From contig OY970292.1 in the NCBI GenBank assembly GCA_963716145.1, positions 533,171-597,170 on the forward strand: a stretch of 64,000 nucleotides of DNA. The letters are read 5' to 3'. Position numbers and translations under genes: made by a program. This DNA comes from Candidatus Levyibacteriota bacterium (lineage in GTDB: Bacteria; Patescibacteriota; Microgenomatia; Levybacterales; UBA12049). Position 1 is the stretch's first letter. Every line of letters starts with the position of its first letter. The notes under the pieces were generated by a model. It was given only the letters and a program-made list of their open reading frames with translations. It was not told where the DNA came from and made no database searches. Below are positions 1-64,000 of the stretch, one piece after another.

Positions 1-754
1 GAACTTGGGTATAATATGCAAATATGCCAACCGGAGAATTTCTAAGACAACTTCCAGCTGACCTAGCTGGAGGATTGGGAACTTGTACAGCAGTCACAGG
101 TGTATTAATTGGAGGCCAAATGTATCTTGAACGTGTAGCTTACGGTACGCGACCGCATAGGTCAACGCAAAATCCTGAATCAGCGCCCCAAGGTACTGCA
201 ACTCCTTCTCCCGCTAGACGAACCCGCCTCCGAAGGCGCTAAATCCCCACCTTGACTTTTCACAGGTATCTTCATATACTATCCTTGCTCTTTGATACTG
301 GATACTTGGTTGGATTTTTTTCTCTACAAGTTCACAAATCCTGAGGTATCCCGATGTAAATCGGGAGATGAGGCGAGTTCAGAGCACCGTGGTGCGATGA
401 GTAACCTTCCTAATTAATTTTAGCTCGGGAAAAAACCAATCAAACCCATATCATAGAGCAAAGAATTTATCTTTCTGAATTAGAGGTGTAAATCCGTTTA
501 TTTTATATATGCCTGAAGCAGAATCAGAGCAAGATCCAACAACTAATATATCTGAATCTGTTGAGCCTGTGGGAAAATTTAGAAATATTATTCTTCCTCC
601 AGATTTCGATATTAACCCAACAAGTAGAGTTACAGTTATTAGACATAAAGCAGCAAAAAGACCTAGGGGCAGAACTTCTCCAATCTACCACGAACACTAT
701 AAACCACCAAAAGAATAGCTTCCACTAATTTTCCAAAAGTAATATAATGCACTC

Positions 755-1394
755 ATGCATTTTGTGATTTTCACCGGCGGTACTCTGCAAAAAGGGCGGG
801 CTGTTGAGAACTCTTTGAAAAACTTTGACAAAATAATTGCTGTTGATAGCGGCGCTTCACACTGTACCCAACTCAAGCTAATCCCCGATTTTGTAGTTGG
901 CGACTTTGATTCTGTGGATAAAAGGATCCTTAAAAACTTTGAACAAAAAGGCTCCAAAATACTTAAATTCTCGCAGGAAAAAGACGCAACGGATACTGAA
1001 ATTGGAATTCAAACTGCCATTGAGCATGGCGCAACCAAAGTAAGCGTTCTTGGAGGACGCAGGAGATAGAATAGATCACATTCTCTCCAACATCCTGCTT
1101 CTTTTGAAAGAAAAATTCGCAAAAACGCGAATAAACTTCGTTAATGAAAATCAGCGAATTTTTATTGCAAGAAAAACCGTAAGCATTTCCGGCAAAAAGG
1201 GAGACACAGTATCTTTTATTCCAATTACGGGGAATGTGCCCGGCGTTGTCTCAACCGGCCTGAAATATAACCTTGCCAACTATCATCTCTCAATCCAAGG
1301 AAACCACGGAATAAGTAATGTGTTAACGCAGGATACAGCCACCGTAACCTGGAAAAAAGGCCCCTTCCTCATCGTCCACACTCAGCAAAGCTGA
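755..1394 (+). pseudogene. thiamine pyrophosphokinase (TPK/ThiN family), split by a +1 frameshift near 1055-1060
   Basis: ORF 755-1069 carries the TPK catalytic motifs (GDFDS, EKDATDTE). It ends in VLGGRRR*. ORF 1050-1394 in the next frame continues AGDRIDHILSNILLL and the thiamine-binding domain. Removing one base in ggaggaCgcagga restores the conserved LGGxGDRIDH motif. Confidence 0.6.
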
Positions 1395-1489
1395 CTTGTT
1401 ACTATTTGGTGAGGTTATTGTAGAGAAATTAGATAGCCGATAATATATACTGTTGTCAATATTGTGGAGATTATCTACAATAATTCTAT

Positions 1490-1993
1490 ATGGCAGAAAA
1501 CGATGGAGACAATCCAAAAGTAGTCCCGAAAGGGACTAACGAAGGACCCAAACTGGAGCAACCAAAGCATCTTGATCCTCCCGCGAGTAAAACAAGCGCA
1601 CTCCCCGGAGCTGATGCTCCAACTGTAAACCCTGCTGCTGATGCCGCAGAGATAAGAGAGCTAAGAGATGAACTCTTAGCGATGGCAAGATTCGGCAATG
1701 AAGAGGATGCACGAGTTATCAATGATGAACTTGACCGCTTCATAGGACAAAAACAAGCAGAAGGAGGAAACCCTATTGCCGAGGATACTTCGGCCGCCAA
1801 AGGTGAGGCCGCAGAAAATGGACTACACGATGACACAAGTTCTCCCCCTGAAAAAACAGACGATGTGCCTAATCCACCAGATCCAGACGCAGCTTCTACG
1901 CAGACACCTGCTTTGCTAACTGGCGATGCTGCTACAGCAAAAGGTCAACCCCGCAGCAGTGTAATAGTACATGCGGAAGCCACCCCGCGATGA
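1490..1993 (+). CDS. hypothetical acidic Ala/Asp/Pro-rich protein
   Basis: ORF with low-complexity acidic composition. It overlaps the next ORF out of frame. Confidence 0.3.
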   Translation: MAENDGDNPKVVPKGTNEGPKLEQPKHLDPPASKTSALPGADAPTVNPAADAAEIRELRDELLAMARFGNEEDARVINDELDRFIGQKQAEGGNPIAEDTSAAKGEAAENGLHDDTSSPPEKTDDVPNPPDPDAASTQTPALLTGDAATAKGQPRSSVIVHAEATPR

Positions 1994-2993
1994 ACCCACA
2001 AGGCCAACCGATGAAGGTATTTTACTTCCGCACACTGAGGTTTATCCGCATATTGAAATACCTAGTAATGCAACTATTCATATTCTTTTTGGCCGACACC
2101 ACACGGCAGCAGATATAGGTGATATTGATAGATTTACAGCTCTTGTTAGAGGAAGCGATATTGTTATTCCTGAGGTAGCAGGATGGGAAGAGTCGGGACA
2201 AAAACTATATAACAGAGTAGCGAAAGGAGACTATGATGCTCGACAAAGACTAATAGCTGCTTTTGAAGGCTTAGCTAGGCAGGGAATGCCTGGTGCTGAA
2301 TTTGAGATAGAAGTAGTTAAAGCTCTATATAGCAGCGGTGCTCAAATTGCTTACGTTGATCTGCCCAAATCACATCCTGATGCTACACTAGACCCTTATA
2401 AGTTTATTGGAAAATTCCCGATTATAGGAAGTTTTGAAGAAGGAATTACCCGTTTGGATTCCAATATGCGAAAAGGTGCAAAGCATCAAAGATCAAGAGA
2501 GATAACAATTATAAAAACCCTTGGCGAATTACTCCCTAAAGCTATATCAAAACATCCTAAGCTAAAAGATAAGCCGGATGCCAAGGTTTTAATGTGGCTT
2601 GGTAAAATTCATACTCCTGTATTTGATGCTTTGCACAGAGATCACGGAGCTCAAGTCAGTAGTGAGTTTTATAAAGAACCACAACCTGACAATATTAGGG
2701 AGTTAGTGCTTGATTATGCTACGGGAGAAATTGACAGCCTGCCGCAAGAGGAAAGAAGGCTTGCTCAAGGAAGAGTACTTGCTGAAGTTGCAGCATCCAC
2801 GGCATTTCGTGGACTAGGTATTGATCCCTCACGATATACACAGGATGAGGTTTCCGCCAGAACTGCCAGAGTGATTAAACCTCTCTCTCTTGAGCAACTA
2901 GCAGAACTTTATAATGCTATTGCAAATAATCAAAGAGATAATATGACAGCATTAGGTTTCCAGACCTCATTAATAAGAGAATTTGCCCGATAG
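1971..2993 (+). CDS. hypothetical protein
   Basis: 340-codon ORF with native-like codon usage. No recognisable motifs. Confidence 0.4.
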   Translation: MRKPPRDEPTRPTDEGILLPHTEVYPHIEIPSNATIHILFGRHHTAADIGDIDRFTALVRGSDIVIPEVAGWEESGQKLYNRVAKGDYDARQRLIAAFEGLARQGMPGAEFEIEVVKALYSSGAQIAYVDLPKSHPDATLDPYKFIGKFPIIGSFEEGITRLDSNMRKGAKHQRSREITIIKTLGELLPKAISKHPKLKDKPDAKVLMWLGKIHTPVFDALHRDHGAQVSSEFYKEPQPDNIRELVLDYATGEIDSLPQEERRLAQGRVLAEVAASTAFRGLGIDPSRYTQDEVSARTARVIKPLSLEQLAELYNAIANNQRDNMTALGFQTSLIREFAR

Positions 2994-3086
2994 CTTTTAT
3001 CTATCCCCATTGTCCCCATAGGTGCGATGTATTGGATAAATTTGTTCAGTATTGCCTAAATTCTCAAAGTATTGTATATTATTGTT

Positions 3087-3210
3087 CTGGGGAGCTCGTT
3101 GTTCGGGCTGAGAGTCCGCCGGTAGGCGGAGACCCATTGAACCTGACTTGCCCCGCGAAGTCCGCCAGTTGGCGGACGAAGTGGGTCCGGATAATGCCGG
3201 CGGAGGGAAA
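3087..3210 (+). promoter_or_regulatory. TPP (THI-box) riboswitch
   Basis: Conserved THI-box blocks are present: GGGGAGC...CUGAGA, a P3 hairpin, ACCCAUUGAACCUGA, then CGGAUAAUGCCGGCGGAGGGAA. These sit immediately 5' of the ThiY-like ATG at 3213. An extra hairpin (gtccgccagttggcggac) that nearly duplicates P3 is inserted before GGAUAAUGCC. Confidence 0.8.
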
Positions 3211-3212
3211 CT

Positions 3213-4226
3213 ATGAAAAAACTCATTCTTCTTTTTGTTATTCTAATAATTGTTCTTTTTGCCCTCTTTCCCTTTCAGAATCAATCTCCCAAGAACCAAG
3301 AACCAAAAACCAAGAACTTTACTATCGCTCTTGACTGGACCCCCAACACCAACCACACCGGTATATATGTAGCACTGCAAAAAGGTTGGTACAAAGAGCA
3401 AGGCCTTGATATAAAAATTCTCCCCTACTCGCAAGTATCAGCTGATACTCTGGTATCCACAGGTAAAGCTGACGCCGGTATCAGTTCAACCGAAAATATA
3501 GTAGCGGATGCAGCGACAGGAAATCCTGTCGTCTCAATTGCCGCGATAATTGCGCATAACACATCAGCACTTGTCGCCCTGTCTGACAGCGACATCAAAA
3601 GCCCCCGCGACTTGGACGGAAAAATCTATGGTGGATTCGGATTGCCTTATGAACAAGCTGTGGTTAGCGAAGTGATTAAGCATGATGGCGGAACAGGCGA
3701 ATTTAAAAATGTAACACTTACCACCTCTGCCATGCAGGCTTTGGAGAGTAAAAAAATTGATTTTGTCTGGATTTTTATGAGTTGGGAAGGAATTGAGGCA
3801 AACCGTGCCAAACTTGGTTTGAAAGTTTTCCCTATCCCGATGTTTGGTATCCCCGATTATTCAACACCAAATATAATAACTTCTAAAAAAACGCTTGAGG
3901 AGAAAAAATTGCTAATCAAAAAATTTATGAACGCAACAAAACGTGGATTTGAATATGCAAGGATTCATCCCAAAGAATCTGCTCAGATTCTTATTGATGC
4001 TACGCCAAAAGGCACTTTTCCTGACACTGGGCTGGTCACTGACAGTCAAATATTCCTAAGTCCGCTTTATGCTGACCCTGGGAAAGCTTGGGGACTGCAG
4101 GACAAAGCCATGTGGCATAATTATCCGAAGTTTATGCTCCAGGCAGGAGCTGTAACTGACGTAGAGGGTAAAAAAGTGACCAAGTTGGATTTAGAAAGTT
4201 TGTATACCAATGAATTTTTGCAATAA
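3213..4226 (+). CDS. ABC transporter substrate-binding protein, NMT1/THI5-like (ThiY-like HMP/thiamine-precursor binding)
   Basis: Signal/TM N-terminus. NMT1/THI5 domain pattern (ALDWTPNTNHTGIYVA...GKADAGISS...DLDGKIYGG). It is preceded by the TPP riboswitch. Confidence 0.8.
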   Translation: MKKLILLFVILIIVLFALFPFQNQSPKNQEPKTKNFTIALDWTPNTNHTGIYVALQKGWYKEQGLDIKILPYSQVSADTLVSTGKADAGISSTENIVADAATGNPVVSIAAIIAHNTSALVALSDSDIKSPRDLDGKIYGGFGLPYEQAVVSEVIKHDGGTGEFKNVTLTTSAMQALESKKIDFVWIFMSWEGIEANRAKLGLKVFPIPMFGIPDYSTPNIITSKKTLEEKKLLIKKFMNATKRGFEYARIHPKESAQILIDATPKGTFPDTGLVTDSQIFLSPLYADPGKAWGLQDKAMWHNYPKFMLQAGAVTDVEGKKVTKLDLESLYTNEFLQ

Positions 4227-4288
4227 ATTTTCATTTTTCAATTTAAAATTTGAAATGAAACTTAAATGTTTAAAAATTTAAATTTGAA

Positions 4289-4309
4289 CCTTGCCTGCCG
4301 GCAGGCAGG
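4289..4309. repeat. GC palindrome cctgcctgccggcaggcagg, copy 1
   Basis: Perfect 20-nt palindrome 60 nt after the thiY-like stop. A near-identical copy lies at 43253-43272. Confidence 0.6.
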
Positions 4310-4392
4310 AATTCATTGAAAATTGTCCATTCGACAAGCTCAGGATCCTGAGTGTATCGAAGGAAAAATTTCAAATTGAAAATTATATTAAT

Positions 4393-5154
4393 ATGTCGGA
4401 TGAAATTCTTCGTATCTCGCGCTTAAATAAAATATTCCCAAACAATCTACAAGCTCTCAGTGAGATCGCGTTTTCTGTCAAAAAGCAGGAATTTGTGAGC
4501 ATAATCGGCCCATCAGGATGCGGCAAAAGTACACTTTTTAATATCCTAGCGGGGGTTGAAAATCAAACAACCGGCGCGGTTGAATTAAATGGAAAAACTG
4601 TCGCAAAGCGAGCTGGATTATTTGGCTACATGCCCCAATCCCCTCTTCTTCTTCCCTGGAGAACAGTTCTTGAAAATGTAATACTGGGCCAGGATGTACT
4701 GCGCGTACCACGAAAAATCTCCAAACAAAAAGCAATGAAAATTCTGCAGCAATTTGGTCTGTCTGAATTTGCTGCTAACTATCCAAATACTCTATCAGGA
4801 GGAATGAAGCAGCGAATTGCGCTGATCCGTACAGTCCTTTTTCAAAAAGACTTCCTTTTGCTTGATGAACCTTTTGGGGCTCTGGACTCACTCACCCGAT
4901 TATCCTGCCAGCTGTGGCTACTGGAGCTACAGAAAAAGCTCAAACCGACAATTCTTTTCATAACTCACGACGTGCGGGAAGCCATCTTCTTATCAGACAC
5001 TATCTATGTACTAAGTCCACGACCCGGGAAAATTATTAAAAAATTTGAGGTAGGACTTCCCCGACCAAGACAAAAAGAACAACTAGCATCACAACTTGCT
5101 GTCAGGTTGGAGCAGAAAATTCTGTCGCACCTTTTTAACGAAAAAAGTCTATGA
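4393..5154 (+). CDS. ABC transporter ATP-binding protein (NitT/TauT family)
   Basis: Walker A GPSGCGKST, signature LSGGMKQR, Walker B LLLDEP. The start is moved to the ATG at 4393; the track start at 4291 lies inside a palindrome. Confidence 0.85.
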   Translation: MSDEILRISRLNKIFPNNLQALSEIAFSVKKQEFVSIIGPSGCGKSTLFNILAGVENQTTGAVELNGKTVAKRAGLFGYMPQSPLLLPWRTVLENVILGQDVLRVPRKISKQKAMKILQQFGLSEFAANYPNTLSGGMKQRIALIRTVLFQKDFLLLDEPFGALDSLTRLSCQLWLLELQKKLKPTILFITHDVREAIFLSDTIYVLSPRPGKIIKKFEVGLPRPRQKEQLASQLAVRLEQKILSHLFNEKSL

Positions 5155-5900
5155 AACTGAAAAAAATCGCGCAATTCGGACCAAGCATTATTTTTCTCTT
5201 CCTAATTTTTCTGGTATGGGAAATTTTTGCTGAGTCTAATCAAATAAATAGCCGCTTGCTTCCCGCCCCATCAAAAATTGTTGCTGCACTGGTTAATAAT
5301 TGGAGCATCATCGCTCCCCACGCTTTCCAAACAATTCTTGAAACTATTATCGGCTTTGTAATCGCAATAATTCTTGGCGTAATTGTAGCCCTACTTTTGG
5401 ATTTCTCCCCCTGGGTGAGACGGACACTCTATCCCCTTCTTGTCACTTCTCAAACAATTCCCATGATCGCGCTTGCTCCTCTGCTGCTTGTATGGTTCGG
5501 GTTTGACCTTTTACCCAAAGTGATTATGGTTATATTGTTTTGCTTTTTCCCGATCGCTATCGCGACAGCCGACGGACTTGCTTCAACTGATAGTGACCTT
5601 TTAAAACTTCTCAAAAGTATGAACGCATCCTATTTTCAAACATTAAGATACGTCAAATTTCCAGGAGCTCTTCCGCAATTTTTTGCAGGTACTAAAATCG
5701 CAGCGACATACAGCCTTACAGGCGCTATTGTTGGTGAATATGTGGGGGCCTACCGAGGACTTGGGATTTATATGCAAACGATGAGCAATTCCCAGGCAAC
5801 AGTTCTTGTCTTTGCCGCGATTGTGGTAACAACACTGCTTAGTTTGGCGTTATTTGGAGTTATTATGCTGATTGAAAAAATCTGCACACCTTGGAATTAA
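5151..5900 (+). CDS. ABC transporter permease (NitT/TauT family)
   Basis: Polytopic membrane protein. ATGA start/stop overlap with the ATPase gene. Confidence 0.8.
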   Translation: MKLKKIAQFGPSIIFLFLIFLVWEIFAESNQINSRLLPAPSKIVAALVNNWSIIAPHAFQTILETIIGFVIAIILGVIVALLLDFSPWVRRTLYPLLVTSQTIPMIALAPLLLVWFGFDLLPKVIMVILFCFFPIAIATADGLASTDSDLLKLLKSMNASYFQTLRYVKFPGALPQFFAGTKIAATYSLTGAIVGEYVGAYRGLGIYMQTMSNSQATVLVFAAIVVTTLLSLALFGVIMLIEKICTPWN

Positions 5901-6000
5901 ACCAGAAAACTATCATCAAATAATTTCTTGCTCCTTGCCCAAGCTCCCTTGGTTTGGTAAAATTGTGAATACCGTAATTTTTGGTTCTGCTTTGCAGAAT

Positions 6001-6072
6001 GCCGAGATAGCTCAGCGGTAGAGCAGCTGTTTTGTAAACAGCAGGTCCGGGGTCCGAATCCCCGTCTCGGCT
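6001..6072 (+). tRNA. tRNA-Thr (anticodon TGT)
   Basis: Cloverleaf folds by hand: acceptor gccgaga/tctcggc, D-stem gctc/gagc, anticodon stem gctgt/acagc with loop tttgtaa. T-loop reads tccgaat. Confidence 0.75.
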
Positions 6073-6170
6073 CTGTCTTCGTATAGCGAAGAACTTAGAA
6101 CAAAGAACTAAAAACAAAAAACGTTTTCTTAGTTCAAGGTTCATAGTTCTATGTTTTGCGTAGCAAACTA

Positions 6171-6254
6171 GCCAGATTCGCATAGCGGCAATTGCACCTC
6201 GCTGTAGACGAGGCGACCGTAAGGTCTACGGGGGTTCGAGTCCCTCATCTGGCA
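6171..6254 (+). tRNA. tRNA-Tyr (anticodon GTA), long variable arm
   Basis: Acceptor gccagat/atctggc, anticodon loop ctgtaga, 16-nt variable arm, T-loop ttcgagt. Confidence 0.75.
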
Positions 6255-6357
6255 CTCTATTCAGCTACGCTGAATACTAACGAACCAAGAACTGAAAACT
6301 CAGAAAGAAAATTTTCCTAGTCCTTGGTTTTTAGTTTTGAGTTCTGCTTTGCAGAAT

Positions 6358-6430
6358 GCCGAAGTGGCTCAGTGGTAGAGCAAGTCATTGGTAATGACTA
6401 GATCATGGGTTCCGATTCCCATCTTCGGCT
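6358..6430 (+). tRNA. tRNA-Thr (anticodon GGT)
   Basis: Acceptor gccgaag/cttcggc, anticodon stem agtca/tgact with loop ttggtaa. The T-loop appears to be 8 nt (ttccgatt). Confidence 0.7.
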
Positions 6431-6444
6431 CAATAATAATTCAT

Positions 6445-7650
6445 TTAACCTGCTATCTCAGCCCCATTAGGATGATTTCTCGTGTTTAGAATTAGAGTAA
6501 TGTAAAGAATGATTATCAAGCTAAAAGCTGCAATTTCAAAACTAATTTTAAAAATACTGACCAACAGTAACAACACTACGTATAATGGCGCGCGTAAAAG
6601 CATAGAGATTGTATTGCGGTGAGTCGAGGCAGCAAGTGAGCCTATCTTAAGACCTCTGGATGTTATATTTGTATCGATGGGAATTGCTACCAAAAGAGAA
6701 AATACTCCGACAATAAATACAGAGATATAGTATAGGAGCGTATCGGTAACTGTAAGACGAAGAATCCAAGTACAAGCAATTATCAGACTTCCTACGATTA
6801 TCATCCGCGTTCCGTATTTTTTTGTTAACTTGCCTGCTAAATAAGAAAAAGAGGCAGTGCTTAGGGAGACTATCACAGGAACTGCGGCAACCGAACCGAC
6901 AGTACCAATTACGGTAAATATAAAAAGCGGCCAGATAATCCCGTCGACCTCACTATGCAATCCCCATAAAGCAAGCGTCAGAAAATTTTTTCTTTCTTGC
7001 GGTGCCTCGAAAAATTCCCTGGAGGATAATTTTTTTTCATTTGGTAAATCGCGAACGTGACGCATTTTAAAAAGAGGAATGATAGACAATATGAAAATAA
7101 ATACGCTTGCAACAGACAAATAACCTTTACCCAATGTGATGAGTATAAGAGCGCCCACAATTGGCCCTGATATATTTGCCAACTGCCGAACTCCCTCCAG
7201 AGCACCGACTGTTTTTCCTGGATCAATCTCCTCCCTATTTATTTCAATAAAAAGGTATACATGAGATATCCAAAAAAGCGTATCATATACTGCGGCTAGA
7301 GTAGCTAAAAGCCATAAAAGAGGCCAGTTGTCAGAAGGTAACGCCCCAAGCAGTCCAAAAAATGCGATAGTCGCAACTGTCCCCCATATCATTACTTTTC
7401 GTGCTCCAATTTTCCGAACAACCCGCTCAACTACAAAATTCAGGGGAATATCAATTGCGTTGTATATAAGATAAAAAATAATTACCTCACTTAATGAATA
7501 TCCTGACTCAAGAAGGAGAATCGGCACAAAAATCGAGATAAGCGATCGGGCCAAGGTATGAAGCCATATAGCCAATTCAAAAAAGTGAAGGTCGGGGTGT
7601 TTGGAAAATCTATATAAATGGTGCCTGTTGTAAAAATGAGCAAGCTGCAT
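6445..7650 (-). CDS. MFS-type membrane transporter
   Basis: 401-aa polytopic hydrophobic protein with about 12 predicted helices. Confidence 0.55.
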   Translation of the reverse strand: MQLAHFYNRHHLYRFSKHPDLHFFELAIWLHTLARSLISIFVPILLLESGYSLSEVIIFYLIYNAIDIPLNFVVERVVRKIGARKVMIWGTVATIAFFGLLGALPSDNWPLLWLLATLAAVYDTLFWISHVYLFIEINREEIDPGKTVGALEGVRQLANISGPIVGALILITLGKGYLSVASVFIFILSIIPLFKMRHVRDLPNEKKLSSREFFEAPQERKNFLTLALWGLHSEVDGIIWPLFIFTVIGTVGSVAAVPVIVSLSTASFSYLAGKLTKKYGTRMIIVGSLIIACTWILRLTVTDTLLYYISVFIVGVFSLLVAIPIDTNITSRGLKIGSLAASTHRNTISMLLRAPLYVVLLLLVSIFKISFEIAAFSLIIILYITLILNTRNHPNGAEIAG

Positions 7651-7728
7651 TAATTTATGATATCACAACTTATGCCCCGCAATATCCTTGTGGCAGTTTA
7701 ATCAGAAATATTGTATAATACATAGATT

Positions 7729-7905
7729 ATGGCGAAAAAAGGAGAACACAGAATAAAAATTGGTCTGGTTTGTCAGATTTGCAAGAATAAAAACTATGTG
7801 TCACAGAAAAATAAGATGGAGACACCTGAAAAATTGGTGCTTCATAAATTTTGTAAGCATTGCAAAAAAGTGACAGACCACAAAGAAACTGAAAAACTTA
7901 AGTAA
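7729..7905 (+). CDS. rpmG: 50S ribosomal protein L33
   Basis: 58-aa ORF, not in the track because it is under 60 aa: MAKKGEHRIKIGLVCQICKNKNYVSQKNKMETPEKLVLHKFCKHCKKVTDHKETEKLK. It has the CxxC...CxxC zinc ribbon and length typical of L33. Confidence 0.8.
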   Translation: MAKKGEHRIKIGLVCQICKNKNYVSQKNKMETPEKLVLHKFCKHCKKVTDHKETEKLK

Positions 7906-7937
7906 GATTGCGTATAGCAAATAGCTTATGGCGTATG

Positions 7938-7968
7938 GTAAGAATCCTTTCTTACTCTACGCTTTTTT
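7938..7968 (+). terminator. rho-independent terminator after rpmG
   Basis: Hairpin gtaagaa-tcctt-ttcttac followed by a T6 run. Confidence 0.5.
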
Positions 7969-8025
7969 AGTATAATGGGCTAACTATTTGCTATTAGCTA
8001 TTAGCTATGCGCTGTTAGCCAATAT

Positions 8026-8097
8026 AGGGACGTGGTGAAATGGTTATCACAGCAGTCTCCAAAACTGCTTTTCCCAGTTCGAGTCTGGGCGTCCCTG
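8026..8097 (+). tRNA. tRNA-Trp (anticodon CCA)
   Basis: Acceptor agggacg/cgtccct, D-stem gtga/tcac, anticodon loop ctccaaa, T-loop ttcgagt. Confidence 0.85.
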
Positions 8098-8150
8098 CAC
8101 ATCACAAATTAATATCTTGCATTTTTTAAAAAAAGTATTAATATATTATT

Positions 8151-8531
8151 GTGGGACATGACGCGCATCACGAACATCTCATAAAAGAACTGACAGAACA
8201 GCTGGAGCCTGTTTTTTCAAACTCTCCTCAGGGCATTTATCTATAACTTGATGATGAGCACAAATCCTGCAATAAGAAATTTGCTGATCTTCTCGGATAC
8301 AAATCAACTCAGGAATGGGTAGATAATCAATTCCCCATCGAAGACGTCGCTGAAGAAGACCAGGAAAAAGGAATTGAGGCATATATAAATGCGTCAACAA
8401 AGCTAATCGCTTCAACGTTTACAGGAAGCTTAGTGAGAAAAGACGGAAAGAAAATAAAAGCAGAAGTCACCATGGCCCCAATAACCTACAAAGGCGAAAT
8501 ATTTGTCCTCCACTTTATCTCCGAGAAGTAA
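8151..8531 (+). pseudogene. PAS-domain protein interrupted by an in-frame TAA at 8244-8246
   Basis: The frame starting at GTG 8151 reads HHEHLIKELTEQLEPVFSNSPQGIYL*LDDEHKSCNKKFADLLGYKSTQEW...KGEIFVLHFISEK. This is the PAS sensory-box pattern (GIYLxD...N.aFadLlGY) with a stop at a conserved hydrophobic position. Confidence 0.5.
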
Positions 8532-8609
8532 TAAGTTCCAACATAATTATTTAACTCCTGCCACAATTTCCCCTCTTGCAATTCTGATTTTTTCAGATAT
8601 ATAATCAAG

Positions 8610-9218
8610 GTGGTGAAAAAATATATCGTTGAATTTATCGGCACATTTTTTCTGGTTCTGGTTATCGCACTTAGCGGAAATCCTCTGGCAATCGGTGTCG
8701 CACTGACCGCGCTTGTCTATATGGGAGGATATATCTCAGGAGCGCATTATAATCCGGCAGTGACTCTTGCTCTTTGGATGAGTAAAAAGGTCAAGTCGGA
8801 TACAGTCCTTCCCTACATGCTGACCCAACTTGTTGCCGCAATTGCCGCATCTAGTGTCTATTTTGTGGTTACCAATAAAATTTTTATTCCTCAACCAGGA
8901 GTAAACGTCAATATGCTTACAGCAGTAATAGTTGAAGTATTATTTACCTTTCTTTTGGCTTCAGTTGTTCTTCATACTGCTGCAACTGAAAAAACAAAAG
9001 GCAATGACTATTTTGGTCTCGCGATAGGTCTGACCGTGATGGCAGCTGCATTTGCAGGCGGGCCAATCTCAGGCGGAGCCTTTAATCCGGCAGTCGGTGT
9101 CGGACCGCTTCTTTTTGATATCGGAAACCTCAGCGCAAACACAACAAATATTATTCTCTACCTCGTCGGCCCGTTCCTCGGCGGAGCATTGGCAAGTGTT
9201 GTATATAAATTGAAATAA
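8610..9218 (+). CDS. aqpZ: aquaporin / MIP-family channel
   Basis: Two NPA motifs (HYNPAVT, AFNPAV) and six TM segments. Confidence 0.85.
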   Translation: MVKKYIVEFIGTFFLVLVIALSGNPLAIGVALTALVYMGGYISGAHYNPAVTLALWMSKKVKSDTVLPYMLTQLVAAIAASSVYFVVTNKIFIPQPGVNVNMLTAVIVEVLFTFLLASVVLHTAATEKTKGNDYFGLAIGLTVMAAAFAGGPISGGAFNPAVGVGPLLFDIGNLSANTTNIILYLVGPFLGGALASVVYKLK

Positions 9219-9266
9219 AGTAGTCTCCAAACATTTCCCCTGTTATAATTTGCTATAATACAATTT

Positions 9267-9644
9267 ATGAACGACTCAACCCACAAATTCGTCGCTGTGC
9301 TGAATAAAAAAGTGGAGACAGGACGCCTTATGAACGCGCTTGCTCACATGTCTGCCGGCTTTTCGGCAATGTACCCTGAAAAGGGAGAACTGAAGTTTGA
9401 TAACTATTTTGACAAAGACGGAGGTATGCACCCAAGCCTTTCTGACAATCCGTTTATTATTTTATCGGCTGATAACTCCAATCAAATCCGAACGTTTCGA
9501 AACGCGTTGAAGGAAAACAATATCTTATTTAATGACTTTACCAGCACCATGGTTGAGGAACCGCACAAGAACAAAAGGAACGGACGAGTAAAACACCTGA
9601 GCTGGAACTTGAATACTGGGGAATCTGTACTTTTGGAGAAATAG
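9267..9644 (+). CDS. DUF2000-like hypothetical protein
   Basis: The K.V.VLNK...NALAH pattern resembles the DUF2000 family. The match is weak. Confidence 0.35.
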   Translation: MNDSTHKFVAVLNKKVETGRLMNALAHMSAGFSAMYPEKGELKFDNYFDKDGGMHPSLSDNPFIILSADNSNQIRTFRNALKENNILFNDFTSTMVEEPHKNKRNGRVKHLSWNLNTGESVLLEK

Positions 9645-9763
9645 AAAAAATAAGCAATCTGACCAAAAAATTCTCTCTGTGGAGATAACGCCTAGTATAA
9701 GCTGTATATAGCATTCCCTTCTCCGTCAATCTAAACTGTTGACAACTCAGCTCGAAAGAGATT

Positions 9764-10510
9764 ATGATGTGCCCGATGACTAATACTGTAGAGGGTTCTA
9801 AGCCTAATTCTGGTGACACTGGGCAAAGATTTTTTGAAAGGTTAAGGAAAAAGAGACCCGAGCCCGAAGCGGTAGACTCTTGGTTTCATGCCTCACTGAG
9901 GGCAAATGCGTATTTACCTCAGACACATGCGGCAATAAGCATAGAACTCGGGAAAAAAGTAGTTGAATCTTTATCAGCAGGCAATGCTACATGGGATGAC
10001 TTCCGAGATACTCATTTAGGAGGCGAGAGGCTCCGAAAGACTCACGCAAAAGTAAAAGCTATCCATACAAACTTAGGCATCTCCAATAAATACGTTACTG
10101 AAGGAAGAATCAAGGGAATTTGGAATAAAGCAAAAAAGGATGTAACAGGTATGACAAAAGGGTACATGAAGATTATGAATCCAGATATCTATAAGGGGCG
10201 CATGGGATATGTAAATAGTGATCAGGTGAGCGATTTTTTTAGTGATCCTGAGCGCGAAGAAGAGGTTGCTATATTGGGTCGCTTATTTTCCGCATCGGTG
10301 CGGGGATTGCATACTCCGCTCAGTGTCGACATTATAGGGATTTACCGGGAAATGCTCAGGCAAGGCCATACATCGGTCAGAAGTATGCTCGGCGTGGTAA
10401 AAAAACAAATGGTAACTTCTATAACAAACGAACTGGAAGATATAAAACTTCAAACAGGAAGAGTTGTACCGCATGAGGTAGTAGGAATATTTACAAATTT
10501 CCAGACATAA
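9764..10510 (+). CDS. hypothetical protein
   Basis: 248-aa ORF with no recognisable motifs. Confidence 0.4.
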   Translation: MMCPMTNTVEGSKPNSGDTGQRFFERLRKKRPEPEAVDSWFHASLRANAYLPQTHAAISIELGKKVVESLSAGNATWDDFRDTHLGGERLRKTHAKVKAIHTNLGISNKYVTEGRIKGIWNKAKKDVTGMTKGYMKIMNPDIYKGRMGYVNSDQVSDFFSDPEREEEVAILGRLFSASVRGLHTPLSVDIIGIYREMLRQGHTSVRSMLGVVKKQMVTSITNELEDIKLQTGRVVPHEVVGIFTNFQT

Positions 10511-10567
10511 CTGCCTTATCCATTCTTAGATTTTGAATAGTTGCCTGATTTTTAGTAATATAAAACA

Positions 10568-11329
10568 GTGAAAATAATATTTTTAGGAACCAATGGCTGG
10601 TACTCATCCCCCACCGGAGACACACCTTGTATTTTAATTGACTCCGCCGACCACTATGTAATTCTCGATGCGGGAAATGGAATTTATAAAACAGATCAAT
10701 ATATAAAAGGGGGCAAACCTATTTCCTTGTTCATCTCCCATTTTCATCTTGATCACGTCTCAGGAATGCACATATTGAATAAATTTAGCTTTAAGCAAGG
10801 AATTGATGTCTATGTAGGAAAAGGACGAACTAAAGATTTTCAGACTCTTGTAAATCCCCCATTCACACTTGGATATCAGTCCAAACCCGGTAATAAACTC
10901 AACTTAAAAACAGAAATCAGGCTTCACGAACTGTCTGAGAAGGAAGAAAACATCCCATTTAAAGCACAAGCGCTCAAGCAAACCCATTTATTTGACGACC
11001 ATGGCTTCCGGATAGAGCTCGAAGGAAAAACTATCAGCTACACCGGAGACTGCGGGAGAACAGAGCAGGCAAGAAAACTTGCAAAAAACGCTGATCTTTT
11101 GATTTGCGACTGCACAAACAGGAAAAATTTAACTATTGATACCGGTCATATGGATCCTGTTGATGCGGCAACTCTGGCAAAAGAAGCTGGGGTTAAAAAA
11201 TTAATCCTCACCCATTTCCACCCTGTTACCTACTCAACTCTTGATGACCGTAAGTGGGCAGAGAATAAAGCAATGAAAATTTTCCCAGCGGCGACCGCCG
11301 CGACTGACGGGCTTGAAATAATTCTTTAG
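10568..11329 (+). CDS. MBL-fold metallo-hydrolase
   Basis: HxHxDH motif (HFHLDHVSG) with downstream His/Asp ligands. Short RNase Z / beta-lactamase fold. Confidence 0.7.
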   Translation: MKIIFLGTNGWYSSPTGDTPCILIDSADHYVILDAGNGIYKTDQYIKGGKPISLFISHFHLDHVSGMHILNKFSFKQGIDVYVGKGRTKDFQTLVNPPFTLGYQSKPGNKLNLKTEIRLHELSEKEENIPFKAQALKQTHLFDDHGFRIELEGKTISYTGDCGRTEQARKLAKNADLLICDCTNRKNLTIDTGHMDPVDAATLAKEAGVKKLILTHFHPVTYSTLDDRKWAENKAMKIFPAATAATDGLEIIL

Positions 11330-11369
11330 TCCTTGCAATTTATATAGCAAACATACTACAGTTATATTA

Positions 11370-12287
11370 ATGTCTATTCTAAATTGGATAAGAAACCACA
11401 AGCTTGCTACTATACTCCTTCTTATTGTCCTTTTTCTTCTCAGAAATTCTACCCCTGAACCACTGGGATCATCTTTAAGTTTTAGGGGAACACGGCAAAG
11501 CAGTTATGACGCAGTCTCCAATAATATGAGTGGCGCTACAACTGAAAAAGCTATGGCCCTTGAGATAGGAATGACTGCGCCATATCAACAGGTGAGTGAT
11601 AGCTCACAGCGCGTTGTTATAAAAGAATCAAGCCTCTCCCTTCTGGTCAAGAATGTCCGGGATACCGGTGACAAAATCATAAATACCGCAAAAGGAATGG
11701 GTGGGTATATGGTGAACGTGAGTTATAACAATCCCAGCGAGCAGGGCTTTGCAACTATAAGTGTCCGCGTACCGACTGACAAACTTGATGACGCGCTTAA
11801 TCAATTCCGCAGCTTTTCAGTAAAAGTTACAAATGAAAACTTGATAGGAACAGACGTTACGCAGGAATACCAGGATCTTGATCAGAGAACCGCTACTTTG
11901 AAGACAACCAAGGACAAATTTGATGAAATACTTAAAAAAGCAACAACTGTTAGTGAGATTCTTGAAGTTAACCGCGAGATCATAAGCCTTGAGCAGCAAA
12001 TTGACTCTGTAACCGGGCAAAAAATGGCAATAGCAGATAACGCCAAACTCACAAAAGTCACTCTCTATCTCTCAACCGATGAACTCGCTCTTCCCTACGC
12101 ACCGGACAAAGTCTTCCGGCCTGATGTAGTGCTCAAGCTCGCTGTACGCTCGCTTTTGGGAACAGTTCAATCGCTTGCGGAATTCTTGATCTGGTTTGGA
12201 GTCTACGCAATTATCTGGATACCACTTTTAATAATTATTATGATATTTAAAAACCGGAGAAAACGCTCAAAGGACCTAAGAAATTAA
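11370..12287 (+). CDS. membrane-anchored coiled-coil protein (DUF4349-like)
   Basis: N-terminal TM, central coiled-coil, C-terminal TM followed by a basic tail. Confidence 0.4.
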   Translation: MSILNWIRNHKLATILLLIVLFLLRNSTPEPLGSSLSFRGTRQSSYDAVSNNMSGATTEKAMALEIGMTAPYQQVSDSSQRVVIKESSLSLLVKNVRDTGDKIINTAKGMGGYMVNVSYNNPSEQGFATISVRVPTDKLDDALNQFRSFSVKVTNENLIGTDVTQEYQDLDQRTATLKTTKDKFDEILKKATTVSEILEVNREIISLEQQIDSVTGQKMAIADNAKLTKVTLYLSTDELALPYAPDKVFRPDVVLKLAVRSLLGTVQSLAEFLIWFGVYAIIWIPLLIIIMIFKNRRKRSKDLRN

Positions 12288-12355
12288 ATTTCCGCTCATC
12301 TCTCCTTTTGAAATTTATTTGCTAAACAAAAAGACATCTGCTATACCTAAGCTAT

Positions 12356-13150
12356 ATGCGCTTTCCTGAAAAAAACTTAATACTGGCATTCTCTGCTTGC
12401 ATATTGATTCTCGCACTCTGGTCCATTTTACTATTCATAGCAAATCAAAAAACTACGGATCTCAATTATATTTATAATGTAGCTGTCGGACTCATGTTTG
12501 CTTCGGGAGGCGGAATTGCGTTCTTAGGTATATGGGGTTTAGGTATAAAAAATGCTCTAAAAAAGGAACTTTTGACAGTTGGAATTGGAATGTCGTGCTT
12601 TGGCATGGGATACTTTGTATGGTCTTTTTACAACCTTGCATTAAGAATTGAGACTCCTTTCCCTTCTCTTGCGGATGCTTTTTTTGCTTTATACACTCCC
12701 TGCGTTACATATGGAGTTATAAATCTTTTGCGTGTTTTTGGCGTAATGATACCTAAAAAGATCTACCTACAATCTTTGGGCATTTATCTTGTTGCTGTGA
12801 TATTCATATTTTCAGTCGGAAATCCACCAGATCTCTCACCTAGCCTGCCAATCTTAACCAAAGCTGTTAATATGTACTATCTTTTAGGAGATTCCCTACT
12901 TATTACATTGAGTATTATGCTGATTCGGCTGACGAGAGGCAGAATTCATAACAGTTTTATATATTTCGTGTTTGCAATGCTCGCAATGGCCTCAGGAGAT
13001 TTTGTTTTTTCATACCGCACCGCAAGTGGAGCGTATTGGAATGGCGATATTTCCGATTTTCTTTTTGGATTAGGTGCATATCTTTTCTCAATAGGTATTA
13101 TTAAAATAATTGCAACCCAATACACAATCTCCAAATCCTTCTCAAGCTGA
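12356..13150 (+). CDS. hypothetical polytopic membrane protein
   Basis: Hydrophobic 264-aa ORF. Confidence 0.4.
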   Translation: MRFPEKNLILAFSACILILALWSILLFIANQKTTDLNYIYNVAVGLMFASGGGIAFLGIWGLGIKNALKKELLTVGIGMSCFGMGYFVWSFYNLALRIETPFPSLADAFFALYTPCVTYGVINLLRVFGVMIPKKIYLQSLGIYLVAVIFIFSVGNPPDLSPSLPILTKAVNMYYLLGDSLLITLSIMLIRLTRGRIHNSFIYFVFAMLAMASGDFVFSYRTASGAYWNGDISDFLFGLGAYLFSIGIIKIIATQYTISKSFSS

Positions 13151-13264
13151 TTTTAGAGGTTTGAAAATTTAATAAGTTGGGGTATTCCAACAATAGCTCG
13201 ACCAAATCTCTTCATATTAATCCCATAGTTGTTTTTACCTCAATTTTTATATAAAATACCCTTT

Positions 13265-13914
13265 ATGAATACAAACGTAGTTCTCATGCGCCACGGGCAC
13301 GTGAATCCAAAGTTTAACGAATTAAGACAACAAATTGTTTATGGTCCCTAACCAGACTTAGCGTGGAGGGCAGATTTGAGACCCGCCTCCTGGCTGCCAA
13401 TTTATACAACGTGAACTTTGATAAAATATACTCAAGTCCTACTTTACGAGCTCAGGAATCTATGGCTATATTATTTGGCGAATTAAATAGAAAAGGCAGA
13501 ACTCCTGCTCCGGCCTATAAAAGAGCTTTGCGTACTATTGATGCTCCCAGCAGAATCGGTTTGCCGGTCGCTGGATCTGTAAATGATAACGGATTTTATA
13601 AGACCTTTTATAGAACACAAGGAGATGAATCCCCGGAAGAGTATTTAAACCGTATATGGAGTGCATTTCAAGATATTGTAAAAAGAAACGAAGGAAAGAC
13701 AATTGGTATAATGGGCCACAGCGAAGGAATCGGACTGATTATGCATAGACTTCACCACCCGGAAGATCCAACCCCACGCATAGAAGGTGCAATTCCAACC
13801 GGTTCGGCAATAAAATTTGAGATTAATCCTGAAAGCCTTGAAATCAGAAACGAATCAAGAATACCTGAGAATGCTCATGATCCCGAAAGCTTTGATCGCA
13901 GTATGCGAAAATAA
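13265..13914 (+). pseudogene. histidine phosphatase (phosphoglycerate-mutase family), frameshifted
   Basis: ATG 13265 encodes MNTNVVLMRHGHVNPKFNELRQQIVYGP* in frame 2, with the catalytic RHG motif. The rest of the domain (EGRF...IYSSPTLRAQESM...GHSEG) continues in frame 1 from 13318-13363 onward. Confidence 0.5.
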
Positions 13915-13970
13915 TCCATATTTTATTCGTTTTGTGACCAAAAATTTAATTAAAATGCTACAATAACCAT

Positions 13971-15200
13971 ATGAAATCCTTTAATAAAACTGTTGTTCTC
14001 GGGATAACCAGCGGGATTGCTGCTTACAAGTCACTAGAGTTAATAAAATTGCTAAAACAGGAGGGACTTGAAGTTTTTGTAATCATGACCAAAAGCGCCG
14101 CCTTGATGGTATCCCCAGCTGAATTTAAAAAAGCCTCAGGAAATGATGTTGCCATTGAACTATTCAAGGATAAATTTGATTACAAAGATGTCTTAAAATC
14201 AAGAAAAGTTGATCATATCGAGCTAGCTGACAGAGCTGATGTCATGATTATTTGCCCGGCAACTGCCAACGTAATCGCGAAAATCGCTTACGGAATAGCT
14301 GATGATTTCCTGACTACCACAGCGCTTGCTATCACCTCCCCTCTTATTATTTGTCCCTCAATGAATGTAAATATGTGGAACAATCCTTCTGTTGTTGAGA
14401 ATCTGGCTAAACTGAAAACCCAAGGAATACAAATTATTGAACCCACAGAAGGCATGCTTGCATGTGGTTATGAGGGAAAAGGCAGACTTGAAAATATAGC
14501 TGTGATTAAACAGGAAGTAATGAAACAAATAAACCGTAGCAGTTCACTTGCGGGAAAAAAAGTGATTGTAACAGCAGGTGGAACTCAGGAAAAAATTGAT
14601 GAGGTAAGATTTATAACCAACAAAAGCTCAGGAAAAATGGGGGTCGCGATTGCTGAGGAATGCTATCTTCGCGGGGCTGATGTTTTACTTCTCCGGGCTG
14701 AAAGTTCGGTCAAGCCACGTTATTTGATTCCTGAAAAAACCTTTATTACGGCTGCTGAATTACAAACTTTGGTCAAAGAGTATACTCCAGAATATAATAT
14801 TCTTTTCCACGTCGCGGCGGTATCTGATTTTTTGCCTGAAAAAATAACTAAAGGAAAAATCTCAAGCAAAAATATTGTTGCTCTAAAACTTAAACCCGCT
14901 CCCAAAATAGCTGACCAAATCAAAAAAATCAACCCAAAGATTAAGCTAATTGCGTTCAAAGCCGAATATGCACTAAGCGAGAAAGAGCTAATACGAGCTG
15001 CGCAGCACAAATTAAAAGAATGTGATGCTGATGCAATTATTGCCAATGATATAAGTAAACCCGACCGCGGTTTTGAGGCTGACACAAACGAGCTACAGGT
15101 TATTATAAAAAATGGCAAACAGCAAAAAATCCCTCTTAACTCCAAAAGGCAAGTAGCATCAGTTGCAATGGATTTTATTACTGAAGAATTAAATATCTAA
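13971..15200 (+). CDS. coaBC: bifunctional phosphopantothenoylcysteine decarboxylase / phosphopantothenate-cysteine ligase
   Basis: N-terminal flavoprotein motifs (GITSGIAAYK, PATANVIAKIAYGIADD) and a C-terminal CoaB/DFP domain. Confidence 0.9.
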   Translation: MKSFNKTVVLGITSGIAAYKSLELIKLLKQEGLEVFVIMTKSAALMVSPAEFKKASGNDVAIELFKDKFDYKDVLKSRKVDHIELADRADVMIICPATANVIAKIAYGIADDFLTTTALAITSPLIICPSMNVNMWNNPSVVENLAKLKTQGIQIIEPTEGMLACGYEGKGRLENIAVIKQEVMKQINRSSSLAGKKVIVTAGGTQEKIDEVRFITNKSSGKMGVAIAEECYLRGADVLLLRAESSVKPRYLIPEKTFITAAELQTLVKEYTPEYNILFHVAAVSDFLPEKITKGKISSKNIVALKLKPAPKIADQIKKINPKIKLIAFKAEYALSEKELIRAAQHKLKECDADAIIANDISKPDRGFEADTNELQVIIKNGKQQKIPLNSKRQVASVAMDFITEELNI

Positions 15201-15201
15201 G

Positions 15202-16038
15202 ATGAGTAGTGCAAAAGCATTCGCGCCTGCAAATATCAGCTGCGCTTTTAAGATTTATGAGCACAAAAATCCACGCTGGGCAGGCTCACTCGGATTTGGA
15301 TTTACTCTTAAAGAAGGAATAACTGTGGAAGTTACCAAATCAAAAACAAGCAAAGTTTTTTTTAATAAAAAGCAGGTCGATTTCCCGACAATAAGACAAG
15401 TTATAAATTCTTTGACAAAAGAGAAAATAGTTGTGAATCTAACTTCTCCCCTGCCTCTTGGCTGTGGGTTTGGCTTGAGCGGAGCAAGCGCGCTGGCAGC
15501 GTCTTACGCCTTAAATAAATTGTTGAAACTTGGTAAATCCAAAAAGCAGCTGGCTATTATTGCACACGTCGCGGAGGTTGAAAATAAAACCGGTTTGGGC
15601 GATGTAACAAATCAATATTACGGAGGTTTTTTGGTGAAATTCAAGCCCAGCTCACATTTTGAAGTTATCAAAATTCCGCTTAAGGATGTTCCAATTTTCT
15701 GCCTGAGCTTTGATAAACTACCTAATAACTCCATCCTTAACAATACAAGATTAACAGCTGATATAAATAGAGAAGCAGCAGTTGCATTGGGTAAAATGCA
15801 GGACTTGCTAAAATCAGGAGAGAAAGTGGAACTTGGATATATTATCAAGCTTTCAAAAGAATTTGCAATAAAATCAGGACTGCTTACAGATAAAAAAGTA
15901 ATTGAAACTATAGAGGCTATCGAAAAAGATAGTGGTCAGGCTTCAATGATAATGCTCGGAGATGCTGTATTCAGCAATATCAATTTCCCCGGCGCAAAGA
16001 GATTAACAATATCAGACCAGGGAGCGTATGTAATATAA
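15202..16038 (+). CDS. GHMP-family small-molecule kinase (candidate pantoate kinase)
   Basis: GHMP motif II PLGCGFGLSGASALAASYA and an N-terminal APANISCAF motif. 278 aa, overlapping the coaBC stop. Confidence 0.5.
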   Translation: MSSAKAFAPANISCAFKIYEHKNPRWAGSLGFGFTLKEGITVEVTKSKTSKVFFNKKQVDFPTIRQVINSLTKEKIVVNLTSPLPLGCGFGLSGASALAASYALNKLLKLGKSKKQLAIIAHVAEVENKTGLGDVTNQYYGGFLVKFKPSSHFEVIKIPLKDVPIFCLSFDKLPNNSILNNTRLTADINREAAVALGKMQDLLKSGEKVELGYIIKLSKEFAIKSGLLTDKKVIETIEAIEKDSGQASMIMLGDAVFSNINFPGAKRLTISDQGAYVI

Positions 16039-16064
16039 AAGCTTATCTATTCGTAAATATAATT

Positions 16065-16263
16065 TTGTGTGAGCATTCAAACAAGCGCGTTTACCCCGCT
16101 AAGCGGGGTTAAGAAATTGTGAATGAATTGTCAGGGGGAATCCGGCTCGAAGCTGAAAGCTGAGTGGCCGAAGGGGGCGGACAATCCCCCGACAATGAAT
16201 GAAACAATTTTAGCGCGACTTTGCAGCTCACAAGCTTTTGGTTCTTTTGTCGACACAAAAGAA
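16065..16263 (+). repeat. copy A of a conserved structured element (candidate small RNA)
   Basis: About 80% identity to 53549-53711 with two indels, and a compensated terminal hairpin (gttcttttgt-cgac-acaaaagaac). A TATAAT box sits at 16056-16061 just upstream. A long-range helix pairs ttgtcaggggg with cccccgacaa. Confidence 0.55.
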
Positions 16264-16293
16264 CAACCACAATCTGCTATAATCCATCTATTC

Positions 16294-17802
16294 ATGAAAC
16301 GGCAAATTTCAGCAACCATGGCCACGCAGCATCCTGACCATGCAGGTGTACCTTACTGGCATGACCGGGAATTCATAAGAACCAGTTACGAGTCGCACGA
16401 AACATTTGAGGCATTTTCTGAGCTTGGAATTCGCGAGTATAAATGGGACTGGGAGGGCAAACTTGTTGATGAATCGGTGCTTGAAAGATTGTTTGGGGAG
16501 CATTTTGAATTCTTTAAAAAAAACCCCTTGGGACAAAAAACATTTTTGACATTCAGACTCCCAAATCCCAAAGTCGAGACCGAATTCCGAATAGGTCGTG
16601 CTTTTATGAACCTAGCAAGTGCCGCAAGTGTCGCAAAGCATTTCGGGCTCCCTACTCCCCCGCTTTTTGAAGTGATTCTCCCCATGACCACATCAGCTGA
16701 GGAGATCTTTGAGATTCAAGTTGCCTATCAGCAAATTCACGCACTCACCCATCCTTTGTATCGCTTGAATAGTATTCTGACCAATCCCCGCATCATCCCA
16801 TTGTTTGAAGATGTTGAGACAATAATTAACTCTGACAAAATAATCGAAAAGTACATAAATCTTTATAAAAAACGGTTTAAAAAGACACCTCCATATATCC
16901 GCCCGTACGTTGCACGGAGTGATCCGGCTTTGAATTTCGGAATGGTACCTACAGTCTTTGCCATAAAAATTGCGCTATCAAGGTACGCAAAGTTGTCTAA
17001 GAAACTCAGGATTCCTTTTTATCCGATCATCGGAGCAGCTGTTCTTCCCTTCCGTGGAGGGATAGATCCAACGCGTATTGAGAAATTCGCTGATGAATAC
17101 AGAGGAATCCGCACAACCACAATTCAAAGTGCTTTCAGGTATGATTTTCCCAAAAAAGACGTTATAAAAGCCATAAAATATCTTGAAAAGACCCTCCCAC
17201 AACAAAAAGCGGAAATCATCCCAGCTAGCGAAGAAAATGAAATGATCAAGCTCATACCTTACTTTGAAAGTTCGTATCGCGAAACAATCGAAAAAATTGC
17301 ACCAGTAATAAATACTATTTCGGGTTTTTTACCCAGGCGCCGCGAAAGAGTCCAGCACATCGGACTTTTTGGATATTCAAGAGGAGTTGGTAAAGTAAAG
17401 CTACCGCGAGCAATTGGATTCACCGCAGCCCTTTATTCAATCGGCGTGCCTCCTGAATTCATAGGGACAGGAAGAGGCATAAAGCAAGCTAAAAAACTAG
17501 GTAAATTGGCAATCGTAAAAAAATATTATAAATATGTTTCAGAAGATCTGGATCAAGCAGGCAGATATCTAAATACTGATAATTTGAATAAACTGAGCAA
17601 GAAATCAAACGCTTGGAAAAAAGTATTGGAAGACATAAAGGCGGTCGAAGAAACATTGGGGATAAAACTCAGACCCATAACAAAAGAGGAAAAAGAACAC
17701 AAAAAACTTACTGATAAAATTTATGCGCAGCTGGATTCAGGAGACGTAATGCTCACCGAGCTAATCACCAAAGCCGCAATTCTCCGGAAAAGTTTGGGAT
17801 AA
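16294..17802 (+). CDS. archaeal-type phosphoenolpyruvate carboxylase (PepcA family)
   Basis: N-terminal MATQHPDHAG motif, GYSRGVGK (analogue of the classical GYSDSGK), and a C-terminal Gly. The start is moved to an in-frame ATG downstream of the repeat element; the track start at 16123 lies inside that element. Confidence 0.7.
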   Translation: MKRQISATMATQHPDHAGVPYWHDREFIRTSYESHETFEAFSELGIREYKWDWEGKLVDESVLERLFGEHFEFFKKNPLGQKTFLTFRLPNPKVETEFRIGRAFMNLASAASVAKHFGLPTPPLFEVILPMTTSAEEIFEIQVAYQQIHALTHPLYRLNSILTNPRIIPLFEDVETIINSDKIIEKYINLYKKRFKKTPPYIRPYVARSDPALNFGMVPTVFAIKIALSRYAKLSKKLRIPFYPIIGAAVLPFRGGIDPTRIEKFADEYRGIRTTTIQSAFRYDFPKKDVIKAIKYLEKTLPQQKAEIIPASEENEMIKLIPYFESSYRETIEKIAPVINTISGFLPRRRERVQHIGLFGYSRGVGKVKLPRAIGFTAALYSIGVPPEFIGTGRGIKQAKKLGKLAIVKKYYKYVSEDLDQAGRYLNTDNLNKLSKKSNAWKKVLEDIKAVEETLGIKLRPITKEEKEHKKLTDKIYAQLDSGDVMLTELITKAAILRKSLG

Positions 17803-17803
17803 A

Positions 17804-18376
17804 TTATTTTGTTTTCTTTGACCTTCTAAGTAAAATTAAGCCCACAACTGAAGTATTGGCTGCAAAAACAAATAAAGGATAAGAAACTAATATTGGATCC
17901 AACTTTCCTACAGATAACGCTCCTAAAAGTCCGGCCATTGCAAAGCATACCCACGCGCTGATTGTTTCACTTTTTGGAGATTCAAAAACTTTAATGTAAA
18001 TCAGCTGATATCCAACCGCATCAATAAGAATTGTTATATAAAGCGATATGTACGCATGCTGAGTTAGATACCATAAGTACAGCCCAATTCCAGATGCCAC
18101 AAGAGCAATAATATCTCTCTTTCGGAATCCTCCAATTCCGTATTTGATTGATAAAGCAAAAATTATAAAGTCCCCTAAGATAAAAGCTACTGTAAGCCAA
18201 AGGGACCAAGTAGCTCCTTCTGCACTCTGCGCGAAAAAAGATATTATTCCAAGCATAGTCCATATGAACCAAGGTGCACATTCGGGTACTGTGGTTTTGC
18301 GAAAAATATCACGTACATATGGAGCACACCCCGCCAAAAATACAACTCCTGAGGCAATTCCCAAAAATTCCAGCAT
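17804..18376 (-). CDS. hypothetical membrane protein
   Basis: 190-aa ORF with about 6 TM segments. Confidence 0.4.
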   Translation of the reverse strand: MLEFLGIASGVVFLAGCAPYVRDIFRKTTVPECAPWFIWTMLGIISFFAQSAEGATWSLWLTVAFILGDFIIFALSIKYGIGGFRKRDIIALVASGIGLYLWYLTQHAYISLYITILIDAVGYQLIYIKVFESPKSETISAWVCFAMAGLLGALSVGKLDPILVSYPLFVFAANTSVVGLILLRRSKKTK

Positions 18377-18456
18377 AATTACATTATATCAGCTGGGCTT
18401 TGTCTCGTGAGTTTTAAGCTCTTGTAATTTCATTTTTTCTTTGCAATACTTGACTT

Positions 18457-19347
18457 ATGGACGCGCAAACGCCAACTACCCAACCGGTTAATCAGCCTAA
18501 TTCCGGTGCTTCTTCGAAAAAGACTAGTAACTTTTTTTCCTTATTTGGGAAAATCATGCTTGGACTACTGATTGTTGGACTAGTGCTTTTTGGAGGATAT
18601 TATCTAGGTGCAAATAAAGCAAAACCAGCGTCTGTCTCCCCCACTCCCTCCTTATCCTCAGCCAAACCTACCACAATTACACCCATAGGGACTACCTCTA
18701 CCCCCACTGATAGCGGCATTCCTATAAAAGCAAATACCGTGAGCTTCACAAGAGTTAATGGTGAAGTATTCATGCGCTACAAAGGAAAAGTTTACAACGA
18801 AGAGGCTGCAAGCAAAAATGATTCTTCGCTTACCAAACTAGCTGATCCCGACAGCCACACTTGGTACGGCCTGGTAGACGCACCGGCAATTGGCGAGCCG
18901 GCCGGATTTGATGAACTTTTTGATTTTAAAGTCTTCCCAAATAAGCAAAATTTTGTTTTTGTTATGCGCTGGCCAACAACAGGAAACGTAATTGATTATA
19001 AAGTATTTTACTATGATGTCTATGCCACAGAAACCAAAGTATCCAATATGCTATCCCTCCAAGACGGCGTGGATGGTAGTGACCAAAATGTTCCCCGCGT
19101 AAAACAAATAAACCCTGAAGGGAAATATGTCGCATTTAATATGTTCTCTTGTTGGAACTGCGGAGGACACGCGCCTGATACTCTTTTGTTAAAAATTGAT
19201 ACCAAAGCCACAAAACGGATCGGAAAAGTTTCCTATTTTAATTGGAAAGAAAACGGGAATTATGAATATAAAGCATATAAAGTAATCCCCTGCGAAGTTG
19301 ATGGACCTGGCGAATGCTCAGAAGACCCAAAAACCTGCCAATGCTAA
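18457..19347 (+). CDS. secreted or membrane-anchored hypothetical protein
   Basis: N-terminal TM or signal sequence, Ser/Thr/Pro-rich linker, Cys-rich C-terminus. Confidence 0.4.
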   Translation: MDAQTPTTQPVNQPNSGASSKKTSNFFSLFGKIMLGLLIVGLVLFGGYYLGANKAKPASVSPTPSLSSAKPTTITPIGTTSTPTDSGIPIKANTVSFTRVNGEVFMRYKGKVYNEEAASKNDSSLTKLADPDSHTWYGLVDAPAIGEPAGFDELFDFKVFPNKQNFVFVMRWPTTGNVIDYKVFYYDVYATETKVSNMLSLQDGVDGSDQNVPRVKQINPEGKYVAFNMFSCWNCGGHAPDTLLLKIDTKATKRIGKVSYFNWKENGNYEYKAYKVIPCEVDGPGECSEDPKTCQC

Positions 19348-19362
19348 CCGGCACCATGTAGC

Positions 19363-21162
19363 TTATCCCCACAAACCAGCCTTTGCCGGTTTGAGATTTT
19401 TGAAATTCAGTTTTGAAGCCTCTCTAATAGTTTTTGTATCAAACCTGTATTTAATCAGCTTCGCCGGTACTCCTCCGACAATTGAATAAGGCTCTACATC
19501 TTTTGTAACCACTGCTCCGGCCGCGACAACTGCGCCCCTGCCAATAGTTACGCCCCCCAGAACTGTTACTTTTGCACCAATCCAAACATCATCTTTTATG
19601 ATAATGCTGCGCACTTCAGGTTTTTGAAAAAACATCGGCAATTTGTAATCATCAAATTTATGGTGAACCGATGCAAACAGACAATAAGGCCCGATCATCA
19701 CATAGTTACCTATCTTCATACCATATGGTGTTGAAAAATTGGTGTGATGATTTATAAAAACCCATTTACCAATCTCCGTATTGCGATAATTTTCAAAAAT
19801 CACGTCTTTCATAACGAAAATATGTCTATTGAAATTCTGAAGCTTTAATCCAAACATGGTTGACCTTAATCTTGCTGTAAAGTATTTTAATTTAATGTAA
19901 AAAGTCAGCATTTTAGGCACAATTGTAAATAACGAATACAAAACATTTTTTATGATATGTCCGACCAGCCAGGCAAAACCTATTCCGACAAGCCCCATTG
20001 ATCGGAAATAATAACTTAAAAACAAAATTGCAACTGTTCCAAGTAAATTAATTACCAACAGAGCTTTAATTTTATGCTTGACGTTTAGAACGGTTAAGCC
20101 GAGATAGTTGAGTGAAACCGGAATACCGGAAACTGCCAGGATCTGGAGAAATATTATCCCTTCGGATGAATACTCAGTCCCAAAAAATGAAAGAATAAAA
20201 TTACCAAAAAACAAAACAACCACAATTGAGGGAACCAGTATCATCCATATAAATTTAATTGCTTTTTTTATATCTTTTGAGAAATTACGGATATCATTTG
20301 ATCCCTCGGCAAAAAGTGATTGAGTTGTGGCATATGGAATTGTGTAGAGAAGCTGGGCAATCATCATGGAGATATAAAAATACGCGGTAGTCTCTGGATT
20401 TATATAATTCGTGATAAGAATAGGCAGAATTAAAGCCGGTGCTATTCCCAAAAGCCCAACCAAATAATTAATAAACGAAAAAGAAATCATACCTTTTAGG
20501 GATTCTTTATTAAATTTTGAACTCAACTTAAAATTAAATTTTTTCCTGAGTACATAAAATGCAACTATCAACCCGCTTGATAAGGCGAGTGCCCAGGCAA
20601 TAAATATTCCTATTGCTCCGTATCCTACGAAAAATACAGGTAAAGATATTTTTAGCATTGAGACAAGTACATTTTTCAAAAAAATGTACTTTGCTGATCT
20701 CATAGCAATGAAGATACTTTCCATCAAAAAATCAATTGACGCTGTAATTGTAAAAAGGAGAAAGATAAAAGAAGTCAAATAATTTGTATTTACAAACGTC
20801 AGTTTTGGAGAAAATATAGGTAAAAATATTAGGAAAATCGCACCCGCTATTGCCGCAGCTGAGGCAACTACCGCAAAACTGCTTGTCAGGAGATTATTGC
20901 GCTTTTTTGAAGTTGGAAGAAAACGAACAATGCTGTAATTAAGACCAAGAATACTTAAGTTCATCAAAAAAAGAAGTACTGAAATTAGAGCGGTTGCCAA
21001 CCCTACTTCGGAACTTTTATAGAGATTGGTCGCTATCAGCCAAAATAAAAAGCCGCAACCTGAGACAATCAGAGTACTTGCCATCATGTAGATAGAATTC
21101 ATGTAAAGTGGGTCCCTGTGAACAGCCGGTGTATTTTTAATCAATGACTTAATTTTTTTCAT
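19363..21162 (-). CDS. polysaccharide flippase (Wzx/MOP-like) fused to a hexapeptide-repeat sugar O-acetyltransferase
   Basis: The N-terminal roughly 420 aa are polytopic and flippase-like. The C-terminal roughly 170 aa carry left-handed beta-helix hexapeptide repeats (IGAKVTVLGGVTIGRGAVVAAGAVVTKDV). Confidence 0.65.
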   Translation of the reverse strand: MKKIKSLIKNTPAVHRDPLYMNSIYMMASTLIVSGCGFLFWLIATNLYKSSEVGLATALISVLLFLMNLSILGLNYSIVRFLPTSKKRNNLLTSSFAVVASAAAIAGAIFLIFLPIFSPKLTFVNTNYLTSFIFLLFTITASIDFLMESIFIAMRSAKYIFLKNVLVSMLKISLPVFFVGYGAIGIFIAWALALSSGLIVAFYVLRKKFNFKLSSKFNKESLKGMISFSFINYLVGLLGIAPALILPILITNYINPETTAYFYISMMIAQLLYTIPYATTQSLFAEGSNDIRNFSKDIKKAIKFIWMILVPSIVVVLFFGNFILSFFGTEYSSEGIIFLQILAVSGIPVSLNYLGLTVLNVKHKIKALLVINLLGTVAILFLSYYFRSMGLVGIGFAWLVGHIIKNVLYSLFTIVPKMLTFYIKLKYFTARLRSTMFGLKLQNFNRHIFVMKDVIFENYRNTEIGKWVFINHHTNFSTPYGMKIGNYVMIGPYCLFASVHHKFDDYKLPMFFQKPEVRSIIIKDDVWIGAKVTVLGGVTIGRGAVVAAGAVVTKDVEPYSIVGGVPAKLIKYRFDTKTIREASKLNFKNLKPAKAGLWG

Positions 21163-21276
21163 TAATAAATTACAAACTATCCTATATTATAACATATACT
21201 GCTTAAATTGCAATTCCTTTCACTATAGTTTTGCCACTTGCAGAGTAAAAATTACGCGCTATAATATCTTTAACTT

Positions 21277-22440
21277 ATGGATCAGGCTGAAAAGACAATC
21301 AAAGATTTGCTAAAGCTCGCGGATATAAAAATTAACGGCAAAAGACCCTGGGATATTCAGATTCATGACAATAGGTTTTACAAACGTATTTTGAATGATG
21401 GCTCACTTGGGCTTGGTGAATCATACATGGATGGCTGGTGGGACAGTAAACAAATTGAGGAAGCAATTGCCAGAATGATAAGGGCGCAACTCGACCGCAA
21501 GATCAAAAAAAGCCTCTCCTTAATTCTTTTCCTTGCCCGTAACAAATTCTTCAACAATGCAACCATCAAAAGATCCTACAAAGTAGGAAAAATACATTAT
21601 GACGTCGGCAACGAACTGTATGAAAAAATGCTAGATAGCGAGATGAACTATACTTGCGGGTATTGGAAAGGACTTGGCGACCCGCTGACTGCCTGGAAAG
21701 ATCCCAAGAACTTAGATAAAGCGCAAACTGCCAAAATGGATTTAATTTGCCGAAAACTTGGTCTTAAGAAAGGAATGAATGTCCTTGATACCGGCTGCGG
21801 CTTTGGAAATTTCGCAAGATACGCCGCAGCCAACTATGGCGTAAGCGTTGTCGGTTGTACTGTGTCCAAAGAGCAGGCAATAAAAGCGCAGGAGAGATGT
21901 AAGGGTCTGCCGGTTAAAATTTATCACAAAGACTACCGCGAGCTGAAATTGGACAAAAGCTTTGACCGCGTTGCCTCAATCGGAATTATGGAGCATATCA
22001 CATACAAAAATTATGATAATTATCTCAGGATCACTTGCGGGGCCCTCAAGGACGACGGACTTATGCTTCTTCACACCATAGGTTATGAAATATCAGTAAC
22101 CGCAGGCGAACCATGGGAGGAAAAATATATTTTCCCAAATTCTCATCTGCCTTCAATTGCCCAGATGGCAAAAGCTGCCGAGAGTAAATTTATTATCGAA
22201 GACCTCCAAAATTTTGGGCTTTACTACTACCCTACCCTTATGAGCTGGTGGACCAATTTCGATAAATCCTGGAAGGAACTTTCCAAAAAATATCCTGAAA
22301 AATACGATGAACGGTTCTATAGAATGTGGAAATATTATCTCCTATCCTTTGCCGGTTCCTTTAAAGCAAAAAATCTTCAGCTTTTTCAAATTGTTCTTTC
22401 AAAAAACAAAAAGGCCGAAGTCTATGAGGCAGTACGCTAA
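21277..22440 (+). CDS. cyclopropane-fatty-acyl-phospholipid synthase family SAM-dependent methyltransferase
   Basis: SAM-binding motif LDTGCGFGNFARYAA and CFA-synthase-family length and pattern. Confidence 0.75.
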   Translation: MDQAEKTIKDLLKLADIKINGKRPWDIQIHDNRFYKRILNDGSLGLGESYMDGWWDSKQIEEAIARMIRAQLDRKIKKSLSLILFLARNKFFNNATIKRSYKVGKIHYDVGNELYEKMLDSEMNYTCGYWKGLGDPLTAWKDPKNLDKAQTAKMDLICRKLGLKKGMNVLDTGCGFGNFARYAAANYGVSVVGCTVSKEQAIKAQERCKGLPVKIYHKDYRELKLDKSFDRVASIGIMEHITYKNYDNYLRITCGALKDDGLMLLHTIGYEISVTAGEPWEEKYIFPNSHLPSIAQMAKAAESKFIIEDLQNFGLYYYPTLMSWWTNFDKSWKELSKKYPEKYDERFYRMWKYYLLSFAGSFKAKNLQLFQIVLSKNKKAEVYEAVR

Positions 22441-22442
22441 TA

Positions 22443-23819
22443 ATGGATTCAAAAAGTGATTACAATAAAAAACAGAGAGGTATTGTTCGTCAATTAAAAC
22501 TGATAAATAATATCAAAGGCGTAGATGGCCTTGGTCTATCCAAACAAAACTCAAATCTATTCCGCAACCGCAAAAAGGGCGCAAAACCAAAACTCGATGT
22601 AAGAAGCCTCAATAAGGTTATACATGTCGACAAGAAAAAACTGATTGCGGAAGTTGAAGGAATGACCACGTATCAGGATTTGGTAGATGCCACTCTTGCA
22701 TTTTCCCTTTTGCCCCCTGTCGTTCCCCAACTGGCCACTATCACAATCGGCGGTGCTATAAGCGGTGGAGGAATTGAGGCATCATCTTTTAAATTTGGGC
22801 TTGTTCATGAAACAGTTGAGGAAATGACAATACTACTAAGTAACGGAGAAGTAATAACCGCAACAGCTAAAAATAAACACCGCGATATTTTTGCAGGAAT
22901 TGTCAATTCTTACGGCACGCTTGGATATATTCTAAAACTAAAAGTAAAACTTGTAAAAGCCTCCCCTTTTGTTCAACTTAGACATTTCAGTTTTACCAAT
23001 TCAAAAGATTACTTTGCCGCGGTTGATGAAGTATTTAAATATAAAAAATACAAAGGAGAAAGAGTAGATTTCATGGACGGCATGGTTATTGATTCCAAAA
23101 AACTTTATCTTTTACTTGCAAGATTTACAGAAAAAGCCCCATATCTCAGTAATTATAAATATATGAATATTTACTTTCGGTCAATCGCAAAAAGATCTGA
23201 GGATTTTTTGACTGTCCGAGATTTTATCTGGAGATGGGATACAGACTGGTTCTGGTGCTCAAAGGGATTTGGCCTTCAAAACCCATTATTGCGCTTAATT
23301 GTGGGAAAGTTTTTGCTTAACTCCAAAGCTTATTGGAAAATTACAAAACTTGATGGGCGCTTTGGACTGGTCGAAAAGTGGGAAAGTCTTAAGGGAAAAA
23401 ATAAATCCAGAGAAAGGATTGTTCAGGATGTGGAAATTCCAATTGATAATTCAGGTAAATTTTTGGATTTTTTTATAAAACGGATAGGAATCTCCCCCAT
23501 TTGGATTTGTCCCTTAAAAACATATAAATCAAGCACCAACTTTCCTTTTTTTCCTTTTGATCCCAAAAAAGAATATATTAATTTTGGCTTTTGGGACAGC
23601 GTTCCCGCAAATAAAAATTCTCAAAGCTACTTCAACCGCTTAATAGAGCGCACGGTTATAGATCTTAAAGGACATAAAAGTCTATATTCTGACTCATTTC
23701 ATACTGAATCTCAATTTTGGAATATATACGATAAAAAACTCTACAATAAATTAAAAAGTATTTATGATCCGGACTCTAGATTAAAAAATTTATATCAAAA
23801 ATGCGTAACTGCTATTTAG
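22443..23819 (+). CDS. FAD-binding oxidoreductase (PCMH-type FAD domain)
   Basis: ATITIGGAISGGGIEASSFKFGLVHE pattern of the FAD-binding PCMH domain. Starts 3 nt after the methyltransferase stop. Confidence 0.65.
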   Translation: MDSKSDYNKKQRGIVRQLKLINNIKGVDGLGLSKQNSNLFRNRKKGAKPKLDVRSLNKVIHVDKKKLIAEVEGMTTYQDLVDATLAFSLLPPVVPQLATITIGGAISGGGIEASSFKFGLVHETVEEMTILLSNGEVITATAKNKHRDIFAGIVNSYGTLGYILKLKVKLVKASPFVQLRHFSFTNSKDYFAAVDEVFKYKKYKGERVDFMDGMVIDSKKLYLLLARFTEKAPYLSNYKYMNIYFRSIAKRSEDFLTVRDFIWRWDTDWFWCSKGFGLQNPLLRLIVGKFLLNSKAYWKITKLDGRFGLVEKWESLKGKNKSRERIVQDVEIPIDNSGKFLDFFIKRIGISPIWICPLKTYKSSTNFPFFPFDPKKEYINFGFWDSVPANKNSQSYFNRLIERTVIDLKGHKSLYSDSFHTESQFWNIYDKKLYNKLKSIYDPDSRLKNLYQKCVTAI

Positions 23820-23894
23820 CAAATATACTTAAACCCTTTCTCTGTTGTTGACAGATTGTACAAAATGTTGTACATTATAGATATGAGCAACTTT

Positions 23895-24134
23895 ATGTCC
23901 ATATCTGATGCCCGCTCTCAACTCCCCAAGCTTGTTAACAAGGTTAGCGAAGGCATGGAGAGTGTAACAATTACAGTAAACGGCCAGCCAAAAGTTACTT
24001 TAATAAACACCGAAGAGTTGGAGTCAATCAAGGAAACTGCCGGTATACTTTCTGTGCCTGGCGCGAAAAAAGAATTGAGGGAGGGCTTAAAACAAGCCAA
24101 AAAAGGCCTCGGCATTCCCCTTTCTGAACTTTAA
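23895..24134 (+). CDS. Phd/YefM-family antitoxin
   Basis: MSISDARSQLPKLV...VTITVNGQPKVTLIN pattern. The start is moved to an internal ATG. Confidence 0.7.
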   Translation: MSISDARSQLPKLVNKVSEGMESVTITVNGQPKVTLINTEELESIKETAGILSVPGAKKELREGLKQAKKGLGIPLSEL

Positions 24135-24135
24135 T

Positions 24136-24384
24136 ATGCAAATCATCGTCACTCCCAAGGCGCAAAAGCATTTCAAAAAATTACCAAAACCTGAGCAAGC
24201 AAAAGTTAAAAGAAAATTTAAGCTTTTAGAAGATGCTCCCCTGTCAGGTAAAAAACTGGACGGAGAATTTATAGAATTAAGATCAATACGAGCCTGGCCT
24301 TACAGAATATTTTATTATCTGAGTACAAAAGAAAACAAGATATTTATTACCTCAATCCTCCACCGCCAAGGAGCTTACAAATAA
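24136..24384 (+). CDS. RelE/ParE-family toxin
   Basis: 82 aa with ...AWPYRIFYY...ILHRQGAY motifs. Starts 2 nt after the antitoxin stop. Confidence 0.7.
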   Translation: MQIIVTPKAQKHFKKLPKPEQAKVKRKFKLLEDAPLSGKKLDGEFIELRSIRAWPYRIFYYLSTKENKIFITSILHRQGAYK

Positions 24385-24409
24385 ATATTTCCTGTGCTAA
24401 AATACATTT

Positions 24410-25960
24410 ATGATCCTCATCGTTGACTTCGGCTCACAGACTGCCCACCTAATCGGAAGACGATTAAGACAACTCGGCGTAGAAACAGAATACACGCACC
24501 CCGAAGAAGCTCTTTCAATAGTTGAGAAAACTAAACCAAAAGGAATTATTTTGTCAGGAGGACCATCGGATATTAGCCATGATGATTCCCTAACTATTCC
24601 TAAAAGTATTTTAGAAATGGGTATTCCTGTTCTTGGGATTTGTTACGGTTGGCAGCTGACTGCCCATCTTTTGGGAGGCATGATCAAGCACTCCAAAAAA
24701 GAATACGGACCAGAGACTTTAATAATGGCAGATGGTAAATGGCCAATAACAAATGGAATTTTTAAAAACCTCCCTCAAAAATTCTCAGTCATTATGTCCC
24801 ATGGCGATACCGTGACCAAGCTGCCTGAGGGATTTGAAGTCTTGGCCAAAACAAAACAAGTAGATTATGCTACTGTGAGTAATGATGGTAGCAAAATTTA
24901 CGGAGTACAGTTCCATCCTGAAGCTGCGCACACAGAACATGGGCAGAAAATACTTGAGAATTTCGTTGAGATTTGTGATGAAAAATTAAACCCGATTATT
25001 CTTGACCCGCAAAAAATAATTGCTGATATTAAAAAGACGGTTGGAAATAATAAAGTAATTTGTGCAGTTTCGGGAGGGGTTGATTCCACCGTTGCCGCTT
25101 TCCTGATAGGAAAAGCAATTGGTCTAAATCTGATCCCTGTTTATGTTGATTCAGGACTTATGAGAGTCGGTACCGACAAACTTGTAGCATACATATTCAA
25201 AGATCTAATACATGCTAATTTAGTGATCATTGATGCTCGAAAACGCTTTCTTGAGAGGCTAAACGGAATAACAGATCCTGAGACAAAAAGGAAAACAATC
25301 GGCAAACTTTACATTGATATTTTCCAAGAGGTTGCGGAGCAGCATGGTTCGGCAAGCTCACCACAAAGTAAGGTCGCATTCCTCGGACAGGGCACAATTT
25401 ATTCAGACGTCATAGAAAGTAAGGGCTCCAAACACGCCAGTCATATCAAATCTCATCACAACGTCGGAGGCCTTCCCGCAGATTTGAAGTTCAAATTAAT
25501 TGAACCGGTCAGAAATTTTTACAAAGACGAGGTGCGGGAAATTGGAAGAATTGTGGGTCTTCCTGAGGATGTTGTAATGCAGCAACCTTTCCCCGGACCT
25601 GGATATGCCGTCAGAATCCGGGGTGAGGTCACCGAAAAAAGACTTAAGCAGATAATAACTGCTGATAAAATAGTCGTTGAGGAAATAAAAAATGCCGGTA
25701 TTTACGAAAAGCTTTTTCAATGCTTTGCAATTATGACTGGTGCTTACAGCACAGCAGTTAAAGGCGATGGAAGAGTTTTTGCCGAAGTTGTAGCCATAAA
25801 AGCATATGAATCCGCAGACGTGATGACGCTCAAATGGGCCGATCTTCCTTATGAACTTTTGCAAAAAATCGCCTCCAGAATTGTAAATGAAGTACCTGAT
25901 ATTTCCCGGGTTGTGTATGATATTACCAACAAGCCCCCGGCCACAATGGAGTGGGAGTAA
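24410..25960 (+). CDS. guaA: GMP synthase (glutamine-hydrolysing)
   Basis: N-terminal class-I glutamine amidotransferase (GICYGWQL, HPE), ATP-PPase P-loop SGGVDSTV, and a C-terminal dimerisation domain. Confidence 0.9.
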   Translation: MILIVDFGSQTAHLIGRRLRQLGVETEYTHPEEALSIVEKTKPKGIILSGGPSDISHDDSLTIPKSILEMGIPVLGICYGWQLTAHLLGGMIKHSKKEYGPETLIMADGKWPITNGIFKNLPQKFSVIMSHGDTVTKLPEGFEVLAKTKQVDYATVSNDGSKIYGVQFHPEAAHTEHGQKILENFVEICDEKLNPIILDPQKIIADIKKTVGNNKVICAVSGGVDSTVAAFLIGKAIGLNLIPVYVDSGLMRVGTDKLVAYIFKDLIHANLVIIDARKRFLERLNGITDPETKRKTIGKLYIDIFQEVAEQHGSASSPQSKVAFLGQGTIYSDVIESKGSKHASHIKSHHNVGGLPADLKFKLIEPVRNFYKDEVREIGRIVGLPEDVVMQQPFPGPGYAVRIRGEVTEKRLKQIITADKIVVEEIKNAGIYEKLFQCFAIMTGAYSTAVKGDGRVFAEVVAIKAYESADVMTLKWADLPYELLQKIASRIVNEVPDISRVVYDITNKPPATMEWE

Positions 25961-25965
25961 GTATA

Positions 25966-26649
25966 ATGAAAAGAAGACTGATTCTTGCTCATTGGATAAT
26001 TGATTACGCCTACCGGGTAAGAGGTGAGGTACAAATGTACCGCTACCGCAAAGTTCCTACACACTTCCCTATAAGCAAACAACGTAAATCCCCCATTATA
26101 TTTCTCTCCGGTTTTACTCTAAGATGGGGATTTCTCAAACATCTTGCAGACCAGCTTTCACTTGACGATTATCCTGTTTACGTTGTTCAGGAACTTAAAA
26201 ATAACATTGGCGATATCCCAAAGTCCGCAGCAAAAGTCAAGACTATTATGGATATAAATAATCTTAAAAACGTGATAATTATTGGCCACAGTAAAGGAGG
26301 ATTAATTGGAAAATACCTACTTATTCACCACAATCAAGACAATCAAATCAAAACAGTAATTGCAATTGCGAGCCCATTCTCTGGTACTACTCTTGCCCGC
26401 AAAATTCCCTTCCCATCATTTAAAGAAGTGGCTGACAAAAGCAAAATGATAAAAGAAATGGCAACAAATAATAAAGTTAATTCAAAAATTATATCAGTTT
26501 TCCCTGCTTTCGATAACCATGTCTGGCCTCAGGGAAGCAGCTTTCTGCAAGGCGCAAAAAATGTAGAATTGAAAGTAAAGGGCCACCACCGAATTGTTTT
26601 TGATAAAGGTACTCAACAGGTAATAATAGATTGTATTAAAAATTTATGA
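25966..26649 (+). CDS. alpha/beta-hydrolase (lipase/esterase-like)
   Basis: GHSKGG nucleophile-elbow motif. The start is moved to an internal ATG. Confidence 0.5.
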   Translation: MKRRLILAHWIIDYAYRVRGEVQMYRYRKVPTHFPISKQRKSPIIFLSGFTLRWGFLKHLADQLSLDDYPVYVVQELKNNIGDIPKSAAKVKTIMDINNLKNVIIIGHSKGGLIGKYLLIHHNQDNQIKTVIAIASPFSGTTLARKIPFPSFKEVADKSKMIKEMATNNKVNSKIISVFPAFDNHVWPQGSSFLQGAKNVELKVKGHHRIVFDKGTQQVIIDCIKNL

Positions 26650-26972
26650 GTATGAAATGCGGAGTTGACATCATCTACATTCCGGGTATTGCCAAAATAC
26701 GAAATGATGCCAGTCTGCTGGAAAAGTTTTTCCATACAAACGAGATTGAGAATCCAACTCCTGAACATCTAGCAGGACTAATTGCCGCCAAAGAAGCCTT
26801 TTTTAAAGCACTTGGTAGGCCTCCGAAATTTCTGGAAATCCAAATCCGACACAAAGAGTCCGGCAAGCCTGAAATAATAGTCTCTCCTGAATTTAAAAAG
26901 TATAAATCAATTGATGTCTCAATAAGCCATGATGGAGATTACGCAATTGCTTTTGTTATACTTGAGGTATGA
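26646..26972 (+). CDS. acpS: holo-ACP synthase (4'-phosphopantetheinyl transferase)
   Basis: GVDIIYI...AAKEAFFKALG...SISHDGDYAIAFV, the AcpS-family pattern. 108 aa. Confidence 0.7.
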   Translation: MSMKCGVDIIYIPGIAKIRNDASLLEKFFHTNEIENPTPEHLAGLIAAKEAFFKALGRPPKFLEIQIRHKESGKPEIIVSPEFKKYKSIDVSISHDGDYAIAFVILEV

Positions 26973-29464
26973 TCAGAACCATCCCCGACCTAATTGAAAC
27001 CTTCAAAACTCGTGATAAAACCGCCATCATCCAAAAAACCGGCGTTCGTACTTTTACCTATACATACAAGCAATTTTATAAAAATATTCTAAAAACCCAG
27101 ACTATGCTTGACAGACTTGGCCTCAAAAAAGGAGATAAGATTCTTCTCTGGGGATTCAACGGCCCATCATGGGGCACTCTTTTTCTTGCAGCTGCCCGAT
27201 CCGGAATCATCATAGTTCCTGTTGATTTTTTGAGCCTGCCTGAATTTGTTAAAAGTCTAAAGGAGATTGTCGGCGCAAAAGCGATCTTTCACTCTGAATT
27301 TAAAATCCCGCCTGAAATGGGAATCAAAAAAGTAATTATTGAGAATCTGGATTTTTATATTAAAGACCTTCCCCAAAAAACGGAAAAGACAGAAATCTCA
27401 GAAAATGATTTACTGGAAATCGTCTTCACATCAGGAACAACGGGTGACCCCAAAGGCGTGATGCTGACTCATAAAAATCTTGTTTCAAATATAGAAGGTG
27501 TCTTAAAAGTTATAAAAATAAATCCCGAGCAAACCTTTTTGTCTCTTCTTCCGATGAGCCACTTATTTGAGCAAAACCCCGGTTTTTTGGCTCCGTTAAG
27601 CGCGGGCTGTACTATCGTTTACATGAAGGGGCTCAGGCCAAATCTCATTTTCAAGACACTCTCGGAAGTCAAAATAACCAATATCGCGCTTGTCCCCAGG
27701 CTCTTAAAATTGTTTTATGACGGCATTATGCGCGAAGTTGAAGCAACAGGAAAGACAAAAACATTTAATAAATTGCTCAACTTAGATCTCCCAAAACCAG
27801 TCCGGAAAATTTTATTTTCAAAAGTTCATAAAAAATTCGGGACTCATTTTCAGTATTTTATCTCAGGCGGCGCGCCGCTTAGCGAGGAACTCGATACCTT
27901 CTGGAAAAAGTTAGGATTTACAATTGTTGAGGGTTACGGCCTGTCGGAATGCTCCCCCATACTTACTGCCAATACTCCTCAGAAACAAGTTCCCAGATCA
28001 GTGGGTAAACCTATCCCGGGCGTAACTCTTAAGATCAATAATAGCGGTGAAGTTCTGGTCAAGGGCGACAACATAACTCAGGGTTATTTTCAGAAAAAGG
28101 AACAAACAAAAGCACTGTTTGATGGCAAATGGATGAAGACAGGCGACATCGGATCATTGGACAAAGACAACTATCTTTTCCTAAAAGGAAGGGCAAAAGA
28201 TATAATTGTGACAGGGGCTGGTGTCAATGTTTATCCTGAGGATATTGAAAAGGTCCTCATGAAAAATAACGATGTCAAAGATGTCTGTGTCTTGGGAGTT
28301 CCAACTGACGCGGGCGAAGAGGTGCATGCAGAAATAATTTTGAAGGATCCCAAAACAAACCTCAAATCAATCATCGATTCTACCAATAAAGAATTAAATG
28401 AAGCCCAGCAAATTCTCTCTTTTGCCCTCTGGAATACAGACGATTTCCCCCGGACGACCACAATGAAGATCAAAAAGCGCTTTGTTTTGAGCGAGATTAA
28501 CGAGCGCGAGAAGAAAGACACCACACTAAAAGCTGAGAATAAATCCAAACTTCACGAAATAATTGCCAAGATAAATGACATTGATCCGCGGACAATCAAA
28601 CCATCATCCAACCTTTCACTTGATCTGAAACTCACTTCAGTAAATAAAATTGAATTAATTTCAATAATAGAGCAAGAATTCAATCTTGATATTGATGAAG
28701 ATGAAATTAACAACAAAACAACAGTCGTAGATCTTGAGAAGATAATTAAAGACCGCCGCCGTTTCAGCAAAAAAGATGTATTCAGGCGATGGACGCTTGC
28801 GATGCCAATCAGGATACTTAGATTTGTTTGGAATCTTATAATTGGTGACAATCTGATTTATCTCTTTTGCAGACGCGAGGTTGTGGGGCTTGAGAACTTA
28901 AAAGATCTAAATCAACCGGCTATCTTCATCGCGAACCACATCGGGTATTTTGACGCGCCAAATGTGCTGATGTCGCTTCCATTCGGCATCCGCAATAAAA
29001 TAGCAACCGCTGCCTGGAAGGAGTATTTCACAACTGATGGAGATCCCCTCTTTAAAAATAAAGTTCTTGATCATCTTCTCTGGAAATTCTACTACCAATA
29101 CACAACTATTTTTGTAAACGTCTATATGTTCCCCAAAAAAACCGGTTTTAAGGAAAGTCTTGAGTACACGGGAGAGCTCTTGGATAAAAATTGGAATATT
29201 TTATTTTTTCCTGAAGGCGAACACTCGCCCGATGGAACTCTTCAGCCTTTCCGCTCGGGAATCGGCTGGATTGCCAAGGAAATGAGAGTACCAATTGTCC
29301 CCATTAAGCATTTTGGTCTTTCGAAAATCATGGCAGGTGATCCGCACCAATTCCCCAGATTTGGAAAAGTTACGATCAAAATCGGCAAACCGGTGATGCT
29401 TGATTACACCAAATCAATTCCGGAAATAACTAATCAACTCCACGATATAATTGCGAAGATGTAA
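26969..29464 (+). CDS. tri-domain acyl-ACP synthetase - ACP - 1-acylglycerol-3-phosphate acyltransferase fusion (Aas-like, reversed domain order)
   Basis: N-terminal AMP-binding enzyme (TSGTTGDPKGV, GYGLSE). Central ACP-like segment (LSLDLKLTSVNKIELISIIEQEFNLDIDEDE). C-terminal PlsC motifs (NHIGYFDAP, FPEGEHSPDG). Confidence 0.7.
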   Translation: MIRTIPDLIETFKTRDKTAIIQKTGVRTFTYTYKQFYKNILKTQTMLDRLGLKKGDKILLWGFNGPSWGTLFLAAARSGIIIVPVDFLSLPEFVKSLKEIVGAKAIFHSEFKIPPEMGIKKVIIENLDFYIKDLPQKTEKTEISENDLLEIVFTSGTTGDPKGVMLTHKNLVSNIEGVLKVIKINPEQTFLSLLPMSHLFEQNPGFLAPLSAGCTIVYMKGLRPNLIFKTLSEVKITNIALVPRLLKLFYDGIMREVEATGKTKTFNKLLNLDLPKPVRKILFSKVHKKFGTHFQYFISGGAPLSEELDTFWKKLGFTIVEGYGLSECSPILTANTPQKQVPRSVGKPIPGVTLKINNSGEVLVKGDNITQGYFQKKEQTKALFDGKWMKTGDIGSLDKDNYLFLKGRAKDIIVTGAGVNVYPEDIEKVLMKNNDVKDVCVLGVPTDAGEEVHAEIILKDPKTNLKSIIDSTNKELNEAQQILSFALWNTDDFPRTTTMKIKKRFVLSEINEREKKDTTLKAENKSKLHEIIAKINDIDPRTIKPSSNLSLDLKLTSVNKIELISIIEQEFNLDIDEDEINNKTTVVDLEKIIKDRRRFSKKDVFRRWTLAMPIRILRFVWNLIIGDNLIYLFCRREVVGLENLKDLNQPAIFIANHIGYFDAPNVLMSLPFGIRNKIATAAWKEYFTTDGDPLFKNKVLDHLLWKFYYQYTTIFVNVYMFPKKTGFKESLEYTGELLDKNWNILFFPEGEHSPDGTLQPFRSGIGWIAKEMRVPIVPIKHFGLSKIMAGDPHQFPRFGKVTIKIGKPVMLDYTKSIPEITNQLHDIIAKM

Positions 29465-29526
29465 TCAGAAACTAAGTTCTGTATACTGCTTGTCTTCACT
29501 TGGTTCATACAGTATAATCTTGCTCT

Positions 29527-30198
29527 ATGTTCGGTAGATTTGAAAGAGCTGCTGTCTTAGCTGGAGCACCGTATGCTCCGGGATTGGCTCCGCACGTTGC
29601 TGAGGCCATGGATAGAAGATCTGAATTAGAAAGATTTAACCCAGCGATGTTTCAAGCAGGAGTTGAGTTAAGAGGCTTACTTGGAGAATGGGATGGAGTA
29701 TCACCAAGAGAAAAGGGAAACAATCTTTCTTTCCTGGACAGTGTAGGCAATATTTTCTTAGAAACTATATCAAAACAACCCTTCCTGCATGAAACAAAGC
29801 CAATAAGGAGAAAAACCAGGAAGAGACAACCTTGGCAGGTATTTAAAGCTGTAATTCTAAGAGGAAGTGCTCCCGAAGACCAAAATGCGTATCGCATATA
29901 TGACCACCTACATTTCCGTATGCGAGCAGGTGCATTAGTGCTAGAGCATAAACAAAAATCACCTGAAATATCCAACCTTCCTGGAGGAGTAAGTCAGAGG
30001 ATTGAATTCAGACCTTCTGAAATTAAAGATCGGTTTGGAAGATATTCGGGCGAATTCATTACAAATCCAACTTACACTACCCAAGGTAGTACTAATGGAT
30101 ATTCGTTTGGGAGACACTCTGTAAGTGGTCAAGAAGCGCAAAGAGCTGCTGGGCTTGCATATAGACTTGTCGAATCAGTTGCAGAAATTATCAAATAA
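29527..30198 (+). CDS. hypothetical protein
   Basis: 223-aa ORF with slightly elevated GC. Confidence 0.35.
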   Translation: MFGRFERAAVLAGAPYAPGLAPHVAEAMDRRSELERFNPAMFQAGVELRGLLGEWDGVSPREKGNNLSFLDSVGNIFLETISKQPFLHETKPIRRKTRKRQPWQVFKAVILRGSAPEDQNAYRIYDHLHFRMRAGALVLEHKQKSPEISNLPGGVSQRIEFRPSEIKDRFGRYSGEFITNPTYTTQGSTNGYSFGRHSVSGQEAQRAAGLAYRLVESVAEIIK

Positions 30199-30204
30199 TT
30201 TATT

Positions 30205-30771
30205 TTAGTGATAAATTCCTTTCAAATTCTCCCTTCCCCACTTCAGTGCTTTGGCCATCCAGATCAGTTCAGTATATGCTCTTTCAATCCGCTTAACATA
30301 AGCTTCGTCCAATAATTTTCCTTTCTCATCAAAAGTATTCTGAACTTGCGGAAAATAAACATCAGAAAAAGTAGATACTAGACCCATCTCCCTTACCGTT
30401 CTGACAAGCGCCTCAATCGCCCGGGCCCCTCCGAAAATCCCGTCCGATACTCCGGCGAAAGCAACCGGCTTATGGATGTAGTTTTTCAATTCCGAGTCAA
30501 GCATCCGTTTCAAAGTCCCCGGAAAACTGTGGTTGTATTCGGGCGTTACGATAAAAAATGCGTCAGCTTTTGCGGTAATGTCTGTGTAGCGGGGATCCTT
30601 GTTCTCAGGGTCATTGCCGTCAAAAGGGAATTTGTAATCCAGCGGATCAACTAATTGTACCTCAATCTCATCAATAGTTTTTCCCACTTTTTCAACAAGC
30701 TTTGCAGCATTAAAAGATCGGCGCTTGGGACGGGTCGTTCCAAGAAGAATCGGGATAAATAGCTTCTGCAT
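30205..30771 (-). CDS. NADPH-dependent FMN reductase family flavoprotein
   Basis: Flavodoxin-like fold pattern (LLGTTRP...FFIVTPEYNHSFPGTLKRMLD). Confidence 0.65.
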   Translation of the reverse strand: MQKLFIPILLGTTRPKRRSFNAAKLVEKVGKTIDEIEVQLVDPLDYKFPFDGNDPENKDPRYTDITAKADAFFIVTPEYNHSFPGTLKRMLDSELKNYIHKPVAFAGVSDGIFGGARAIEALVRTVREMGLVSTFSDVYFPQVQNTFDEKGKLLDEAYVKRIERAYTELIWMAKALKWGRENLKGIYH

Positions 30772-31019
30772 TATTTTTTGCGCTTCTTATTTCTTGCTTT
30801 TGAGGCTCCTGCTATAAAAGAAGACGCTATGTCAAAAACTTTTCTTGCGGGTCTGATCGCTACATCATTAATATCATCAAGCTTTGCCTGAATGTCATCG
30901 TGAATACTGGTGACCTTTTTCTTTATATAAAAAACGAGAACAATGAGACCTATCAAAAGAAGTAGGCTAAGCGACATAAAAATTATACCCAACAGATAAT
31001 ATGTGTCCTGCAAATTCAT
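30771..31019 (-). CDS. small membrane protein
   Basis: 82 aa with a single TM and a basic C-terminus. Confidence 0.3.
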   Translation of the reverse strand: MNLQDTYYLLGIIFMSLSLLLLIGLIVLVFYIKKKVTSIHDDIQAKLDDINDVAIRPARKVFDIASSFIAGASKARNKKRKK

Positions 31020-31058
31020 ATCGTTAGATTAACATAAAATTTAGCATTTGTCACCACT

Positions 31059-31733
31059 TTATTTAGACCGTACTTGAGATTTGAAATTTGAAATTGGTAA
31101 TTTCAGTATCAATCCCCCGCTTATCAGGCCCAATCCCGCCCCCAAAATTGCACCCCCTACCACATCCGTTGTCCAATGTTCACCCAGGTAAACACGGGAG
31201 ACAAACATCACAATGTTATAACATGTTATAACGCCGATGAATGTAAATTTTAAGATTGTGCTTAATTTTTTACTCTGAAATATTAACACAACCAAGATTA
31301 TTGAAATAAAAGCTGTCCTTCCAGCATGTCCTGAGGGATAAGAATTCTCAAGTCGCACATGAAATTGGGGGAAATCAATAATATGCTTTGTTCTTAACAT
31401 AAATTGTGGAGGGGGCGCATGATCGACAAAAAATTTTCCGTATATTTCAATCAAATGAAAACCAACGTATAATCCCAAACTAACAAATCCTGCCACTATT
31501 TTCCTTGCAAAAATCAATATCACAAGTAACGCAATCGTCATCACCTCAATTTTCCCAACATCGCTAAATGTTGAAAATATATTGTCCAGCCGCCTTGGAG
31601 TTTTGTCCTGAAGACGCACTGTTGTATTGAAATCAATCGCTGTAAAGTGATTTTTGTGGACTAAGTAAGAGAATAAAATAAAGAGGAAAAAAAGGGCAAC
31701 TCCTGCCAAAATCAAAATATACTTCCTGGACAT
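31059..31733 (-). CDS. PAP2-family phosphatase
   Basis: PSGH and SRVYLGEHWTTDVVGG motifs in a polytopic protein. Confidence 0.7.
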   Translation of the reverse strand: MSRKYILILAGVALFFLFILFSYLVHKNHFTAIDFNTTVRLQDKTPRRLDNIFSTFSDVGKIEVMTIALLVILIFARKIVAGFVSLGLYVGFHLIEIYGKFFVDHAPPPQFMLRTKHIIDFPQFHVRLENSYPSGHAGRTAFISIILVVLIFQSKKLSTILKFTFIGVITCYNIVMFVSRVYLGEHWTTDVVGGAILGAGLGLISGGLILKLPISNFKSQVRSK

Positions 31734-31803
31734 TTAATTAGTATAACAAAAATTCTTTAATTTAATTGTTCTTTGTGCGCACACAGAACGGAGAAAATAA
31801 ATA

Positions 31804-32685
31804 CTAGATCTTTAACTCTTTGAGGAATTTGCGAAAATCCGTACTGATATCTTCATGCTCCAGAGCAAACTGAACAACAGTCTTCATGTATTCCAATTTA
31901 TTCCCCGTATCATAATACTGACCATTTTCAATCTCACACGCATAGACCGGATAGCCTGTTTTGATAAGCTGATCAATTGCCTCAGGTAAATAAATTTCTC
32001 CACCTGTCCCCGGCTTTTGATTCTTCAGGATTCCAAAAATATCAGGAGGAAGAATGTATGCTCCGTGTGTCGCTAGATTGGACGGCGCCTTGTCAGGATG
32101 CGGTTTCTCAACTATTTTTTTGATTTTAAAAACATTCCCCTCGACCTCCTCAACCTCAGCAATTCCGTATCTTTTTAGATCCTCTTTATTCTCAATCCGA
32201 ACGCCGGATATCACAGCGCCGCCGAATTTTTCATGAACTTCCATCATCTGGGCAAGCCTGGGAGGAGTACTGTATATAAACTCATCTCCCCAAAGTACCG
32301 CAAAAAACTCATTATCAATAACGGGCTCTGCTGAAAGAACCGGAGTGCCGTTACCATACATTCCCTTTTGACGGATATAGATAAAATTGGCCATTTCGGA
32401 AATGGCTCTAGTATGAGCAAGAAGTTTGTCTTTGCCTCCGGCTTGCAGATTTTTGATAAGATCAGCATTGGGCGCGTCAAAATGATCTTCAATCGCCCGC
32501 TTAAGAGATCCGGTCACGATAATAATGTCTTCTACCCCTGAAGCAACTGCCTCTTCAACCACATATTGGATGACAGGCTTATCAACAATCGGGAGCATTT
32601 CCTTGGGCATCGCCTTTGTCTGAGGCAGGAACCGTGTCCCAAACCCGGCAGCGGGAATAACAGCTTTGCGGATCTTTTTTCGCAT
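31804..32685 (-). CDS. galU: UTP--glucose-1-phosphate uridylyltransferase
   Basis: AVIPAAGFGTRFLP.TKAMPKEMLPIVDKP motif. 293 aa. Confidence 0.85.
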   Translation of the reverse strand: MRKKIRKAVIPAAGFGTRFLPQTKAMPKEMLPIVDKPVIQYVVEEAVASGVEDIIIVTGSLKRAIEDHFDAPNADLIKNLQAGGKDKLLAHTRAISEMANFIYIRQKGMYGNGTPVLSAEPVIDNEFFAVLWGDEFIYSTPPRLAQMMEVHEKFGGAVISGVRIENKEDLKRYGIAEVEEVEGNVFKIKKIVEKPHPDKAPSNLATHGAYILPPDIFGILKNQKPGTGGEIYLPEAIDQLIKTGYPVYACEIENGQYYDTGNKLEYMKTVVQFALEHEDISTDFRKFLKELKI

Positions 32686-32731
32686 TATGCAGATATTATA
32701 ATATTAAATTTGGGGCTTTACAAGGACAATA

Positions 32732-33400
32732 TTATAGTATTGGTCTTCTTCTCTCTCTTTCCATTCTTCTTCGCACTTCTTCTCCTTCACCCCTACGTAA
32801 TCGTGTAACTGCTAGTCGTCCTCTCCGAACTGTGGGTATAACATCCGGTATTACAATGTCTGACAGTGTAATGGTGACTACTCTTGAATCTGACCCTCCG
32901 TTTCTTTCTGGTGAGATAGGCGATGTTTGCTCAGGAACTGCTGCTATTGCAGGTTTTACTTCCGATGGTTGGGTAACTCCTAAAGGCTTGTCTGCAATAG
33001 ATATAGTTGACATTTTTCCTCCCAAAACAACAGCTTCTGCAGGCCTCATATGCCTTTCTGCTGTAGGCTCTGGAACGGATAAATCAAGCTGTTTTGCTCG
33101 TGAAGAGGCGGCTCTTGCACGCCTTCTCCTTCTTTCCTCGCGGGCTGTTTCCCTAGCGGCGACTCTTGCACGCATTTCGGCACCCTCCATTGGGAGAACC
33201 ACTGCCGAGTTTGTTCGAACAGACGCAACGGTTTGTTTTGCGCGCCAAGCTGCTTCATCTCTAACTGAACGAGGCATAGGAGACGTAACAGTACCGCCTT
33301 CTACAGATAACCCTTGCCTTTTTCTAACCCGCGCCAGTGGCTCAATAGATGTTTCATCCGGAACGGGAACTCTTGATCTTCTTTCAACAAATAATGCCAT
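32732..33400 (-). CDS. Arg-rich low-complexity hypothetical protein
   Basis: 222-aa ORF (Arg/Ala/Glu-rich, RRRRRARAASSRAK) with AT-biased codons. The region is about 47% GC and open on both strands. Confidence 0.3.
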   Translation of the reverse strand: MALFVERRSRVPVPDETSIEPLARVRKRQGLSVEGGTVTSPMPRSVRDEAAWRAKQTVASVRTNSAVVLPMEGAEMRARVAARETAREERRRRRARAASSRAKQLDLSVPEPTAERHMRPAEAVVLGGKMSTISIADKPLGVTQPSEVKPAIAAVPEQTSPISPERNGGSDSRVVTITLSDIVIPDVIPTVRRGRLAVTRLRRGEGEEVRRRMERERRRPIL

Positions 33401-33815
33401 ATTTATTTTTAGTTACTTTTATTACCCTCTACCAGCATTTTAATACAAACTTTCATTTTGTCAAGAGATTAACGTGCCAACCACAACTATCGTGTAAGAA
33501 TTACAAATTAATTTCCTACCCTTATTCTAACTGCGGGACGACTTAAACGCCTTCTAACTTGATTTTCATACCTATTGTGATCCTGCTTTCCTCCCCTTTT
33601 CGTCCTCTCCGATTCCGCTGTTGGCGGAAGATAACCTCGATCTCTTATCCCTAAAGGTGTCCTTGCAAATCGTCTTTCTACCATACTTATTGTTACTTCT
33701 GATTTTGATTATATTTAAAAATTATTTTCAAATCAATATGCTTCTTTACACACTTGTGCAAGTTTGGTACAATTGCAATTAGTGTATCCGCTCGTTTGGG
33801 CGGATATTTGATAGA

Positions 33816-33998
33816 ATGAGTTCACCTGTTAAATTTTTACGAGAAACATATAGTGAGTTACGGCAGGTTATCTGGCCAACCAGAGATGAAGTTATAAGGC
33901 TTACTTTGGTCGTAATCACCATCAGCGTTCTTGTAGGACTATATATTGGAGCACTTGATTACGCATTTACTAGTTTGATGGGAATAATACTTAAGTAA
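33816..33998 (+). CDS. secE: preprotein translocase subunit SecE
   Basis: 60 aa with a single C-terminal TM and the ETYSELRQVIWPTRDEV motif. Directly upstream of nusG. Confidence 0.7.
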   Translation: MSSPVKFLRETYSELRQVIWPTRDEVIRLTLVVITISVLVGLYIGALDYAFTSLMGIILK

Positions 33999-34089
33999 TT
34001 TTCAATCAAATTACAATTACACAATTTTAAAATTGAAACATTGAAAATTCAATGAAAATTGAGAACTGAAAATTAAAAATTTAAAAACT

Positions 34090-34773
34090 ATGGATACAAC
34101 ACAAACAACCGATCCAAAAGAGAAAGAAGACAAGAAAGTTGAAGAAAAAGCAGAAGACGCAAAACCTGATGTTATTGATACATCCGGTATTGCAGGCGAT
34201 GCTTCGGCAGGCTCAGCACAAGGTGACAAAAAAATTGTAACTGTTCCTGATAACGCCAAGTGGTACATTCTACACACTTATGCAGGACATGAAAATAAAG
34301 TCGCGCGTTCCCTGAAGCAGAGAGCCGAGGCGATGAAGTTTGATGACAGGATTTTTGATATCATTGTCCCGACAAGAAATACCATCAAAGTCTCACAAGG
34401 CAAAAAAGAGACTATTCAGGAAAAGATCTTCCCTGGATATGTTCTGGTCCGTATGATTCTGGATGATGAATCATGGTTCATGGTAAGAAGCACTCAGGGA
34501 GTAACCAGTTTTATAGGAGCAGGAAATAAACCAACTCCTATTTCAGAAAAGGAAGTTGAGGCGATTCAGAAATTTATGAACCTTGATGAGCCTCTTTACA
34601 AAGTAGCCTTCGTGGTCGGTGAAGCAGTCAAAATCACAGACGGACCATTCGCGGAATTCCTGGGAACAATTGACAATATAGATGAAACAAGGGGAAAGTT
34701 GAAGGTGCTGGTAAGTATCTTTGGACGCGAAACACCGGTTGAATTAGACTTTTTACAGGTGAAGAAAATATAG
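34090..34773 (+). CDS. nusG: transcription termination/antitermination factor NusG (acidic N-terminal extension)
   Basis: NGN domain ([15 protein letters not shown]) and a C-terminal KOW. About 55 extra acidic residues at the N-terminus. Confidence 0.85.
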
Positions 34774-34775
34774 CT

Positions 34776-35060
34776 ATGAATTATACAAAAGAAATGCCTT
34801 CAAGAGCAGGTTCTAAGCAAGGAGTAATTAGAGCGTCTAGAGATAACCCTGGAAGCAAGGTTATTATAGAATGGAGTGTGGCCTTTGGAGGGGTTAGAAA
34901 AGCAGTAGGAGCAACAACTTTTAACCCTCGAGTATACACCGCAACAAGATCTTTGGATGGGACAATACCGGAAATAAGGGTAGTTGCTATTAACCCTGAT
35001 CACGCGCTTAAAAGGATTTCTTCTAAAAAATCAGCAGCAAGAAAAGTGGCATACGCATAG
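34776..35060 (+). CDS. small basic hypothetical protein inserted between nusG and rplK
   Basis: 94 aa with native codon usage. Starts 2 nt after the nusG stop. Confidence 0.45.
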
Positions 35061-35065
35061 AAGAT

Positions 35066-35488
35066 ATGGCTAAGAAAATAAAAACACTTATAAAAATCGC
35101 ACTACCAGCAGGAGGGGCAACACCAGCGCCACCTGTCGGAACGGCATTGGGTCCGCACGGACTCAATATCATGGAATTTGTTAAAGCTTACAATGACAAA
35201 ACAGCCGAGCTTAAAGGCAATGTCATTCCGGTTGTGATAACAGTATATGAAGACAGGACATTTTCCTTCATCACCAAAAAACCCCCTGTTGCTGAGATGA
35301 TCAAAAAAGCAATGAGCGTTGAAAAAGGATCCCAGAAGCCGGGACGTGAAAAAATCGGCAAACTTACTATGGATCAGGCAAGGAAAATCGCAGAGGACAA
35401 AATGGAAGATCTCAACACAACAGATGTCGAAATGGGAGCAAGAATAGTCGCCGGAACAGCAAGAAGTATGGGGATTGATGTTAATTAA
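35066..35488 (+). CDS. rplK: 50S ribosomal protein L11
   Basis: [34 protein letters not shown], the canonical L11 sequence. Confidence 0.9.
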
Positions 35489-35557
35489 AAATGAAAACTA
35501 ATAACTTATTACTTATAACTTATAACTTGTCACTGTCGCGACTGAAGGGAGCGAACC

Positions 35558-36481
35558 GTGGGTAAAATAAGAGTTAAAACAATCGGAATTGAAGAAGACG
35601 AAAAAGATCAGAAGAAAAAGGCCAAAGCCAAAGCTGAAGCCAAGCGAATTGAAGCTGCAAAAAAACTCGGGGCAGATACAAAGGCGCAAGAGAGCAAAAG
35701 CGAAGAGGCGCAAAAACTTGCAAACACTGATACCGCAGATAAGTCCGCAAAAACACACGAAAGCAGTGACAGCGTAGTTCCGCGTTCGGTTTCGCGTAGT
35801 TCCGCGGACGAGAGCGAGGCGAAGTCTGCAAAAAAGCAGAGCAAATATAAAGCCAAAACCTCCAAAAAATCAAAACCTCATTCTAGCAATTACTTAACAA
35901 TGTCCAAACTTGTAGATAAAAATAAAAAGTACACAATTGACGAGGCATTGAAAATCCTAAATTCCGCCAACAAACTTAAATTCGATGAGACAATTGAGCT
36001 ACATATAAATACCAACGAAAAAGGCGTATCAGGGAATCTCACACTCCCCCACGGCACCGGCAAAAAAGCCAAAATTGAGATAGCAGATCATGCAACTGAC
36101 CCCAAACATCTTGAAGAACTAATCAAAAAAATCGAGGGCGGAAGTATTGATTTTGACATTCTCATCGCGACCCCTGATACGATGAGTCACTTGGCAAGAG
36201 TCGCGAGATTCCTAGGACCCAAGGGCTTGATGCCAAATCCCAAAAACGGAACGATAAGTCCCAAGCCTAAAGAAGCAATTAAAAAGTTTGAAGGCGGACA
36301 GATAAATTTCAAAACAGAAGCAAAAGCTCCTATCATCCATTTGAGCGTAGGTAAGCTTTCTTTTGGTGAAAAAGATCTGAATGCCAATATCACAACTGTT
36401 CTTCAAGCAGTCCAGACAAAAAATATAAAAAATGTAACTCTTAAATCAACAATGTCACCAGGTATTAAAATTTCTATTTAA
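35558..36481 (+). CDS. rplA: 50S ribosomal protein L1 with an approximately 114-aa Lys/Ala/Glu-rich N-terminal extension
   Basis: The canonical L1 domain begins at the in-frame Met at 35900 (MSKLVDKNKKYTIDEALKIL...GLMPNPKNGT). No stop lies between 35558 and 35900. Confidence 0.8.
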   Translation: MGKIRVKTIGIEEDEKDQKKKAKAKAEAKRIEAAKKLGADTKAQESKSEEAQKLANTDTADKSAKTHESSDSVVPRSVSRSSADESEAKSAKKQSKYKAKTSKKSKPHSSNYLTMSKLVDKNKKYTIDEALKILNSANKLKFDETIELHINTNEKGVSGNLTLPHGTGKKAKIEIADHATDPKHLEELIKKIEGGSIDFDILIATPDTMSHLARVARFLGPKGLMPNPKNGTISPKPKEAIKKFEGGQINFKTEAKAPIIHLSVGKLSFGEKDLNANITTVLQAVQTKNIKNVTLKSTMSPGIKISI

Positions 36482-36540
36482 TCTCTCCAAAATCCTCCAA
36501 CTTATTGACAACTCTTAGCTTTCTACGATAGAGTATTAAT

Positions 36541-36945
36541 GTGACTAATGGTAAAAAAATTATAATTGGCGGAATTTCTATCATCGCGCTGGTTATGCTT
36601 TTTGTCATTTTCGCGCCTTCATCATGGAAATTGCAAAAAAACAAACCATCCCTCAGCCCAACCCCCAACAATTGGCAGACCAATCCTTCAATTATTCCTG
36701 AATCAATGCAAGGCAAGGTTACTGCGTCTCTTTCAGCTGAATTAAAGGAGGTAGATAATTCAAATATTACAGGCGTTACAACATTTAAAGAAATTAATGG
36801 CAAGGTTTTTGTGGGGGTCGTACTTAAAGACGCATCGGCTGATACTGAATATCCGGCATATATCCATTACGGAACCTGTACTGAGCAAAAAGGTCCAAAT
36901 ATTCCCTCAGCCCGGTTGTCAAAGGAAAAACAGACAATTATATAA
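36541..36945 (+). CDS. small secreted protein, function unknown
   Basis: N-terminal TM or signal sequence. Faint beta-sandwich, SOD-like pattern (weak, not relied on). Confidence 0.35.
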   Translation: MTNGKKIIIGGISIIALVMLFVIFAPSSWKLQKNKPSLSPTPNNWQTNPSIIPESMQGKVTASLSAELKEVDNSNITGVTTFKEINGKVFVGVVLKDASADTEYPAYIHYGTCTEQKGPNIPSARLSKEKQTII

Positions 36946-37169
36946 ATACGACAGTTGCAGAATTTAAAAAAGAATTCCCGCTCTCTGTTAAAATCCACAA
37001 ATCTTCAGATGAGCAAGACGGATTGCTCAGCTGCGCTGATCTTAAATAATTCTGCGAAACCGCGTAGGCGGAAAAGCAGAACATCATTCGTATAAATGCT
37101 TTTTTCATTGATTTCCCGCTTTTTAAAATTTTGCTATACACCTAGCCTCAACAATCTGCATTGTGATAC

Positions 37170-37198
37170 TTGACATCTTATAGGGTATTTAATATACT
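37170..37198 (+). promoter_or_regulatory. near-consensus sigma70 promoter
   Basis: TTGACA, 17 nt, TATACT. Confidence 0.4.
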
Positions 37199-37750
37199 GT
37201 GTGGGATTCTTTGGAAGGTAAAGCTGAGAGTGCTTTTTTCGCGCTTTCACCCCAACCTTTTCCTGAAGAACGAAATCGGTAACTGAGATATGAAGGTCCA
37301 AACGCTGGACCAAATCATAACTCTTTTGCACTTTAAAAAACTAGGGATGTATTTTTTGCGTCCCGTAAGGATCATGAAATACTATGGACATCATCTATTA
37401 GCAGTTAAATGCTTTCAAATTTTTGTTGCGACCCATGCTCGCTTCTTCTCTTGTCCCGCGAAGCCTTTTGGCGAAGCGGGAAATCTCTCCGGTTATTTTC
37501 CTAAACTTTAAGCACTACTGTAATTTTGCTTATTTTTATAGGATAATTTATCGGAGAATTACATTCGGGATTGACATCCTACATTGGAGATAAATTATTT
37601 GTCTCCAGCGTTGGATGTCACATCCACCTAATTAGGGCAATTCTCACGGCGACCGCCGGCCCTAGCTTCCCCTAAAGGAGAGACTCGTCCTTACGACAAG
37701 GAGAGACTTTTTCGCAGGGAAAGTATGAGAGACAGACAAGGAGCAACACC

Positions 37751-38385
37751 ATGCAACGTCCATCCATCCGCCGAGGATTCGTGGCCGCTTTGGTCGCAAT
37801 TGGGATCGGTCTTACCACCGCCCCCGCCCCGGCGCTCGCCGACAACACCGACGTCAACGCCATCGTCGCCCAGGCCCGTGCCGACGCCACCACCCGTGTG
37901 GAAGCCGCTCTCGCAGCAGCCAACGCTCGTGTCGCAACCGTCGCCGCCCCGGCCCAGGCCGCCGACAACAACATCACGGCCACCCCGGCCAGCACCACCT
38001 CGGAGGCAACCGCCACCGAGTCCACCTACCAGGCACCCGCCGACACCGGCAACGCCAACAGCGGCACCGTCGAGGTCGCACCTGACCCCGTCGTCGCTTC
38101 GGCACCCGTCGTCGTCGAGGCAGCAGCTGTCGCTGTGGAGGCGCCGCCCCCGCCCCGGCCCTTGCCGTTTCGGCGCCTGTCGCACCCCTGGACTTCAACA
38201 TCCAGAACCCTGCCCAACCGGGGCAGAGGGTGCGCTTCGTGCGTTCCGAGGACGGGTCGTTCAGCGTGATCGCCACCAACAGGACCGGTTCGAACCAGTC
38301 CGCCCGCGTGTTCGCAGACCCCGTCTCGATCGGGATCGGCGTCCGCAACGGGAGCAAGAACTTCACCGGCGTCTTCAGCAGGTAG
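37751..38385 (+). pseudogene. high-GC (about 70%) Actinobacteria-like Ala/Pro-rich secreted protein gene, frameshifted
   Basis: AAGGAG ribosome-binding site 7 nt before the ATG. Signal peptide MQRPSIRRGFVAALVAIGIGLTTAPAPALA. GCC/GAC/ACC/GTC codon usage. The frame breaks in a C-run at about 38140-38165 and continues in another frame (DFNIQNPAQPGQRVRFVRSEDGSFSVIATN...) to the TAG at 38383-38385. Confidence 0.5.
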
Positions 38386-38958
38386 TCGCTTCACCAGGTG
38401 ATGCATCAAGGAAGGTTGACGGAATTTCTGTCTCAGGCCTCGGCTTGACTCAAGAGCTCGTCAGCTCCCCGCGATGCATCGCCTTTAGCTTTTAGCTTGC
38501 AAGGATGATCGTCCTCCTCCCTAGTTGGGAACTTTTTATGTGCCTAAAAAGCGCTAGTTCCCAACAGGGAGGGTGGATTCACTGATGTGGATTTTTCCTC
38601 GTAGAGGAGACATTTTCACATTTGTGATATTTTATTTTTTACGCGTTGCGGCTAAGCTGTTTCTGAGCAATTCGCGCTCCTTTTCACCGCTTACCGCGTA
38701 CCGTTACCCTATCCACCCTCCCTACTTCTATTTTGAGCCCCAATCAGACTTGGCGAAGCCTCGTTTGACGCGGGACTTAGAATAAAAGTATTTCATTATC
38801 TCAAAAATTACTCCTAAGCTCTGATTTATAACCACCATCTACTATCAGTACTTTGTTCCCGTTTGTAATTATTCTTATTTGCTTCTTAGCTGAAGATTTT
38901 TGACGTAGAAAAAACACCTTCATTGACATATAAGCTCCCCTATTTGTATAGTTAAATT

Positions 38959-39816
38959 GTGAGCAAAAAGTTTCTTCTAAACATTCTTACTGTTTCCATT
39001 TTATTTGTATCTGGTACCTTTTTGGTCTGGGCAGCAGCTAGCCCGAATGGGTGCGGAGGTAATGGCGGTACAGCCGGAGGCGTAGGCACCAAAGGATGCG
39101 ATAGCAGCTTCACAGGTTATAAAGGCGGCAACCCAGGCTCAGCAGGAGGAGGAAATGGGAATCCCGGTGGTAATGGATCTAATTTATCTGGGGATGCTGG
39201 TCAATATGGTGCTGGTGGGGGTGGGGGTGGAGGCGGAAGTGCTGGCGTTCGCGGTGGAAATGGAGGAATTGGTGGAAATTTTAATAACTTAGACGGTTTG
39301 GAGAGCGCTTCAGGCAACGGAGGACACGGAGGCTCGGGCGGTGCCTCTACTACCAATAGCGTCAGCGGTGGTGATGGTGGAACTGGAGGATTGGGAGGCA
39401 TTCTACAAAACGATAGCAACACCGGTAGCATAGGCGGAACGGGGGGTAATGGAGGGAAGGGAGGAGATACAGGCACAAGCGGGAGCGGAGCGGGTGTTGC
39501 CGGTGGTGCTGGAGGCGCCGGGGGAAATGGAGGAAATGTGTCAAAAGATACAGGGTTTGGTGTTACTACTTGGGGTAAGGGAGGAACTGGTGGCGTTGGG
39601 GGAAATGGAGGCGCTGGAGGCGATGCAAATGTGTCTGGGAACGGTGGTAATGGTGGTATAGGGGGAAAAGGAGGAAATGGTGGGAACGGAAAGACAAGTG
39701 GAGTTGGCTCCAACGGTGGGGTGGGGGGAAGTGGAGGAGATAGTTTTAGAGGGATTGGAGGAAACGGAGGAACCGGTGGAAATGGTGGCACTGGCTCAAC
39801 TGCAGGTACCCGGTAG
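38959..39816 (+). CDS. N-terminal segment of a giant surface protein: signal peptide plus Gly-rich (GGNGG/GGAGG) repeats
   Basis: TM or signal sequence MSKKFLLNILTVSILFVSGTFLVWA, then about 260 aa of GGxGG repeats. The Gly tract continues in other frames to about 40600. Confidence 0.5.
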   Translation: MSKKFLLNILTVSILFVSGTFLVWAAASPNGCGGNGGTAGGVGTKGCDSSFTGYKGGNPGSAGGGNGNPGGNGSNLSGDAGQYGAGGGGGGGGSAGVRGGNGGIGGNFNNLDGLESASGNGGHGGSGGASTTNSVSGGDGGTGGLGGILQNDSNTGSIGGTGGNGGKGGDTGTSGSGAGVAGGAGGAGGNGGNVSKDTGFGVTTWGKGGTGGVGGNGGAGGDANVSGNGGNGGIGGKGGNGGNGKTSGVGSNGGVGGSGGDSFRGIGGNGGTGGNGGTGSTAGTR

Positions 39817-40640
39817 CCCTGGCGGTGCCGGAGGAGAAGGTTGCGGTGGGCCCGGAGCAGTTGGTTCTCCCGCCTCAGGAAGTACCGGCGGTGCCGGAGG
39901 AGCTGGAGGACCAGTGTGTCTAAGCGGTGGTGCAGGTGGCACGGGTGGTATAAATGGCGGTGCCAGGAGGAGCTGGAGGACCAAAAAACGGCGCTGCCGG
40001 TGGCGCGGGTGGTACAGCCGGTGGAGGCGGTGGAGGCACGGGTCAACTTATAATTATGGGCGGAGGAGGTTCTACAAATTATGCTTATGGAGGAGGAGGT
40101 GGTGGAGGAGGCGCAGGGTACCAATGGTCTAGCTGGCGGTAAGGGTGGAAATGGTGGAGGTATGATAGTAGGTGGAGGAAGTTCTCTCAATTATATGGCA
40201 ACCGGGTCGGGTGGAGATGGAGGAGATGGAGGACATAATTCCAATGGTCCCGGTGGCAAAGGTGGAGACGGCGGGAGTGGTGGAGGTATAATAGGAGGTG
40301 GAGGAGGTTCTGTAAATCATGTATATCGTGGAGATGGGGGTAATGGCGGAAAAGGCGGGAACGGCACAGCCGGTCAGCCGGGTGGTGCTGGAGGAAATGG
40401 TGGATTTAGAAGTGGATACATTGTCGGCGGTGGAGGTAGCTCAAACTATTTTCATGTGGATGGAACTGATGGTGTAGGTGGTGCGGGAGGTGCTGGGTGC
40501 GGTGGCTTTGGTCAGCCTGCATCAGGCTCAACAGGTGGGGCTGGTGGCCCAGGATGCGAGGCGACCAACAGCAGCTTGCAGCAGCGGAAATGTCACCTGG
40601 AGTTGGACCGCCAGTACGAGTAGTCCCTCAACCCCAAATG
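39817..40640 (+). pseudogene. Gly-repeat region of the same gene, broken by at least 3 single-nt frameshifts
   Basis: Gly-rich translation hops between frames, for example ggtgccGgaggagct versus ggtgccAggaggagct at about 39965. The motif SPASGSTGGAGG(A)GGP(V)C recurs. Confidence 0.45.
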
Positions 40641-42265
40641 CACGACTTCAAGTTTTTGATAGCGCTGGAACAACTCTGTTATATGACAGTAACTCTGCTA
40701 TTGGTTCACCAAGAACCACCATTGGATTACCAGGAACTACCTTTAAAGGTCAAGTTAGCTACAACGGAACCAATCTTTACTCCGCACAAACCACTATTAC
40801 TTGCGCCGCAACACCAACATACTCCCTAACAGGCAGTATTTTTATCGATAGCAATGGAAATAATCTGAAAGATCCCGGAGAAAACCCTTACAATAGCTCC
40901 CAATTAAATGTCAGATTACGCAGTGGAGGCTCTACCTGGGATCAGGGCAACACTCCCGCTAACTATAATTATACCGGCCGTTCAGCCGGCGCGTATACCT
41001 TTGAGTTTTTATCGGCTATTCCGGCAGGATACACGCTGGGTCACCCCCCTGGTCCTCCATACCAGTATTCAGTTACTCTAGGTGCGGGATGCACGGCAAG
41101 CCCGCTGCCTCCCGGCAGTCCTGCCATCTGTGACGGATCAAATAACATAGTTGGTCTTAACTTTCCTCTTCAGGTTGTAGTCAGTCGTGTAACCACCACA
41201 ACTCTTTCTTCCTCACTCAATCCATCAACTGTCGGGCAAAATGTCACATTTACTTCAAATGTCAGTGGGGCTTGCGGGCCTACAGGAAATGTAGAATTTC
41301 TTGATGGGGCAGCAGTTATGGCAACAAGAGCATTGGCCGGAGCAACAGCCACATACTCAACTACCACCTTAACTGTCGGAAGTCACAATATTACGGCACG
41401 ATATACTGGCAATGCAGCTTGTGATCCAAGCACTTCCCCGGTTGTGGTCCAAACAATAAATCCCCCACCAAATCAAGCACCTACCATAAGCAACGCGACT
41501 ATTTCGCCCAAACCAATAACCGCAAATGGTTCAACACAATACGCAATAACCCTCACAGCAACCGACCCGAATGGCGGAAATGATATTGGAGCAGAATACA
41601 CAATCATCAACTATCAGGGCCCAAACGCAGGAGCTGGAAACTACCGAGGATATCTTGGATGGTCCACTCTGGGAGCTTCTCCGCCTCCTTATTCTTATCC
41701 CTACTGGACCTCTTCCATTTCTCCAAAACCCTGCGCGCCAGGTGGTGGCCAAGCGGCTGTCAATACCAGCGATGGCGCCACATGGGGACATCAATACATT
41801 AATTTGATAAGCTGTTCTACCGCAGTCGCGGGCAACATCAGGACAGTAACTTTTATTGTGACATTTAATAGTAACTTTACTGCGCCTACTAACAACAATA
41901 CTCTTTCCGGATATGTCCGGGATTGGGGAGGATTGGAAGATACTCCTATTATGAAACCATTTGACACGTTCAATTTGGCGCCGCCTGCAACTTACACAAT
42001 TTCAGGCAGTGTTTTTACTGATATAAGCGGAAATAAGATTAAAGATGGCAGTGAAATAGACTATCCAAGCTCTCCGGGCATAACAAAAAGCCCTGCCGGC
42101 GGAACTGTTACCAATAATGCAAACGGAACTTATAGCATTACTGGATTGTCTGCCGGAACTTACACTGTCTCCTATGGATCTGTCCCCGCAGGATACAATA
42201 TTGTTCATCCCCAAACAGGTCCGCCTCCCCAATTCTCAGTTACGGTTGGCCCGGATGCAGCGTGA
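40560..42265 (+). CDS. central part of the giant surface protein: SdrD-B / Cna-B-like and bacterial Ig-like (Big_3-like) domains
   Basis: Two SGS(I/V)F(I/T)D.NGN.IKD.GE motifs. Ig-like pattern TTTLSSSLNPSTVGQNVTFTSNVSG...GSHNITARYTGNAACDPSTS. The frame ends at the TGA at 42263. Confidence 0.55.
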
Positions 42266-43215
42266 ACCCCACTCCCCCAACAGCGGCCATAGCCTGTGAT
42301 GCTTCGCAAAACATTTCCGGCCTTAACTTCGCGATCAGTAATTCGTCTCCTTGGATACAGGGCTATGACTTGGATATGCGCTTTGATTATGGCTTTAATG
42401 ATGCTATCCCAGGCGGGACTCCATATACTCCCTACGCCTCAGTATTTGACACTTTTAGCAATACTCCTGGAGTTATTTTTTCAGGAGATAGCTCTTACAG
42501 CTTTGGATCGGGCCAAGCATCAATTACTAGGAGTGTTGTTGGGGGCACAACCTATCCTGAAGTTTTTAACTTCCCATCAGGCAACCCTCTGCACACAAGT
42601 TATGGATACTTATCAGGCAATGCCGCGAGTGCCGGAATAACTCCCAGAGATATGGCAGGAAATGATACTTCGGGAAATTCGGTCTGCAGCGGCGGCGGCA
42701 TTGGTAATTGCACTATCCATCCGAATTTACTAAAAGGTGTTTACGGCGCAAATGGAAATGTAAAAATAAACACATCTTCTCTAAAGGCTGCCAGCAATTA
42801 TATTTTCCTCATAAACGGAACTCTAACTATAAATGGAAATATAACTATTCCTACAACCTCAACAGCTCTTTTTACATCAAGCAGCAACATCATAATTGAC
42901 AAGTCCGTTGGAGCAGCAAGTAATTCATTCCCCCGTCCCACGGGACAATTGCAGGGATTCTATAGCGCTGACAATTCTTTTACTATCCAGGGAAACAATA
43001 ATTGCTCTCTCGGAATTGATAAAATGTTAAACATTGAAGGTTCTGTAGTTGTGAATGCCAACGGCACGGGAGGATCTGTTGTGAATCAGCGCAATCTTTG
43101 CGGTGATAATGCCACTATTCCTTCTCTTACGATCGCTCCCCGTCTTGATTTTATTCTCAATGCTCCATCATTTCTGATGGTACCTGATGTTATCTCCAAT
43201 GAAGTCGCACCATAG
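42262..43215 (+). CDS. C-terminal part of the giant surface protein (beta-helix-like repeats)
   Basis: Starts by repeating the PxxPxAAIACDxSxNIxGLNF motif seen upstream. Separated from the previous segment by a -1 frame shift. Confidence 0.45.
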   Translation: MNPTPPTAAIACDASQNISGLNFAISNSSPWIQGYDLDMRFDYGFNDAIPGGTPYTPYASVFDTFSNTPGVIFSGDSSYSFGSGQASITRSVVGGTTYPEVFNFPSGNPLHTSYGYLSGNAASAGITPRDMAGNDTSGNSVCSGGGIGNCTIHPNLLKGVYGANGNVKINTSSLKAASNYIFLINGTLTINGNITIPTTSTALFTSSSNIIIDKSVGAASNSFPRPTGQLQGFYSADNSFTIQGNNNCSLGIDKMLNIEGSVVVNANGTGGSVVNQRNLCGDNATIPSLTIAPRLDFILNAPSFLMVPDVISNEVAP

Positions 43216-43252
43216 TTCAGGATTAAAGATATACGATTAAAGATTAAAGAAT

Positions 43253-43272
43253 CCTGCCTGCCGGCAGGCAAG
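43253..43272. repeat. GC palindrome, copy 2
   Basis: cctgcctgccggcaggcaag, 38 nt after the giant surface-protein gene stop. Confidence 0.6.
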
Positions 43273-43446
43273 TCTTAAATCTTAAATCCCCCAACGTTCC
43301 TCTTTACAATACCTAACTCCCCTGTTATAATCTTCTTATCCTAAGAAATGGTCCTGCAAAGCAGAATTCGAAAGAATCTAGCAGCAGATAAAACATCAAA
43401 GCAGAATCATAAAGTATTCTTCTTTGAAGAACCCATGGAGGATCAT

Positions 43447-43992
43447 ATGCAAGACACATCAACTAAAGTCAGTTCAAACCGCCTCAAAAAAGAAGCTGTT
43501 GTTACAGAACTTTTGCAAAAGGTTGAAAAGGCGCAAGGATTGGTTTTTACAAACTACCAGGGCCTCACACATCAGCAAATCGAATCGCTCAAAAAAGCGC
43601 TAAAGTCGCTTGATGCTGAATATGTAAATACCAAGAACACTCTACTGCTCAGAGCCCTCAAAGATAAGCTTGACACTGAGGCGGAAAAAGATAAATTTCA
43701 GCAGCCTACAGCTACTCTTTTTATGTACAATGACATAGTTGAGCCTCTTAAGCAGCTTGCCAAAACACTTAAAGAGCTAGGTCTTCCAACAATCAAGTTC
43801 GGATTCCTGGAAGGAAAAGTTATGACTGATCAGGAAGTTGTAAAAATCTCCACTCTCCCTCCCCTTCCCGTACTTCGCGCTCAATTACTTGGCAATATGA
43901 AAGGGCCTATTTCAGGGCTGCACATAGCACTGTCGTGGAATATCAATAAACTTGTACTTACATTGAGGGCAATCGAAACTAAAAGGGGATAA
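43447..43992 (+). CDS. rplJ: 50S ribosomal protein L10
   Basis: L10 pattern (KAQGLVFTNYQGLT...LKDKL...). The start is moved to an internal ATG; the track ORF starts at 43348. Confidence 0.8.
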   Translation: MQDTSTKVSSNRLKKEAVVTELLQKVEKAQGLVFTNYQGLTHQQIESLKKALKSLDAEYVNTKNTLLLRALKDKLDTEAEKDKFQQPTATLFMYNDIVEPLKQLAKTLKELGLPTIKFGFLEGKVMTDQEVVKISTLPPLPVLRAQLLGNMKGPISGLHIALSWNINKLVLTLRAIETKRG

Positions 43993-44112
43993 TTGTCCAT
44001 TTTCCAGGCTTCATTTTCCATTGATTGATCAATTTACAAATTTTTTCAATCGAAAATAAATGGACAATGGCAAATGATAAATGGAAGATTACCTACTGGA
44101 AGGAGGTGTATT

Positions 44113-44505
44113 ATGGCAAAAATGAATAAAGACGATTTAATGAAATCAATCGAAGAGATGACGGTTCTTGAACTTTCAGATCTGGTTAAAGCACTTGAAG
44201 AAAAATTCGGAGTTTCAGCAGCAGCAATGGCTGTAGCAGCACCGGCCGCAGGAGCCGCTCCAGCAGGAGACAGCGCACCAGCTGAGGAGCAAACAGTCTT
44301 CAACGTTGTAATTGCGCAGTCAGGAGCACAAAAAATCGCTGTTATTAAAGCACTTCGTGAATTAGTCCCAACTCTTGGGCTTAAAGATGCGAAAGATTTA
44401 GTTGACGCAGCTCCAAAAGAAATAATGAACGGCGTAAACAAAAAAACAGCTGATGAGGCAAAAGAAAAGTTAACAGCAGCAGGCGCTACTGTTGAGTTAA
44501 AATAA
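44113..44505 (+). CDS. rplL: 50S ribosomal protein L7/L12
   Basis: [34 protein letters not shown]...AAGATVELK. Perfect AGGAGGTG ribosome-binding site. Confidence 0.9.
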
Positions 44506-44509
44506 CACT

Positions 44510-44563
44510 AAATAGTATCTAGTATCTGCACTTTTTGAAGTCTCATGCTAGATACTATTTTTG
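44510..44563 (+). terminator. rho-independent terminator after rplL
   Basis: 13-bp inverted repeat aaatagtatctag/ctagatactattt followed by TTTTT. Confidence 0.55.
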
Positions 44564-44580
44564 CGAATGCTTGTTTTATT

Positions 44581-45660
44581 ATGAAAAGACCTAAAAACCT
44601 AAGAATCCCAGGGCCCACAACGCTTTATCCTCAAGTCAGGAAAAAGATGGGCGAACCGGCGTTTAACCACCGTGGTCCGGAGTTTGAAGAAATAATTATT
44701 CAAGCCACCAAAAAACTGCAGGAAGTCTTTCATACCAAAGAAGATGTACTTATTCTGACTACTTCGGGAACCGGCGGACTTGAAGCTGCTATCGTAAACA
44801 CTCTCTCCCCCGGAGACAAAGTGATTGCTGTTTCTATCGGCACATTTGGAGACCGTTTCTCACAAATTGCTGCGTCTTATGGCGCAAATCTTATCGACCT
44901 TGCTTACGCATACGGTACAGCTGCAAATCCGGATGATATCCAAAAAATATTAAAAGCAAACCCTGACGCAAAAGCAATCCTCATAACTCATAACGAAACA
45001 TCAACCGGCGTGACAAATGATCTGAAAACAATCGCAAAAATTGTCAAGGATAATTCCAAAGCTCTTCTTATTGTTGACGGCGTCAGTAGTGTCGCGGCAA
45101 TACCTCTGCGGACTGATGATTGGGGATGTGATATTGTAATTACAGCTTCACAAAAAGGCTTCGGCACGCCGCCCGGAATTGCGATGATCAGCATGAATAA
45201 AAGAGCGTGGATTGCTTATGAAACATCAAAGATGCCAAAATTTTACCTTGATTTAGGTAAGGCCAAAAAATCGCTTGCCAATAAGCAAACCCCCTTCACT
45301 CCGGCAACTCATCAAATTGACGCACTCAATACCGGCCTTACTATTATGCTCAAAGAGACTCTTCCCGTAATTATCAAAAGGCATTCCAATGCAACCAAAA
45401 AAATAAGAAAAGCAGTCAGAGAAATGGGGCTCGAGCTTCTGGCAGACGATAAACATGCCTCAACTGTCCTGACCTCCGTAAAAACAGACCGAGCTTCAGA
45501 AATTGTAAAAGCTATGCGTACAAAAGGAATAGAAATTGCAGGCGGTTATGGTCCTTTAAGCGGAAAAGTTTTCCGCATCGGCCACCTCGGCTTTTTCACC
45601 GAAGCGGAAATTGATGAAACCTTGAAAGCTCTAAAAGTGTGTATAGCGGGCCTCAAATAA
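44581..45660 (+). CDS. class-V PLP-dependent aminotransferase (serine-pyruvate / alanine-glyoxylate family)
   Basis: TTSGTGGLEAAIVN...DGVSSVAAIP...SQKGFGTPPG with the PLP lysine. The start is moved past the terminator hairpin. Confidence 0.7.
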   Translation: MKRPKNLRIPGPTTLYPQVRKKMGEPAFNHRGPEFEEIIIQATKKLQEVFHTKEDVLILTTSGTGGLEAAIVNTLSPGDKVIAVSIGTFGDRFSQIAASYGANLIDLAYAYGTAANPDDIQKILKANPDAKAILITHNETSTGVTNDLKTIAKIVKDNSKALLIVDGVSSVAAIPLRTDDWGCDIVITASQKGFGTPPGIAMISMNKRAWIAYETSKMPKFYLDLGKAKKSLANKQTPFTPATHQIDALNTGLTIMLKETLPVIIKRHSNATKKIRKAVREMGLELLADDKHASTVLTSVKTDRASEIVKAMRTKGIEIAGGYGPLSGKVFRIGHLGFFTEAEIDETLKALKVCIAGLK

Positions 45661-45665
45661 AATCT

Positions 45666-46379
45666 TTATGCAGCCGCAGGCATAGGCACAAGATAATCTG
45701 TATTAAATGTTGTCCAATACCATCCCCCATCATAACCGCCCAAACCGCTCCTGAGCACTTGTTCATCAAGTTCGGCAGCTTCTCTACGATTTAAGCCCCG
45801 GACATTTCTATATACTCTTTGTGCATCTCTCCTCCACCCATCTGGAGGATTAATTGGAAAAACAACGCGGAATTGAGTATCGGGCGGATTAGTATATTTA
45901 AGCGTATTAAGAGATGCTAAGTCATCGGGCATATATCCGGAAAATGAAAGCCAAAATTTAGGACCATTTTCATCACCAGGTAGTTTTAACTCTAGATATT
46001 TTTGTCCCACAGCTGCCTCTCCATCTATATTAGTTTCTCCAGGATAACTACTAACAACTCTATTGACAACCAAAGGACCAACAAGCGCAAATGATGGCTC
46101 TTTCCTCTTTTTGTCATTTGGAGGGTAATCAAAAGTGACATTCAATTCTGGTGGCAAAACAGCTTCAATCTCCGCAGCTGTTCTCATTTTTAGAGGATTA
46201 ACAGGAGCAAGAATATCTCTTAGGTTTTGTCGTGGTTGTGATGCTCCCGCATTTCCTTCAGCGCTCAATCCGGAACCACCTATAGCTCTCCTATTCGAAA
46301 GCGCAATGGCACCACCAATTGTAACTGCGCCACGTATTAATAACTCTCTTCGACTTAAGTCCCCCTCTTGACCACGCAT
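45666..46379 (-). CDS. Tat-signal hypothetical secreted protein
   Basis: Twin-arginine N-terminus MRGQEGDLSRRELLIRGAVTIGGAIAL. Slightly elevated GC. Confidence 0.45.
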   Translation of the reverse strand: MRGQEGDLSRRELLIRGAVTIGGAIALSNRRAIGGSGLSAEGNAGASQPRQNLRDILAPVNPLKMRTAAEIEAVLPPELNVTFDYPPNDKKRKEPSFALVGPLVVNRVVSSYPGETNIDGEAAVGQKYLELKLPGDENGPKFWLSFSGYMPDDLASLNTLKYTNPPDTQFRVVFPINPPDGWRRDAQRVYRNVRGLNRREAAELDEQVLRSGLGGYDGGWYWTTFNTDYLVPMPAAA

Positions 46380-46516
46380 ACTAAATGATTATGAAAAAAA
46401 TCGTTTAAGATGTCAAGATTTAATAATCTTCCCTCTTGACAAAAGGTGTACTAGTTTGTTACTTTAGAGATAGCTCTGAATCATAAGAATAGTACATTAG
46501 TATAGTTAACACTAGT

Positions 46517-46726
46517 ATGAATAATCAAAAGCTATCAATAGATAACCTTCCAGATCTACTTACAGTCCGTGAAGTTGCTGAAGTTCTCCGTGTCTCCCCT
46601 CTTACTATCAAAAGATGGGGTAAAAGAGGAAAGCTTCCGGCAATAAGAATAAACTCACGAGGAGATAGAAGATACAAAAAAGAAGCAGTCCTCTGGCTCC
46701 TCGGCATCCAACCAAAAACTGAATAA
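46517..46726 (+). CDS. excisionase-family / MerR-like helix-turn-helix DNA-binding protein
   Basis: LLTVREVAEVLRVSPLTIKRWGKRGKLPAIRI..GDRRYKKEAV. Confidence 0.6.
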   Translation: MNNQKLSIDNLPDLLTVREVAEVLRVSPLTIKRWGKRGKLPAIRINSRGDRRYKKEAVLWLLGIQPKTE

Positions 46727-46741
46727 AGTCCTCCTATTTAC

Positions 46742-48196
46742 ATGATGACTCATGAATTTGCCAGAAGACATGCCCCTCAAGAACCTCACGACTCGGAGAC
46801 ACTGAGGAAAAAAACCTTCCATATCGAGTCAGGAAATCGACTGCGTGGAGAAGTTAATCCCGGAGGATCAAAAAATGGAGCTATTCCTATCATGTGGGCA
46901 GCTACGCTCTGCAATACTCCTTCAACTATTAGAGGATTGCCTGCGCTTGGAGATACCACAATAAACATGAAGTTGCTCAGGGCATTTGGCGTAAATGTAA
47001 TCCCAGACGGAGATGTTACAACCATCGACCCGCAAAATGTCACAACCGGAACTGCCATAAGAAAAAATATCGAATCTTCAAGAAATAGTATTCTGACAGT
47101 TGGAGCTATGTTAGGGCGTCTCGGGCATGTTACCATCCCTCACCCAGGCGGTGATGCACTGGGACCCAGACCAATTGATTATCACATAAAAGTAATGGAG
47201 GCCCTAGGAGCAAAATTCAAAGAAGATGCTGACGGCATGCAGTTTGAAGCGCTTGATGGATTAAAAGGAGGCTATTATAAATTCCCCCAACCTAGCCATT
47301 TGGGAACAATAAACGGCTTGCTTGCGGCAGTAAATGCAGACGGCTCAACCACGCTTAAAAACTGCGCATTAGAACCTGAAGTTGAAGAATTTATCGATTT
47401 TTTGACAAAGGCAGGAGCAAGAATTAAAAGAGATGGTTTGGACCCCCGAACTATCTTGATTGAGGGAGTACGCGAATTGAATGGTGTTGAGGATTTTGAA
47501 ATATTGCCCGATAGAAATGCGATAGTTACCTACGCAGTTGCTGCTATAGCTACCGAATCTGAGGAAGGAGTCACTGTAAAAGGAGCGAAAAAGGTGCATT
47601 TGAAATCATTTCTATCTTTGCTTGATGAAATGGGAGGCGGATACAAAATTCCAGATGACGAGAACGAGGACTGGATAAGATTTTTCTATAAAGGAGAATT
47701 GACTGCACCAAAACGCACTATAGTAACTTGCCCGTATCCCAATGACCAATTTGGTAATGAAAATTACCTTGGCATAATGACTGACTGGCAGCCGCTTGTA
47801 AGCTTATTACTCTTAAAAGCAAAAGGTACTTCAAGAATTATCGAAGCAGTACATCCTGATCGGTTCCAACACTTAAATAGTGCTTCTTCTGCAGGAGCAA
47901 ATATAGAATTTTTTGATCCAAAAATAGAAGATCCTGAATTGGGGTACTTTTTTAGAGATGAATTCGACAAAAAAAATCACGGAGCGGTCATTACCGGTGG
48001 AACGCTTTTCAGTAAGGAAATTCCAACCTCTGAAAGTGATGATGTAAGGCTAAGCGCGTTTAATATGATTGCGGGACTTTCGCTGACCCAACCGGGAGTA
48101 ACCACTATCATGCACAGCCCGCTGCACCTGGAAAGAGGCTATGAAGATCTTACTGGAAAACTCCAATCTCTCGGCGCTAATATTTTAGCGGCTTAA
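46742..48196 (+). CDS. murA: UDP-N-acetylglucosamine 1-carboxyvinyltransferase-like enzyme (MurA/EPT family) with Asp at the fosfomycin-target position
   Basis: Aligns with E. coli MurA end to end (KNGAIPIMWAATL... HLERGYEDLTGKLQSLGANI). The active-site loop reads PGGDALGPRPIDYH where E. coli has PGGCTIGARPVDLH. Confidence 0.8.
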   Translation: MMTHEFARRHAPQEPHDSETLRKKTFHIESGNRLRGEVNPGGSKNGAIPIMWAATLCNTPSTIRGLPALGDTTINMKLLRAFGVNVIPDGDVTTIDPQNVTTGTAIRKNIESSRNSILTVGAMLGRLGHVTIPHPGGDALGPRPIDYHIKVMEALGAKFKEDADGMQFEALDGLKGGYYKFPQPSHLGTINGLLAAVNADGSTTLKNCALEPEVEEFIDFLTKAGARIKRDGLDPRTILIEGVRELNGVEDFEILPDRNAIVTYAVAAIATESEEGVTVKGAKKVHLKSFLSLLDEMGGGYKIPDDENEDWIRFFYKGELTAPKRTIVTCPYPNDQFGNENYLGIMTDWQPLVSLLLLKAKGTSRIIEAVHPDRFQHLNSASSAGANIEFFDPKIEDPELGYFFRDEFDKKNHGAVITGGTLFSKEIPTSESDDVRLSAFNMIAGLSLTQPGVTTIMHSPLHLERGYEDLTGKLQSLGANILAA

Positions 48197-48318
48197 ATAT
48201 ATAACGCCACGAAGAAAATAAAACATTAAATTACTACGTTGGGTTAAATTCGTCTTTGAAAGCTAAGGTAGGTGTACCACATTATTGAAAATGATTGCAG
48301 AGTGGTATAATTAGATTC

Positions 48319-48579
48319 ATGAATAGCGACTACATTTCTCTGATAGGTTTTGCGGCGGCGACTTTGACTACTGCCTCTTTTTTACCACAGGTGGTTCAAA
48401 CTCTGAAAACCCGTAAAACAAAAGACATTTCACTGGGTATGTATATCGCTTTCACGATTGGGATTACTCTCTGGGGAATTTACGGTTTTCTTATCGGGTC
48501 CCCACCTATTATCATCGCCAACATCATAACTTTTGTTCTGACTTGCATTATTCTATATCTCAAAATCAAACATGGCTGA
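48319..48579 (+). CDS. SemiSWEET (MtN3/PQ-loop) sugar transporter
   Basis: 86 aa, three TM segments, PQ motif (SFLPQVVQTLKTRKTKDISLGMY). TATAAT at 48305-48310 suggests a near-leaderless transcript. Confidence 0.6.
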   Translation: MNSDYISLIGFAAATLTTASFLPQVVQTLKTRKTKDISLGMYIAFTIGITLWGIYGFLIGSPPIIIANIITFVLTCIILYLKIKHG

Positions 48580-49648
48580 TGACTATCAACAAGTAAAGCA
48601 AAACTTTTTTTCAGAGCTCAAAGCCGCCTCAAACAATAAAAAAAGCAGTCTCTCATACATAAAAAATGACCTTTCTCAAAAACCTCTTGTAGAAAATGGT
48701 ATTGTTCAGGTGATAGTAGTGGGCGGGACAAATTATATTTCCTCATTAGTCAAAGTGGTAAACGGAAAAAATCAGAGTCTGAGTATTGAAAAAGGTAAGT
48801 TGCCTATCTTCAAAACACGTAAAGATTTTTCTCTATTTCTGGATAAAACTCTAAGCAAAGATGCTGAGGCTTTAGGAATCAATTTCGCCTTTCCGCTCTT
48901 GCCCACTACCGGACTTCTGGGAGCGCTTGACGGGATACTTATAAAAGTCACCAAGGAGCACAAATTTATTGGACTTATCGGAAAGCGTGTCGGGGAATTT
49001 GCCGGAAAACAGTATTTTAAAAAATATAAAAACTTTATACCCGTTACAGTTGCCAACGATACAGTCTGCCTCACTCTTTCGGACCAAGGAGAAGCGGATG
49101 GCGGAATGGTCTTGGGGACTGGATTTAACATGAGTTTGAAAACAAGCGGAAAAGCCAAAAAAACGATAATCAATTTAGAAGCCGGCAATTTTAATGGTTT
49201 TGAGATATCCGATACTCTTAAAAAAATTGATGAGATATCTGAAAAACCGGGAAATATGCTGTTTGAAAAAGCTGTTGCCGGTAAATACCTTGTGGAGGAT
49301 TTTAATGAGCAGGCAAAAGCGTTAGGGACAAACTTCGCTTTAAAAACAACCGAAGATTTGTCCCATCTTGCGAAAACAAACCATAAGGCTGAGGGTGATT
49401 TGGCGCAATCAGTTCTGAAAAGGTCAGCATTTTTTATCGCAGGGGCCCTTGCCGGAGTTTATGAATTCAGAAACCGTCCCACCAAACTTGAATTCGTTAC
49501 AGAAGGTAGTTTGTTCTGGAAAGGATATAAATATCAAGAAAATGTACAGAAACAATTAATCGGGCTAGGAGTGCCCAAAAACGCAATAAGATTTAAATAC
49601 GTAGAAGACAGCAGCCTAAAAGGCGCGGTAGGTTTATTGATTAAATAA
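48572..49648 (+). CDS. hexokinase-family sugar kinase
   Basis: VIVVGGTNYISSLV (matches LDLGGTNFRV), LGINFAFPLLPT, VTVANDTV. These follow the order of the hexokinase signature motifs. Confidence 0.55.
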   Translation: MADDYQQVKQNFFSELKAASNNKKSSLSYIKNDLSQKPLVENGIVQVIVVGGTNYISSLVKVVNGKNQSLSIEKGKLPIFKTRKDFSLFLDKTLSKDAEALGINFAFPLLPTTGLLGALDGILIKVTKEHKFIGLIGKRVGEFAGKQYFKKYKNFIPVTVANDTVCLTLSDQGEADGGMVLGTGFNMSLKTSGKAKKTIINLEAGNFNGFEISDTLKKIDEISEKPGNMLFEKAVAGKYLVEDFNEQAKALGTNFALKTTEDLSHLAKTNHKAEGDLAQSVLKRSAFFIAGALAGVYEFRNRPTKLEFVTEGSLFWKGYKYQENVQKQLIGLGVPKNAIRFKYVEDSSLKGAVGLLIK

Positions 49649-49683
49649 TTTCCAATTTTAAATTTCAAATTACAAATTTCTAA

Positions 49684-50058
49684 TTATTTTCTTTCTTTGC
49701 CGTTTATGCCTGCGTTTTTGATAATTGTGCTGACAATCGCAACGATCTCGCTTCCCTCTTTAACTAACAATTTAACCTCAGGCATATAAATTTCCGCATT
49801 TGTGCTTTCTATCAAACGCAGCCAAAAAATTGTTTCTTTTCCTTCTTTTCTTACTATTGTAAAGCCATGAATAAAATCCTTCCTGGTTAATGCACCATCG
49901 GCTTCTTGATCATTTGCGCCCATTGAGGTTACTGAGCGAGTCAATTGATTAATAAATACTAAATTGGTTGCTGTTTTTGGAAGTTTATTTAAAAACTTAA
50001 TAACCGATACTATAAATTTAAAAATCCGTTCGTGAATATCGTAGTTTTTTGCAATCAT
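49684..50058 (-). CDS. four-helix-bundle protein (23S-rRNA-IVS-protein family)
   Basis: SVTSMGANDQEADGALTRKDFIHGFTIVRKEGKETIFWLRLI matches the family pattern S.GAN..EA.G..S.KDFI...IA.KEA.ET.YWL.L. Confidence 0.6.
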   Translation of the reverse strand: MIAKNYDIHERIFKFIVSVIKFLNKLPKTATNLVFINQLTRSVTSMGANDQEADGALTRKDFIHGFTIVRKEGKETIFWLRLIESTNAEIYMPEVKLLVKEGSEIVAIVSTIIKNAGINGKERK

Positions 50059-50133
50059 TGGGTATTTGAAATTTGAAATTATAAATTTGAAATTCCTATG
50101 CTCTCTTCCGGTACTCTGCCTGGTGTTCTTTTT

Positions 50134-51165
50134 TTATCTTCTCATGATCCGGCTCCAGAAATGTTCCTTGATAAACCCAAACGTTTCCGCAGGGTCTTGC
50201 GTATTAACAATAATATTTGTACCCAATTCAAATCCGCCGATGATTTTAACTCTTGGAATCAAGCGCAAATACCAGTTTTTGCCGGGATAAATATAGAAAT
50301 TAAATGGAAATTCATGACCGTGACGCAGATCAAAAATTTGTATCAATCGAGACAAAACAAAGCTCAAATCGGTAATTTCTTCATCTTTGATGAATCCAAA
50401 CCCTCCACCGTTCTGCTTTGGTGCTATCCATGCTTCGTCCGGCCAATCACTCGTTGCGGGGCAGAAGATCAGGAAATGCTCCGTTTCCAATTTTCCATCG
50501 TCCATGTTCCACTTTCCATTTATTTCTTTATTGGACAATTTGGAAATTGAAGATTGCAAATCATTGGAAAATGGTAAATGGGAAATGGAAGATCTATTTG
50601 CTGAATCTTTTTCATAAATAGCCTGATCCAACGGAGTTATATCCAACTTAATATTGTGCGGAATCACCACCAGTTGCGTATGCGGATGTCCAAGGCTTGC
50701 GCCCGCGGATGAGCCCGAATTGTGAAAAATATAAACCCGCCCGCCCTTTTTGTGAGTATTAAACCTCTGCTTGTAAGTTTGCAGTATCAACTCAACAGCT
50801 GATAAAGGCAATTCATCAAAGCTCTTGTGATGATCCGGGGAATGAATTACAACCTCATGATTCGGAGCAAAAGGAAATTTGTTGGCTACTACTCTAACAA
50901 GCCAATTTGAGTCTTTCGGAAAACTCTGAACACTCGGTTCGCCGGATGTATCTGACGGTCTGACAATCTGAACGTCTGACCCTCCGGCTTTCTGAGGATT
51001 CTGAGTATTCTGAATTCTATAAAGTTCTTCCTCGGCAATTTCATTTCCCGGACAAAAAGGGCAAATATCCACGGCTTTTTCAACATTTGTACGATGCGAG
51101 CGCCTGGGAGCAGAAACCACCCATTTGCCGTTAATTTTATTCTGTAAAAATTTGAAATCAGCCAT
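50134..51165 (-). CDS. galT: galactose-1-phosphate uridylyltransferase (HIT family)
   Basis: Zn-binding CPFCPGNE and HPH motif (GHPHTQLVVIPH). Confidence 0.75.
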   Translation of the reverse strand: MADFKFLQNKINGKWVVSAPRRSHRTNVEKAVDICPFCPGNEIAEEELYRIQNTQNPQKAGGSDVQIVRPSDTSGEPSVQSFPKDSNWLVRVVANKFPFAPNHEVVIHSPDHHKSFDELPLSAVELILQTYKQRFNTHKKGGRVYIFHNSGSSAGASLGHPHTQLVVIPHNIKLDITPLDQAIYEKDSANRSSISHLPFSNDLQSSISKLSNKEINGKWNMDDGKLETEHFLIFCPATSDWPDEAWIAPKQNGGGFGFIKDEEITDLSFVLSRLIQIFDLRHGHEFPFNFYIYPGKNWYLRLIPRVKIIGGFELGTNIIVNTQDPAETFGFIKEHFWSRIMRR

Positions 51166-51251
51166 ATTCGAAATTAAAAACTTTATCTTTTTACAGTATA
51201 ACGCAACTATCTGAACTTGACAAAAATGTCTGTTTATAAGAAGATAATTGT

Positions 51252-53525
51252 ATGCCTGACTTGCCCACAGACAAAGACAATAAGGCAGTAGATACTGCTT
51301 TCTCCTATCCTTTTCTGAAAAGGTTTTCCAAAAAAACTCTTATTCTTATTGCGGGCTTCTTAATTCTAATTGTTATGGTAATACTTGGAGTTCTTTTATC
51401 AAAGGATTCATCTGACCAAGCCAAGCAAGCGCAAATTGATGAGCAAAACGCCAAGCTTGAAAATATAAAAAAACAAACAAATCTGCCCTCCTCCAAAGAA
51501 TCAACCAGTACAATTGTCTATGGCGCATGGACCGGCCAACAATCAGTAATAAAATCTGTTGATCTGTTATCCGGAAAATCGGTATCGATTGCTGCACTCC
51601 CGATAAATATTAAAAAAGTAAGTATCCTTTCACCAAAACAATTTGTCTATATTGACCAAACCAACGCCCAGGATCATGGAAAACAGATTGTACGCTTTGG
51701 GATAAAAGAAAAAACCTCAGAAGTTATAATTGTCTCAGATGAAGGATATGGAATTGATGATTATGTTATTTCTCCCAATAAAAGGTACATGGCTGTGTGG
51801 GAAATAGCGCTTGCACCATCATCACAAATACTTTTTGGCGGACGATCACGCGTATACGCAGTGGATCTTTTAAATCCCACCAGTAAACACCTCATATATA
51901 ATGAACTTGCCACAAGCCCGATTCACTATCCAAGAGCAATTCTCAACAATGGAAGACTCTTTACCGATAAATTTCTACCCAATGACCCAAATGGTGGAGC
52001 GGGCTGGTCATACGGAATGGGCGTTTCTGATTTTGAAGGGAAGGATAAGAAAGATCTTTCTCAAATGGAAAACGGTACATATGGTACCCAGCCTTCTATT
52101 TCCTCAAATGGAAAATTCCTTGTATTTGCAGGTTACGATGGAACTCTGGGAGATGGAAAAGCCGCAAAAGACGGTTACCGCCAAGCGATATTAAAGCCAA
52201 ACACAGTTGAACTGCTTGATACGGATACTCTCGAAAGGACAAAATTGCCAAATCTTCCCAATACCAGTACATATATCAGCGCGGACTGGGACAACATCAC
52301 AGGAAATATTCTCCTGACAATTATTCCGACAGACCCTGAAAAAACAGGTCTTTACTTTTATGACCTAACATCTCACAACACAAAGCAGATTAATATCCCT
52401 GGAAACGATCAAGCCACATACTCTTACGTTTCCACGCTATCAAACGGCAAATTTCTTATTGGAAAAGCGGATGAATCTGCCTCCAGCCTGGGAAACTTGG
52501 GAGACGGATATGCTCCATCTCTGAGTCAGCTTTTCAGCTTTGATCCCTCCGCCAATACCGCCGGAGAAATACCGATTGATAATATCTTTGTGCAGTACAT
52601 AACCACTCTTCCCCAAAACTATTTTGCAAATGTTCTAGGATTTACAGCCTACGCGGCGGCAACAACGCCGATTCCCCAACCAACATTTATTGATTTGTAT
52701 TCAGACAAAAACGCAACCAAGCAAAACCTCCAGCTTTACACTTTCCTCTTCAAACAGGATCTTACTCAAACAAGAGAAACTCAGCAGAGTACTCCTGTAG
52801 CCACGCCCACACCTACATCTGCGCCCACAATCCCTCCTCGCGGGGATGCTCCAACACGAGAGCCTTTTAAATTTCCCGAAACAATAAATTGCTGGGATCT
52901 AGCCCAGGCGCAGTGCCACACCACCAAACGCAACACCTGCGTAAAGAATGCTAGAATAAAGCTAAAAGAGCAGGGGAAATGCAACCAGTCCCCTCTTTAT
53001 CTTTACGGACAAGCCGGACAACAGGTGAAAGTTGTGATTCAAACTCCGGTACAAAATGCTATCCCCTCCTACGGAAATGGCTACGATGTGACTATTCAAG
53101 ATGCAGGTAAAATGGAAATAAAAGGACAAATTTACAATGCCATAACTTATGATTATAAATCAAACTTAAGGAGAGTCGCGGCGCCTAGGACAGGAACTAT
53201 TTCCAAATTATCAGAGGTGAGTAAAGTGCTTCAGGAGTATGCGAAAAAGCTGGGATTAAACGAGAAAGAAACAGCTGATCTAGTAAATTCCGCTAAACAA
53301 AAACTGGCCAGCCCATATATACTTATCTCCTTTTACGATCAGGCAACATCTGAGCAAATCCTTCCCTTATCGTTCTATCCGGAACCTGATAATTATCTAA
53401 ATGTTGTCTTTTACTTCAAAGAGCTTGATGAAAAACCAAACTACACCCCTATTCCGCCGGTTTTCCCGGCTCTGCTAAACCGCACCGGCCTCACAGCCGT
53501 TGAGGTGAGTGAGATTGTGGAATAA
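51252..53525 (+). CDS. large membrane-anchored / secreted hypothetical protein with beta-propeller-like repeats
   Basis: N-terminal TM anchor and TolB-like repeat patterns. 757 aa. Confidence 0.4.
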   Translation: MPDLPTDKDNKAVDTAFSYPFLKRFSKKTLILIAGFLILIVMVILGVLLSKDSSDQAKQAQIDEQNAKLENIKKQTNLPSSKESTSTIVYGAWTGQQSVIKSVDLLSGKSVSIAALPINIKKVSILSPKQFVYIDQTNAQDHGKQIVRFGIKEKTSEVIIVSDEGYGIDDYVISPNKRYMAVWEIALAPSSQILFGGRSRVYAVDLLNPTSKHLIYNELATSPIHYPRAILNNGRLFTDKFLPNDPNGGAGWSYGMGVSDFEGKDKKDLSQMENGTYGTQPSISSNGKFLVFAGYDGTLGDGKAAKDGYRQAILKPNTVELLDTDTLERTKLPNLPNTSTYISADWDNITGNILLTIIPTDPEKTGLYFYDLTSHNTKQINIPGNDQATYSYVSTLSNGKFLIGKADESASSLGNLGDGYAPSLSQLFSFDPSANTAGEIPIDNIFVQYITTLPQNYFANVLGFTAYAAATTPIPQPTFIDLYSDKNATKQNLQLYTFLFKQDLTQTRETQQSTPVATPTPTSAPTIPPRGDAPTREPFKFPETINCWDLAQAQCHTTKRNTCVKNARIKLKEQGKCNQSPLYLYGQAGQQVKVVIQTPVQNAIPSYGNGYDVTIQDAGKMEIKGQIYNAITYDYKSNLRRVAAPRTGTISKLSEVSKVLQEYAKKLGLNEKETADLVNSAKQKLASPYILISFYDQATSEQILPLSFYPEPDNYLNVVFYFKELDEKPNYTPIPPVFPALLNRTGLTAVEVSEIVE

Positions 53526-53548
53526 AAATATTTCTCTTCTTACGTTCT

Positions 53549-53711
53549 ATTGTGAGCATTCAAACAAAGCGCGTAAAGAAATTGTGAAATGAGTTGTCAG
53601 GGGGAAACTGGCCGAATGAGCCGAGGGGGTGTTATCACCCGACAACGAATGAACAATTTTAGCGTGACTTTGCGCGAACGAGTTTTTGGTTCTTTTGTCG
53701 GCACAAAAGAA
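53549..53711 (+). repeat. copy B of the conserved structured element
   Basis: Aligns to 16065-16263 with two deletions, the same long-range helix and terminal hairpin (ttcttttgt-cggc-acaaaagaa). Sits at the left boundary of a GC-richer segment. Confidence 0.55.
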
Positions 53712-54046
53712 TGAAGAAAAGTATTTTCCCCAATCTATCAATTAAAATTGGTAAATTAAAGAAAACAGGCATACAAGGACAAAAGGGTCTCCAACGGGAG
53801 GACAAACGGCGTAAAAACGCAGAAAAGTACTCGATCCGGGGGAGGATCACTCAATTGTAAAAAGACGGGAGACCGCCAAGTCCTTGTTTCCCACCGCTTG
53901 TGGTGAGTAAGTTTCCATGATGGAACGCCCTTCTTTCAAAGCTTAGAAAGCTATATCCACCTTGGGAGTCAGAAGTTCACTACACTTCCATATGAGCGTC
54001 CGATCGACACTCGACTCCCACCTCACTACTTCATTCTCAGAAGTAG

Positions 54047-54355
54047 CTATTCAGTTTTGGGCTTCGGCCTCCTCCAGAATGTCATGCTCTCGTCAAACGG
54101 CCGAGTGAGACCGTCAGAAGCTGTGGTGACGTGAGCGCGAGCGGGATCGTGCGCAAACTCCACCTTGGAGACCTGCAGGAGGTCTTCCCCGACTTTGACG
54201 TAGTCTTCTGCCTGGGCATCTTTAAGATCAACCTGGACCATTCCATACATCTGAATCATTCCTCTCGTAGTCTGGTATGCGTAGTACCCTACCTGGGAGT
54301 CCGAGAACTCATGTCTCGACAGATATGGCGACTCCCGCCGCGAATGTAACTGCAC
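54047..54355 (-). CDS. hypothetical protein (GC-rich island)
   Basis: 102-aa ORF, co-directional with and contiguous to two other small minus-strand ORFs. Confidence 0.3.
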   Translation of the reverse strand: MQLHSRRESPYLSRHEFSDSQVGYYAYQTTRGMIQMYGMVQVDLKDAQAEDYVKVGEDLLQVSKVEFAHDPARAHVTTASDGLTRPFDESMTFWRRPKPKTE

Positions 54356-54381
54356 CAGGAACCCACGATGGGGCTACCTAG

Positions 54382-54609
54382 TTAAAGCCAGGGCGGATAT
54401 ACTTCCACTATTAAGATGAAGCTTGTGGAGTCGTCTCGCCTGTAGCAGGACGTTTTCTCCGACAGTGTGAGTTGCCCGGAACAGGTGGTGACGATGGTTT
54501 CTCCACCGCTTCGATCTATCGATGTGACCTTTTCGAGCCAGCCACCGCCGACTGCGATGTAGTCACCCTTCTGGCACTCGGTCCAGGGAATAGGTTGTAG
54601 AACCAACAT
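54382..54609 (-). CDS. hypothetical protein (GC-rich island)
   Basis: 75-aa ORF. Confidence 0.3.
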   Translation of the reverse strand: MLVLQPIPWTECQKGDYIAVGGGWLEKVTSIDRSGGETIVTTCSGQLTLSEKTSCYRRDDSTSFILIVEVYPPWL

Positions 54610-54636
54610 TGCTGCTTCTCCTCTCTCAGCGCGGAT

Positions 54637-54852
54637 CTACCGCTTCGGGTGGCACTGCGGGCATCGCCCGTCATGCCATATTTTGTGTTGACGACACTTG
54701 TACAGAGGGTTCTTCTTCGTTACCACTTTGGCCGTGCGCGTCCTTTCAGACGACGGCGTTGTAGAAACAGAGGCTTGCCGAGCCTTTTCTGCGGCTGCTT
54801 TTAGAGCTGCCGCTGATGGCCTCTGGTTTTTACGAGCATTCCTGTCAGGCAT
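54637..54852 (-). CDS. small basic protein with C-terminal zinc ribbon (CRQH...CPQC)
   Basis: 71-aa ORF. GGAGG ribosome-binding site upstream. Confidence 0.35.
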   Translation of the reverse strand: MPDRNARKNQRPSAAALKAAAEKARQASVSTTPSSERTRTAKVVTKKNPLYKCRQHKIWHDGRCPQCHPKR

Positions 54853-54873
54853 CTGTACGTTTCCTCCGTTTCG

Positions 54874-54999
54874 TTATGCAAGGACAAAGACGACCAGCAC
54901 CACGACCACTACGATCGCAGCGATTATGAGCAAGATGGCCCGCATGAGCCACTTGGGCACCTCTGCAAAACCCATCTCGTCAGGATCAGAAATGAACAT
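54874..54999 (-). CDS. 41-aa single-TM peptide (holin-like)
   Basis: Not in the track (under 60 aa). MFISDPDEMGFAEVPKWLMRAILLIIAAIVVVVVLVVFVLA. AAGGGGG ribosome-binding site. Directly precedes the zinc-ribbon gene on the minus strand. Confidence 0.3.
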   Translation of the reverse strand: MFISDPDEMGFAEVPKWLMRAILLIIAAIVVVVVLVVFVLA

Positions 55000-55555
55000 T
55001 TTCACCCCCTTTCCGAGGCTAGTAGATTGCCGAACTACATCCGGCTCCTACCTTCACTTGTTTTCCCCGCAGCCTACGAATAGGTACACAAAGTATCCAA
55101 AGCCGAGGCATAGAAGGACCACGATGGTTACCGCGATCCCTTGCATTACTGCTGTTCCAATCACTGTGCTCACCTCCTCTCTTTCCCAATCTGGGATTCC
55201 AGGGGGCAAATTTTGCCCGCTCGAAACCCAAATTGGGAATTTGAAGAGAATAAATTTCTAAGCTAAAATCTTGTATGCCTTGTTAAAGAACATCTGCTTA
55301 CTAAATTACGGTATAGCAAAACAGATTTTGCAGCAAAAGATAAAATTCAGACCGCATTTGGCCTCAATTTTTCCTGTTTGCAAGAGTGGAGTCTAGCAGA
55401 AAAAGCAGTTTTTATCAATACTATGAGGCGCAAATTGACCTAACTATTTGAGCTTTGTGAGCGTAGTATAAAAAGCAGTTGAGGTAAGTAAGATTGTTGA
55501 GTAAAGCTTTCCTGGCGTCTTAGCTATTTTTGAGACTGGGGAATTAATGGTCTGC

Positions 55556-55942
55556 CTAAGCTCTTCTGCGTACTTGCAATCGCGGTGTCTCCACGACCTC
55601 AATTCCTGCTTCTGCAAGAGCACGCCGAAGTGGATCGTCAGGATCACTTCCCAAAATTCGGGCAAAACCGGGACGTAGCTCAACGACTTTTGGTGTAGGC
55701 CGACGAGGATCATAACGGGTGGGGTCGGTTGAACCCGCCACTACAAATTCAGGTCCTATGAGGCCATTTCTTCCCCGAGAAACATACGTGGTAACACTTA
55801 CCACAACCTTGGGATCGTCAAGTGTAGTTGGTTCTGCTGTATATGGATAATTAGTTACTACTTTCTCAACATCTACTGCTCTCACCTCTGTTCCAACAGG
55901 CACCACTCCGTCTGGACCAATGAAACTCTCTAGCCTTGCCAT
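55556..55942 (-). CDS. hypothetical protein (GC-rich island)
   Basis: 128-aa ORF. Confidence 0.3.
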   Translation of the reverse strand: MARLESFIGPDGVVPVGTEVRAVDVEKVVTNYPYTAEPTTLDDPKVVVSVTTYVSRGRNGLIGPEFVVAGSTDPTRYDPRRPTPKVVELRPGFARILGSDPDDPLRRALAEAGIEVVETPRLQVRRRA

Positions 55943-56133
55943 ATGAATCAGATAATATTCGAATTTCCCTTACTTATCAACAATTAAAAGTATTAAATCG
56001 CGCTGCGCTAATTTTTGCATACTCAAATCTTTACTTAACCACTAATTTCACAAAATCAGTCAAGGATAAAGAAAATTTATTTATTACTTTCTGCTTGCGA
56101 AAATATATCAAAACAACTATAATCCCAATTATT

Positions 56134-57453
56134 ATGGGGCGAAGAGGTAATGAAGGAGATTTGATTAGTCCAATAAATCCAGGGGGTGGTTTCTCGCGCA
56201 GGCGATTCTTGGAGGGTGCTGGAGCATTGGTGGCTTCTGCTGCCGGTCTCGGGGCTTTGGGTTCTCAGGATTCGGGCCGGCAAGACACCCAATGGGCATT
56301 AGAAAGAATGTTCCAGGTGGATCCAAAGGAATGGCGTGTGACTTTAAACCCACCTCTCAAAAGACCATCAACCTTTGTACTTGCTGCTGGAGAGGGAAAC
56401 CAATTAACCTCCGCTCCCCTTGCGCATACACGATTGACCAGCTCTTTTAATCAGCCCGATGATACTTACCCCGGGGCACCTGTTATTACTGAGAGGGATG
56501 TTGAGATACTGGCACCTCTTTATCCGGCTAACAAACCAACAATTACTGTCAAAACTGATGGACCGCCTATTGTGAAAGAAATCGCATTAGAAGCATACAG
56601 ATATGATGAGTATGGGAGACGGCTTATGGGAGAAGACATTGGAGTTAATGTGTATGGCTCAAGGCCTGTCCTCGTTAGTCCTGTGGAACTGGAGAGAGAA
56701 TCTGGCATGGTTTTAAGACAAGTTCTTAATACAACGCAGGAAGTATTCCGACCATTTAAGGGTTTATGGAATTCTGGACGTGGGGCTTTTGATACATATG
56801 TAGTTCCGGGATCTAATCAAGTTCACACGGGAGCCGACGGCGATGTAATATTTTTGGGTCTTAAGACTATCACGGAACCAGCGTACGAACAGCAAGCTGA
56901 GATTGAAACATTTGCAGCAACTTCAGAGGCAGTTTTTTCTTCACAATTTGAGGCTATGAATCTAAAACCTGCTACCGCTGAACTTGTGACAAAAGTAACC
57001 TCACAGTGGAAGGGAGTAAGGGCGGATAGTGTCGGCAAAAGAGATTTGTCAGCTATAGAGAAGCTATTTGCAAAAGGAACTTATACAGGGGGAGCAGTTT
57101 TAGGAGGTGACTCCGCCCACTTTGCTGATAGTTATAACTATAATGCCTCTAATACAAGACTCTTTGCTGACGCACTGACAATAATGCGTTTTTTTCCTTC
57201 TCAATTAGCACGCGGTGTAGAAGCTCTACCAACGGAGTTGGATAAAAGCATAGCGCGGGACAGACTTAATGCGACCCTCTTGGTATTAGCCGATGGCTAT
57301 AATTACCCGGATAAACATATTTTGTTGGGTCATTTGAAATCTCTAATTTATAATATACAACCCCTGGAAGAAAGACTCGGACTGATACCAGTAAGTAAAA
57401 GCAATCAAGATAATCTAAGCCTTAATCAAACTAGACACCATCCTACAGCTTAG
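56134..57453 (+). CDS. Tat-signal hypothetical secreted protein
   Basis: MGRRGNEGDLISPINPGGGFSRRRFLEGAGALVASAAGLGAL twin-arginine signal. TATAAT at 56118-56123. The start is moved to an internal ATG. Confidence 0.45.
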   Translation: MGRRGNEGDLISPINPGGGFSRRRFLEGAGALVASAAGLGALGSQDSGRQDTQWALERMFQVDPKEWRVTLNPPLKRPSTFVLAAGEGNQLTSAPLAHTRLTSSFNQPDDTYPGAPVITERDVEILAPLYPANKPTITVKTDGPPIVKEIALEAYRYDEYGRRLMGEDIGVNVYGSRPVLVSPVELERESGMVLRQVLNTTQEVFRPFKGLWNSGRGAFDTYVVPGSNQVHTGADGDVIFLGLKTITEPAYEQQAEIETFAATSEAVFSSQFEAMNLKPATAELVTKVTSQWKGVRADSVGKRDLSAIEKLFAKGTYTGGAVLGGDSAHFADSYNYNASNTRLFADALTIMRFFPSQLARGVEALPTELDKSIARDRLNATLLVLADGYNYPDKHILLGHLKSLIYNIQPLEERLGLIPVSKSNQDNLSLNQTRHHPTA

Positions 57454-57459
57454 GCTTAC

Positions 57460-58257
57460 TCAGTGAGGCTTTTGAAAACGTTCCCTGAATACTAATCTAA
57501 CAAACTCAATCAAGGCTAGTTGGCGTTTCCAGCGCCATGGTTCCTTTACTAGGCGGAACAGCCATTCAAATCCAATTGCTCTTATTATAAATGGTGCACG
57601 CGTAGCTTCACCGCTGATATAATCAAACGCCCCACCGACCCCCATTGCCGCTTTCACCGGCAGCTTTTCCAGATTTTTGTAAATCCACTCCTCTTGCTTT
57701 GGATGACCAAAGGCAACGAAAAGCAAATCAATAGATTTATGATTTAAGAAATAAGATTTAGGATCTCTAGAAATGCTATTATTCTTTAATCTTAAATCTT
57801 TAATCTTATCTCTCTCATTTAAATTAGCTGAGTCTTCCCCCCACTCCTCGGCAACATACACAATATTCAAGTTGGGATACTTCCGCAGCAAGCGCTCGGC
57901 TGTTTTATCTGCCACTCCTCTTCTTCCTCCGAGAATGCCTATGGATGCGCCCATTCTTACACTTTTCTTACAAAGAATTTCCATAAAATCTATACCCGGA
58001 ATACGCTCTTTAAAGGGTGTTAGCATCAAAATACTGGCCAAAAATAGCCCAGTTCCGTCAGGAATCGCGATTTCAGCCTCATTCAAAATCTTTTTATACG
58101 CGGGATTTTTTGCGGAATATACCAGAATTTCGGGGTTTGGTGTAGCAATAAAAAGCTTTTTTTTGCTATTTTTTAGGGATTGCAGTATGTACTCTGAGAT
58201 TTCCTCTTCCGTTTCGTTGGTAATTCCAACTCCAAGAATATTACTTTTTTTTAACAT
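57460..58257 (-). CDS. WecB/TagA/CpsF-family glycosyltransferase
   Basis: Family pattern (ILGVGITN...KKKLFIATPNPEILVYS...IPDGTGL). Confidence 0.65.
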   Translation of the reverse strand: MLKKSNILGVGITNETEEEISEYILQSLKNSKKKLFIATPNPEILVYSAKNPAYKKILNEAEIAIPDGTGLFLASILMLTPFKERIPGIDFMEILCKKSVRMGASIGILGGRRGVADKTAERLLRKYPNLNIVYVAEEWGEDSANLNERDKIKDLRLKNNSISRDPKSYFLNHKSIDLLFVAFGHPKQEEWIYKNLEKLPVKAAMGVGGAFDYISGEATRAPFIIRAIGFEWLFRLVKEPWRWKRQLALIEFVRLVFRERFQKPH

Positions 58258-58589
58258 ATTTCACAAATGACTATAAACATAAAATTTAAAATGTAAAACT
58301 CAAAAAATGATTCATTTGTATACAAATCATATGCAAAAATTAGCTACAAAATTTGCGCTCTAGCTTGAAAAATATGTAAAAAATTGTGATAATTCATTTT
58401 TAGTATTATATCACCTTATAACTTGTGAAATCTACTTTATATTTTTGATTACAAACAATTTAATAGTCAACTCTTGCTCCAACTACAAGCCTTATTTTCC
58501 ATTTACCACTTTCCATCTGTCATTAATTGTCAATTTTAAAATTTCCCGATCGATAAATAAATGGAAAATGATAAATGGTCAATGGAAAA

Positions 58590-59615
58590 TTATTTCTTAT
58601 TTATCGACCGTTTGTACAGTTCTATATTTTCCATAGCTACGCCAGTCCCCCGCGCTACGCACAACAAGGCATCCTCAGCCACATGGCACGGGACTCCTGT
58701 TAGCTCAGTCATGAGCTTATCAAGGTTGGTTAAAAGCGAACTTCCTCCTGACATCACAATTCCTTTATCAATTATGTCACTTGCCAATTCCGGCGGGCAT
58801 TGCTCAAGAACTTCTTTGACCCCTTTTACCACTTCAAGAAGCGTCGGCTTAATGGCTTCATTTATTTGCGTCTCATCCAGAATAATCGTCCTTGGCAATC
58901 CGGTAATATTATCCCGTCCCCGGACCTCCATTGACTTGGGCTTATGAGCAGTAGACACAACAGCATTTCCTATTTCTATCTTTATGGTTTCAGCTGTTGT
59001 CTCCCCAATCAGCAAATTAAATTTCTTTTTTGTATATCCTGCAATAGCTTCATCAATCTTGTTGCCTGCGACTCGTACTGAGCTATGCACGACCACTCCG
59101 CCAAGTGAAATAACAGCTGACTCGGTAGAACCGCCTCCTATATTGACAATCATGTGTCCCGCAGCCTGAGCGATTGGTATCTTGGCTCCAATCGCAGCTG
59201 CCAGAGGCTCATCAATCAGATAAGCGATCTTGGCTCCTGCCGACATAGTCGCGTCCAACACAGCACGCCGCTCAACCTGAGTAACGCCTGAGGGTATGCA
59301 GACCATAACTTCAGGCTTGAAAAAGCGGGCTCTGCCGCAAACTTTGTCTATAAAGTAGGAAAGCATTGCCTCTGTTATCGTATAATCAGCAATCACACCG
59401 TCTCTTAACGGACGCAAGGCCGTTACATTGCCGGGGGTCCTGCCCAGCATTTCTTTGGCCTCATGCCCCACAGCAACCACCCTATTTTCCTCAGCTGTGA
59501 CAGCAACCACAGTCGGCTCATTCAAGATAATCCCTTCGCCAACTACATAAACTAATGTATTAGCTGTACCGAGATCTATTCCTATTCTTTTTGTTGTTGG
59601 TAGCTTAAACTGCAT
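58590..59615 (-). CDS. mreB: rod-shape-determining protein MreB
   Basis: IGIDLGTANTLVYV actin-fold motifs. 341 aa. Confidence 0.9.
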   Translation of the reverse strand: MQFKLPTTKRIGIDLGTANTLVYVVGEGIILNEPTVVAVTAEENRVVAVGHEAKEMLGRTPGNVTALRPLRDGVIADYTITEAMLSYFIDKVCGRARFFKPEVMVCIPSGVTQVERRAVLDATMSAGAKIAYLIDEPLAAAIGAKIPIAQAAGHMIVNIGGGSTESAVISLGGVVVHSSVRVAGNKIDEAIAGYTKKKFNLLIGETTAETIKIEIGNAVVSTAHKPKSMEVRGRDNITGLPRTIILDETQINEAIKPTLLEVVKGVKEVLEQCPPELASDIIDKGIVMSGGSSLLTNLDKLMTELTGVPCHVAEDALLCVARGTGVAMENIELYKRSINKK

Positions 59616-59642
59616 AAAAAATTCAGAAAACTCAGATTAAAC

Positions 59643-59987
59643 TCAGTAAACCAGATATTCAGACGGTCTGACTATCTGACATTTCAGAAACTCTGGTAAA
59701 CTGAGTGTTCCGAGAGTTCTGAAATCTATATCAAACCACTGTATTTCTATATCATTTCTGACTACAGGCGTATCTAGCTTTATTATACCAATACCCGAAT
59801 TAGTTGCAAGGGTTAGTTTGAAAGGGTATGCCACTCCGCTATTCAATATCTGTTTGGCATACCTCCGAAGCTTTAGGTAATAAATTCGACCCAAAGTATT
59901 ACTTAAAATCAAAGCTACGTAGGCATTACCCCTTTTAATTTTGTAAGCGTAGGGGTATAATTGCAAAACAGCCAAATGAAAAAACAA
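59643..59987 (-). CDS. hypothetical protein
   Basis: 114-aa ORF upstream of mreB. Confidence 0.2.
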   Translation of the reverse strand: MFFHLAVLQLYPYAYKIKRGNAYVALILSNTLGRIYYLKLRRYAKQILNSGVAYPFKLTLATNSGIGIIKLDTPVVRNDIEIQWFDIDFRTLGTLSLPEFLKCQIVRPSEYLVY

Positions 59988-61364
59988 ACTAAATCACCCA
60001 AGGCGCAATCCAAGCGACTTAAATCGAATAAAAACCAGGATACTAATTCAACCTCTTCTTCAGCTAAAAGACAATTATTTGTTTCCTCAGCGATTTTACT
60101 TTTTTTGATCCTTGGAACTATTCTTACTGTATTCTATGCTCGCGGATATAGATTTGTTTTTGGCGGGGGTGAGCCCAAACTTTCAAAAACAGGCATTCTG
60201 AACGTCACAAGTGTGCCCCAAGGAGCTCAGGTTTCCCTGGATAATCACCCAACCACGGCCACAGATAACTCAATTAATCTTGCTCCCAATAAATACACCG
60301 TAAGGATTAGCAAAGACGGCTACAATGATTGGCAAAAAGATGTTGATATAAGACAGGAAGAAGTTACCAATATAGATGCGCGGCTCTTTCCAAAAGCCCC
60401 AACGCTTCAAAGTATCTCAACTTTTGGAGTTGAACAGGCACTGGTAGATCCAACAGGCACTAAGTTGGCCTTCAAAATCGCCTCTCAATCCGCAAAGAAA
60501 AACGATGGGATATATATTTTTGATATGACCCAACGCCCCCTACCCATTCTTCAAGGCCAAAGCAGCTCCAATCAGCTAGCTGATGACAGCATTGATAGAT
60601 TCTCGAAGGCTTCGCTTTCCTTTTCGCCTGATGGTAAACAGCTTCTCGCCAGTATTTCAGCAGTTACGGAAGCTGCCAATCCTGAAGATCCCCTAGCTGA
60701 ACCTATCTTACAGCCTGAACTCTCCACTTACTACCTTCTTAAAACTGACGGATTTAATGATGTTCCGCAGGATACAACTGCGATAATTGATACGGTTTTT
60801 GAAACGTGGAAGGCCCAGCGCGCAGCCAAGGAAAAAGCAAGACTAAAGTCACTCAAACCAAAGATTGCCGAATTTAGTAAAAAGAATTTCAATATTCTTT
60901 CCTGGTCACCTGACGAAAAAAAGATCCTCTACCAGGCATCCTCCTCGGCCCAGATGCCGGTATTTATCAACCCCCGAAGAATCGGAAATAATTGGCGATA
61001 CGAGAGGCGTGACCTTAAAAAAGGAGCAATTTATGTCTATAATATTACGGAAGATCTCAATACAAGAATTGTTGACAGCATTGATGCAATTTGTACTGAT
61101 GAAGAATCAAGTTGCATTGGCGAAAATTCTACTCTGGGAAAGAATCCTTTTAGCTGGTTTCCTGATTCAGAGCACCTTATATATGTGCGGGATCGCAAGA
61201 TTAACCTTGTTGAGATAGATGGTTCCAATATGACGACTGTTTACGCCGGACCGTTTGTTGATCCTTATGTTTTTCCCTGGCCTGATGAATCTAAAATCGT
61301 AATACTTACAAATCTCGGAAACCCAACGGTGTCTCCTACCCTATACACAATAGGACTAAAATAG
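59961..61364 (+). CDS. PEGA-domain membrane-anchored protein with beta-propeller-like C-terminus
   Basis: TM anchor. PEGA pattern (ILNVTSVPQGAQVSLDN...YTVRISKDGYNDWQKDV). Confidence 0.5.
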   Translation: MQNSQMKKQTKSPKAQSKRLKSNKNQDTNSTSSSAKRQLFVSSAILLFLILGTILTVFYARGYRFVFGGGEPKLSKTGILNVTSVPQGAQVSLDNHPTTATDNSINLAPNKYTVRISKDGYNDWQKDVDIRQEEVTNIDARLFPKAPTLQSISTFGVEQALVDPTGTKLAFKIASQSAKKNDGIYIFDMTQRPLPILQGQSSSNQLADDSIDRFSKASLSFSPDGKQLLASISAVTEAANPEDPLAEPILQPELSTYYLLKTDGFNDVPQDTTAIIDTVFETWKAQRAAKEKARLKSLKPKIAEFSKKNFNILSWSPDEKKILYQASSSAQMPVFINPRRIGNNWRYERRDLKKGAIYVYNITEDLNTRIVDSIDAICTDEESSCIGENSTLGKNPFSWFPDSEHLIYVRDRKINLVEIDGSNMTTVYAGPFVDPYVFPWPDESKIVILTNLGNPTVSPTLYTIGLK

Positions 61365-61894
61365 ATCAAAAGGTAAATAAAGATATCAACAAATCTTATT
61401 CTATAAACCAGAAATATAAAAGATTAAATCCGCAAATAATCCGCTTTTAATTCTCCTCATCTGTCTTATTGATTTTTACAGTAAAGGTTCTTTGTTTGAT
61501 AATATAAAATTTTAATTTTAATAAAAATTAAATTCCTCAAATTTACAATCTTTTGTGAAAAAACGGTTGTGAAAAATAGAAAAAACACGGCATTTTTTCA
61601 TCAAAAATCCCAAACGTATTTGCCTGATTCTTATTATTAATTACTTCACAGGGGCAAAATTTGAATAATTGAGGCTAAAATACGTGAAAATAATTGAAAA
61701 CATAATGTGAACAAAAAATCAATTTATGTCTTGACAAACTTATTAATATATGTAGTAATTAATATATAGACAAAGTTGGACATCAAAGTTGGACTAGTAC
61801 AACTTTACAAAGAGCTAAGAACAGTGAACAAATAATTAAGATTTTCTCAGCTTTAAGTTCAAAATTTTAAGTATTTTAAAAATTCCTGCCCATT

Positions 61895-64000
61895 ATGACT
61901 ACCGATAAAAAGAAAGTAAAAAATTCTAAAGAGATAGTTGAGAAAGAGACGATGCCACTTGCGAGTAAATCATCTGATTCCTCTTTCAAAAAAAAGACTG
62001 ATAAAAATAAACAACGAGAGACTTCCCAAAAGGAAAACGCACAAGAGGCAGTTACGTTTACTATCCAGCAGGCCGCAGATCAATTGGGACTTTCCACCAA
62101 AACCCTCAGGCGCTGGGAAGAAAAAGGGATCATAAAAGCTCAAAGAACAGCGGGAAATCAGAGACGCTATACCTTATTGGACGTTGAAAGATTACAACCA
62201 AGAGTAAAAAAACTCTCTTCTCAACAATTTTCAAACATAGCTGAAATCCGAAACCCAAATAGCCAATTGTATCTAGAAAGCTCTTTTTCAAATGAATCTA
62301 ATCCAATAAACTCTAATGTAGAAAGAGTTAATTCACCTCCATTCAGTAAAAACACGACACGGCGTACTTTTGGTGCTGACCCAAAGGTTGGTACTAATAA
62401 TAGTTATGTCCAAGTTTCAAGAGTTGGACAAGATGATAATGTCCAAGATTTGAAAATTTCGCATAAGAGTAAGTTCAAACAAAGTACGGCACTTCTTGGG
62501 GTATTCGCAATCGTAATAATCAGCATGATTTTTTTATCCTCCCCCCACATCGCGGGAGAAACGAACAGGAGAATATTTTCTGTCCTGATTGGCAGTCTCA
62601 ATAAAGAACAGGGCGATTACCAATCAAATGTGCTATCTCCTGGAGTTCTCTCGGATACTATAAAGCTCAAAGGAATGAAGGGAGAGATAAGTTTTAACAT
62701 CCCCGCGATCTTCAATAGCAACTTAAGAGTAAACGGAGACACACTTCTCAATGGCAATGCAACAGTCTCAGGAACATTGACTGCTCCAAATATAGTTTAT
62801 AGTGTCATACCAGGTCAAAATATATCAATTTCCGGTGATCCCCAGAATCCGACAATCTCTACAGGCCCAATTGTCACCTCCTTTGCCGGCAAAACAGGAG
62901 ATCTTAAGCTGTCTGCGGGAACCGGAATAAATGTAAGTGATCTTGAAATAAGTATGAAAAATACTTCTCTGACTGTCGAGGCGGGAAGTGGCCTTTCCGG
63001 CGGAGGAAAAGTTGAGCTTGGCGGCTCAATATCGCTTGAGAATGCTGGTGTTATTTCATTGGCAGGGACGGCAAATCAAGTTCTTGTTTCGGTATCAACA
63101 GGAGACGTAACTCTTTCGCTTCCACAGGATATTGATTTGAGCTCATCCCCTACTTTTTCCAGTATTAATCTGACCAGCAATACTAATCAACTGGTTCTGG
63201 GAAGTGGCAATACCGGGACACTTACTCTCGGCACACTTACAGCAGATCGGACTTATACTTTACCAGATCTTAATGCATCAAATGACACTATTTGTTTGGC
63301 TGCTCTAGCCAATTGTTCAGGCGGGTCAGGAGGTATTGGAGGCGCGGGCACAATCAATCGGGTAGCAAAGTTCACTGCTTCCAATTTGATTGGCAACTCA
63401 AGCATAAACGACCTTGGCTCAGCAGTCGCAATGACTATAGATGCATCAGGCAACGTGGGGATTGGCACCACTACACCAACATCCTTTAAACTCGAAGTCG
63501 CAGGCAATGTAGGTCCTGAAGCTGATAACACCAGGGACTTGGGATCAGCAAGCAAAAGATGGGCAAATATTTATGGTACAAATGTCATCGCAAGCAATCT
63601 AAGTGGTGCAATCACTCCAACCGGCTTTACTCCAGGTTCCGTAGTGTTCGCAGGCTCAGGTGGTACTCTGACGCAGGACAATGCCAACTTCTTCTGGGAT
63701 GATACTAATAACAGGCTTGGGATAGGAATAACCACTCCGACCTCATCGCTGGTTGTCCAGGGTATTACTGGTAATTCCACAGCTGAATTTATAACAACTG
63801 AAAATGCCAATAGAAGACTTGTTGAGATCAGAAATTATAGCAATGGTACGGCGGGGGCGACCCGGCTGGGCATAATTAACGATGCTGGGACCGGCATGGA
63901 CATTACAGCATATGGAAGTGGCAATACCGGAACTTTTGCAGGCCTTTCTCTTGCCAACACGGTTCGTGTCAGTTCTAGTACTGCCCTTGTTCTTTATGCC
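61895..64000 (+). CDS. membrane-anchored MerR-type HTH protein with extracellular tail-fibre-like repeats (3' partial, runs off the window)
   Basis: Not in the track because there is no stop in the window. The frame is open for more than 700 codons. N-terminal MerR HTH (FTIQQAADQLGLSTKTLRRWEEKGIIKAQRTAGNQRRYTLLDVERL). TM ALLGVFAIVIISMIFL. Then repeated GNVGIGTTTPTS...L.V.G motifs. Confidence 0.55.
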   Translation, partial: MTTDKKKVKNSKEIVEKETMPLASKSSDSSFKKKTDKNKQRETSQKENAQEAVTFTIQQAADQLGLSTKTLRRWEEKGIIKAQRTAGNQRRYTLLDVERLQPRVKKLSSQQFSNIAEIRNPNSQLYLESSFSNESNPINSNVERVNSPPFSKNTTRRTFGADPKVGTNNSYVQVSRVGQDDNVQDLKISHKSKFKQSTALLGVFAIVIISMIFLSSPHIAGETNRRIFSVLIGSLNKEQGDYQSNVLSPGVLSDTIKLKGMKGEISFNIPAIFNSNLRVNGDTLLNGNATVSGTLTAPNIVYSVIPGQNISISGDPQNPTISTGPIVTSFAGKTGDLKLSAGTGINVSDLEISMKNTSLTVEAGSGLSGGGKVELGGSISLENAGVISLAGTANQVLVSVSTGDVTLSLPQDIDLSSSPTFSSINLTSNTNQLVLGSGNTGTLTLGTLTADRTYTLPDLNASNDTICLAALANCSGGSGGIGGAGTINRVAKFTASNLIGNSSINDLGSAVAMTIDASGNVGIGTTTPTSFKLEVAGNVGPEADNTRDLGSASKRWANIYGTNVIASNLSGAITPTGFTPGSVVFAGSGGTLTQDNANFFWDDTNNRLGIGITTPTSSLVVQGITGNSTAEFITTENANRRLVEIRNYSNGTAGATRLGIINDAGTGMDITAYGSGNTGTFAGLSLANTVRVSSSTALVLYA

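What the first reader, a model, noticed from the sequence alone, without database searches (positions are those of the whole stretch)
16065..16263. Conserved 165-200 nt structured element present twice (candidate novel sRNA)
Copy A (16065-16263) and copy B (53549-53711) are in the same orientation and share long identical blocks (gagcattcaaacaa, aagaaattgtgaa, ttgtcaggggg, acaattttagcg, ttttggttcttttgtc). The terminal hairpin is perfect in both, with a loop change cgac to cggc. The long-range helix ttgtcaggggg/cccccgacaa is maintained with a G-U change in copy B. Copy A carries two extra hairpins (ccccgct-aa-gcgggg, and an AGCU-gaa-AGCU segment). Copy A follows a TATAAT box. Neither copy has good coding potential. 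The gucagggggaauccgg...gaagcug segment loosely recalls SRP-RNA domain IV, but it is deleted in copy B.
Basis: seen in the sequence. Interest (0 to 1): 0.7.

Follow-up and report, generated by a model that had tools for sequence, protein, structure and literature searches.

The report
Interspersed structured rod-and-hairpin repeat of Levybacteria
The two look-alike stretches are real and belong to a large, apparently undescribed family of folded, non-coding repeat elements scattered through the tiny genomes of Levybacteria (candidate phyla radiation bacteria); evolution strongly preserves their shape, a long rod that seems to be capped by a three-stranded helix plus a small hairpin, but their job is not known.

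Summary
Copy A (16065-16271) and copy B (53548-53719) are 81% identical, same-strand, strongly folding elements with no Rfam match. They are not a private two-copy sRNA. Pattern and covariance-model searches found well over 200 copies in about 45 Levybacteria (CPR) genomes and in metagenomes, up to 8 sampled per genome, on both strands and always intergenic. The fold has strong covariation support in two independent samples (94-95% of cells paired against 76% in shuffles; covariation score 0.46-0.49 against 0.15-0.17). The purine-rich strand, which is the window + strand, is the strand that folds. The anatomy is a closing helix, conserved internal loops, two tandem G·A motifs, a G-rich apex and a separate AU-rich hairpin. 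In the apex, a purine run, its pyrimidine partner and a mirror-image purine run covary three ways, which is the signature of a purine-motif triple helix. Copies within one genome can be 91-100% identical with sharp ends, no terminal inverted repeats, no target duplications and no linked protein gene. Filled and empty orthologous sites both exist. I read this as a mobile or duplicative structured element family, most likely acting as RNA punctuation between genes in the manner of REP, ERIC or BOX repeats. The function is inferred, not shown.

The parts
16058..16063 (+). TATAAT, a -10-like hexamer ending 4-5 nt before helix P1 of copy A. It is a possible own promoter and lies outside the repeated unit.
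   Evidence: The ortholog L112 has TATATT at the same place. Across the family, 32-41% of copies have a -10-like hexamer here against 12-19% in a control window.
16065..16271 (+). Copy A: the full element (rod plus 3' hairpin), type-1 basal arms, with a 'GGGGGCGGACAATCCCCC' apex.
   Evidence: Covariance model R1 scores it 119.9 bits, E = 3.9e-23. Fold -80.5 kcal/mol, z = -5.4.
16068..16074 (+). P1 5' strand, TGTGAGC. It pairs with GCTCACA at 16226-16232 and closes the rod.
   Evidence: Across the family, the P1 duplex energy is -9.6 kcal/mol against -6.3 ± 0.4 with shuffled partners.
16094..16108 (+). Optional inserted mini-hairpin CCCCGC-TAA-GCGGGG, sitting in the conserved GUUAAG/UAG internal loop. 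It is absent from copy B.
   Evidence: The same module recurs in L005, L032 and L098, and inside the apex of other copies.
16113..16133 (+). 5' strands of P3 (AAATTGT), the tandem G·A region (GAATGAAT) and P4 (TTGTC), followed by the bulged A. The partner strands are at 16191-16210.
   Evidence: Covarying pairs appear, for example AU:26, UA:21, GC:4, CG:4 at one P3 pair.
16134..16139 (+). Purine run 1, GGGGGA. It forms Watson-Crick pairs with TCCCCC at 16185-16190 (helix P5).
   Evidence: In the apex-unconstrained sample, the P5 pair at alignment columns 67/181 reads GC:74, AU:21, GU:2.
16140..16170 (+). Variable inner apical hairpin, including the GCT-GAA-AGC insertion flanked by G·A pairs.
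   Evidence: This segment is hypervariable between otherwise near-identical copies.
16171..16177 (+). Purine run 2, AAGGGGG, the mirror image of run 1. It is the proposed third strand of a purine-motif triple helix on P5.
   Evidence: Three-way covariation at position k=5: (G,C,G) 67, (A,U,A) 15, (A,U,U) 5, exceptions 4.
16185..16190 (+). Pyrimidine run TCCCCC, the 3' strand of P5.
16236..16264 (+). 3' module: TTTTGG followed by the hairpin GTTCTTTTGT-CGAC-ACAAAAGAAC. It is AU-rich and has no downstream U-tract.
   Evidence: All hairpin pairs covary in the family (helices 9-10, helix 9). Family-type hairpins are almost never found without a rod.
16275..16283 (+). TGCTATAAT, the extended -10 promoter of the archaeal-type PEP carboxylase gene (ATG at 16297, near-leaderless). 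It is a neighbour, not part of the element.
   Evidence: It is conserved 7-13 nt before the ATG in L001, L002, L112 and L113. Pfam PEPcase_2 matches the gene product at 4.6e-141.
53548..53719 (+). Copy B: the full element, starting about 23 nt after the stop codon of the 757-aa ORF 51252-53525. It has type-1 basal arms and a 'GGGGGTGTTATCACCC' apex.
   Evidence: Covariance model R1 scores it 142.1 bits, E = 8.9e-28. Fold z = -3.8. It is 92% identical to L025, a copy at a different locus in another species.
53600..53640 (+). Apex of copy B: run 1 GGGGGA at 53600-53605, inner hairpin, run 2 (GA)GGGGG ending at 53629, loop TGTTA, and TCACCC at 53635-53640.
53684..53711 (+). 3' module of copy B: TTTTGG followed by TTCTTTTGT-CGGC-ACAAAAGAA.

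Best explanation
Copies A and B are two members of a Levybacteria-wide family of discrete, non-coding interspersed elements about 170-210 nt long. Each element has two parts.

(i) An imperfect rod. It is closed by helix P1 and carries conserved internal loops (CAAAG/CGA and GUUAAG/UAG), two tandem sheared G·A motifs (GA-NN-GA opposite GA-NN-GA) and a G-rich apex. In the apex, a 5-6 bp purine:pyrimidine helix is accompanied by a mirror-image purine run, which probably forms a six-layer R·R-Y triple helix.

(ii) A separate AU-rich hairpin of 10-16 bp.

The purine-rich strand, which is the window + strand, is the one that folds. Elements multiply within genomes as sharp-edged units. They have no terminal inverted repeats, no target-site duplications and no adjacent protein gene, so whatever copies them acts in trans or is unknown. 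Selection on the fold keeps the copies intact.

My preferred mechanism is that they are made as RNA. The transcript would come from a -10 box that happens to lie just upstream (copy A: TATAAT at 16058-63) or from read-through of the upstream gene (copy B: about 23 nt after a stop codon). The RNA would then act in cis as structured punctuation between transcription units, blocking, ending or stabilising transcripts, in the way REP, ERIC and BOX repeats do in other bacteria.

Shown: the family, the fold, the folding strand, discrete duplication and presence/absence polymorphism. Inferred: transcription, the triple helix and the punctuation role.
For: The covariance model gave 109, 20 and 112 hits.

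Fold: 93.9% of cells paired against 76.1% in shuffles; 386 double-change cells against 126; covariation score 0.49 against 0.17, and <= 0.09 for slid partners. An independent sample with an unconstrained apex replicates this: 94.8% against 76.5%, and 0.461 against 0.146. P1 also covaries.

Strand: the + strand is more stable in 54 of 57 copies, by a mean of 7.4 kcal/mol. G-U against A-C counts are about 81:21.

Triple helix: three-way covariation and matched run lengths of 3/3/3, 4/4/4 and 5/5/5. Compensated apex variants also occur outside the search pattern.

Discrete units: same-genome copies are 91-100% identical, and the homology starts and stops at the element ends.

Filled against empty orthologous sites: L197 against L052. 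The pepcA upstream intergenic region is 83 nt in one relative and 484 nt in L112.

Constraint: copy A and its positional ortholog in L112 are 86% identical. Four-fold degenerate sites of the adjacent gene are only 32% identical, and the upstream flank is 42% identical.

Context: the elements are always intergenic. The hairpin end abuts the stop codon of a convergent gene in 70 of 102 cases. In the sampled pepcA upstream regions (window, L001, L112, L113) a promoter follows directly after the hairpin. A -10-like hexamer is enriched about two-fold just 5' of P1.

Canonical hairpin-plus-U terminators are not enriched in this genome, with 19 found against 16.1 expected. That leaves room for another way of ending transcripts.
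Against: No expression data were available. The duplicated unit does not carry a promoter, and most copies lack a good -10. Neither the rod nor the hairpin is followed by a U-tract, so classical intrinsic termination is not expected. Between co-directional genes the folding strand is more often antisense to the neighbours (36 against 16), which read-through transcription cannot explain. From my own knowledge of in-vitro triplex chemistry, purine-motif triple helices form well in DNA but poorly in all-RNA systems; that would favour a single-stranded DNA form. The elaborate conserved loops and apex look more specific than a mere transcript barrier needs.
Confidence: 0.4

Rival explanations
1. 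Selfish non-autonomous mobile DNA. The rod, triple helix and hairpin would be a single-stranded DNA (or RNA-intermediate) structure recognised by a trans-encoded enzyme, such as a HUH-type or hairpin-specific transposase, a recombinase or a reverse transcriptase. In this view the structure is conserved only because it is needed for mobility, and the host gains no function.
For: Units have sharp edges, copies within a genome are 91-100% identical, and there are no TIRs or TSDs, as for IS200/IS605-, IS110- or recombinase-type mobility. Filled and empty sites both exist, and different element types and orientations turn over at the pepcA locus. Copies show mosaic recombination (CALRDJ). Contigs often break at elements. 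Copies at non-orthologous loci in species whose synonymous sites are saturated are still 92% identical. No promoter is part of the unit. G·T wobble, tandem G·A and purine-motif triplexes are all comfortable in DNA (the last point from my own knowledge).
Against: No transposase, RT or recombinase family is enriched within ±3.5 kb of about 110 copies; the largest cluster covers 5 loci and is housekeeping. No HUH Y1 motif was found in about 0.86 Mb (a crude regex). There is no second end-hairpin as in IS200/605 derivatives. Almost no decayed copies exist: covariance-model scores fall from 70 bits or more straight to about 33 bits. A copy is kept in the same place and orientation across saturated synonymous divergence. 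No hits were found in viral, phage or plasmid collections.
Confidence: 0.27
2. A family of trans-acting small RNAs ('sibling' sRNAs or a protein sponge/RNP scaffold). Each copy would be its own gene, and the conserved apex and G·A loops would bind a protein or target.
For: Copy A and its ortholog have a correctly placed -10. -10-like hexamers are enriched about two-fold just upstream of P1. The apex is the module shared by the type-1 and type-2 basal arms. Tandem G·A motifs and conserved loops are typical protein-binding features (own knowledge). The folding strand is often antisense to its neighbours, so it would need its own transcription.
Against: About 60-65% of copies have no recognisable -10. 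There is no U-tract terminator. The apex can be replaced by unrelated hairpins on the same basal rod (L025 1234-1400 and L062 5693-5843; L113). Head-to-head pairs lie only 8-11 nt apart, which leaves no room for separate promoters.
Confidence: 0.15
3. A cis-regulatory leader or riboswitch, or an operator palindrome, controlling the downstream PEP carboxylase gene.
For: Every sampled pepcA upstream region has a family-type hairpin 7-11 nt (56 nt in L002) before the TGCTATAAT box, even where no rod is present (L114).
Against: The element lies upstream of the promoter of a near-leaderless gene, not in its 5' UTR. Copy B and more than 200 other copies have unrelated neighbours in either orientation. 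The hairpin sequence varies with compensation, which does not fit a protein operator.
Confidence: 0.04

Closest known systems
ERIC / BOX / RUP / Correia-type transcribed intergenic repeats of enterobacteria, pneumococci and Neisseria
   Same: Non-coding imperfect palindromes of 100-200 nt. They are strictly intergenic, occur in either orientation and in many copies per genome, are built from modules, fold into long RNA stem-loops, and often sit at gene ends.
   Different: There is no sequence or Rfam relationship, and the host is a CPR phylum. The ends carry no TIR or TSD, unlike Correia and RUP elements. A separate 3' hairpin lies outside the rod. The internal loops are elaborate and conserved. 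The apex shows a triple-helix signature, and covariation is very strong across species.
REP/BIME elements with RAYT transposases
   Same: Structured extragenic repeats at gene 3' ends. The structure is strand-specific and there are no TSDs. They have proposed roles in mRNA stabilisation and termination.
   Different: REP units are palindromes of 20-40 nt with a conserved GTAG head, whereas this rod is 130-165 nt. No RAYT/HUH motif was seen near copies.
IS200/IS605-derived palindrome-associated elements (PATEs) and other elements that move as folded single-stranded DNA
   Same: No TIR or TSD, strand-specific hairpins, and dependence on a trans-acting enzyme.
   Different: Those elements carry similar small hairpins at both ends and a defined target tetranucleotide. 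Here there is one small hairpin at one end only and no recognisable target motif.
Purine-motif (R·R-Y) triple helices / H-DNA mirror repeats; major-groove purine triples of the tRNA core
   Same: A mirror-repeat purine tract plus a complementary pyrimidine tract. The covariation follows the isosteric rules G·G-C <-> A·A-U / U·A-U.
   Different: To my knowledge, no natural RNA is known with a contiguous six-layer purine-motif triplex. Known long RNA triplexes (the MALAT1 ENE, telomerase RNA, the SAM-II riboswitch) are of the U·A-U type. Formation here is inferred from sequence only.

Membership tests
   The whole window at gathering threshold gave only 4 tRNAs. Region 15900-16400 at E <= 10 gave 0 hits. 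Region 53500-55400 at E <= 1 gave only a spurious miRNA hit at 55174-55248, outside the element.
Stand-alone bacterial sRNA gene | Own promoter at a fixed distance upstream | tested here: inconclusive
   Copy A has TATAAT at 16058-63 and L112 has TATATT. Across the family, 32-41% of copies have a -10-like hexamer there against 12-19% in a control window.
Stand-alone bacterial sRNA gene | Intrinsic terminator: a GC-rich hairpin followed by a U-tract | tested here: not met
   The 3' hairpin is AU-rich. It is preceded by UUUU and followed by an A-rich tail.
MITE (a derivative of a DDE transposon) | Terminal inverted repeats and target-site duplications | tested here: not met
   Flank alignments of eight near-identical same-genome pairs show neither feature.
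MITE / interspersed repeat in the broad sense | Small, non-coding, multi-copy, with discrete boundaries and presence/absence polymorphism | tested here: met
REP/BIME | Palindromic unit of 20-40 nt with a GTAG head, and a RAYT gene in the genome | tested here: not met
   The architecture differs. No HUH motif was found in 0.86 Mb around copies (low sensitivity). Whole genomes were not searched.
IS200/IS605-type PATE | Related subterminal hairpins at both ends, and a TnpA gene | tested here: not met
   Only the 3' end has a small hairpin. No TnpA-like motif was found.
ERIC/BOX-like transcribed structured intergenic repeat (a functional class, not a homology family) | Intergenic, in both orientations, modular, with a stable and conserved RNA stem-loop | tested here: met
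   Transcription itself could not be tested.
Riboswitch / cis-regulatory leader | A constant position in the 5' UTR of one gene family, in the sense orientation | tested here: not met
   Neighbouring genes are unrelated and the orientation is mixed.
Integron attC array | Same-orientation arrays next to intI, with R''/R' core sites | tested here: not met
   Copies are scattered on both strands and no integrase is enriched nearby.
Purine-motif triple helix | A mirror purine run plus a pyrimidine complement, with isosteric triple covariation | tested here: met
   At position k=5: (G,C,G) 67, (A,U,A) 15, (A,U,U) 5, against 4 exceptions. At k=6: (A,U,A) in 70 of 91. Several apex classes show it.
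Purine-motif triple helix | Physical formation of the triplex, in RNA or in DNA | not testable with these tools
   This needs chemical probing, 7-deaza-G substitution or structure determination.

The most novel reading that the evidence does not exclude
The family is a new class of structured nucleic-acid element specific to CPR bacteria. Its conserved business end is a natural contiguous six-layer purine-motif (G·G-C / A·A-U) triple helix mounted on a G·A-rich rod. The triplex would be the recognition site either for a still unknown machinery that copies the element around the genome (possibly through a single-stranded DNA or RNA intermediate) or for a host RNA-binding factor. It would be the first natural example of such a triplex, and a mobile element defined by a fold rather than by terminal repeats.
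Probability: 0.3. Interest if true: 0.85.

Novelty: new variant of a known kind. Interest (0 to 1): 0.68.

Why it matters
CPR bacteria have genomes of about 1 Mb, almost no described non-coding RNA biology and few recognisable terminators or regulators. A fold-conserved element present in many copies per genome is therefore a sizeable and unexplained investment. Only 2-8 copies per genome were actually sampled here. By extrapolation (2 copies per 64 kb in a 1.14 Mb contig) this could reach tens of copies, about 0.5% of the DNA. The family offers three things. It is a ready-made, covariation-rich alignment for a new Rfam-type family. It gives a concrete, testable prediction of a natural purine-motif triple helix. 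It is also a handle on how transcription units are delimited, or how DNA moves, in organisms that cannot yet be cultured alone.

Tried and rejected
- **Rfam:** no family matched at gathering or permissive thresholds, so SRP RNA, known ribozymes, riboswitches and HEARO/omega-type RNAs are rejected.
- **Archaeal host:** I first suspected an archaeon because of the archaeal-type PEPC and a pantoate-kinase-like GHMP kinase. PepcA homologs and the genome scan point to CPR Levybacteria instead.
- **Linked protein gene:** clustering 584 ORFs within ±3.5 kb of copies gave no family present in more than 5 loci, and those were housekeeping. A regex for the HUH Y1 motif gave 0 hits.
- **Other collections:** scans of viral contigs, phage records and plasmid records all found nothing.
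- **Hairpin as a general terminator:** rejected. In the window it occurs only at the two copies, and in 0.86 Mb family-type hairpins are almost always attached to a rod. Canonical terminators are not enriched either.
- **Alternative hairpin (run 2 pairing with the C-run, a switch model):** it cannot explain why the 5'-most base of run 2 tracks the pair at the top of P5.
- **G-quadruplex:** rejected, because variants with only three Gs per run keep the pattern.
- **Internal sigma-70 promoter:** none is recognisable by eye on either strand of the consensus.
- **Literature:** four full-text searches found no description.
- **Naming the source organism:** exact protein look-ups carried no names.

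Full report
**1. Observation.** MAFFT gives 81% column identity, with two insertions in copy A. The quoted identical blocks are all present, and AACAATTTTAGCGNGACTTTGC occurs exactly twice in the window with none expected by chance. Each copy folds far better than its dinucleotide shuffles: A -80.5 kcal/mol, z = -5.4; B -53.0 kcal/mol, z = -3.8. One correction is needed. In copy B the GGGGG/CACCC helix carries a G·A mismatch, not a G-U pair. Rfam gives nothing for either copy, even at E <= 10.

**2. Host and setting.** Copy A lies between a GHMP-kinase gene (15202-16038) and an archaeal-type PEP carboxylase gene (ATG at 16297; Pfam PEPcase_2, 4.6e-141). PepcA homologs, and all genuine matches to the element, come from Levybacteria/Levyibacteriota MAGs of the candidate phyla radiation. 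Several public records carry evidently wrong names, such as 'uncultured Gammaproteobacteria'. The source contig is 1.14 Mb. The pepcA gene has an extended -10 box, TGCTATAAT, 7-13 nt before its ATG in every relative examined, so it is a near-leaderless gene. Copy B starts about 23 nt after the stop codon of a 757-aa ORF with no Pfam match.

**3. It is a large family.** I derived an apex pattern from three divergent copies and scanned the genome collection with it. It hit 108 stretches, and 106 of these are in Levybacteria-like MAGs, on both strands. A covariance model (R1), built from 57 'type-1' copies, finds only A and B in the window (119.9 and 142.1 bits; the next hit is 15.8 bits). In the fetched loci it finds 109 + 20 copies, including copies that my pattern had missed. 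With those hits, up to 8 copies were sampled in one MAG. A second scan of metagenomes was anchored on the basal rod only, so the apex was free to vary. There are two kinds of basal arms (type 1 GCGAGCATTGAAACAAAG...; type 2 CGCCAATTCG.AGTTGAATGCATGA...) that share the same apex and 3' hairpin. A few rods carry a quite different apex (L025, L062, L113). Head-to-head pairs lying 8-83 nt apart recur.

**4. Structure.** RNAalifold on the 57 copies predicts 36 pairs, and 26 of them show compensatory changes. Pair counting gives 93.9% of cells paired against 76.1% in shuffles. It gives 386 double-change cells against 126, and a covariation score of 0.49 against 0.17. When partners are slid by 1-3 columns the score is <= 0.09. 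The independent metagenome sample gives 94.8% against 76.5%, and 0.461 against 0.146 (that alignment is fitted to the model). The closing helix P1, which is not in the model, also covaries: native duplexes average -9.6 kcal/mol against -6.3 ± 0.4 with shuffled partners. P1 sequences are as different as UGUGAGC/GCUCACA, UCUUGCA/UGCAAGG and CUCGCCC/GGGCGAG.
- The rod contains two conserved asymmetric loops, CAAAG/CGA and GUUAAG/UAG.
- It also contains two tandem G·A motifs separated by covarying Watson-Crick pairs (helix 7).
- The 3' module is an AU-rich hairpin whose pairs all covary. It is extended by the flanking UUUU and an A-rich tail.

**5. Which strand folds.** The + strand is more stable than its complement in 54 of 57 copies, by a mean of 7.4 kcal/mol (Wilcoxon p = 1e-10). 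G-U pairs outnumber A-C oppositions by about 81 to 21 in the predicted pairs. The functional form is therefore single-stranded and purine-rich. These data cannot tell RNA from single-stranded DNA.

**6. The apex: a probable triple helix.** In the sample with an unconstrained apex, three segments change together. They are purine run 1 (5'-GGGGGA), the pyrimidine run that pairs with it (UCNCCC or UCCCCC), and a second purine run that is the mirror image of run 1 (5'-AGGGGG). Their run lengths go together as 3/3/3, 4/4/4 or 5/5/5.
- Numbering layers from the bottom of helix P5, layer 5 reads (run 1, pyrimidine, run 2) = (G,C,G) in 67 copies, (A,U,A) in 15 and (A,U,U) in 5, with 4 exceptions.
- Layer 6 reads (A,U,A) in 70 of 91 copies.
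- These are the isosteric rules of an antiparallel purine-motif triplex: G·G-C, A·A-U and U·A-U.
- A competing hairpin between run 2 and the pyrimidine run cannot explain the link. In that hairpin the varying base of run 2 would face an invariant C.
- The coordinated change occurs in at least four or five different apex classes. In the commonest class there is an alternative reading, in which the base pairs with a U at the foot of the inner hairpin. I therefore treat the triplex as a well-supported inference, not a demonstration.
- The chain topology fits. Run 1 goes up, the inner hairpin follows, run 2 comes down, and a 5-7 nt loop leads to the pyrimidine strand coming down.

**7. Behaviour in genomes.** Copies within one genome can be 91-100% identical, and the homology begins and ends exactly at the element ends. 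The flanks are unrelated, with no terminal inverted repeats and no target-site duplications. Copies can be mosaics of one another, as in CALRDJ, and the inner apical hairpin is swapped between otherwise near-identical copies. No protein family is enriched nearby, and no HUH motif was seen.
- At an orthologous tRNA-gene locus, L197 has the element and L052 does not.
- Upstream of pepcA the picture varies. One relative has an 83-nt spacer. L114 has only an orphan hairpin. L112 has a type-2/type-1 head-to-head pair whose type-1 member matches copy A in position and orientation. L001 and L113 have other combinations.
- Copy A and the L112 copy are 86% identical. Four-fold degenerate sites of the adjacent gene are 32% identical and the upstream flank is 42% identical. 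They also differ by a G-C to A-U exchange in helix P2b.
- Among ten close pairs, changes at paired positions were 11 compensatory, 35 one-sided but still pairing, and 29 disruptive. That is better than neutral expectation but not overwhelmingly so.
- Covariance-model scores are bimodal: intact copies score 70 bits or more, and almost nothing scores in between.

**8. Context.** All copies are intergenic. The hairpin end abuts the stop codon of a convergent gene in 70 of 102 cases. Between co-directional genes the folding strand is antisense to them 36 times and sense 16 times. Convergent gene pairs make up 28 of 91 classified contexts (ORF calls are crude). When the upstream gene is co-directional, the element starts a few tens of nucleotides after its stop codon (median about 44 nt to the P1 estimate). 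When the upstream gene is divergent, the median gap is about 147 nt. A -10-like hexamer lies just 5' of P1 in 32-41% of copies against 12-19% in a control window. It lies outside the duplicated unit. Canonical hairpin-plus-U terminators are not enriched in the window. The family hairpin is not a general terminator either, because it is almost never found without a rod.

**9. Interpretation.** The firm part is this. These are two members of a Levybacteria-wide, fold-defined, non-coding interspersed element family that multiplies as a discrete unit and is kept intact. What it does is inferred.
- I favour, at about 0.4, an RNA-level role in cis as punctuation between transcription units, in the manner of REP, ERIC and BOX repeats. 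The reasons are the strictly intergenic, gene-end-biased placement, the promoters lying directly beyond the hairpin in the pepcA upstream regions examined, the lack of ordinary terminators in this genome, and the long-term retention of a copy at one locus.
- The main rival, at about 0.27, is a purely selfish element whose folded single strand, perhaps DNA given the purine-motif triplex, is the substrate of an unknown trans-acting enzyme.
- A family of trans-acting sRNAs or a protein-binding scaffold gets about 0.15. It fits copy A well, but not the majority of copies without promoters.
- Regulation of pepcA is essentially excluded.

**10. Comparison with known families, and novelty.** No Rfam family matched, no phage, plasmid or viral sequence matched, and nothing was found in the searchable literature. 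In kind, the element belongs with bacterial structured intergenic repeats. It fails the defining tests for MITEs (TIR and TSD), REP/RAYT, IS200/605 derivatives, attC sites, riboswitches and classical sRNA genes. It differs from all of them in its architecture and in the triple-helix signature. I therefore rate it a new variant of a known kind, with a real chance of being something more unusual.

**Caveats.**
- The apex invariance in the genome-collection set is built in by my search pattern. The triplex analysis uses only the basal-anchored set.
- Copies are phylogenetically related, so the counts are not independent events.
- Alignment A6 is fitted to the model.
- ORF calling and the HUH search are crude.
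- No expression or structural data exist.

Noticed in passing
window 16275-16299; L001 3975-4005; L112 2476-2503; L113 2463-2480: The archaeal-type PEP carboxylase gene is preceded in every relative by an extended -10 box, TGCTATAAT, only 7-13 nt before the ATG, and there is no Shine-Dalgarno sequence. It appears to be a leaderless or near-leaderless mRNA. Next to it are a CoaBC gene and a GHMP-family kinase that looks like an archaeal-type pantoate kinase.
   Followed up: partly
window 6001-6430 and 8026-8097: A cluster of four tRNA genes. The one at 6171-6254 has a long variable arm.
   Followed up: no
window 37000-42300: A block with GC up to 0.58 and GC skew +0.44, in a genome of about 40% GC. 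It holds several overlapping ORFs without Pfam matches and a 595-aa Ig-like/SdrD-type surface protein (40478-42262). It could be foreign DNA or a compositionally odd repeat protein.
   Followed up: partly
window 53740-55300: Directly downstream of copy B the GC content rises to 0.54. The ORFs there (54047-54355 -, 54382-54606 -, 54698-55261 +) have no Pfam match and there is no credible Rfam hit. It may be an inserted segment whose edge coincides with the element.
   Followed up: partly
window 61365-63252: A stretch of 1.9 kb with no ORF of 70 aa or more (GC 0.31-0.41) and no Rfam match at E <= 1. This is unusually long non-coding DNA for a 1.1 Mb genome.
   Followed up: partly
window 16094-16108; L005, L032, L098 (internal loop); L004, L041, L093 (apex): The same GC-rich mini-hairpin, CCC(C)GC-UNA-GCGGG(G), is found inserted at two different places in the element: in the GUUAAG/UAG internal loop and in the inner apical hairpin. 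It behaves like a portable sub-module.
   Followed up: partly
L025 1234-1400; L062 5693-5843; L113 2290-2454; L001 3720-3925; L002 3750-3930: Rod-plus-hairpin elements with the same 3' hairpin and related basal arms but a quite different apex (no G-runs). The superfamily is therefore wider than the G-rich-apex family modelled here.
   Followed up: partly
L010 4410-4775; L081 7591-7992; L112 2065-2484; L032 338-770; L064 5167-5604; L008 981-1388: Recurrent head-to-head pairs of elements, often type 2 on the minus strand facing type 1 on the plus strand. Their 5' ends are only 8-83 nt apart, and the spacer is sometimes an AT-rich palindrome such as AATATTAATATT.
   Followed up: partly
L114 2353-2500: In one relative the TGCTATAAT box lies about 150 nt upstream of the annotated pepcA start. 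The interval contains two GC-rich hairpins (CCGCCAGCTGGCGG and GGAGGGGTTATACCTCC), so it may be a different leader or a small upstream ORF.
   Followed up: no
loci L005, L013, L015, L019, L020, L063, L080, L081, L098 and others: Many public MAG records that carry the element are titled Gammaproteobacteria, Saccharimonadales, Eisenbacteria, Limnocylindrales, Lysobacterales or Bacteroidia. Their sequence content (about 40% GC, the element, PepcA relatives) looks like Levybacteria, so the record titles are probably wrong.
   Followed up: no

What the first reader, a model, noticed from the sequence alone, without database searches (positions are those of the whole stretch)
26646..29464. AcpS next to an acyl-ACP synthetase - ACP - lysophospholipid acyltransferase triple fusion
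The 831-aa protein joins an AMP-forming acyl-ACP/CoA synthetase, an internal carrier-protein-like segment, and a PlsC-type acyltransferase (HxxxxD). This resembles E. coli Aas with reversed domain order and a built-in carrier. With the phosphopantetheinyl transferase immediately upstream, it could activate exogenous fatty acids and esterify them onto lysophospholipids. That would suit an organism without its own fatty-acid synthesis.
Basis: partly seen in the sequence, partly recalled or inferred. Interest (0 to 1): 0.6.

Follow-up and report, generated by a model that had tools for sequence, protein, structure and literature searches.

The report
Fatty-acid salvage enzyme with built-in carrier
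A tiny-genome (CPR-type) bacterium encodes, back to back, a carrier-priming enzyme and a single 831-residue protein that should activate a scavenged fatty acid, hold it on its own carrier arm and attach it to a membrane lipid; this is a testable answer to how such cells, which reportedly lack carrier-protein-dependent lipid enzymes, build their membranes.

Summary
ORF 26646..26972 is an AcpS-type phosphopantetheinyl transferase. It overlaps by 4 nt ORF 26969..29464, an 831-aa fusion of an adenylate-forming acyl synthetase, an ACP-type carrier domain and a PlsC-type acyltransferase. All three domains score above Pfam cutoffs. Every catalytic residue, including carrier Ser557 and H657/D662, is invariant in 119 relatives.

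The domain order is the reverse of Aas. It matches Myxococcus ElbD without its reductase, a form noted in the literature but never characterized. The family is not confined to reduced genomes: it also occurs in Geomonas, Acidobacteriota and Dehalococcoidia.

What is specific to CPR bacteria and DPANN archaea is linkage to a short AcpS: 12 of 12 such loci, none of about 23 evaluable loci elsewhere, plus 21 exact contig-length matches. A lipase-like or patatin-like hydrolase often sits alongside (8 of 12).

Best reading: a self-contained enzyme that salvages fatty acids and acylates LPA or a lysophospholipid. The acceptor is unresolved. Absence of FASII in this genome could not be tested. I rate it a new variant of a known kind, of moderate to high interest.

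The parts
25966..26649 (+). Lipase-like alpha/beta-fold serine hydrolase, 227 aa from the ATG at 25966 (a GTG at 25951 is also possible). Motifs: GHSKGG at 26284-26301, FDNH at 26509-26520, GHHR at 26581-26592. Accessory gene, proposed to supply free fatty acid.
   Evidence: Pfam PGAP1 1.5e-8, Abhydrolase_1, DUF915, Palm_thioest, LCAT. Its only PDB relatives are lipases and esterases, all weak. Orthologues (44-70% identity) hold the same position in L082, L083 and L089. Its stop overlaps the AcpS start.
26646..26972 (+). Short AcpS-type 4'-phosphopantetheinyl transferase (108 aa). Proposed to convert the fusion's carrier domain from apo to holo form using CoA.
   Evidence: PF01648 7.3e-10; TIGR00556 67.5 bits, above its 45.35 cutoff. 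Motifs GVD (26661-26669), AAKEAFFKA (26784-26810) and SISHD (26919-26933) are conserved in 11 linked homologues.
26969..29464 (+). 831-aa fusion protein: acyl-adenylate-forming synthetase, then ACP domain, then PlsC-type acyltransferase.
   Evidence: AlphaFold model pLDDT 88.9, pTM 0.86.
26969..28513 (+). Adenylation (ANL) domain, residues 1-515. Contains TSGTTGDPKG (27428-27457) and the C-terminal catalytic Lys K500 (28466-28468).
   Evidence: PF00501 1.3e-67. Best PDB hit FadD13 3r44, 5.2e-40. Foldseek TM about 0.85 to ATP/AMP-bound MatB and MenE. Motifs invariant.
28517..28540 (+). Disordered linker, residues 517-524, between the synthetase and the carrier.
   Evidence: The only segment with pLDDT below 50.
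28547..28753 (+). Acyl carrier domain, residues 527-595. Phosphopantetheine-attachment Ser557 is at 28637-28639.
   Evidence: PF00550 35 bits, cutoff 20.8. AcpP-type ACP models NF002148 7.5e-9 and TIGR00517 1.9e-7. PDB ACPs such as 2lol 1.1e-5. S557 invariant in 119 sequences.
28802..28867 (+). Long hydrophobic/amphipathic helix, residues 612-633 (MPIRILRFVWNLIIGDNLIYLF), ahead of the acyltransferase core. Proposed to sit at the membrane interface.
   Evidence: Helix 612-633 in the model. The domain model aligns over the full length of T. maritima PlsC. Membrane association is an inference.
28874..29305 (+). PlsC/AGPAT-type acyltransferase core, residues 636-779 (the fold extends to residue 831, nt 29461). 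H657 at 28937-28939, D662 at 28952-28954, FPEG at 29207-29218.
   Evidence: PF01553 6.7e-15. TIGR00530 1.3e-10 and the Aas acyltransferase region about 1e-9. Foldseek best hit 5KYM PlsC, E 7.2e-10, TM 0.64. Residues invariant.

Best explanation
The AcpS gene and the 831-aa gene form one functional unit, in many relatives together with an adjacent lipolytic hydrolase.

Proposed steps:
1. AcpS transfers 4'-phosphopantetheine from CoA onto Ser557 of the fusion's carrier domain.
2. The N-terminal synthetase adenylates a free, scavenged long-chain fatty acid with ATP.
3. The acyl group is thioesterified onto the protein's own pantetheine arm.
4. The flexibly tethered carrier delivers the acyl group to the C-terminal PlsC-type acyltransferase.
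5. At the membrane surface, that domain esterifies it to the free hydroxyl of a lyso-glycerolipid: 1-acyl-glycerol-3-phosphate or a lysophospholipid.

In effect this is Aas chemistry carried out by one polypeptide that needs no soluble ACP and no acyl-CoA pool.

Shown here: the domain identities, the conservation of all catalytic residues, the fold, and the gene linkage. Inferred: fatty acid as the substrate, loading in cis, the identity of the acceptor, and the hydrolase's role as the source of fatty acid.
For: **Domains and residues.** All three domains pass Pfam cutoffs. S557, H657/D662, PEG and the adenylation motifs, including K500, are invariant in 119 homologues down to 37% identity.

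**Carrier type.** The carrier is fatty-acid ACP-like: it hits AcpP models and PDB ACPs.

**Synthetase type.** The synthetase is closest to long-chain fatty acyl synthetases (NF004837 9.9e-87; FadD13 5.2e-40; AasS 9.2e-24).

**Acyltransferase type.** The acyltransferase is closest to 1-acyl-G3P acyltransferases (TIGR00530; stand-alone AGPAT hits) and to the Aas acyltransferase region, and its best fold match is PlsC 5KYM.

**Model.** The model is confident, with a disordered tether ahead of the carrier.

**AcpS linkage.** AcpS is adjacent to the fusion in 12 loci: window, L082-L086, L088-L091, L010 and L106. In most of them the stop and start overlap or nearly touch, even where every other neighbour differs. 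In addition, 21 AcpS relatives lie on contigs of exactly the same length as fusion relatives, some only 2.8-5.3 kb long.

**No stand-alone ACP nearby.** No AcpP-like ORF occurs in 204 kb around these loci other than the fusions' own carrier domains.

**Lipid-related neighbours.** Non-homologous lipolytic genes recur beside the pair: an alpha/beta-hydrolase in window, L082, L083, L089, L086 and L090, and a patatin-like gene in L088 and L091. Other neighbours act on phospholipids: a Cfa equivalog at 21277-22440 and CdsA beside the pair in L010.

**CoA supply.** CoaBC and a pantoate-kinase-like gene lie 11 kb upstream.

**Precedents.** Aas performs the same two steps using free holo-ACP (PMC11416262). 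The synthetase and ACP activities of ElbD were confirmed in vitro (PMC9131029).

**Biological context.** CPR bacteria are reported to lack lipid synthesis, to contain acylglycerol lipids rich in lysolipids, and to have shown no ACP-using enzymes (PMC7242380).
Against: - There is no biochemical evidence for any member of this three-domain family. The acyltransferase activity of ElbD could not be detected in vitro.
- The acceptor is unknown. The scores against PlsC and against the Aas acyltransferase region are nearly equal, and all are below equivalog cutoffs.
- No LplT-type flippase partner was found. The MFS genes next to the fusion in L086 and L087 are generic and unrelated to each other.
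- The synthetase looks like an ordinary CoA ligase (nearest hits FadD13 and MatB), so it might also, or instead, make acyl-CoA.
- The family occurs in bacteria of large-genome lineages where FASII is expected (Geomonas 4.8 Mb, Acidobacteriota, Dehalococcoidia). Salvage in the absence of FAS therefore cannot be its only role.
- Absence of FASII/acpP in this genome was not tested; only 64 kb of 1.14 Mb was visible.
- AcpS could also serve another client, for example a D-alanyl carrier protein.
- The promoter and terminator scans were uninformative.
Confidence: 0.6

Rival explanations
1. ElbD-like ether-lipid enzyme. The protein would load a fatty acid and acylate dihydroxyacetone phosphate or glycerol phosphate as the entry step to alkyl-ether or plasmalogen lipids, as proposed for Myxococcus ElbD.
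For: The ACS-ACP-AT order is the same as the C-terminal three-quarters of ElbD-type proteins (L017: NAD_binding_4 + AMP-binding + PP-binding + Acyltransferase). The literature already calls such proteins 'ElbD-like homologues' lacking FAR and counts them as ether-lipid potential, including in Woesearchaeia.
Against: There is no reductase (FAR) domain. No AGPS or elbB/C/E-type neighbour appears in any CPR/DPANN locus. Similarity to the ElbD-type protein is no higher than to the Aas type: A domain 251 vs 250 bits, AT 60 vs 64 bits. No protein of ElbD length (~1450 aa) is among the 150 closest ACP-AT relatives. CPR-fraction lipids were all acylglycerols. An organism with an ElbD homologue (Pontiella) made no ether lipids.
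Confidence: 0.08
2. Same loading chemistry, but the acyltransferase acts on a non-glycerophospholipid acceptor. Candidates are a lyso-aminolipid (OlsA-like), a glycolipid or betaine lipid, a lipoteichoic-acid anchor, or another envelope molecule.
For: PF01553 enzymes acylate many acceptors; PatA and LpxM are also among the fold matches. The region corresponding to PlsC block II reads ATAAWxEFF in this family rather than the usual motif. The lysolipids enriched in CPR fractions carried betaine head groups. Scores to PlsC and Aas models are all below their cutoffs.
Against: The best sequence and fold matches are LPA acyltransferases and the Aas acyltransferase region. Neighbours act on glycerophospholipids: Cfa, CdsA, patatin.
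Confidence: 0.15
3. The synthetase simply makes acyl-CoA, which the acyltransferase uses as donor. The carrier domain would be a structural or regulatory remnant, and the AcpS gene would be adjacent for unrelated reasons, serving another carrier protein.
For: The A domain resembles CoA ligases. Many PlsC enzymes accept acyl-CoA. CoA biosynthesis genes are present.
Against: The carrier Ser and its surrounding motif are invariant across 119 sequences. AcpS is linked in 12 of 12 CPR/DPANN loci, in otherwise unrelated neighbourhoods, and on 21 matching contigs. A decayed AcpS remnant abuts the fusion in L009, consistent with joint transfer of the pair. No other ACP-like ORF lies near any of these AcpS genes.
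Confidence: 0.07
4. On the accessory gene only: the adjacent alpha/beta-hydrolase is a type-II-thioesterase-like editing enzyme that clears mis-loaded acyl groups from the carrier arm. It would not be a lipase that supplies fatty acid.
For: It has a Palm_thioest (acyl-protein thioesterase) hit at 4e-6. Editing hydrolases are commonly encoded next to carrier-dependent synthetases (general knowledge of NRPS/PKS clusters).
Against: There is no hit to the Thioesterase family. Its PDB relatives are lipases and esterases. In other lineages the same position is held by patatin-like proteins, which are lipid acyl hydrolases.
Confidence: 0.15

Closest known systems
E. coli Aas (2-acylglycerophosphoethanolamine acyltransferase / acyl-ACP synthetase) and its LplT partner
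   Same: It pairs an adenylate-forming acyl-ACP synthetase with a PF01553 acyltransferase in one polypeptide. Its two-step chemistry is fatty acid to acyl-ACP to lysophospholipid, and it is a peripheral membrane enzyme (PMC11416262). The window protein hits the Aas NCBIfam models in both halves.
   Different: The domain order is reversed: Aas is AT then ACS. Aas has no carrier domain and borrows soluble holo-ACP. It is paired or fused with the MFS flippase LplT (L018/L021), and no LplT equivalent was found here. Identity is about 27-30% per domain, and scores are far below the equivalog cutoffs (160 vs 1221-1349 bits).
Myxococcus xanthus ElbD (FAR-ACS-ACP-AGPAT) and 'ElbD-like homologues lacking FAR'
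   Same: The ACS-ACP-AT order is identical, with an internal carrier. The ACS and ACP activities of ElbD were shown in vitro. Homologues without the reductase have been noted in other phyla (PMC9131029). The ElbD-type example L017 aligns over residues 17-790.
   Different: There is no N-terminal fatty-acyl reductase and no elb operon context. Identity is only about 30%, no closer than to Aas. The ACP-AT half forms a separate family of about 231 clusters at 50% identity, with no protein of ElbD length (~1450 aa) among the top 150. An ether-lipid role is unsupported here.
PlsC (1-acyl-sn-glycerol-3-phosphate acyltransferase), e.g. T. maritima PlsC, PDB 5KYM
   Same: The C-terminal domain shares the fold (TM 0.64-0.65 over about 228 columns), HX4D, FPEG and an N-terminal helical segment. 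TIGR00530 is the best family hit for the C-terminal half.
   Different: PlsC is a stand-alone protein of about 240 aa that takes acyl-ACP or acyl-CoA from a pool. The score is below the TIGR00530 cutoff (41 vs 103 bits). The block-II region differs (ATAAWxEFF) and carries an extra helix at 698-715.
Chlamydia trachomatis AasC (CT776) plus lysophospholipid acyltransferase CT775
   Same: A host-dependent bacterium activates host fatty acids onto ACP and re-acylates lysophospholipids (PMC5693948, abstract seen).
   Different: The proteins are separate and use the cell's own AcpP, and Chlamydia retains a complete FASII (PMC6167442 abstract).
Dedicated ACS + ACP + acyl-transfer sets for one lipid, e.g. 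the ACS/ACP/serine palmitoyltransferase genes of Rhodobacteria
   Same: The logic is the same: a private synthetase loads a private carrier that feeds a single lipid-forming enzyme (PMC9386255 abstract).
   Different: The genes are separate, the acyl-transfer enzyme belongs to a different family, and the product is a sphingolipid.

Membership tests
ANL superfamily adenylate-forming acyl synthetase (PF00501) | Pfam score above the gathering threshold, with the core motifs (T/S)SGTTGxPKG, YGxTE, TGD and the C-terminal catalytic Lys | tested here: met
   228.8 bits vs a 29.9 cutoff. TSGTTGDPKG 154-163, YGLSE 323-327, TGD 391-393 and K500 are all invariant or nearly so in 119 sequences. Fold TM about 0.85 to MatB and MenE.
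Fatty acyl-AMP ligase (FAAL) subclass | A FAAL-specific insertion that blocks CoA thioester formation; closest relatives are FAALs | tested here: inconclusive
   The A domain is short (about 515 aa) and its nearest solved relatives are CoA ligases (FadD13, MatB, 4CL), not FAALs. The insertion was not mapped residue by residue.
Acyl carrier protein domain (PF00550) | Helical carrier fold, with a conserved Ser at the start of helix II in a D/L-x-L-x-S context | tested here: met
   35 bits vs a 20.8 cutoff. S557 is invariant and is the first residue of helix 557-571. It hits AcpP-type models and PDB ACPs. Phosphopantetheinylation itself cannot be tested in silico.
PlsC/AGPAT-type acyltransferase (PF01553) | HX4D catalytic dyad, FPEG(T/x) block III, and the PlsC fold | tested here: met
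   55.5 bits vs a 23 cutoff. H657, D662 and P748-E749-G750 are invariant. The best fold match is 5KYM.
PlsC equivalog (1-acyl-G3P acyltransferase, TIGR00530) | Score above the curated cutoff; LPA as the acceptor | tested here: not met
   41.1 bits vs a 102.95 cutoff. Acceptor specificity cannot be tested with these tools.
Aas (acyl-[ACP]--phospholipid O-acyltransferase; NF005291 / NF006386) | Score above the equivalog cutoff | tested here: not met
   160 bits vs cutoffs of 1349 and 1221.
Aas | Domain order AT then ACS, with no internal carrier and free holo-ACP used in trans | tested here: not met
   Here the order is ACS-ACP-AT. Aas-type L018/L021 are MFS-AT-ACS without PP-binding. E. coli Aas has AT at 1-203 and the synthetase at 204-719.
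Aas | Genetic coupling to the MFS lysophospholipid flippase LplT | tested here: not met
   No MFS gene is adjacent in the window. The MFS genes adjacent in L086 and L087 show no LplT model hit (only the best 25 of 71 hits were listed for L087) and are not orthologous to each other.
ElbD (ether-lipid multifunctional enzyme) | N-terminal fatty-acyl reductase (NAD_binding_4 / Sterile) domain | tested here: not met
   Absent from the window protein. Present in the ElbD-type protein L017.
ElbD | ACS-ACP-AGPAT order with an internal carrier | tested here: met
ElbD | elb operon context (elbB HAD-like, elbC, elbE NAD-dependent epimerase) and production of ether lipids | tested here: not met
   None of these families appears among the neighbours in 12 CPR/DPANN loci. 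Lipid products cannot be tested here.
AcpS-type phosphopantetheinyl transferase (PF01648 / TIGR00556) | Score above the cutoff, size of about 100-130 aa, and conserved Mg/CoA-binding Asp, Glu and Lys residues | tested here: met
   39.3 bits vs 25, and 67.5 bits vs 45.35. D8, the E/K pair in AAKEAFFKA, and SISHD are conserved in 11 linked homologues. The acpS equivalog TIGR00516 falls just below its cutoff (50.2 vs 59.8).

The most novel reading that the evidence does not exclude
In CPR bacteria and DPANN archaea, the short AcpS and the ACS-ACP-acyltransferase fusion form a mobile two-gene module, often with a phospholipase or lipase attached. This module would be the only carrier-protein-dependent system in these cells. 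It would be the missing route by which ultra-small cells without fatty-acid synthesis turn scavenged fatty acids and lysolipids into diacyl membrane phospholipids.

The same pair occurs in Woesearchaeota-labelled contigs. In L010 it sits beside a bacterial-type CdsA on a contig that also carries archaeal GatD. That would mean some DPANN archaea make bacterial-type ester phospholipids with a module shared with CPR bacteria.
Probability: 0.3. Interest if true: 0.8.

Novelty: new variant of a known kind. Interest (0 to 1): 0.57.

Why it matters
How CPR/Patescibacteria and DPANN cells obtain membranes is an open question. Probst et al. 2020 found regular acylglycerol membranes enriched in lysolipids. 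They found no complete lipid pathway and stated that no enzymes producing or requiring ACP were identified in the CPR genomes they studied.

A conserved AcpS gene coupled to a protein that carries its own ACP would be a concrete ACP-dependent route from scavenged fatty acid to membrane lipid. It would also explain why these genomes retain a phosphopantetheinyl transferase and, here, CoA synthesis genes.

The idea is directly testable: two genes, expressible in E. coli, with simple readouts. It also affects metagenome annotation. These proteins are currently labelled 'AMP-binding protein' or 'long-chain acyl-CoA synthetase', or are counted as 'ElbD homologues' and hence as ether-lipid capacity. 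The domain content found here does not support that ether-lipid reading.

Tried and rejected
1. **LplT partner.** The MFS genes next to the fusion in L086 and L087 looked like an lplT-aas analogue. They show no LplT model hit, are unrelated to each other and are unrelated to the window's MFS at 6445-7650. I dropped this as evidence.
2. **True ElbD for direct comparison.** The myxobacterial loci L049, L053 and L071 hold only stand-alone synthetases. The Acidobacteriota protein L017 served as the ElbD-type reference instead.
4. **Operon signals.** The counts of promoter-like and terminator-like sites equal those from shuffled sequence, so I did not use them.
5. **Homolog search with the ACP-AT half.** The word-indexed search missed most of the family. 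The exhaustive search was needed.
7. **Fold search with the full model.** It returned only ANL enzymes. The acyltransferase domain had to be modelled separately.
8. **Literature.** One literature search ('Southlakia') returned nothing relevant. Searches for AcpS or PPTase in CPR found no prior description.
9. **GC content as the predictor of AcpS linkage.** Rejected: the low-GC loci L016 (Opitutales, 0.43) and L024 (Fibrobacteraceae, 0.36) lack an AcpS. Lineage is what tracks the linkage, not GC.

Full report
**1. What is in the sequence**

The short ORF is an AcpS-type phosphopantetheinyl transferase. It scores 39.3 bits on PF01648 (cutoff 25) and 67.5 bits on TIGR00556 (cutoff 45.35).

The long ORF contains three domains, all above Pfam's gathering thresholds:
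- AMP-binding at residues 13-374 (1.3e-67), with a weak AMP-binding_C at 426-499
- PP-binding at residues 527-591 (1.7e-8)
- Acyltransferase PF01553 at residues 636-779 (6.7e-15)

The genes are tightly packed. guaA ends 5 nt before a 227-aa alpha/beta-hydrolase gene (25966..26649). That gene's stop overlaps the AcpS start, and the AcpS stop overlaps the fusion's ATG (ATGA) with GAGG just upstream. Consensus promoter and terminator scans were no better than shuffled sequence, so I do not use them.

**2. Are the domains intact?**

I aligned 119 full-length homologues at 37-74% identity. The following are invariant:
- the adenylation motifs (TSGTTGxPKG, the G322/Y323/G324/E327 positions of YGxxE, the G392-D393 of TGD)
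- the C-terminal Lys K500
- the carrier serine S557, in its L-x-L-(T/S)-S context
- H657 and D662 of HX4D
- P748-E749-G750

An AlphaFold model built on that alignment is confident (pLDDT 88.9, pTM 0.86). Its only disordered stretch is 517-524, between the synthetase and the carrier. S557 is the first residue of helix 557-571. A 22-residue hydrophobic helix (612-633) precedes the acyltransferase core.

The full model superposes best on adenylate-forming conformations of ANL enzymes. No solved structure covers more than the synthetase plus a carrier.

Modelled alone (pLDDT 88.4), the acyltransferase domain matches T. maritima PlsC (5KYM) best (E 7.2e-10, TM 0.64-0.65), ahead of PatA, GPAT1 and LpxM.

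By sequence:
- The C-terminal half is nearest to 1-acyl-G3P acyltransferases (TIGR00530 1.3e-10), to the acyltransferase part of Aas (about 1e-9) and to AcpP-type ACPs (7.5e-9). All are below the equivalog cutoffs.
- The synthetase is nearest to long-chain fatty acyl synthetases such as FadD13.

**3. Where it sits among known proteins**

Three reference architectures turned up among the fetched loci:
- LplT-Aas type: MFS-AT-ACS with no carrier (L018, L021)
- ElbD type: reductase-ACS-ACP-AT, 1484 aa (L017)
- The present ACS-ACP-AT type

E. coli Aas has an N-terminal transferase and a C-terminal synthetase, and uses free holo-ACP (PMC11416262).

The closer architectural precedent is ElbD. Its synthetase and ACP activities were confirmed in vitro. 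'ElbD-like homologues' lacking the reductase have been noted in other phyla but never studied (PMC9131029).

Domain by domain, the window protein is equally distant from the ElbD type and the Aas type, at about 30% identity.

An exhaustive search with the ACP-AT half found 231 clusters (at 50% identity) with E <= 1e-30. Nearly all of the 150 listed are 800-880-aa proteins of the same architecture, or truncated fragments of such proteins, and none has ElbD length (~1450 aa). This is therefore a distinct, sizeable and uncharacterized family. Databases label its members 'AMP-binding protein' or 'long-chain acyl-CoA synthetase'. Metagenome screens count them as ElbD homologues, that is, as ether-lipid potential.

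**4. Distribution**

The exact protein lies on a 1,142,061-bp contig. Its closest named relatives are from Patescibacteria and Saccharimonadales (55-74% identity). At about 40% identity the family also includes Sungbacteria, 'Woesearchaeota', Geomonas/Geotalea and Deltaproteobacteria.

The genome scan added Dehalococcoidia, Acidobacteriota, Limnocylindria, Anaerolineae, Nitrosomonas, Opitutales and Fibrobacteres.

The protein is therefore not in itself an adaptation to lacking fatty-acid synthesis.

**5. What is special about the small-genome lineages**

*AcpS linkage.* An AcpS gene lies beside the fusion in all 12 CPR/DPANN-type loci I could read:
- directly upstream in the window, L082, L083, L084, L085, L088, L089, L090, L091 and L106
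- one gene away in L086
- directly downstream in L010

This holds even where every other neighbour differs.

These AcpS proteins form one short type of 102-117 aa with conserved catalytic motifs.

*Loci without it.* None of about 23 evaluable three-domain loci from other bacteria has an AcpS nearby. One caveat: for the metagenome loci, detection relied on an HMM built from the CPR-type AcpS. L009 carries only a C-terminal AcpS remnant abutting the fusion.

*Independent support.* Independently of the fetched loci, 21 relatives of the window's AcpS lie on contigs whose length in bp matches exactly that of a fusion relative's contig. Several of these contigs are only 2.8-5.3 kb long.

*No stand-alone ACP.* In 204 kb around these loci, the only AcpP-like sequences are the fusions' own carrier domains.

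*Lipolytic neighbour.* A lipolytic-type hydrolase recurs beside the pair, in two non-homologous forms:
- A lipase-like alpha/beta-hydrolase is upstream of AcpS in the window, L082, L083 and L089 (orthologues at 44-70% identity; PDB relatives are lipases and esterases). An alpha/beta-hydrolase is downstream of the fusion in L086 and L090.
- A patatin-like gene is upstream of AcpS in L088 and L091.

*Other lipid genes nearby.* A true cyclopropane-fatty-acyl-phospholipid synthase lies at 21277-22440 (519.8 bits, cutoff 400). A bacterial-type CdsA sits directly beside the pair in L010. A PAP2 phosphatase lies at 31059-31733.

*CoA supply.* CoaBC and a pantoate-kinase-like gene lie 11 kb upstream, so the donor for AcpS is provided for.

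**6. Most likely mechanism**

1. AcpS primes S557.
2. The synthetase adenylates a free fatty acid.
3. The acyl group is loaded onto the protein's own pantetheine arm.
4. The tethered carrier swings to the PlsC-type domain at the membrane surface.
5. That domain esterifies a lyso-glycerolipid.

Domain identity, residue conservation, fold and gene linkage are shown here. Substrate, cis-loading, acceptor and the hydrolase's role as fatty-acid supplier are inferred.

The PlsC-like fold and the CdsA neighbour favour LPA as the acceptor. The phospholipase neighbours and the reported lysolipid enrichment of CPR cells (PMC7242380) favour a lysophospholipid. I cannot decide between them.

I give the overall mechanism 0.6. 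The rivals are:
- an ElbD-like ether-lipid role (0.08): no reductase, no elb or AGPS context
- a non-glycerophospholipid acceptor (0.15)
- an acyl-CoA route with a vestigial carrier (0.07): contradicted by the invariant Ser and the AcpS linkage

**7. Novelty and limits**

Searches of the held literature found no description of an AcpS-coupled, carrier-containing acyltransferase in CPR or DPANN.

Probst et al. state that no enzymes producing or requiring ACP were identified in the CPR genomes they studied. This module would be such an enzyme.

I rate it a new variant of a known kind: Aas/ElbD-type chemistry in an uncharacterized architecture, with a lineage-specific priming partner.

Main limits:
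- There is no biochemistry for any member of this three-domain family.
- The acceptor is unknown.
Only 64 kb of the genome was visible, and it contains no fab, acpP, pls or fak genes.
- The taxonomic labels of the metagenome bins, especially 'Woesearchaeota', were not independently verified beyond an archaeal GatD on L010.

Noticed in passing
window 21277-23819 (+): A true cyclopropane-fatty-acyl-phospholipid synthase (NF008686, 519.8 bits vs a 400 cutoff) is followed 2 nt later by a FAD_binding_4 oxidoreductase (weakly DprE1-like). A methyltransferase plus FAD-reductase pair recalls the mycobacterial 10-methyl fatty acid (BfaB/BfaA) system; that comparison is from memory and untested. CMAS genes also lie near the fusion in L082 and L090.
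   Followed up: partly
window 13971-17802 (+): CoaBC (TIGR00521, 391 bits) is followed directly by a GHMP kinase whose best match is archaeal-type pantoate kinase (NF040725, 1.2e-44, below cutoff), and then by an archaeal-type PEP carboxylase (PF14010, 7e-141). These are archaeal-style enzymes in a CPR-type bacterium.
   Followed up: partly
window ~36500-43300: A GC-rich insert (0.50-0.55 against a background of about 0.40) of roughly 6.8 kb splits the nusG-rplK-rplA / rplJ cluster. Long ORFs overlap on both strands. Only one ORF (40478-42265) has family hits: a Big_3_5 Ig-like surface-type domain and a weaker SdrD_B. No rRNA or other Rfam family was found there.
   Followed up: partly
window 29527-30198 (+): A 223-aa ORF lies just downstream of the fusion. 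It has no Pfam or NCBIfam hit and an atypical Ala/Gly/Arg-rich composition, and is preceded by a TTGTCT-17-TATAAT site at 29490-29518. It is absent from the syntenic relative L082, where a histidine kinase follows the fusion instead.
   Followed up: no
window 23856-24384 (+): A PhdYeFM antitoxin / ParE-type toxin pair sits between the FAD oxidoreductase and guaA. It is conserved in L082.
   Followed up: no
L009 7756-7953: Only the C-terminal part of an AcpS (…VSISHDGDYAMAFALV*) remains, abutting the fusion's start and preceded by stop codons. It looks like a decayed copy of the AcpS-fusion pair in a MAG labelled Nitrosomonas. An assembly error is not excluded.
   Followed up: partly
L010 10402-11655: On a 'Woesearchaeota' contig that also carries archaeal-specific GatD, the fusion is followed by AcpS and then by a bacterial-type CDP-diacylglycerol synthase (PF01148, 1e-43). 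This hints at bacterial-type phospholipid synthesis in a DPANN archaeon, or at mis-binning.
   Followed up: partly
L018 6798-10274; L021 6795-10289: Single ORFs of about 1160 aa in Gastranaerophilaceae fuse an MFS transporter, an acyltransferase and an acyl synthetase (LplT-Aas type). PMC11416262 describes this fused form as uncharacterized.
   Followed up: partly
P0123 (406 aa, on a 127-kb contig): This protein has only PP-binding plus Acyltransferase and is 34% identical to the window's C-terminal half. It may be a split form of the family with a separate synthetase.
   Followed up: no
window 6445-9218: An MFS transporter (6445-7650, minus strand; no specific family) and a MIP/aquaglyceroporin-type channel (8610-9218) lie near a cluster of four tRNA genes (6001-8097).
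   Followed up: no

Follow-up and report, generated by a model that had tools for sequence, protein, structure and literature searches.

In a 1.14-Mb Levybacteria-like genome of the candidate phyla radiation, the interval between rplA and rplJ is made up of three genes for cell-surface or secreted proteins, and related genomes carry them too. We analyzed this interval within a 64,000-nt stretch of DNA, referred to here as the window, and describe it as units 1 to 3. The left border is assigned by Pfam as Ribosomal_L1 (E 3.7e-33); its product is 85% identical to L1 of the relative L084 and has an N-terminal extension of ~110 aa rich in Lys, Glu and Ala. The right border was called as an rplJ open reading frame at 43348-43992 (Ribosomal_L10, E 9.4e-19), but its true start is probably 43447, because L10 of the relatives L002 and L084 aligns there and GGAGGA lies 5 nt upstream. 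From this start, the window's L10 aligns from residue 1 with L10 of L084, L002 and L085, and the gap between rplA and rplJ would therefore be 6,965 nt, not 6,866. The features of the locus are as follows:

35558-36481, + strand: rplA (L1), left border
36505-36534, + strand: promoter-like site TTGACA-18-TAGAGT, from a promoter search, with the same layout in L002
36541-37049, + strand: unit 1, small membrane-anchored protein, 169 aa when intact, with a predicted Cu,Zn-SOD-like beta-barrel ectodomain
37170-37198, + strand: putative promoter TTGACA-17-TATACT, matching 11/12 consensus positions, at the head of the middle module (unit 2)
37205-37412, + strand: conserved non-coding 5' block
37413-37750, + strand: variable, very stable hairpin-rich leader, directly 5' of the GC-rich ORF
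37751-38385, + strand: GC-rich ORF for a small secreted protein of ~211 aa, the coding part of unit 2
38390-38800, + strand: structured 3' region with a conserved core at ~38590-38790
38923-38952, + strand: putative adhesin promoter TTGACA-18-TATAGT, its -10 ending 6 nt before the start codon
38959-43215, + strand: unit 3, large surface (adhesin-like) protein, ~1417 aa with frames joined (4.26 kb)
43253-43272, no strand assigned: terminator-like GC-rich palindrome CCTGCCTGCCGGCAGGCAAG, 3' of the adhesin stop
43303-43446, + strand: putative rplJ promoter TTTACA-17-TATAAT (with TG) and ~110-nt leader, from a promoter search and comparison with L002
43447-43992, + strand: rplJ (L10, Pfam Ribosomal_L10), right border, from the probable true start

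The same cassette lies between rplA and rplJ in four other Levybacteria contigs (L084, L085, L002 and L087). In the closest relative, L084, the order is nusG-rplK-rplA-small ORF-104-aa ORF-1236-aa adhesin-rplJ-rplL-aminotransferase. L085 reads rplA-(toxin-antitoxin pair)-small ORF-GC-rich ORF-(HicA/HicB-like pair)-1330-aa adhesin-rplJ-rplL, L002 reads rplA-small ORF-963-aa adhesin-rplJ-rplL, and L087 reads rplA-small ORF-module-adhesin start. The slot between units 1 and 3 is variable among these relatives, measuring 180 nt in L002, 0.69 kb in L084, 1.9 kb in the window and 2.5 kb in L085. Other Levybacteria have different genes at the junction (L004, L014) or lack rplJ within 5.6-10 kb (L001, L016), and in outgroup genomes rplA and rplJ are only 32-183 nt apart. 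The initial annotation described a 6.8 kb insertion, and it is true that ~7 kb of unrelated genes split rplA from rplJ relative to the outgroups, but relatives with L1 proteins 74-85% identical to that of the window share the cassette. The adjacency of rplA and rplJ that it proposed to look for in relatives is a feature of the outgroups, while L084, L085 and L002 carry the cassette in between.

Continuity of the contig is borne out by the gene order of the four relatives and by Logan contigs at 99.9% identity, and no chimeric junction was found. One Logan contig from an independent k-mer assembly (L021) matches window positions 35144-39344 in one piece, reproducing the left junction and the internal junctions of the locus, and a second (L022) matches 43354-50142; for 39345-43353, continuity comes solely from colinearity with the proteins of L084, L085 and L002. 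The abrupt composition changes at about 37640 and 38500, in a metagenome-type assembly, could suggest a chimera in which unrelated DNA was joined between rplA and rplJ. However, relatives are syntenic on both sides of every composition change, and the k-mer assembly crosses these positions unbroken. We regard such a chimera as extremely improbable, and at the left and internal junctions it is refuted by L021 and synteny. Given the cassette in four relatives and the junctions reproduced in L021, the rplA-rplJ interval is inherited, and neither an assembly chimera nor a recent foreign insertion; we consider it likely to be a clade-conserved accessory locus of three units.

In unit 1, 6 nt separate the end of the -10 of the site at 36505-36534 from the GTG start codon of the small ORF, an arrangement that suggests a leaderless-type layout. 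The ORF is frame-shifted here: lacking a C at 36894, it runs into a stop at 36945, with the C-terminal 51 aa encoded in a different frame, while L021 has CCC where the window has CC and encodes an intact 169-aa ORF. Only four homologues were found, all at the same position, and Pfam gave no hit for the small ORF, including none to Sod_Cu. In an AF2 model (pLDDT 74) the ectodomain is an 8-stranded beta-barrel; its best structural matches in Foldseek are all Cu,Zn SODs, at a level that makes this a weak match (prob 1.00, E 5e-3, TM 0.37-0.57). A Cys pair and two His residues are conserved in the protein. Because these two are its only invariant His, compared with the six His plus Asp metal ligands of SODs, it is probably not an active SOD.

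Unit 3 encodes a protein reminiscent of the Sdr/MSCRAMM adhesins, being large, with an N-terminal signal peptide, a repetitive low-complexity region, and SdrD_B-like and Big_3_5 Ig-like modules (Pfam Big_3_5 E 1e-18, SdrD_B E 5.9e-9). It differs from them in that the low-complexity region of ~550 aa is 44% Gly instead of Ser-Asp repeats, in the absence of an LPxTG sorting motif from the protein, and in a C-terminal domain of ~310 aa, predicted to be beta-helix-like, that ends in EVAP. No Pfam family covers this domain; AF2 and Foldseek place it weakly near the DUF3494 ice-binding-like beta-helix (E 6e-3), and its family was found almost only on metagenome contigs, a few of which carry Pfam SdrD_B or SpaA hits. 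The layout of the adhesin promoter is conserved in L002, L084 and L087. The 4.3 kb adhesin-like gene of the initial annotation is present as a coding sequence but is not intact here, as it runs through frames 1>2>0>1>2>1 with five single-base frame changes near 39811, 39959, 40119, 40552 and 42256. It is colinear with intact orthologues in L084 (1236 aa), L085 (1330 aa) and L002 (963 aa).

In all, seven frame disruptions occur at the locus, each a single-base indel: five in the adhesin, and one each in the small ORF and the GC-rich ORF. We consider it slightly more likely that these are uncorrected consensus errors in G/C-rich stretches than that they represent real, very recent decay. The adhesin has no internal stops in 1417 codons, no deletions, and every frame segment is open and fully colinear with its intact orthologues, whereas some stops would be expected had the seven indels arisen by real decay. 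Moreover, all three genes are intact in relatives, the small ORF is intact in L021, and the events lie at or beside short G/C runs or in the G-rich repeat region, which are the hardest sequences for consensus calling and polishing. The related read set is noisy, as shown by the breaks in rplL and aroA in Logan contigs of the same run. That all three genes are instead real pseudogenes, with seven genuine indels after relaxed selection, is a plausible reading that falls somewhat short of probable. All seven disruptions cluster within 6.4 kb (36.9-43.2 kb), and, in a check of only a few ORF pairs, no other gene was clearly split among window ORFs of at least 120 aa. Neither assembly has the GC-rich ORF in frame, and the public gene calls on the 1.14-Mb record correspond to the broken ORFs, at 116 aa, 256 aa (in the wrong frame) and 317 aa. 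Where the noisy Logan contig has breaks the window has none, so that the deposited consensus is of generally good quality. With nonsense codons absent and the related reads error-prone, consensus errors and recent decay are not separable. The clustering of disruptions fits relaxed selection and local error-proneness alike.

The coding part of unit 2 stands out by its composition. GC content peaks at 0.72 over 37800-38199 compared with a window mean of ~0.40, and the ORF itself has a GC of 0.65-0.71. Its GC3 is 0.78-0.88, and the module ORFs of two further genomes reach 0.76 and 0.66, compared with 0.21-0.39 in neighboring genes, all in genomes of about 40% GC. The predicted product combines a signal peptide of the RR type with an Ala-rich linker and a C-terminal domain bearing an NPAQPGQ motif. 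This domain matches the 104-aa ORF of L084 (40% identity over 55 aa, E 1.3e-6); at the DNA level the ORF matches L085 with an E of 6.7e-5, and a homologue of 91 aa is encoded in L087. Beyond these three contigs, no homologue was found among 5.8e9 and 1.8e9 proteins, and Pfam gave no hit; the ORF is a member of a clade-specific family without homologues elsewhere. Its single frame change lies in C-runs at about 38142-38160, and the run at the break differs between the two assemblies, which tempers its description as a remnant.

The initial annotation considered this stretch foreign, and a recently inserted island would comprise a high-GC donor gene remnant (for example from a host bacterium), an orphan promoter and the adhesin. 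Such an origin would account for a GC of 0.65-0.72 and the high GC3 set against genome values of 0.40 and 0.35-0.39, the RR motif and Ala-rich composition typical of high-GC Gram-positives, and the absence of any DNA counterpart of 37049-38877 (1.83 kb) in L084. However, the cassette is common to four related contigs. L085 and L087 contain homologues of the promoter, of both flanks and of the ORF, L084 contains one of the protein domain, and the protein searches returned no homologue from another lineage. The locus has no tRNA, integrase, transposase or flanking repeat, and it matches nothing in plasmid, phage and viral collections. The 65-72% GC stretch is therefore real but not demonstrably foreign, its homologues being confined to the corresponding site in L084, L085 and L087. 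We regard a recent island as quite improbable; it is largely refuted by the related contigs that share the cassette.

The non-coding parts of unit 2 are similarly shared within the clade. The promoter at 37170, earlier described as a strong orphan, is present as described, but consensus matches are common here (28 found vs 17 expected in shuffles). We take it to be real because it is conserved in L085 and L087, not because of its consensus match. Its hexamers and spacing are identical in L087, one hexamer mismatch (TTGACT) occurs in L085, and rather than being an orphan it is predicted to head a conserved transcription unit. The 5' block is recognizable by nhmmer in L087 (E 5.7e-21) and L085 (E 8e-9), with indels among the three copies that are not multiples of 3. 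A palindrome of 49 nt (37572-37620) lies in the leader, as does a second promoter-like site at 37571. Folding z over 37205-37750 is -8.7 on the + strand and -5.3 on the - strand, with 160-nt tiles of the leader down to -8.3, and strong leader folding recurs in L085 (z -8.7) and L087 (z -6) without sequence similarity. The ORF itself is unstructured (z -0.3), and the 3' region folds strongly again (z -7.4 on +, -5.35 on -), with a closing helix in which AGGGAGGGUGGAU (38566-38578) pairs with AUCCACCCUCCCU (38711-38723). This region is found by nhmmer in L087 (E 1.5e-8) and L085 (E 6.6e-5), and both retain the helix with a G-C to A-U change; consensus-structure tests on only three independent copies gave little covariation, with terms of about 0. 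Overall, module folding reaches z -7 to -9, stronger on the + strand, and among the 213 tiles of the window those of the module take 3rd, 5th and 6th place, alongside tRNA clusters. No Rfam family matches the non-coding blocks.

It is conceivable, though unlikely, that 37170-38800 is a small mobile or exchangeable cassette whose folded ends serve as single-stranded-DNA recombination or transposition sites, and that it has entered the slot repeatedly. No two genomes have the same content in the slot between units 1 and 3, the palindromes are long with tiny loops (as at 37572-37620), the composition is unlike the surroundings, and the more distant L085 and L087 carry the module, which is reduced in L084. 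Yet no recombinase, transposase or reverse transcriptase lies nearby, terminal repeats and target duplications are absent, and no second copy exists in the 64 kb or in 87 loci. Furthermore, the fold is stronger on the transcribed strand and the promoter at the 5' edge is conserved. The L084 small secreted-protein gene has a normal GC3 (0.35) and lacks the long flanks, so that not every relative has the module, and the direction of change is uncertain.

No known counterpart exists for unit 2, a small GC-rich gene flanked by non-coding sequence that folds strongly. The closest likeness is to mRNAs with structured UTRs and dual-function RNAs, such as S. aureus RNAIII with hld, the B. thuringiensis cry3A STAB-SD and the ompA 5' UTR. 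Unit 2 resembles them as a short ORF between long, strongly folded 5' and 3' parts, with its own promoter and with SD-like and anti-SD-like strands predicted to pair in the 3' region. It differs in having no sequence or Rfam relationship to them, and in that its ORF encodes a predicted secreted protein of 87-284 aa with extreme GC3. The folded flanks would act on the RNA of unit 2, through stability or translational control.

The synteny break itself is ordinary. As in the E. coli rplKAJL-rpoBC model, which has PL11 and PL10 promoters and an L10 leader, the genes here follow the order nusG-rplK-rplA ... rplJ-rplL, and rplJ likewise has its own promoter-like site and ~110-nt leader; it differs in the ~7 kb of unrelated genes, in an aminotransferase rather than rpoBC downstream of rplL, and in a leader without a match to Rfam L10_leader. 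The rplJ promoter and leader start are kept in L002, and the palindrome CCTGCCTGCCGGCAGGCAAG has a second copy at 4277-4310. In Mycobacterium tuberculosis, rplK-rplA and rplJ-rplL are parted by the mmaA/lipG region, a precedent for a multi-gene, cell-envelope-related block at this place, although both genes and lineage are unrelated to those of the window. Where the rplKAJL-rpoBC block is split, the break is mostly between rplKA and rplJL (PMC4481853), exactly as here, and the locus probably occupies a natural weak point of the cluster, the boundary of two transcription units.

Promoter hexamers are conserved, as is the spacing from -10 to start codon for units 1 and 3, and each of the three units would be transcribed from its own sigma-70-like promoter. 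The rplJL genes would likewise be transcribed from their own conserved promoter and leader, so that the locus would leave ribosomal-protein expression undisturbed. Its products would be exported and decorate the cell surface of the organism, whose way of life is presumably one of attachment to other cells.

In the window, rplA and rplJ lie 6,965 nt apart (36482-43446), versus 32-183 nt in six outgroup loci, and the locus thereby departs from the canonical rplKAJL cluster, in which rplJ follows rplA by tens to a few hundred nucleotides. The initial annotation took this for an insertion. A separation of about 7 kb is indeed present, but the insertion is not recent, since four other Levybacteria contigs (L084, L085, L002 and L087) share the same cassette. 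We conclude that the "insertion" is an accessory locus of surface-protein genes, conserved within the clade and placed where the rplKAJL cluster has a known weak point; as such it is ordinary. Proteobacteria otherwise conserve this block extremely well, and where it is split the break mostly comes between rplKA and rplJL (PMC4481853). The genes in and to the left of the locus are as follows:

34090-34773, nusG
34776-35060, 94-aa ORF between nusG and rplK
35066-35488, rplK
35558-36481, rplA
36541-37049, small ORF with a GTG start
37751-38385, GC-rich ORF for a small secreted protein
38959-43215, adhesin-like sequence

To the right, the gene order is rplJ, rplL, aminotransferase. Relatives were collected with the L1 protein, from metagenome bins labelled Levyibacteriota, or mislabelled.

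Levybacteria contigs that share the cassette, with L1 identity and gene content
L084, 85%: rplA, small ORF, 104-aa ORF, 1236-aa adhesin, rplJ, rplL, aminotransferase
L085, 82%: same cassette plus two toxin-antitoxin-like pairs; 1330-aa adhesin
L002, 76%: small ORF and 963-aa adhesin only
L087, 74%: small ORF, middle module, adhesin start

Other Levybacteria carry different genes at the rplA junction (L004, L014) or have no rplJ within 5.6-10 kb of it (L001, L016). Together with the adjacency in the outgroups, these differing contents indicate that the rplA-rplJ junction is a variable slot in the phylum, and the window's content is the version common to its own sub-clade. A chimeric assembly at the junctions is not supported, as the four contigs have the same layout and two Logan contigs of run ERR11593400, L021 and L022, reproduce 35144-39344 and 43354-50142 of the window at 99.9% identity.

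Shared position in the same four contigs also speaks against a horizontally acquired island. A tRNA target, an integrase or transposase and flanking repeats were all sought at the locus and not found, and a transposon was rejected. An integron cassette, group II intron or retron should come with an integrase or reverse transcriptase, but we found no such ORF and no Rfam intron match, and on inspection the hairpins do not fit attC core sites. The DNA of 36950-38950 matched no plasmid or phage, and a protein scan of viral contigs and an exact-pattern scan found nothing. High-GC-looking ORFs in L001 were considered as a second foreign island and set aside, their GC being only 0.41-0.52. The two toxin-antitoxin-like pairs of L085 (9372-9904 and 12341-12839) comprise an 85-aa ORF with a CopG-like partner and a HicB-like ORF with HicA. 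Their position inside the same rplA-rplJ locus indicates that internal slots accept small selfish modules.

The surrounding cluster shows variation of its own. Between nusG and rplK, relatives carry other small ORFs (PDDEXK_3, 128 aa, 86-88 aa) where the window has its 94-aa ORF, so the cluster has another variable slot here. The window's L1, 307 aa in total, begins with a Lys/Glu/Ala-rich extension of about 110 aa (35558-35890) that also occurs in L001, L002, L003, L004 and L084. In L001, the last 47 aa of L1 are duplicated 0.9 kb downstream of rplA (11771-11911), in what looks like a duplication scar from insertion at the same junction. On the other side of the locus, rplJ probably starts at 43447 rather than 43348, judging by how it aligns to L002 and L084 and by a GGAGGA upstream. 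A promoter-like site for rplJL (TTTACA-17-TATAAT with TG, at 43303) is conserved in L002, and Rfam gave no L10_leader match ahead of rplJ.

The first of the three units, the small ORF, is predicted to encode an N-terminal membrane helix followed by a beta-barrel, for which every one of the best structural matches is a Cu,Zn superoxide dismutase. The likeness holds at the level of the fold, but the full His/Asp metal-ligand set is missing. Because there is no Pfam match, and hence no Sod_Cu profile, and because only H108 and H153 are invariant His among the homologues, we do not class the protein as a superoxide dismutase. Only four homologues were found among 5.8e9 proteins, and all adjoin rplA.

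The third unit was described in the initial annotation as a 4.3 kb adhesin-like gene. The sequence is there and matches Big_3_5 (E 1e-18) and SdrD_B (E 5.9e-9) in Pfam, but it is not a single ORF. When it is translated in three frames and searched by tblastn with intact orthologues, the frame path is 1>2>0>1>2>1, and the joined segments amount to about 1417 codons without an internal stop. The product would comprise a signal peptide, about 550 aa at 44% Gly, SdrD_B-like and Ig-like modules, and a C-terminal domain of about 310 aa ending in EVAP. These modules are shared with MSCRAMM / Sdr-type adhesins, but the C-terminal LPxTG sortase signal of those proteins is missing: no LP.[TSA]G motif occurs in the window protein or in its L084, L085 and L002 orthologues, all of which end in EVAP. 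The C-terminal domain belongs to a family with members in 12 protein clusters and at 61 metagenome loci, sometimes as a stand-alone gene. A constant link to ribosomal genes was rejected, since L1, L10, L11 or L12 lay nearby in 0 of the 61 loci. Its AF2 model (pLDDT 64 overall, above 84 for residues 110-300) gives a weak Foldseek match to an ice-binding-like (DUF3494) beta-helix (E 6e-3, prob 0.98, TM 0.3-0.5), and there is no Pfam match to DUF3494.

Both outer units have promoter-like sites of their own. That of the adhesin (TTGACA-18-TATAGT, 6 nt to the start codon) is kept in L002, L084 and L087, and the -10 hexamer of a promoter-like site ends 6 nt before the GTG of the small ORF. This exact spacing (36534-36541 and 38952-38959 in the window; 11606-11612 in L002) recurs in relatives and suggests that both mRNAs may be leaderless. 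The GC-rich ORF and rplJ, unlike these two, have leaders with Shine-Dalgarno sequences.

The middle module lies between these two units. Its promoter-like site at 37170 (TTGACA-17-TATACT) is present as first annotated, but it is no orphan, being conserved in L087 and L085. Likewise, the reported 70% GC is borne out (0.72 at 37800-38199, in a window of about 40% GC), but the reading as a foreign gene remnant is not, as homologues occur in L084, L085 and L087 only. The GC-rich ORF had no match in a word search of 5.8e9 proteins, a low-complexity match only in an exhaustive search of 1.8e9 representatives, and no Pfam match. Its C-terminal domain is 40% identical over 55 aa to the 104-aa ORF of L084 (E 1.3e-6); the L087 counterpart (91 aa) has the same NPAQPGQ motif, and the L085 counterpart (284 aa) is also GC-rich and matches the window's at the DNA level. 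GC3 is 0.78-0.88 in the window, 0.76 in L085 and 0.66 in L087, versus 0.21-0.39 in neighbouring genes; the L084 copy, on a contig without long flanks, has a GC3 of 0.35. The atypical composition is thus common to the L085 and L087 copies, and no homologue was found outside the clade.

Conservation extends beyond the ORF. About 210 nt following the promoter are conserved, as is a block of about 150 nt 3' of the ORF. The 5' block is judged non-coding because its indels are not multiples of three, and a 73-aa ORF across it (37290-37511) was rejected because the homologues differ by indels of 1-2 nt. Against shuffled controls, the flanks fold with z of -8.7 and -7.4 on the + strand and -5.3 on the - strand, and the ORF itself is not unusual (z -0.3). 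When the window is divided into 213 tiles, each of 300 nt, those of the flanks rank 3rd, 5th and 6th, beside tRNA clusters. L085 and L087 show the same folding pattern, even where sequence is not conserved, and the closing helix of the 3' block (GGGAGGRUGG with CCAYCCUCCC) occurs in all three genomes with one G-C to A-U exchange. With three independent copies only, compensatory pairs are few (a CCUC/GAGG hairpin and the closing helix) and covariation terms are about 0. Long-range pairing between the 5' block and the 3' region was rejected, because the apparent partner in L087 proved to form a hairpin locally, and the window has a homologous local hairpin. At gathering score, Rfam finds 4 tRNAs only in the whole window; with looser cut-offs, no credible match appears in 36400-39000 (E<5) or in the modules of L087 and L085 (E<1).

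From these features we infer that the middle module forms a conserved transcription unit encoding a small secreted protein, with UTRs that would affect the stability or the translation of the RNA. We tentatively suggest, at rather low confidence, that it is an undescribed RNA-protein unit of Levybacteria, which could take one of two forms. In one, the transcript would be dual-function or specially stabilised, and the non-coding parts would be the selected element. In the other, the gene evolves fast and encodes a secreted protein, and a local process would hold its synonymous sites at 66-88% GC in genomes of 34-44% GC; such a process might be GC-biased conversion at a hot spot of recombination, or selection against AU-rich RNase sites.

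Relative to intact orthologues, the locus carries seven frame disruptions, all of a single base, at or beside short G/C runs or within G-rich repeats. Consensus errors seem to us a somewhat better than even explanation. Nearly all differences of L021 and L022 from the window are 1-nt indels, and L022 breaks rplL (window 44252) and aroA (47862), both intact in the window; the read set is therefore error-prone, and indel differences cannot be used as strain variants. L021 also departs from a block conserved in L085 and L087, exactly at its difference from the window. Neither the window nor L021 has the GC-rich ORF in frame, and the phase differs between them, pointing to miscalled C-runs. Real recent decay into pseudogenes, to which we give slightly less than an even chance, would fit the confinement of the disruptions to this locus, with no other clearly split gene noticed in the window among the few candidate ORF pairs checked. 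But decay sits poorly with the lack of nonsense codons in the joined frames and with the small ORF, whose frame in the window is shifted by a missing C at 36894 that L021 has, leaving an intact 169-aa ORF; random error is unlikely to have restored it. An association with the methylation/restriction motif GGTACC was rejected (7 sites versus 6.2 expected, five of them away from frame changes in open frame), as was a split MIP gene at 8610, which is intact. Public gene calls follow the broken frames, and the 256-aa Pro/Arg-rich product called at 37725-38495 (+) is a wrong frame of the GC-rich gene, probably a mis-annotation in the source record.

Elsewhere in the window, 53525-55300 is an ORF-poor stretch of about 1.7 kb with GC of 0.51-0.55 in a 0.40 genome, no Rfam match at gathering score and no strong structure, and may be another degraded or non-coding region. 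Stretches of 25 nt and 34 nt at the start of a 559-aa gene at 16123-17802 (16122-16263) recur at the edge of this ORF-poor region (53588-53711), 88% and 91% identical. The GC-rich palindrome CCTGCCTGCCGGCAGGCA(G/A)G, found directly after two unrelated genes (4277-4310 and 43252-43285), looks like a repeated terminator-like element. Folding is unusually stable in the 300-nt tiles 1501-1800 (z -4.8) and 8701-9000 (z -3.7), of which the latter lies within the aquaporin-like (MIP) gene at 8610-9218.

Overall, the synteny break itself carries little weight, as the rplKA|rplJL junction is a known weak point that hosts lineage-specific surface-protein genes. The composition island, the apparently orphan promoter and the broken frames had suggested junk or foreign DNA, and relatives showed these features to be conserved, or possibly artefactual. 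The locus joins three predicted exported proteins, of which one is an SOD-like anchor protein, one is small and secreted, and one is giant, Gly-rich and fibre-like; all three are candidates for host-contact functions in this uncultivated lineage. Within this otherwise ordinary locus, the middle module is the one unexplained conserved module, of moderate interest. Its non-coding parts are conserved at least as well as its ORF, and an extreme GC3 kept across genomes at 74-82% L1 identity is hard to explain by amelioration models; it could be the sign of a regulatory RNA of a new kind, or of a bias in mutation or conversion that acts locally.
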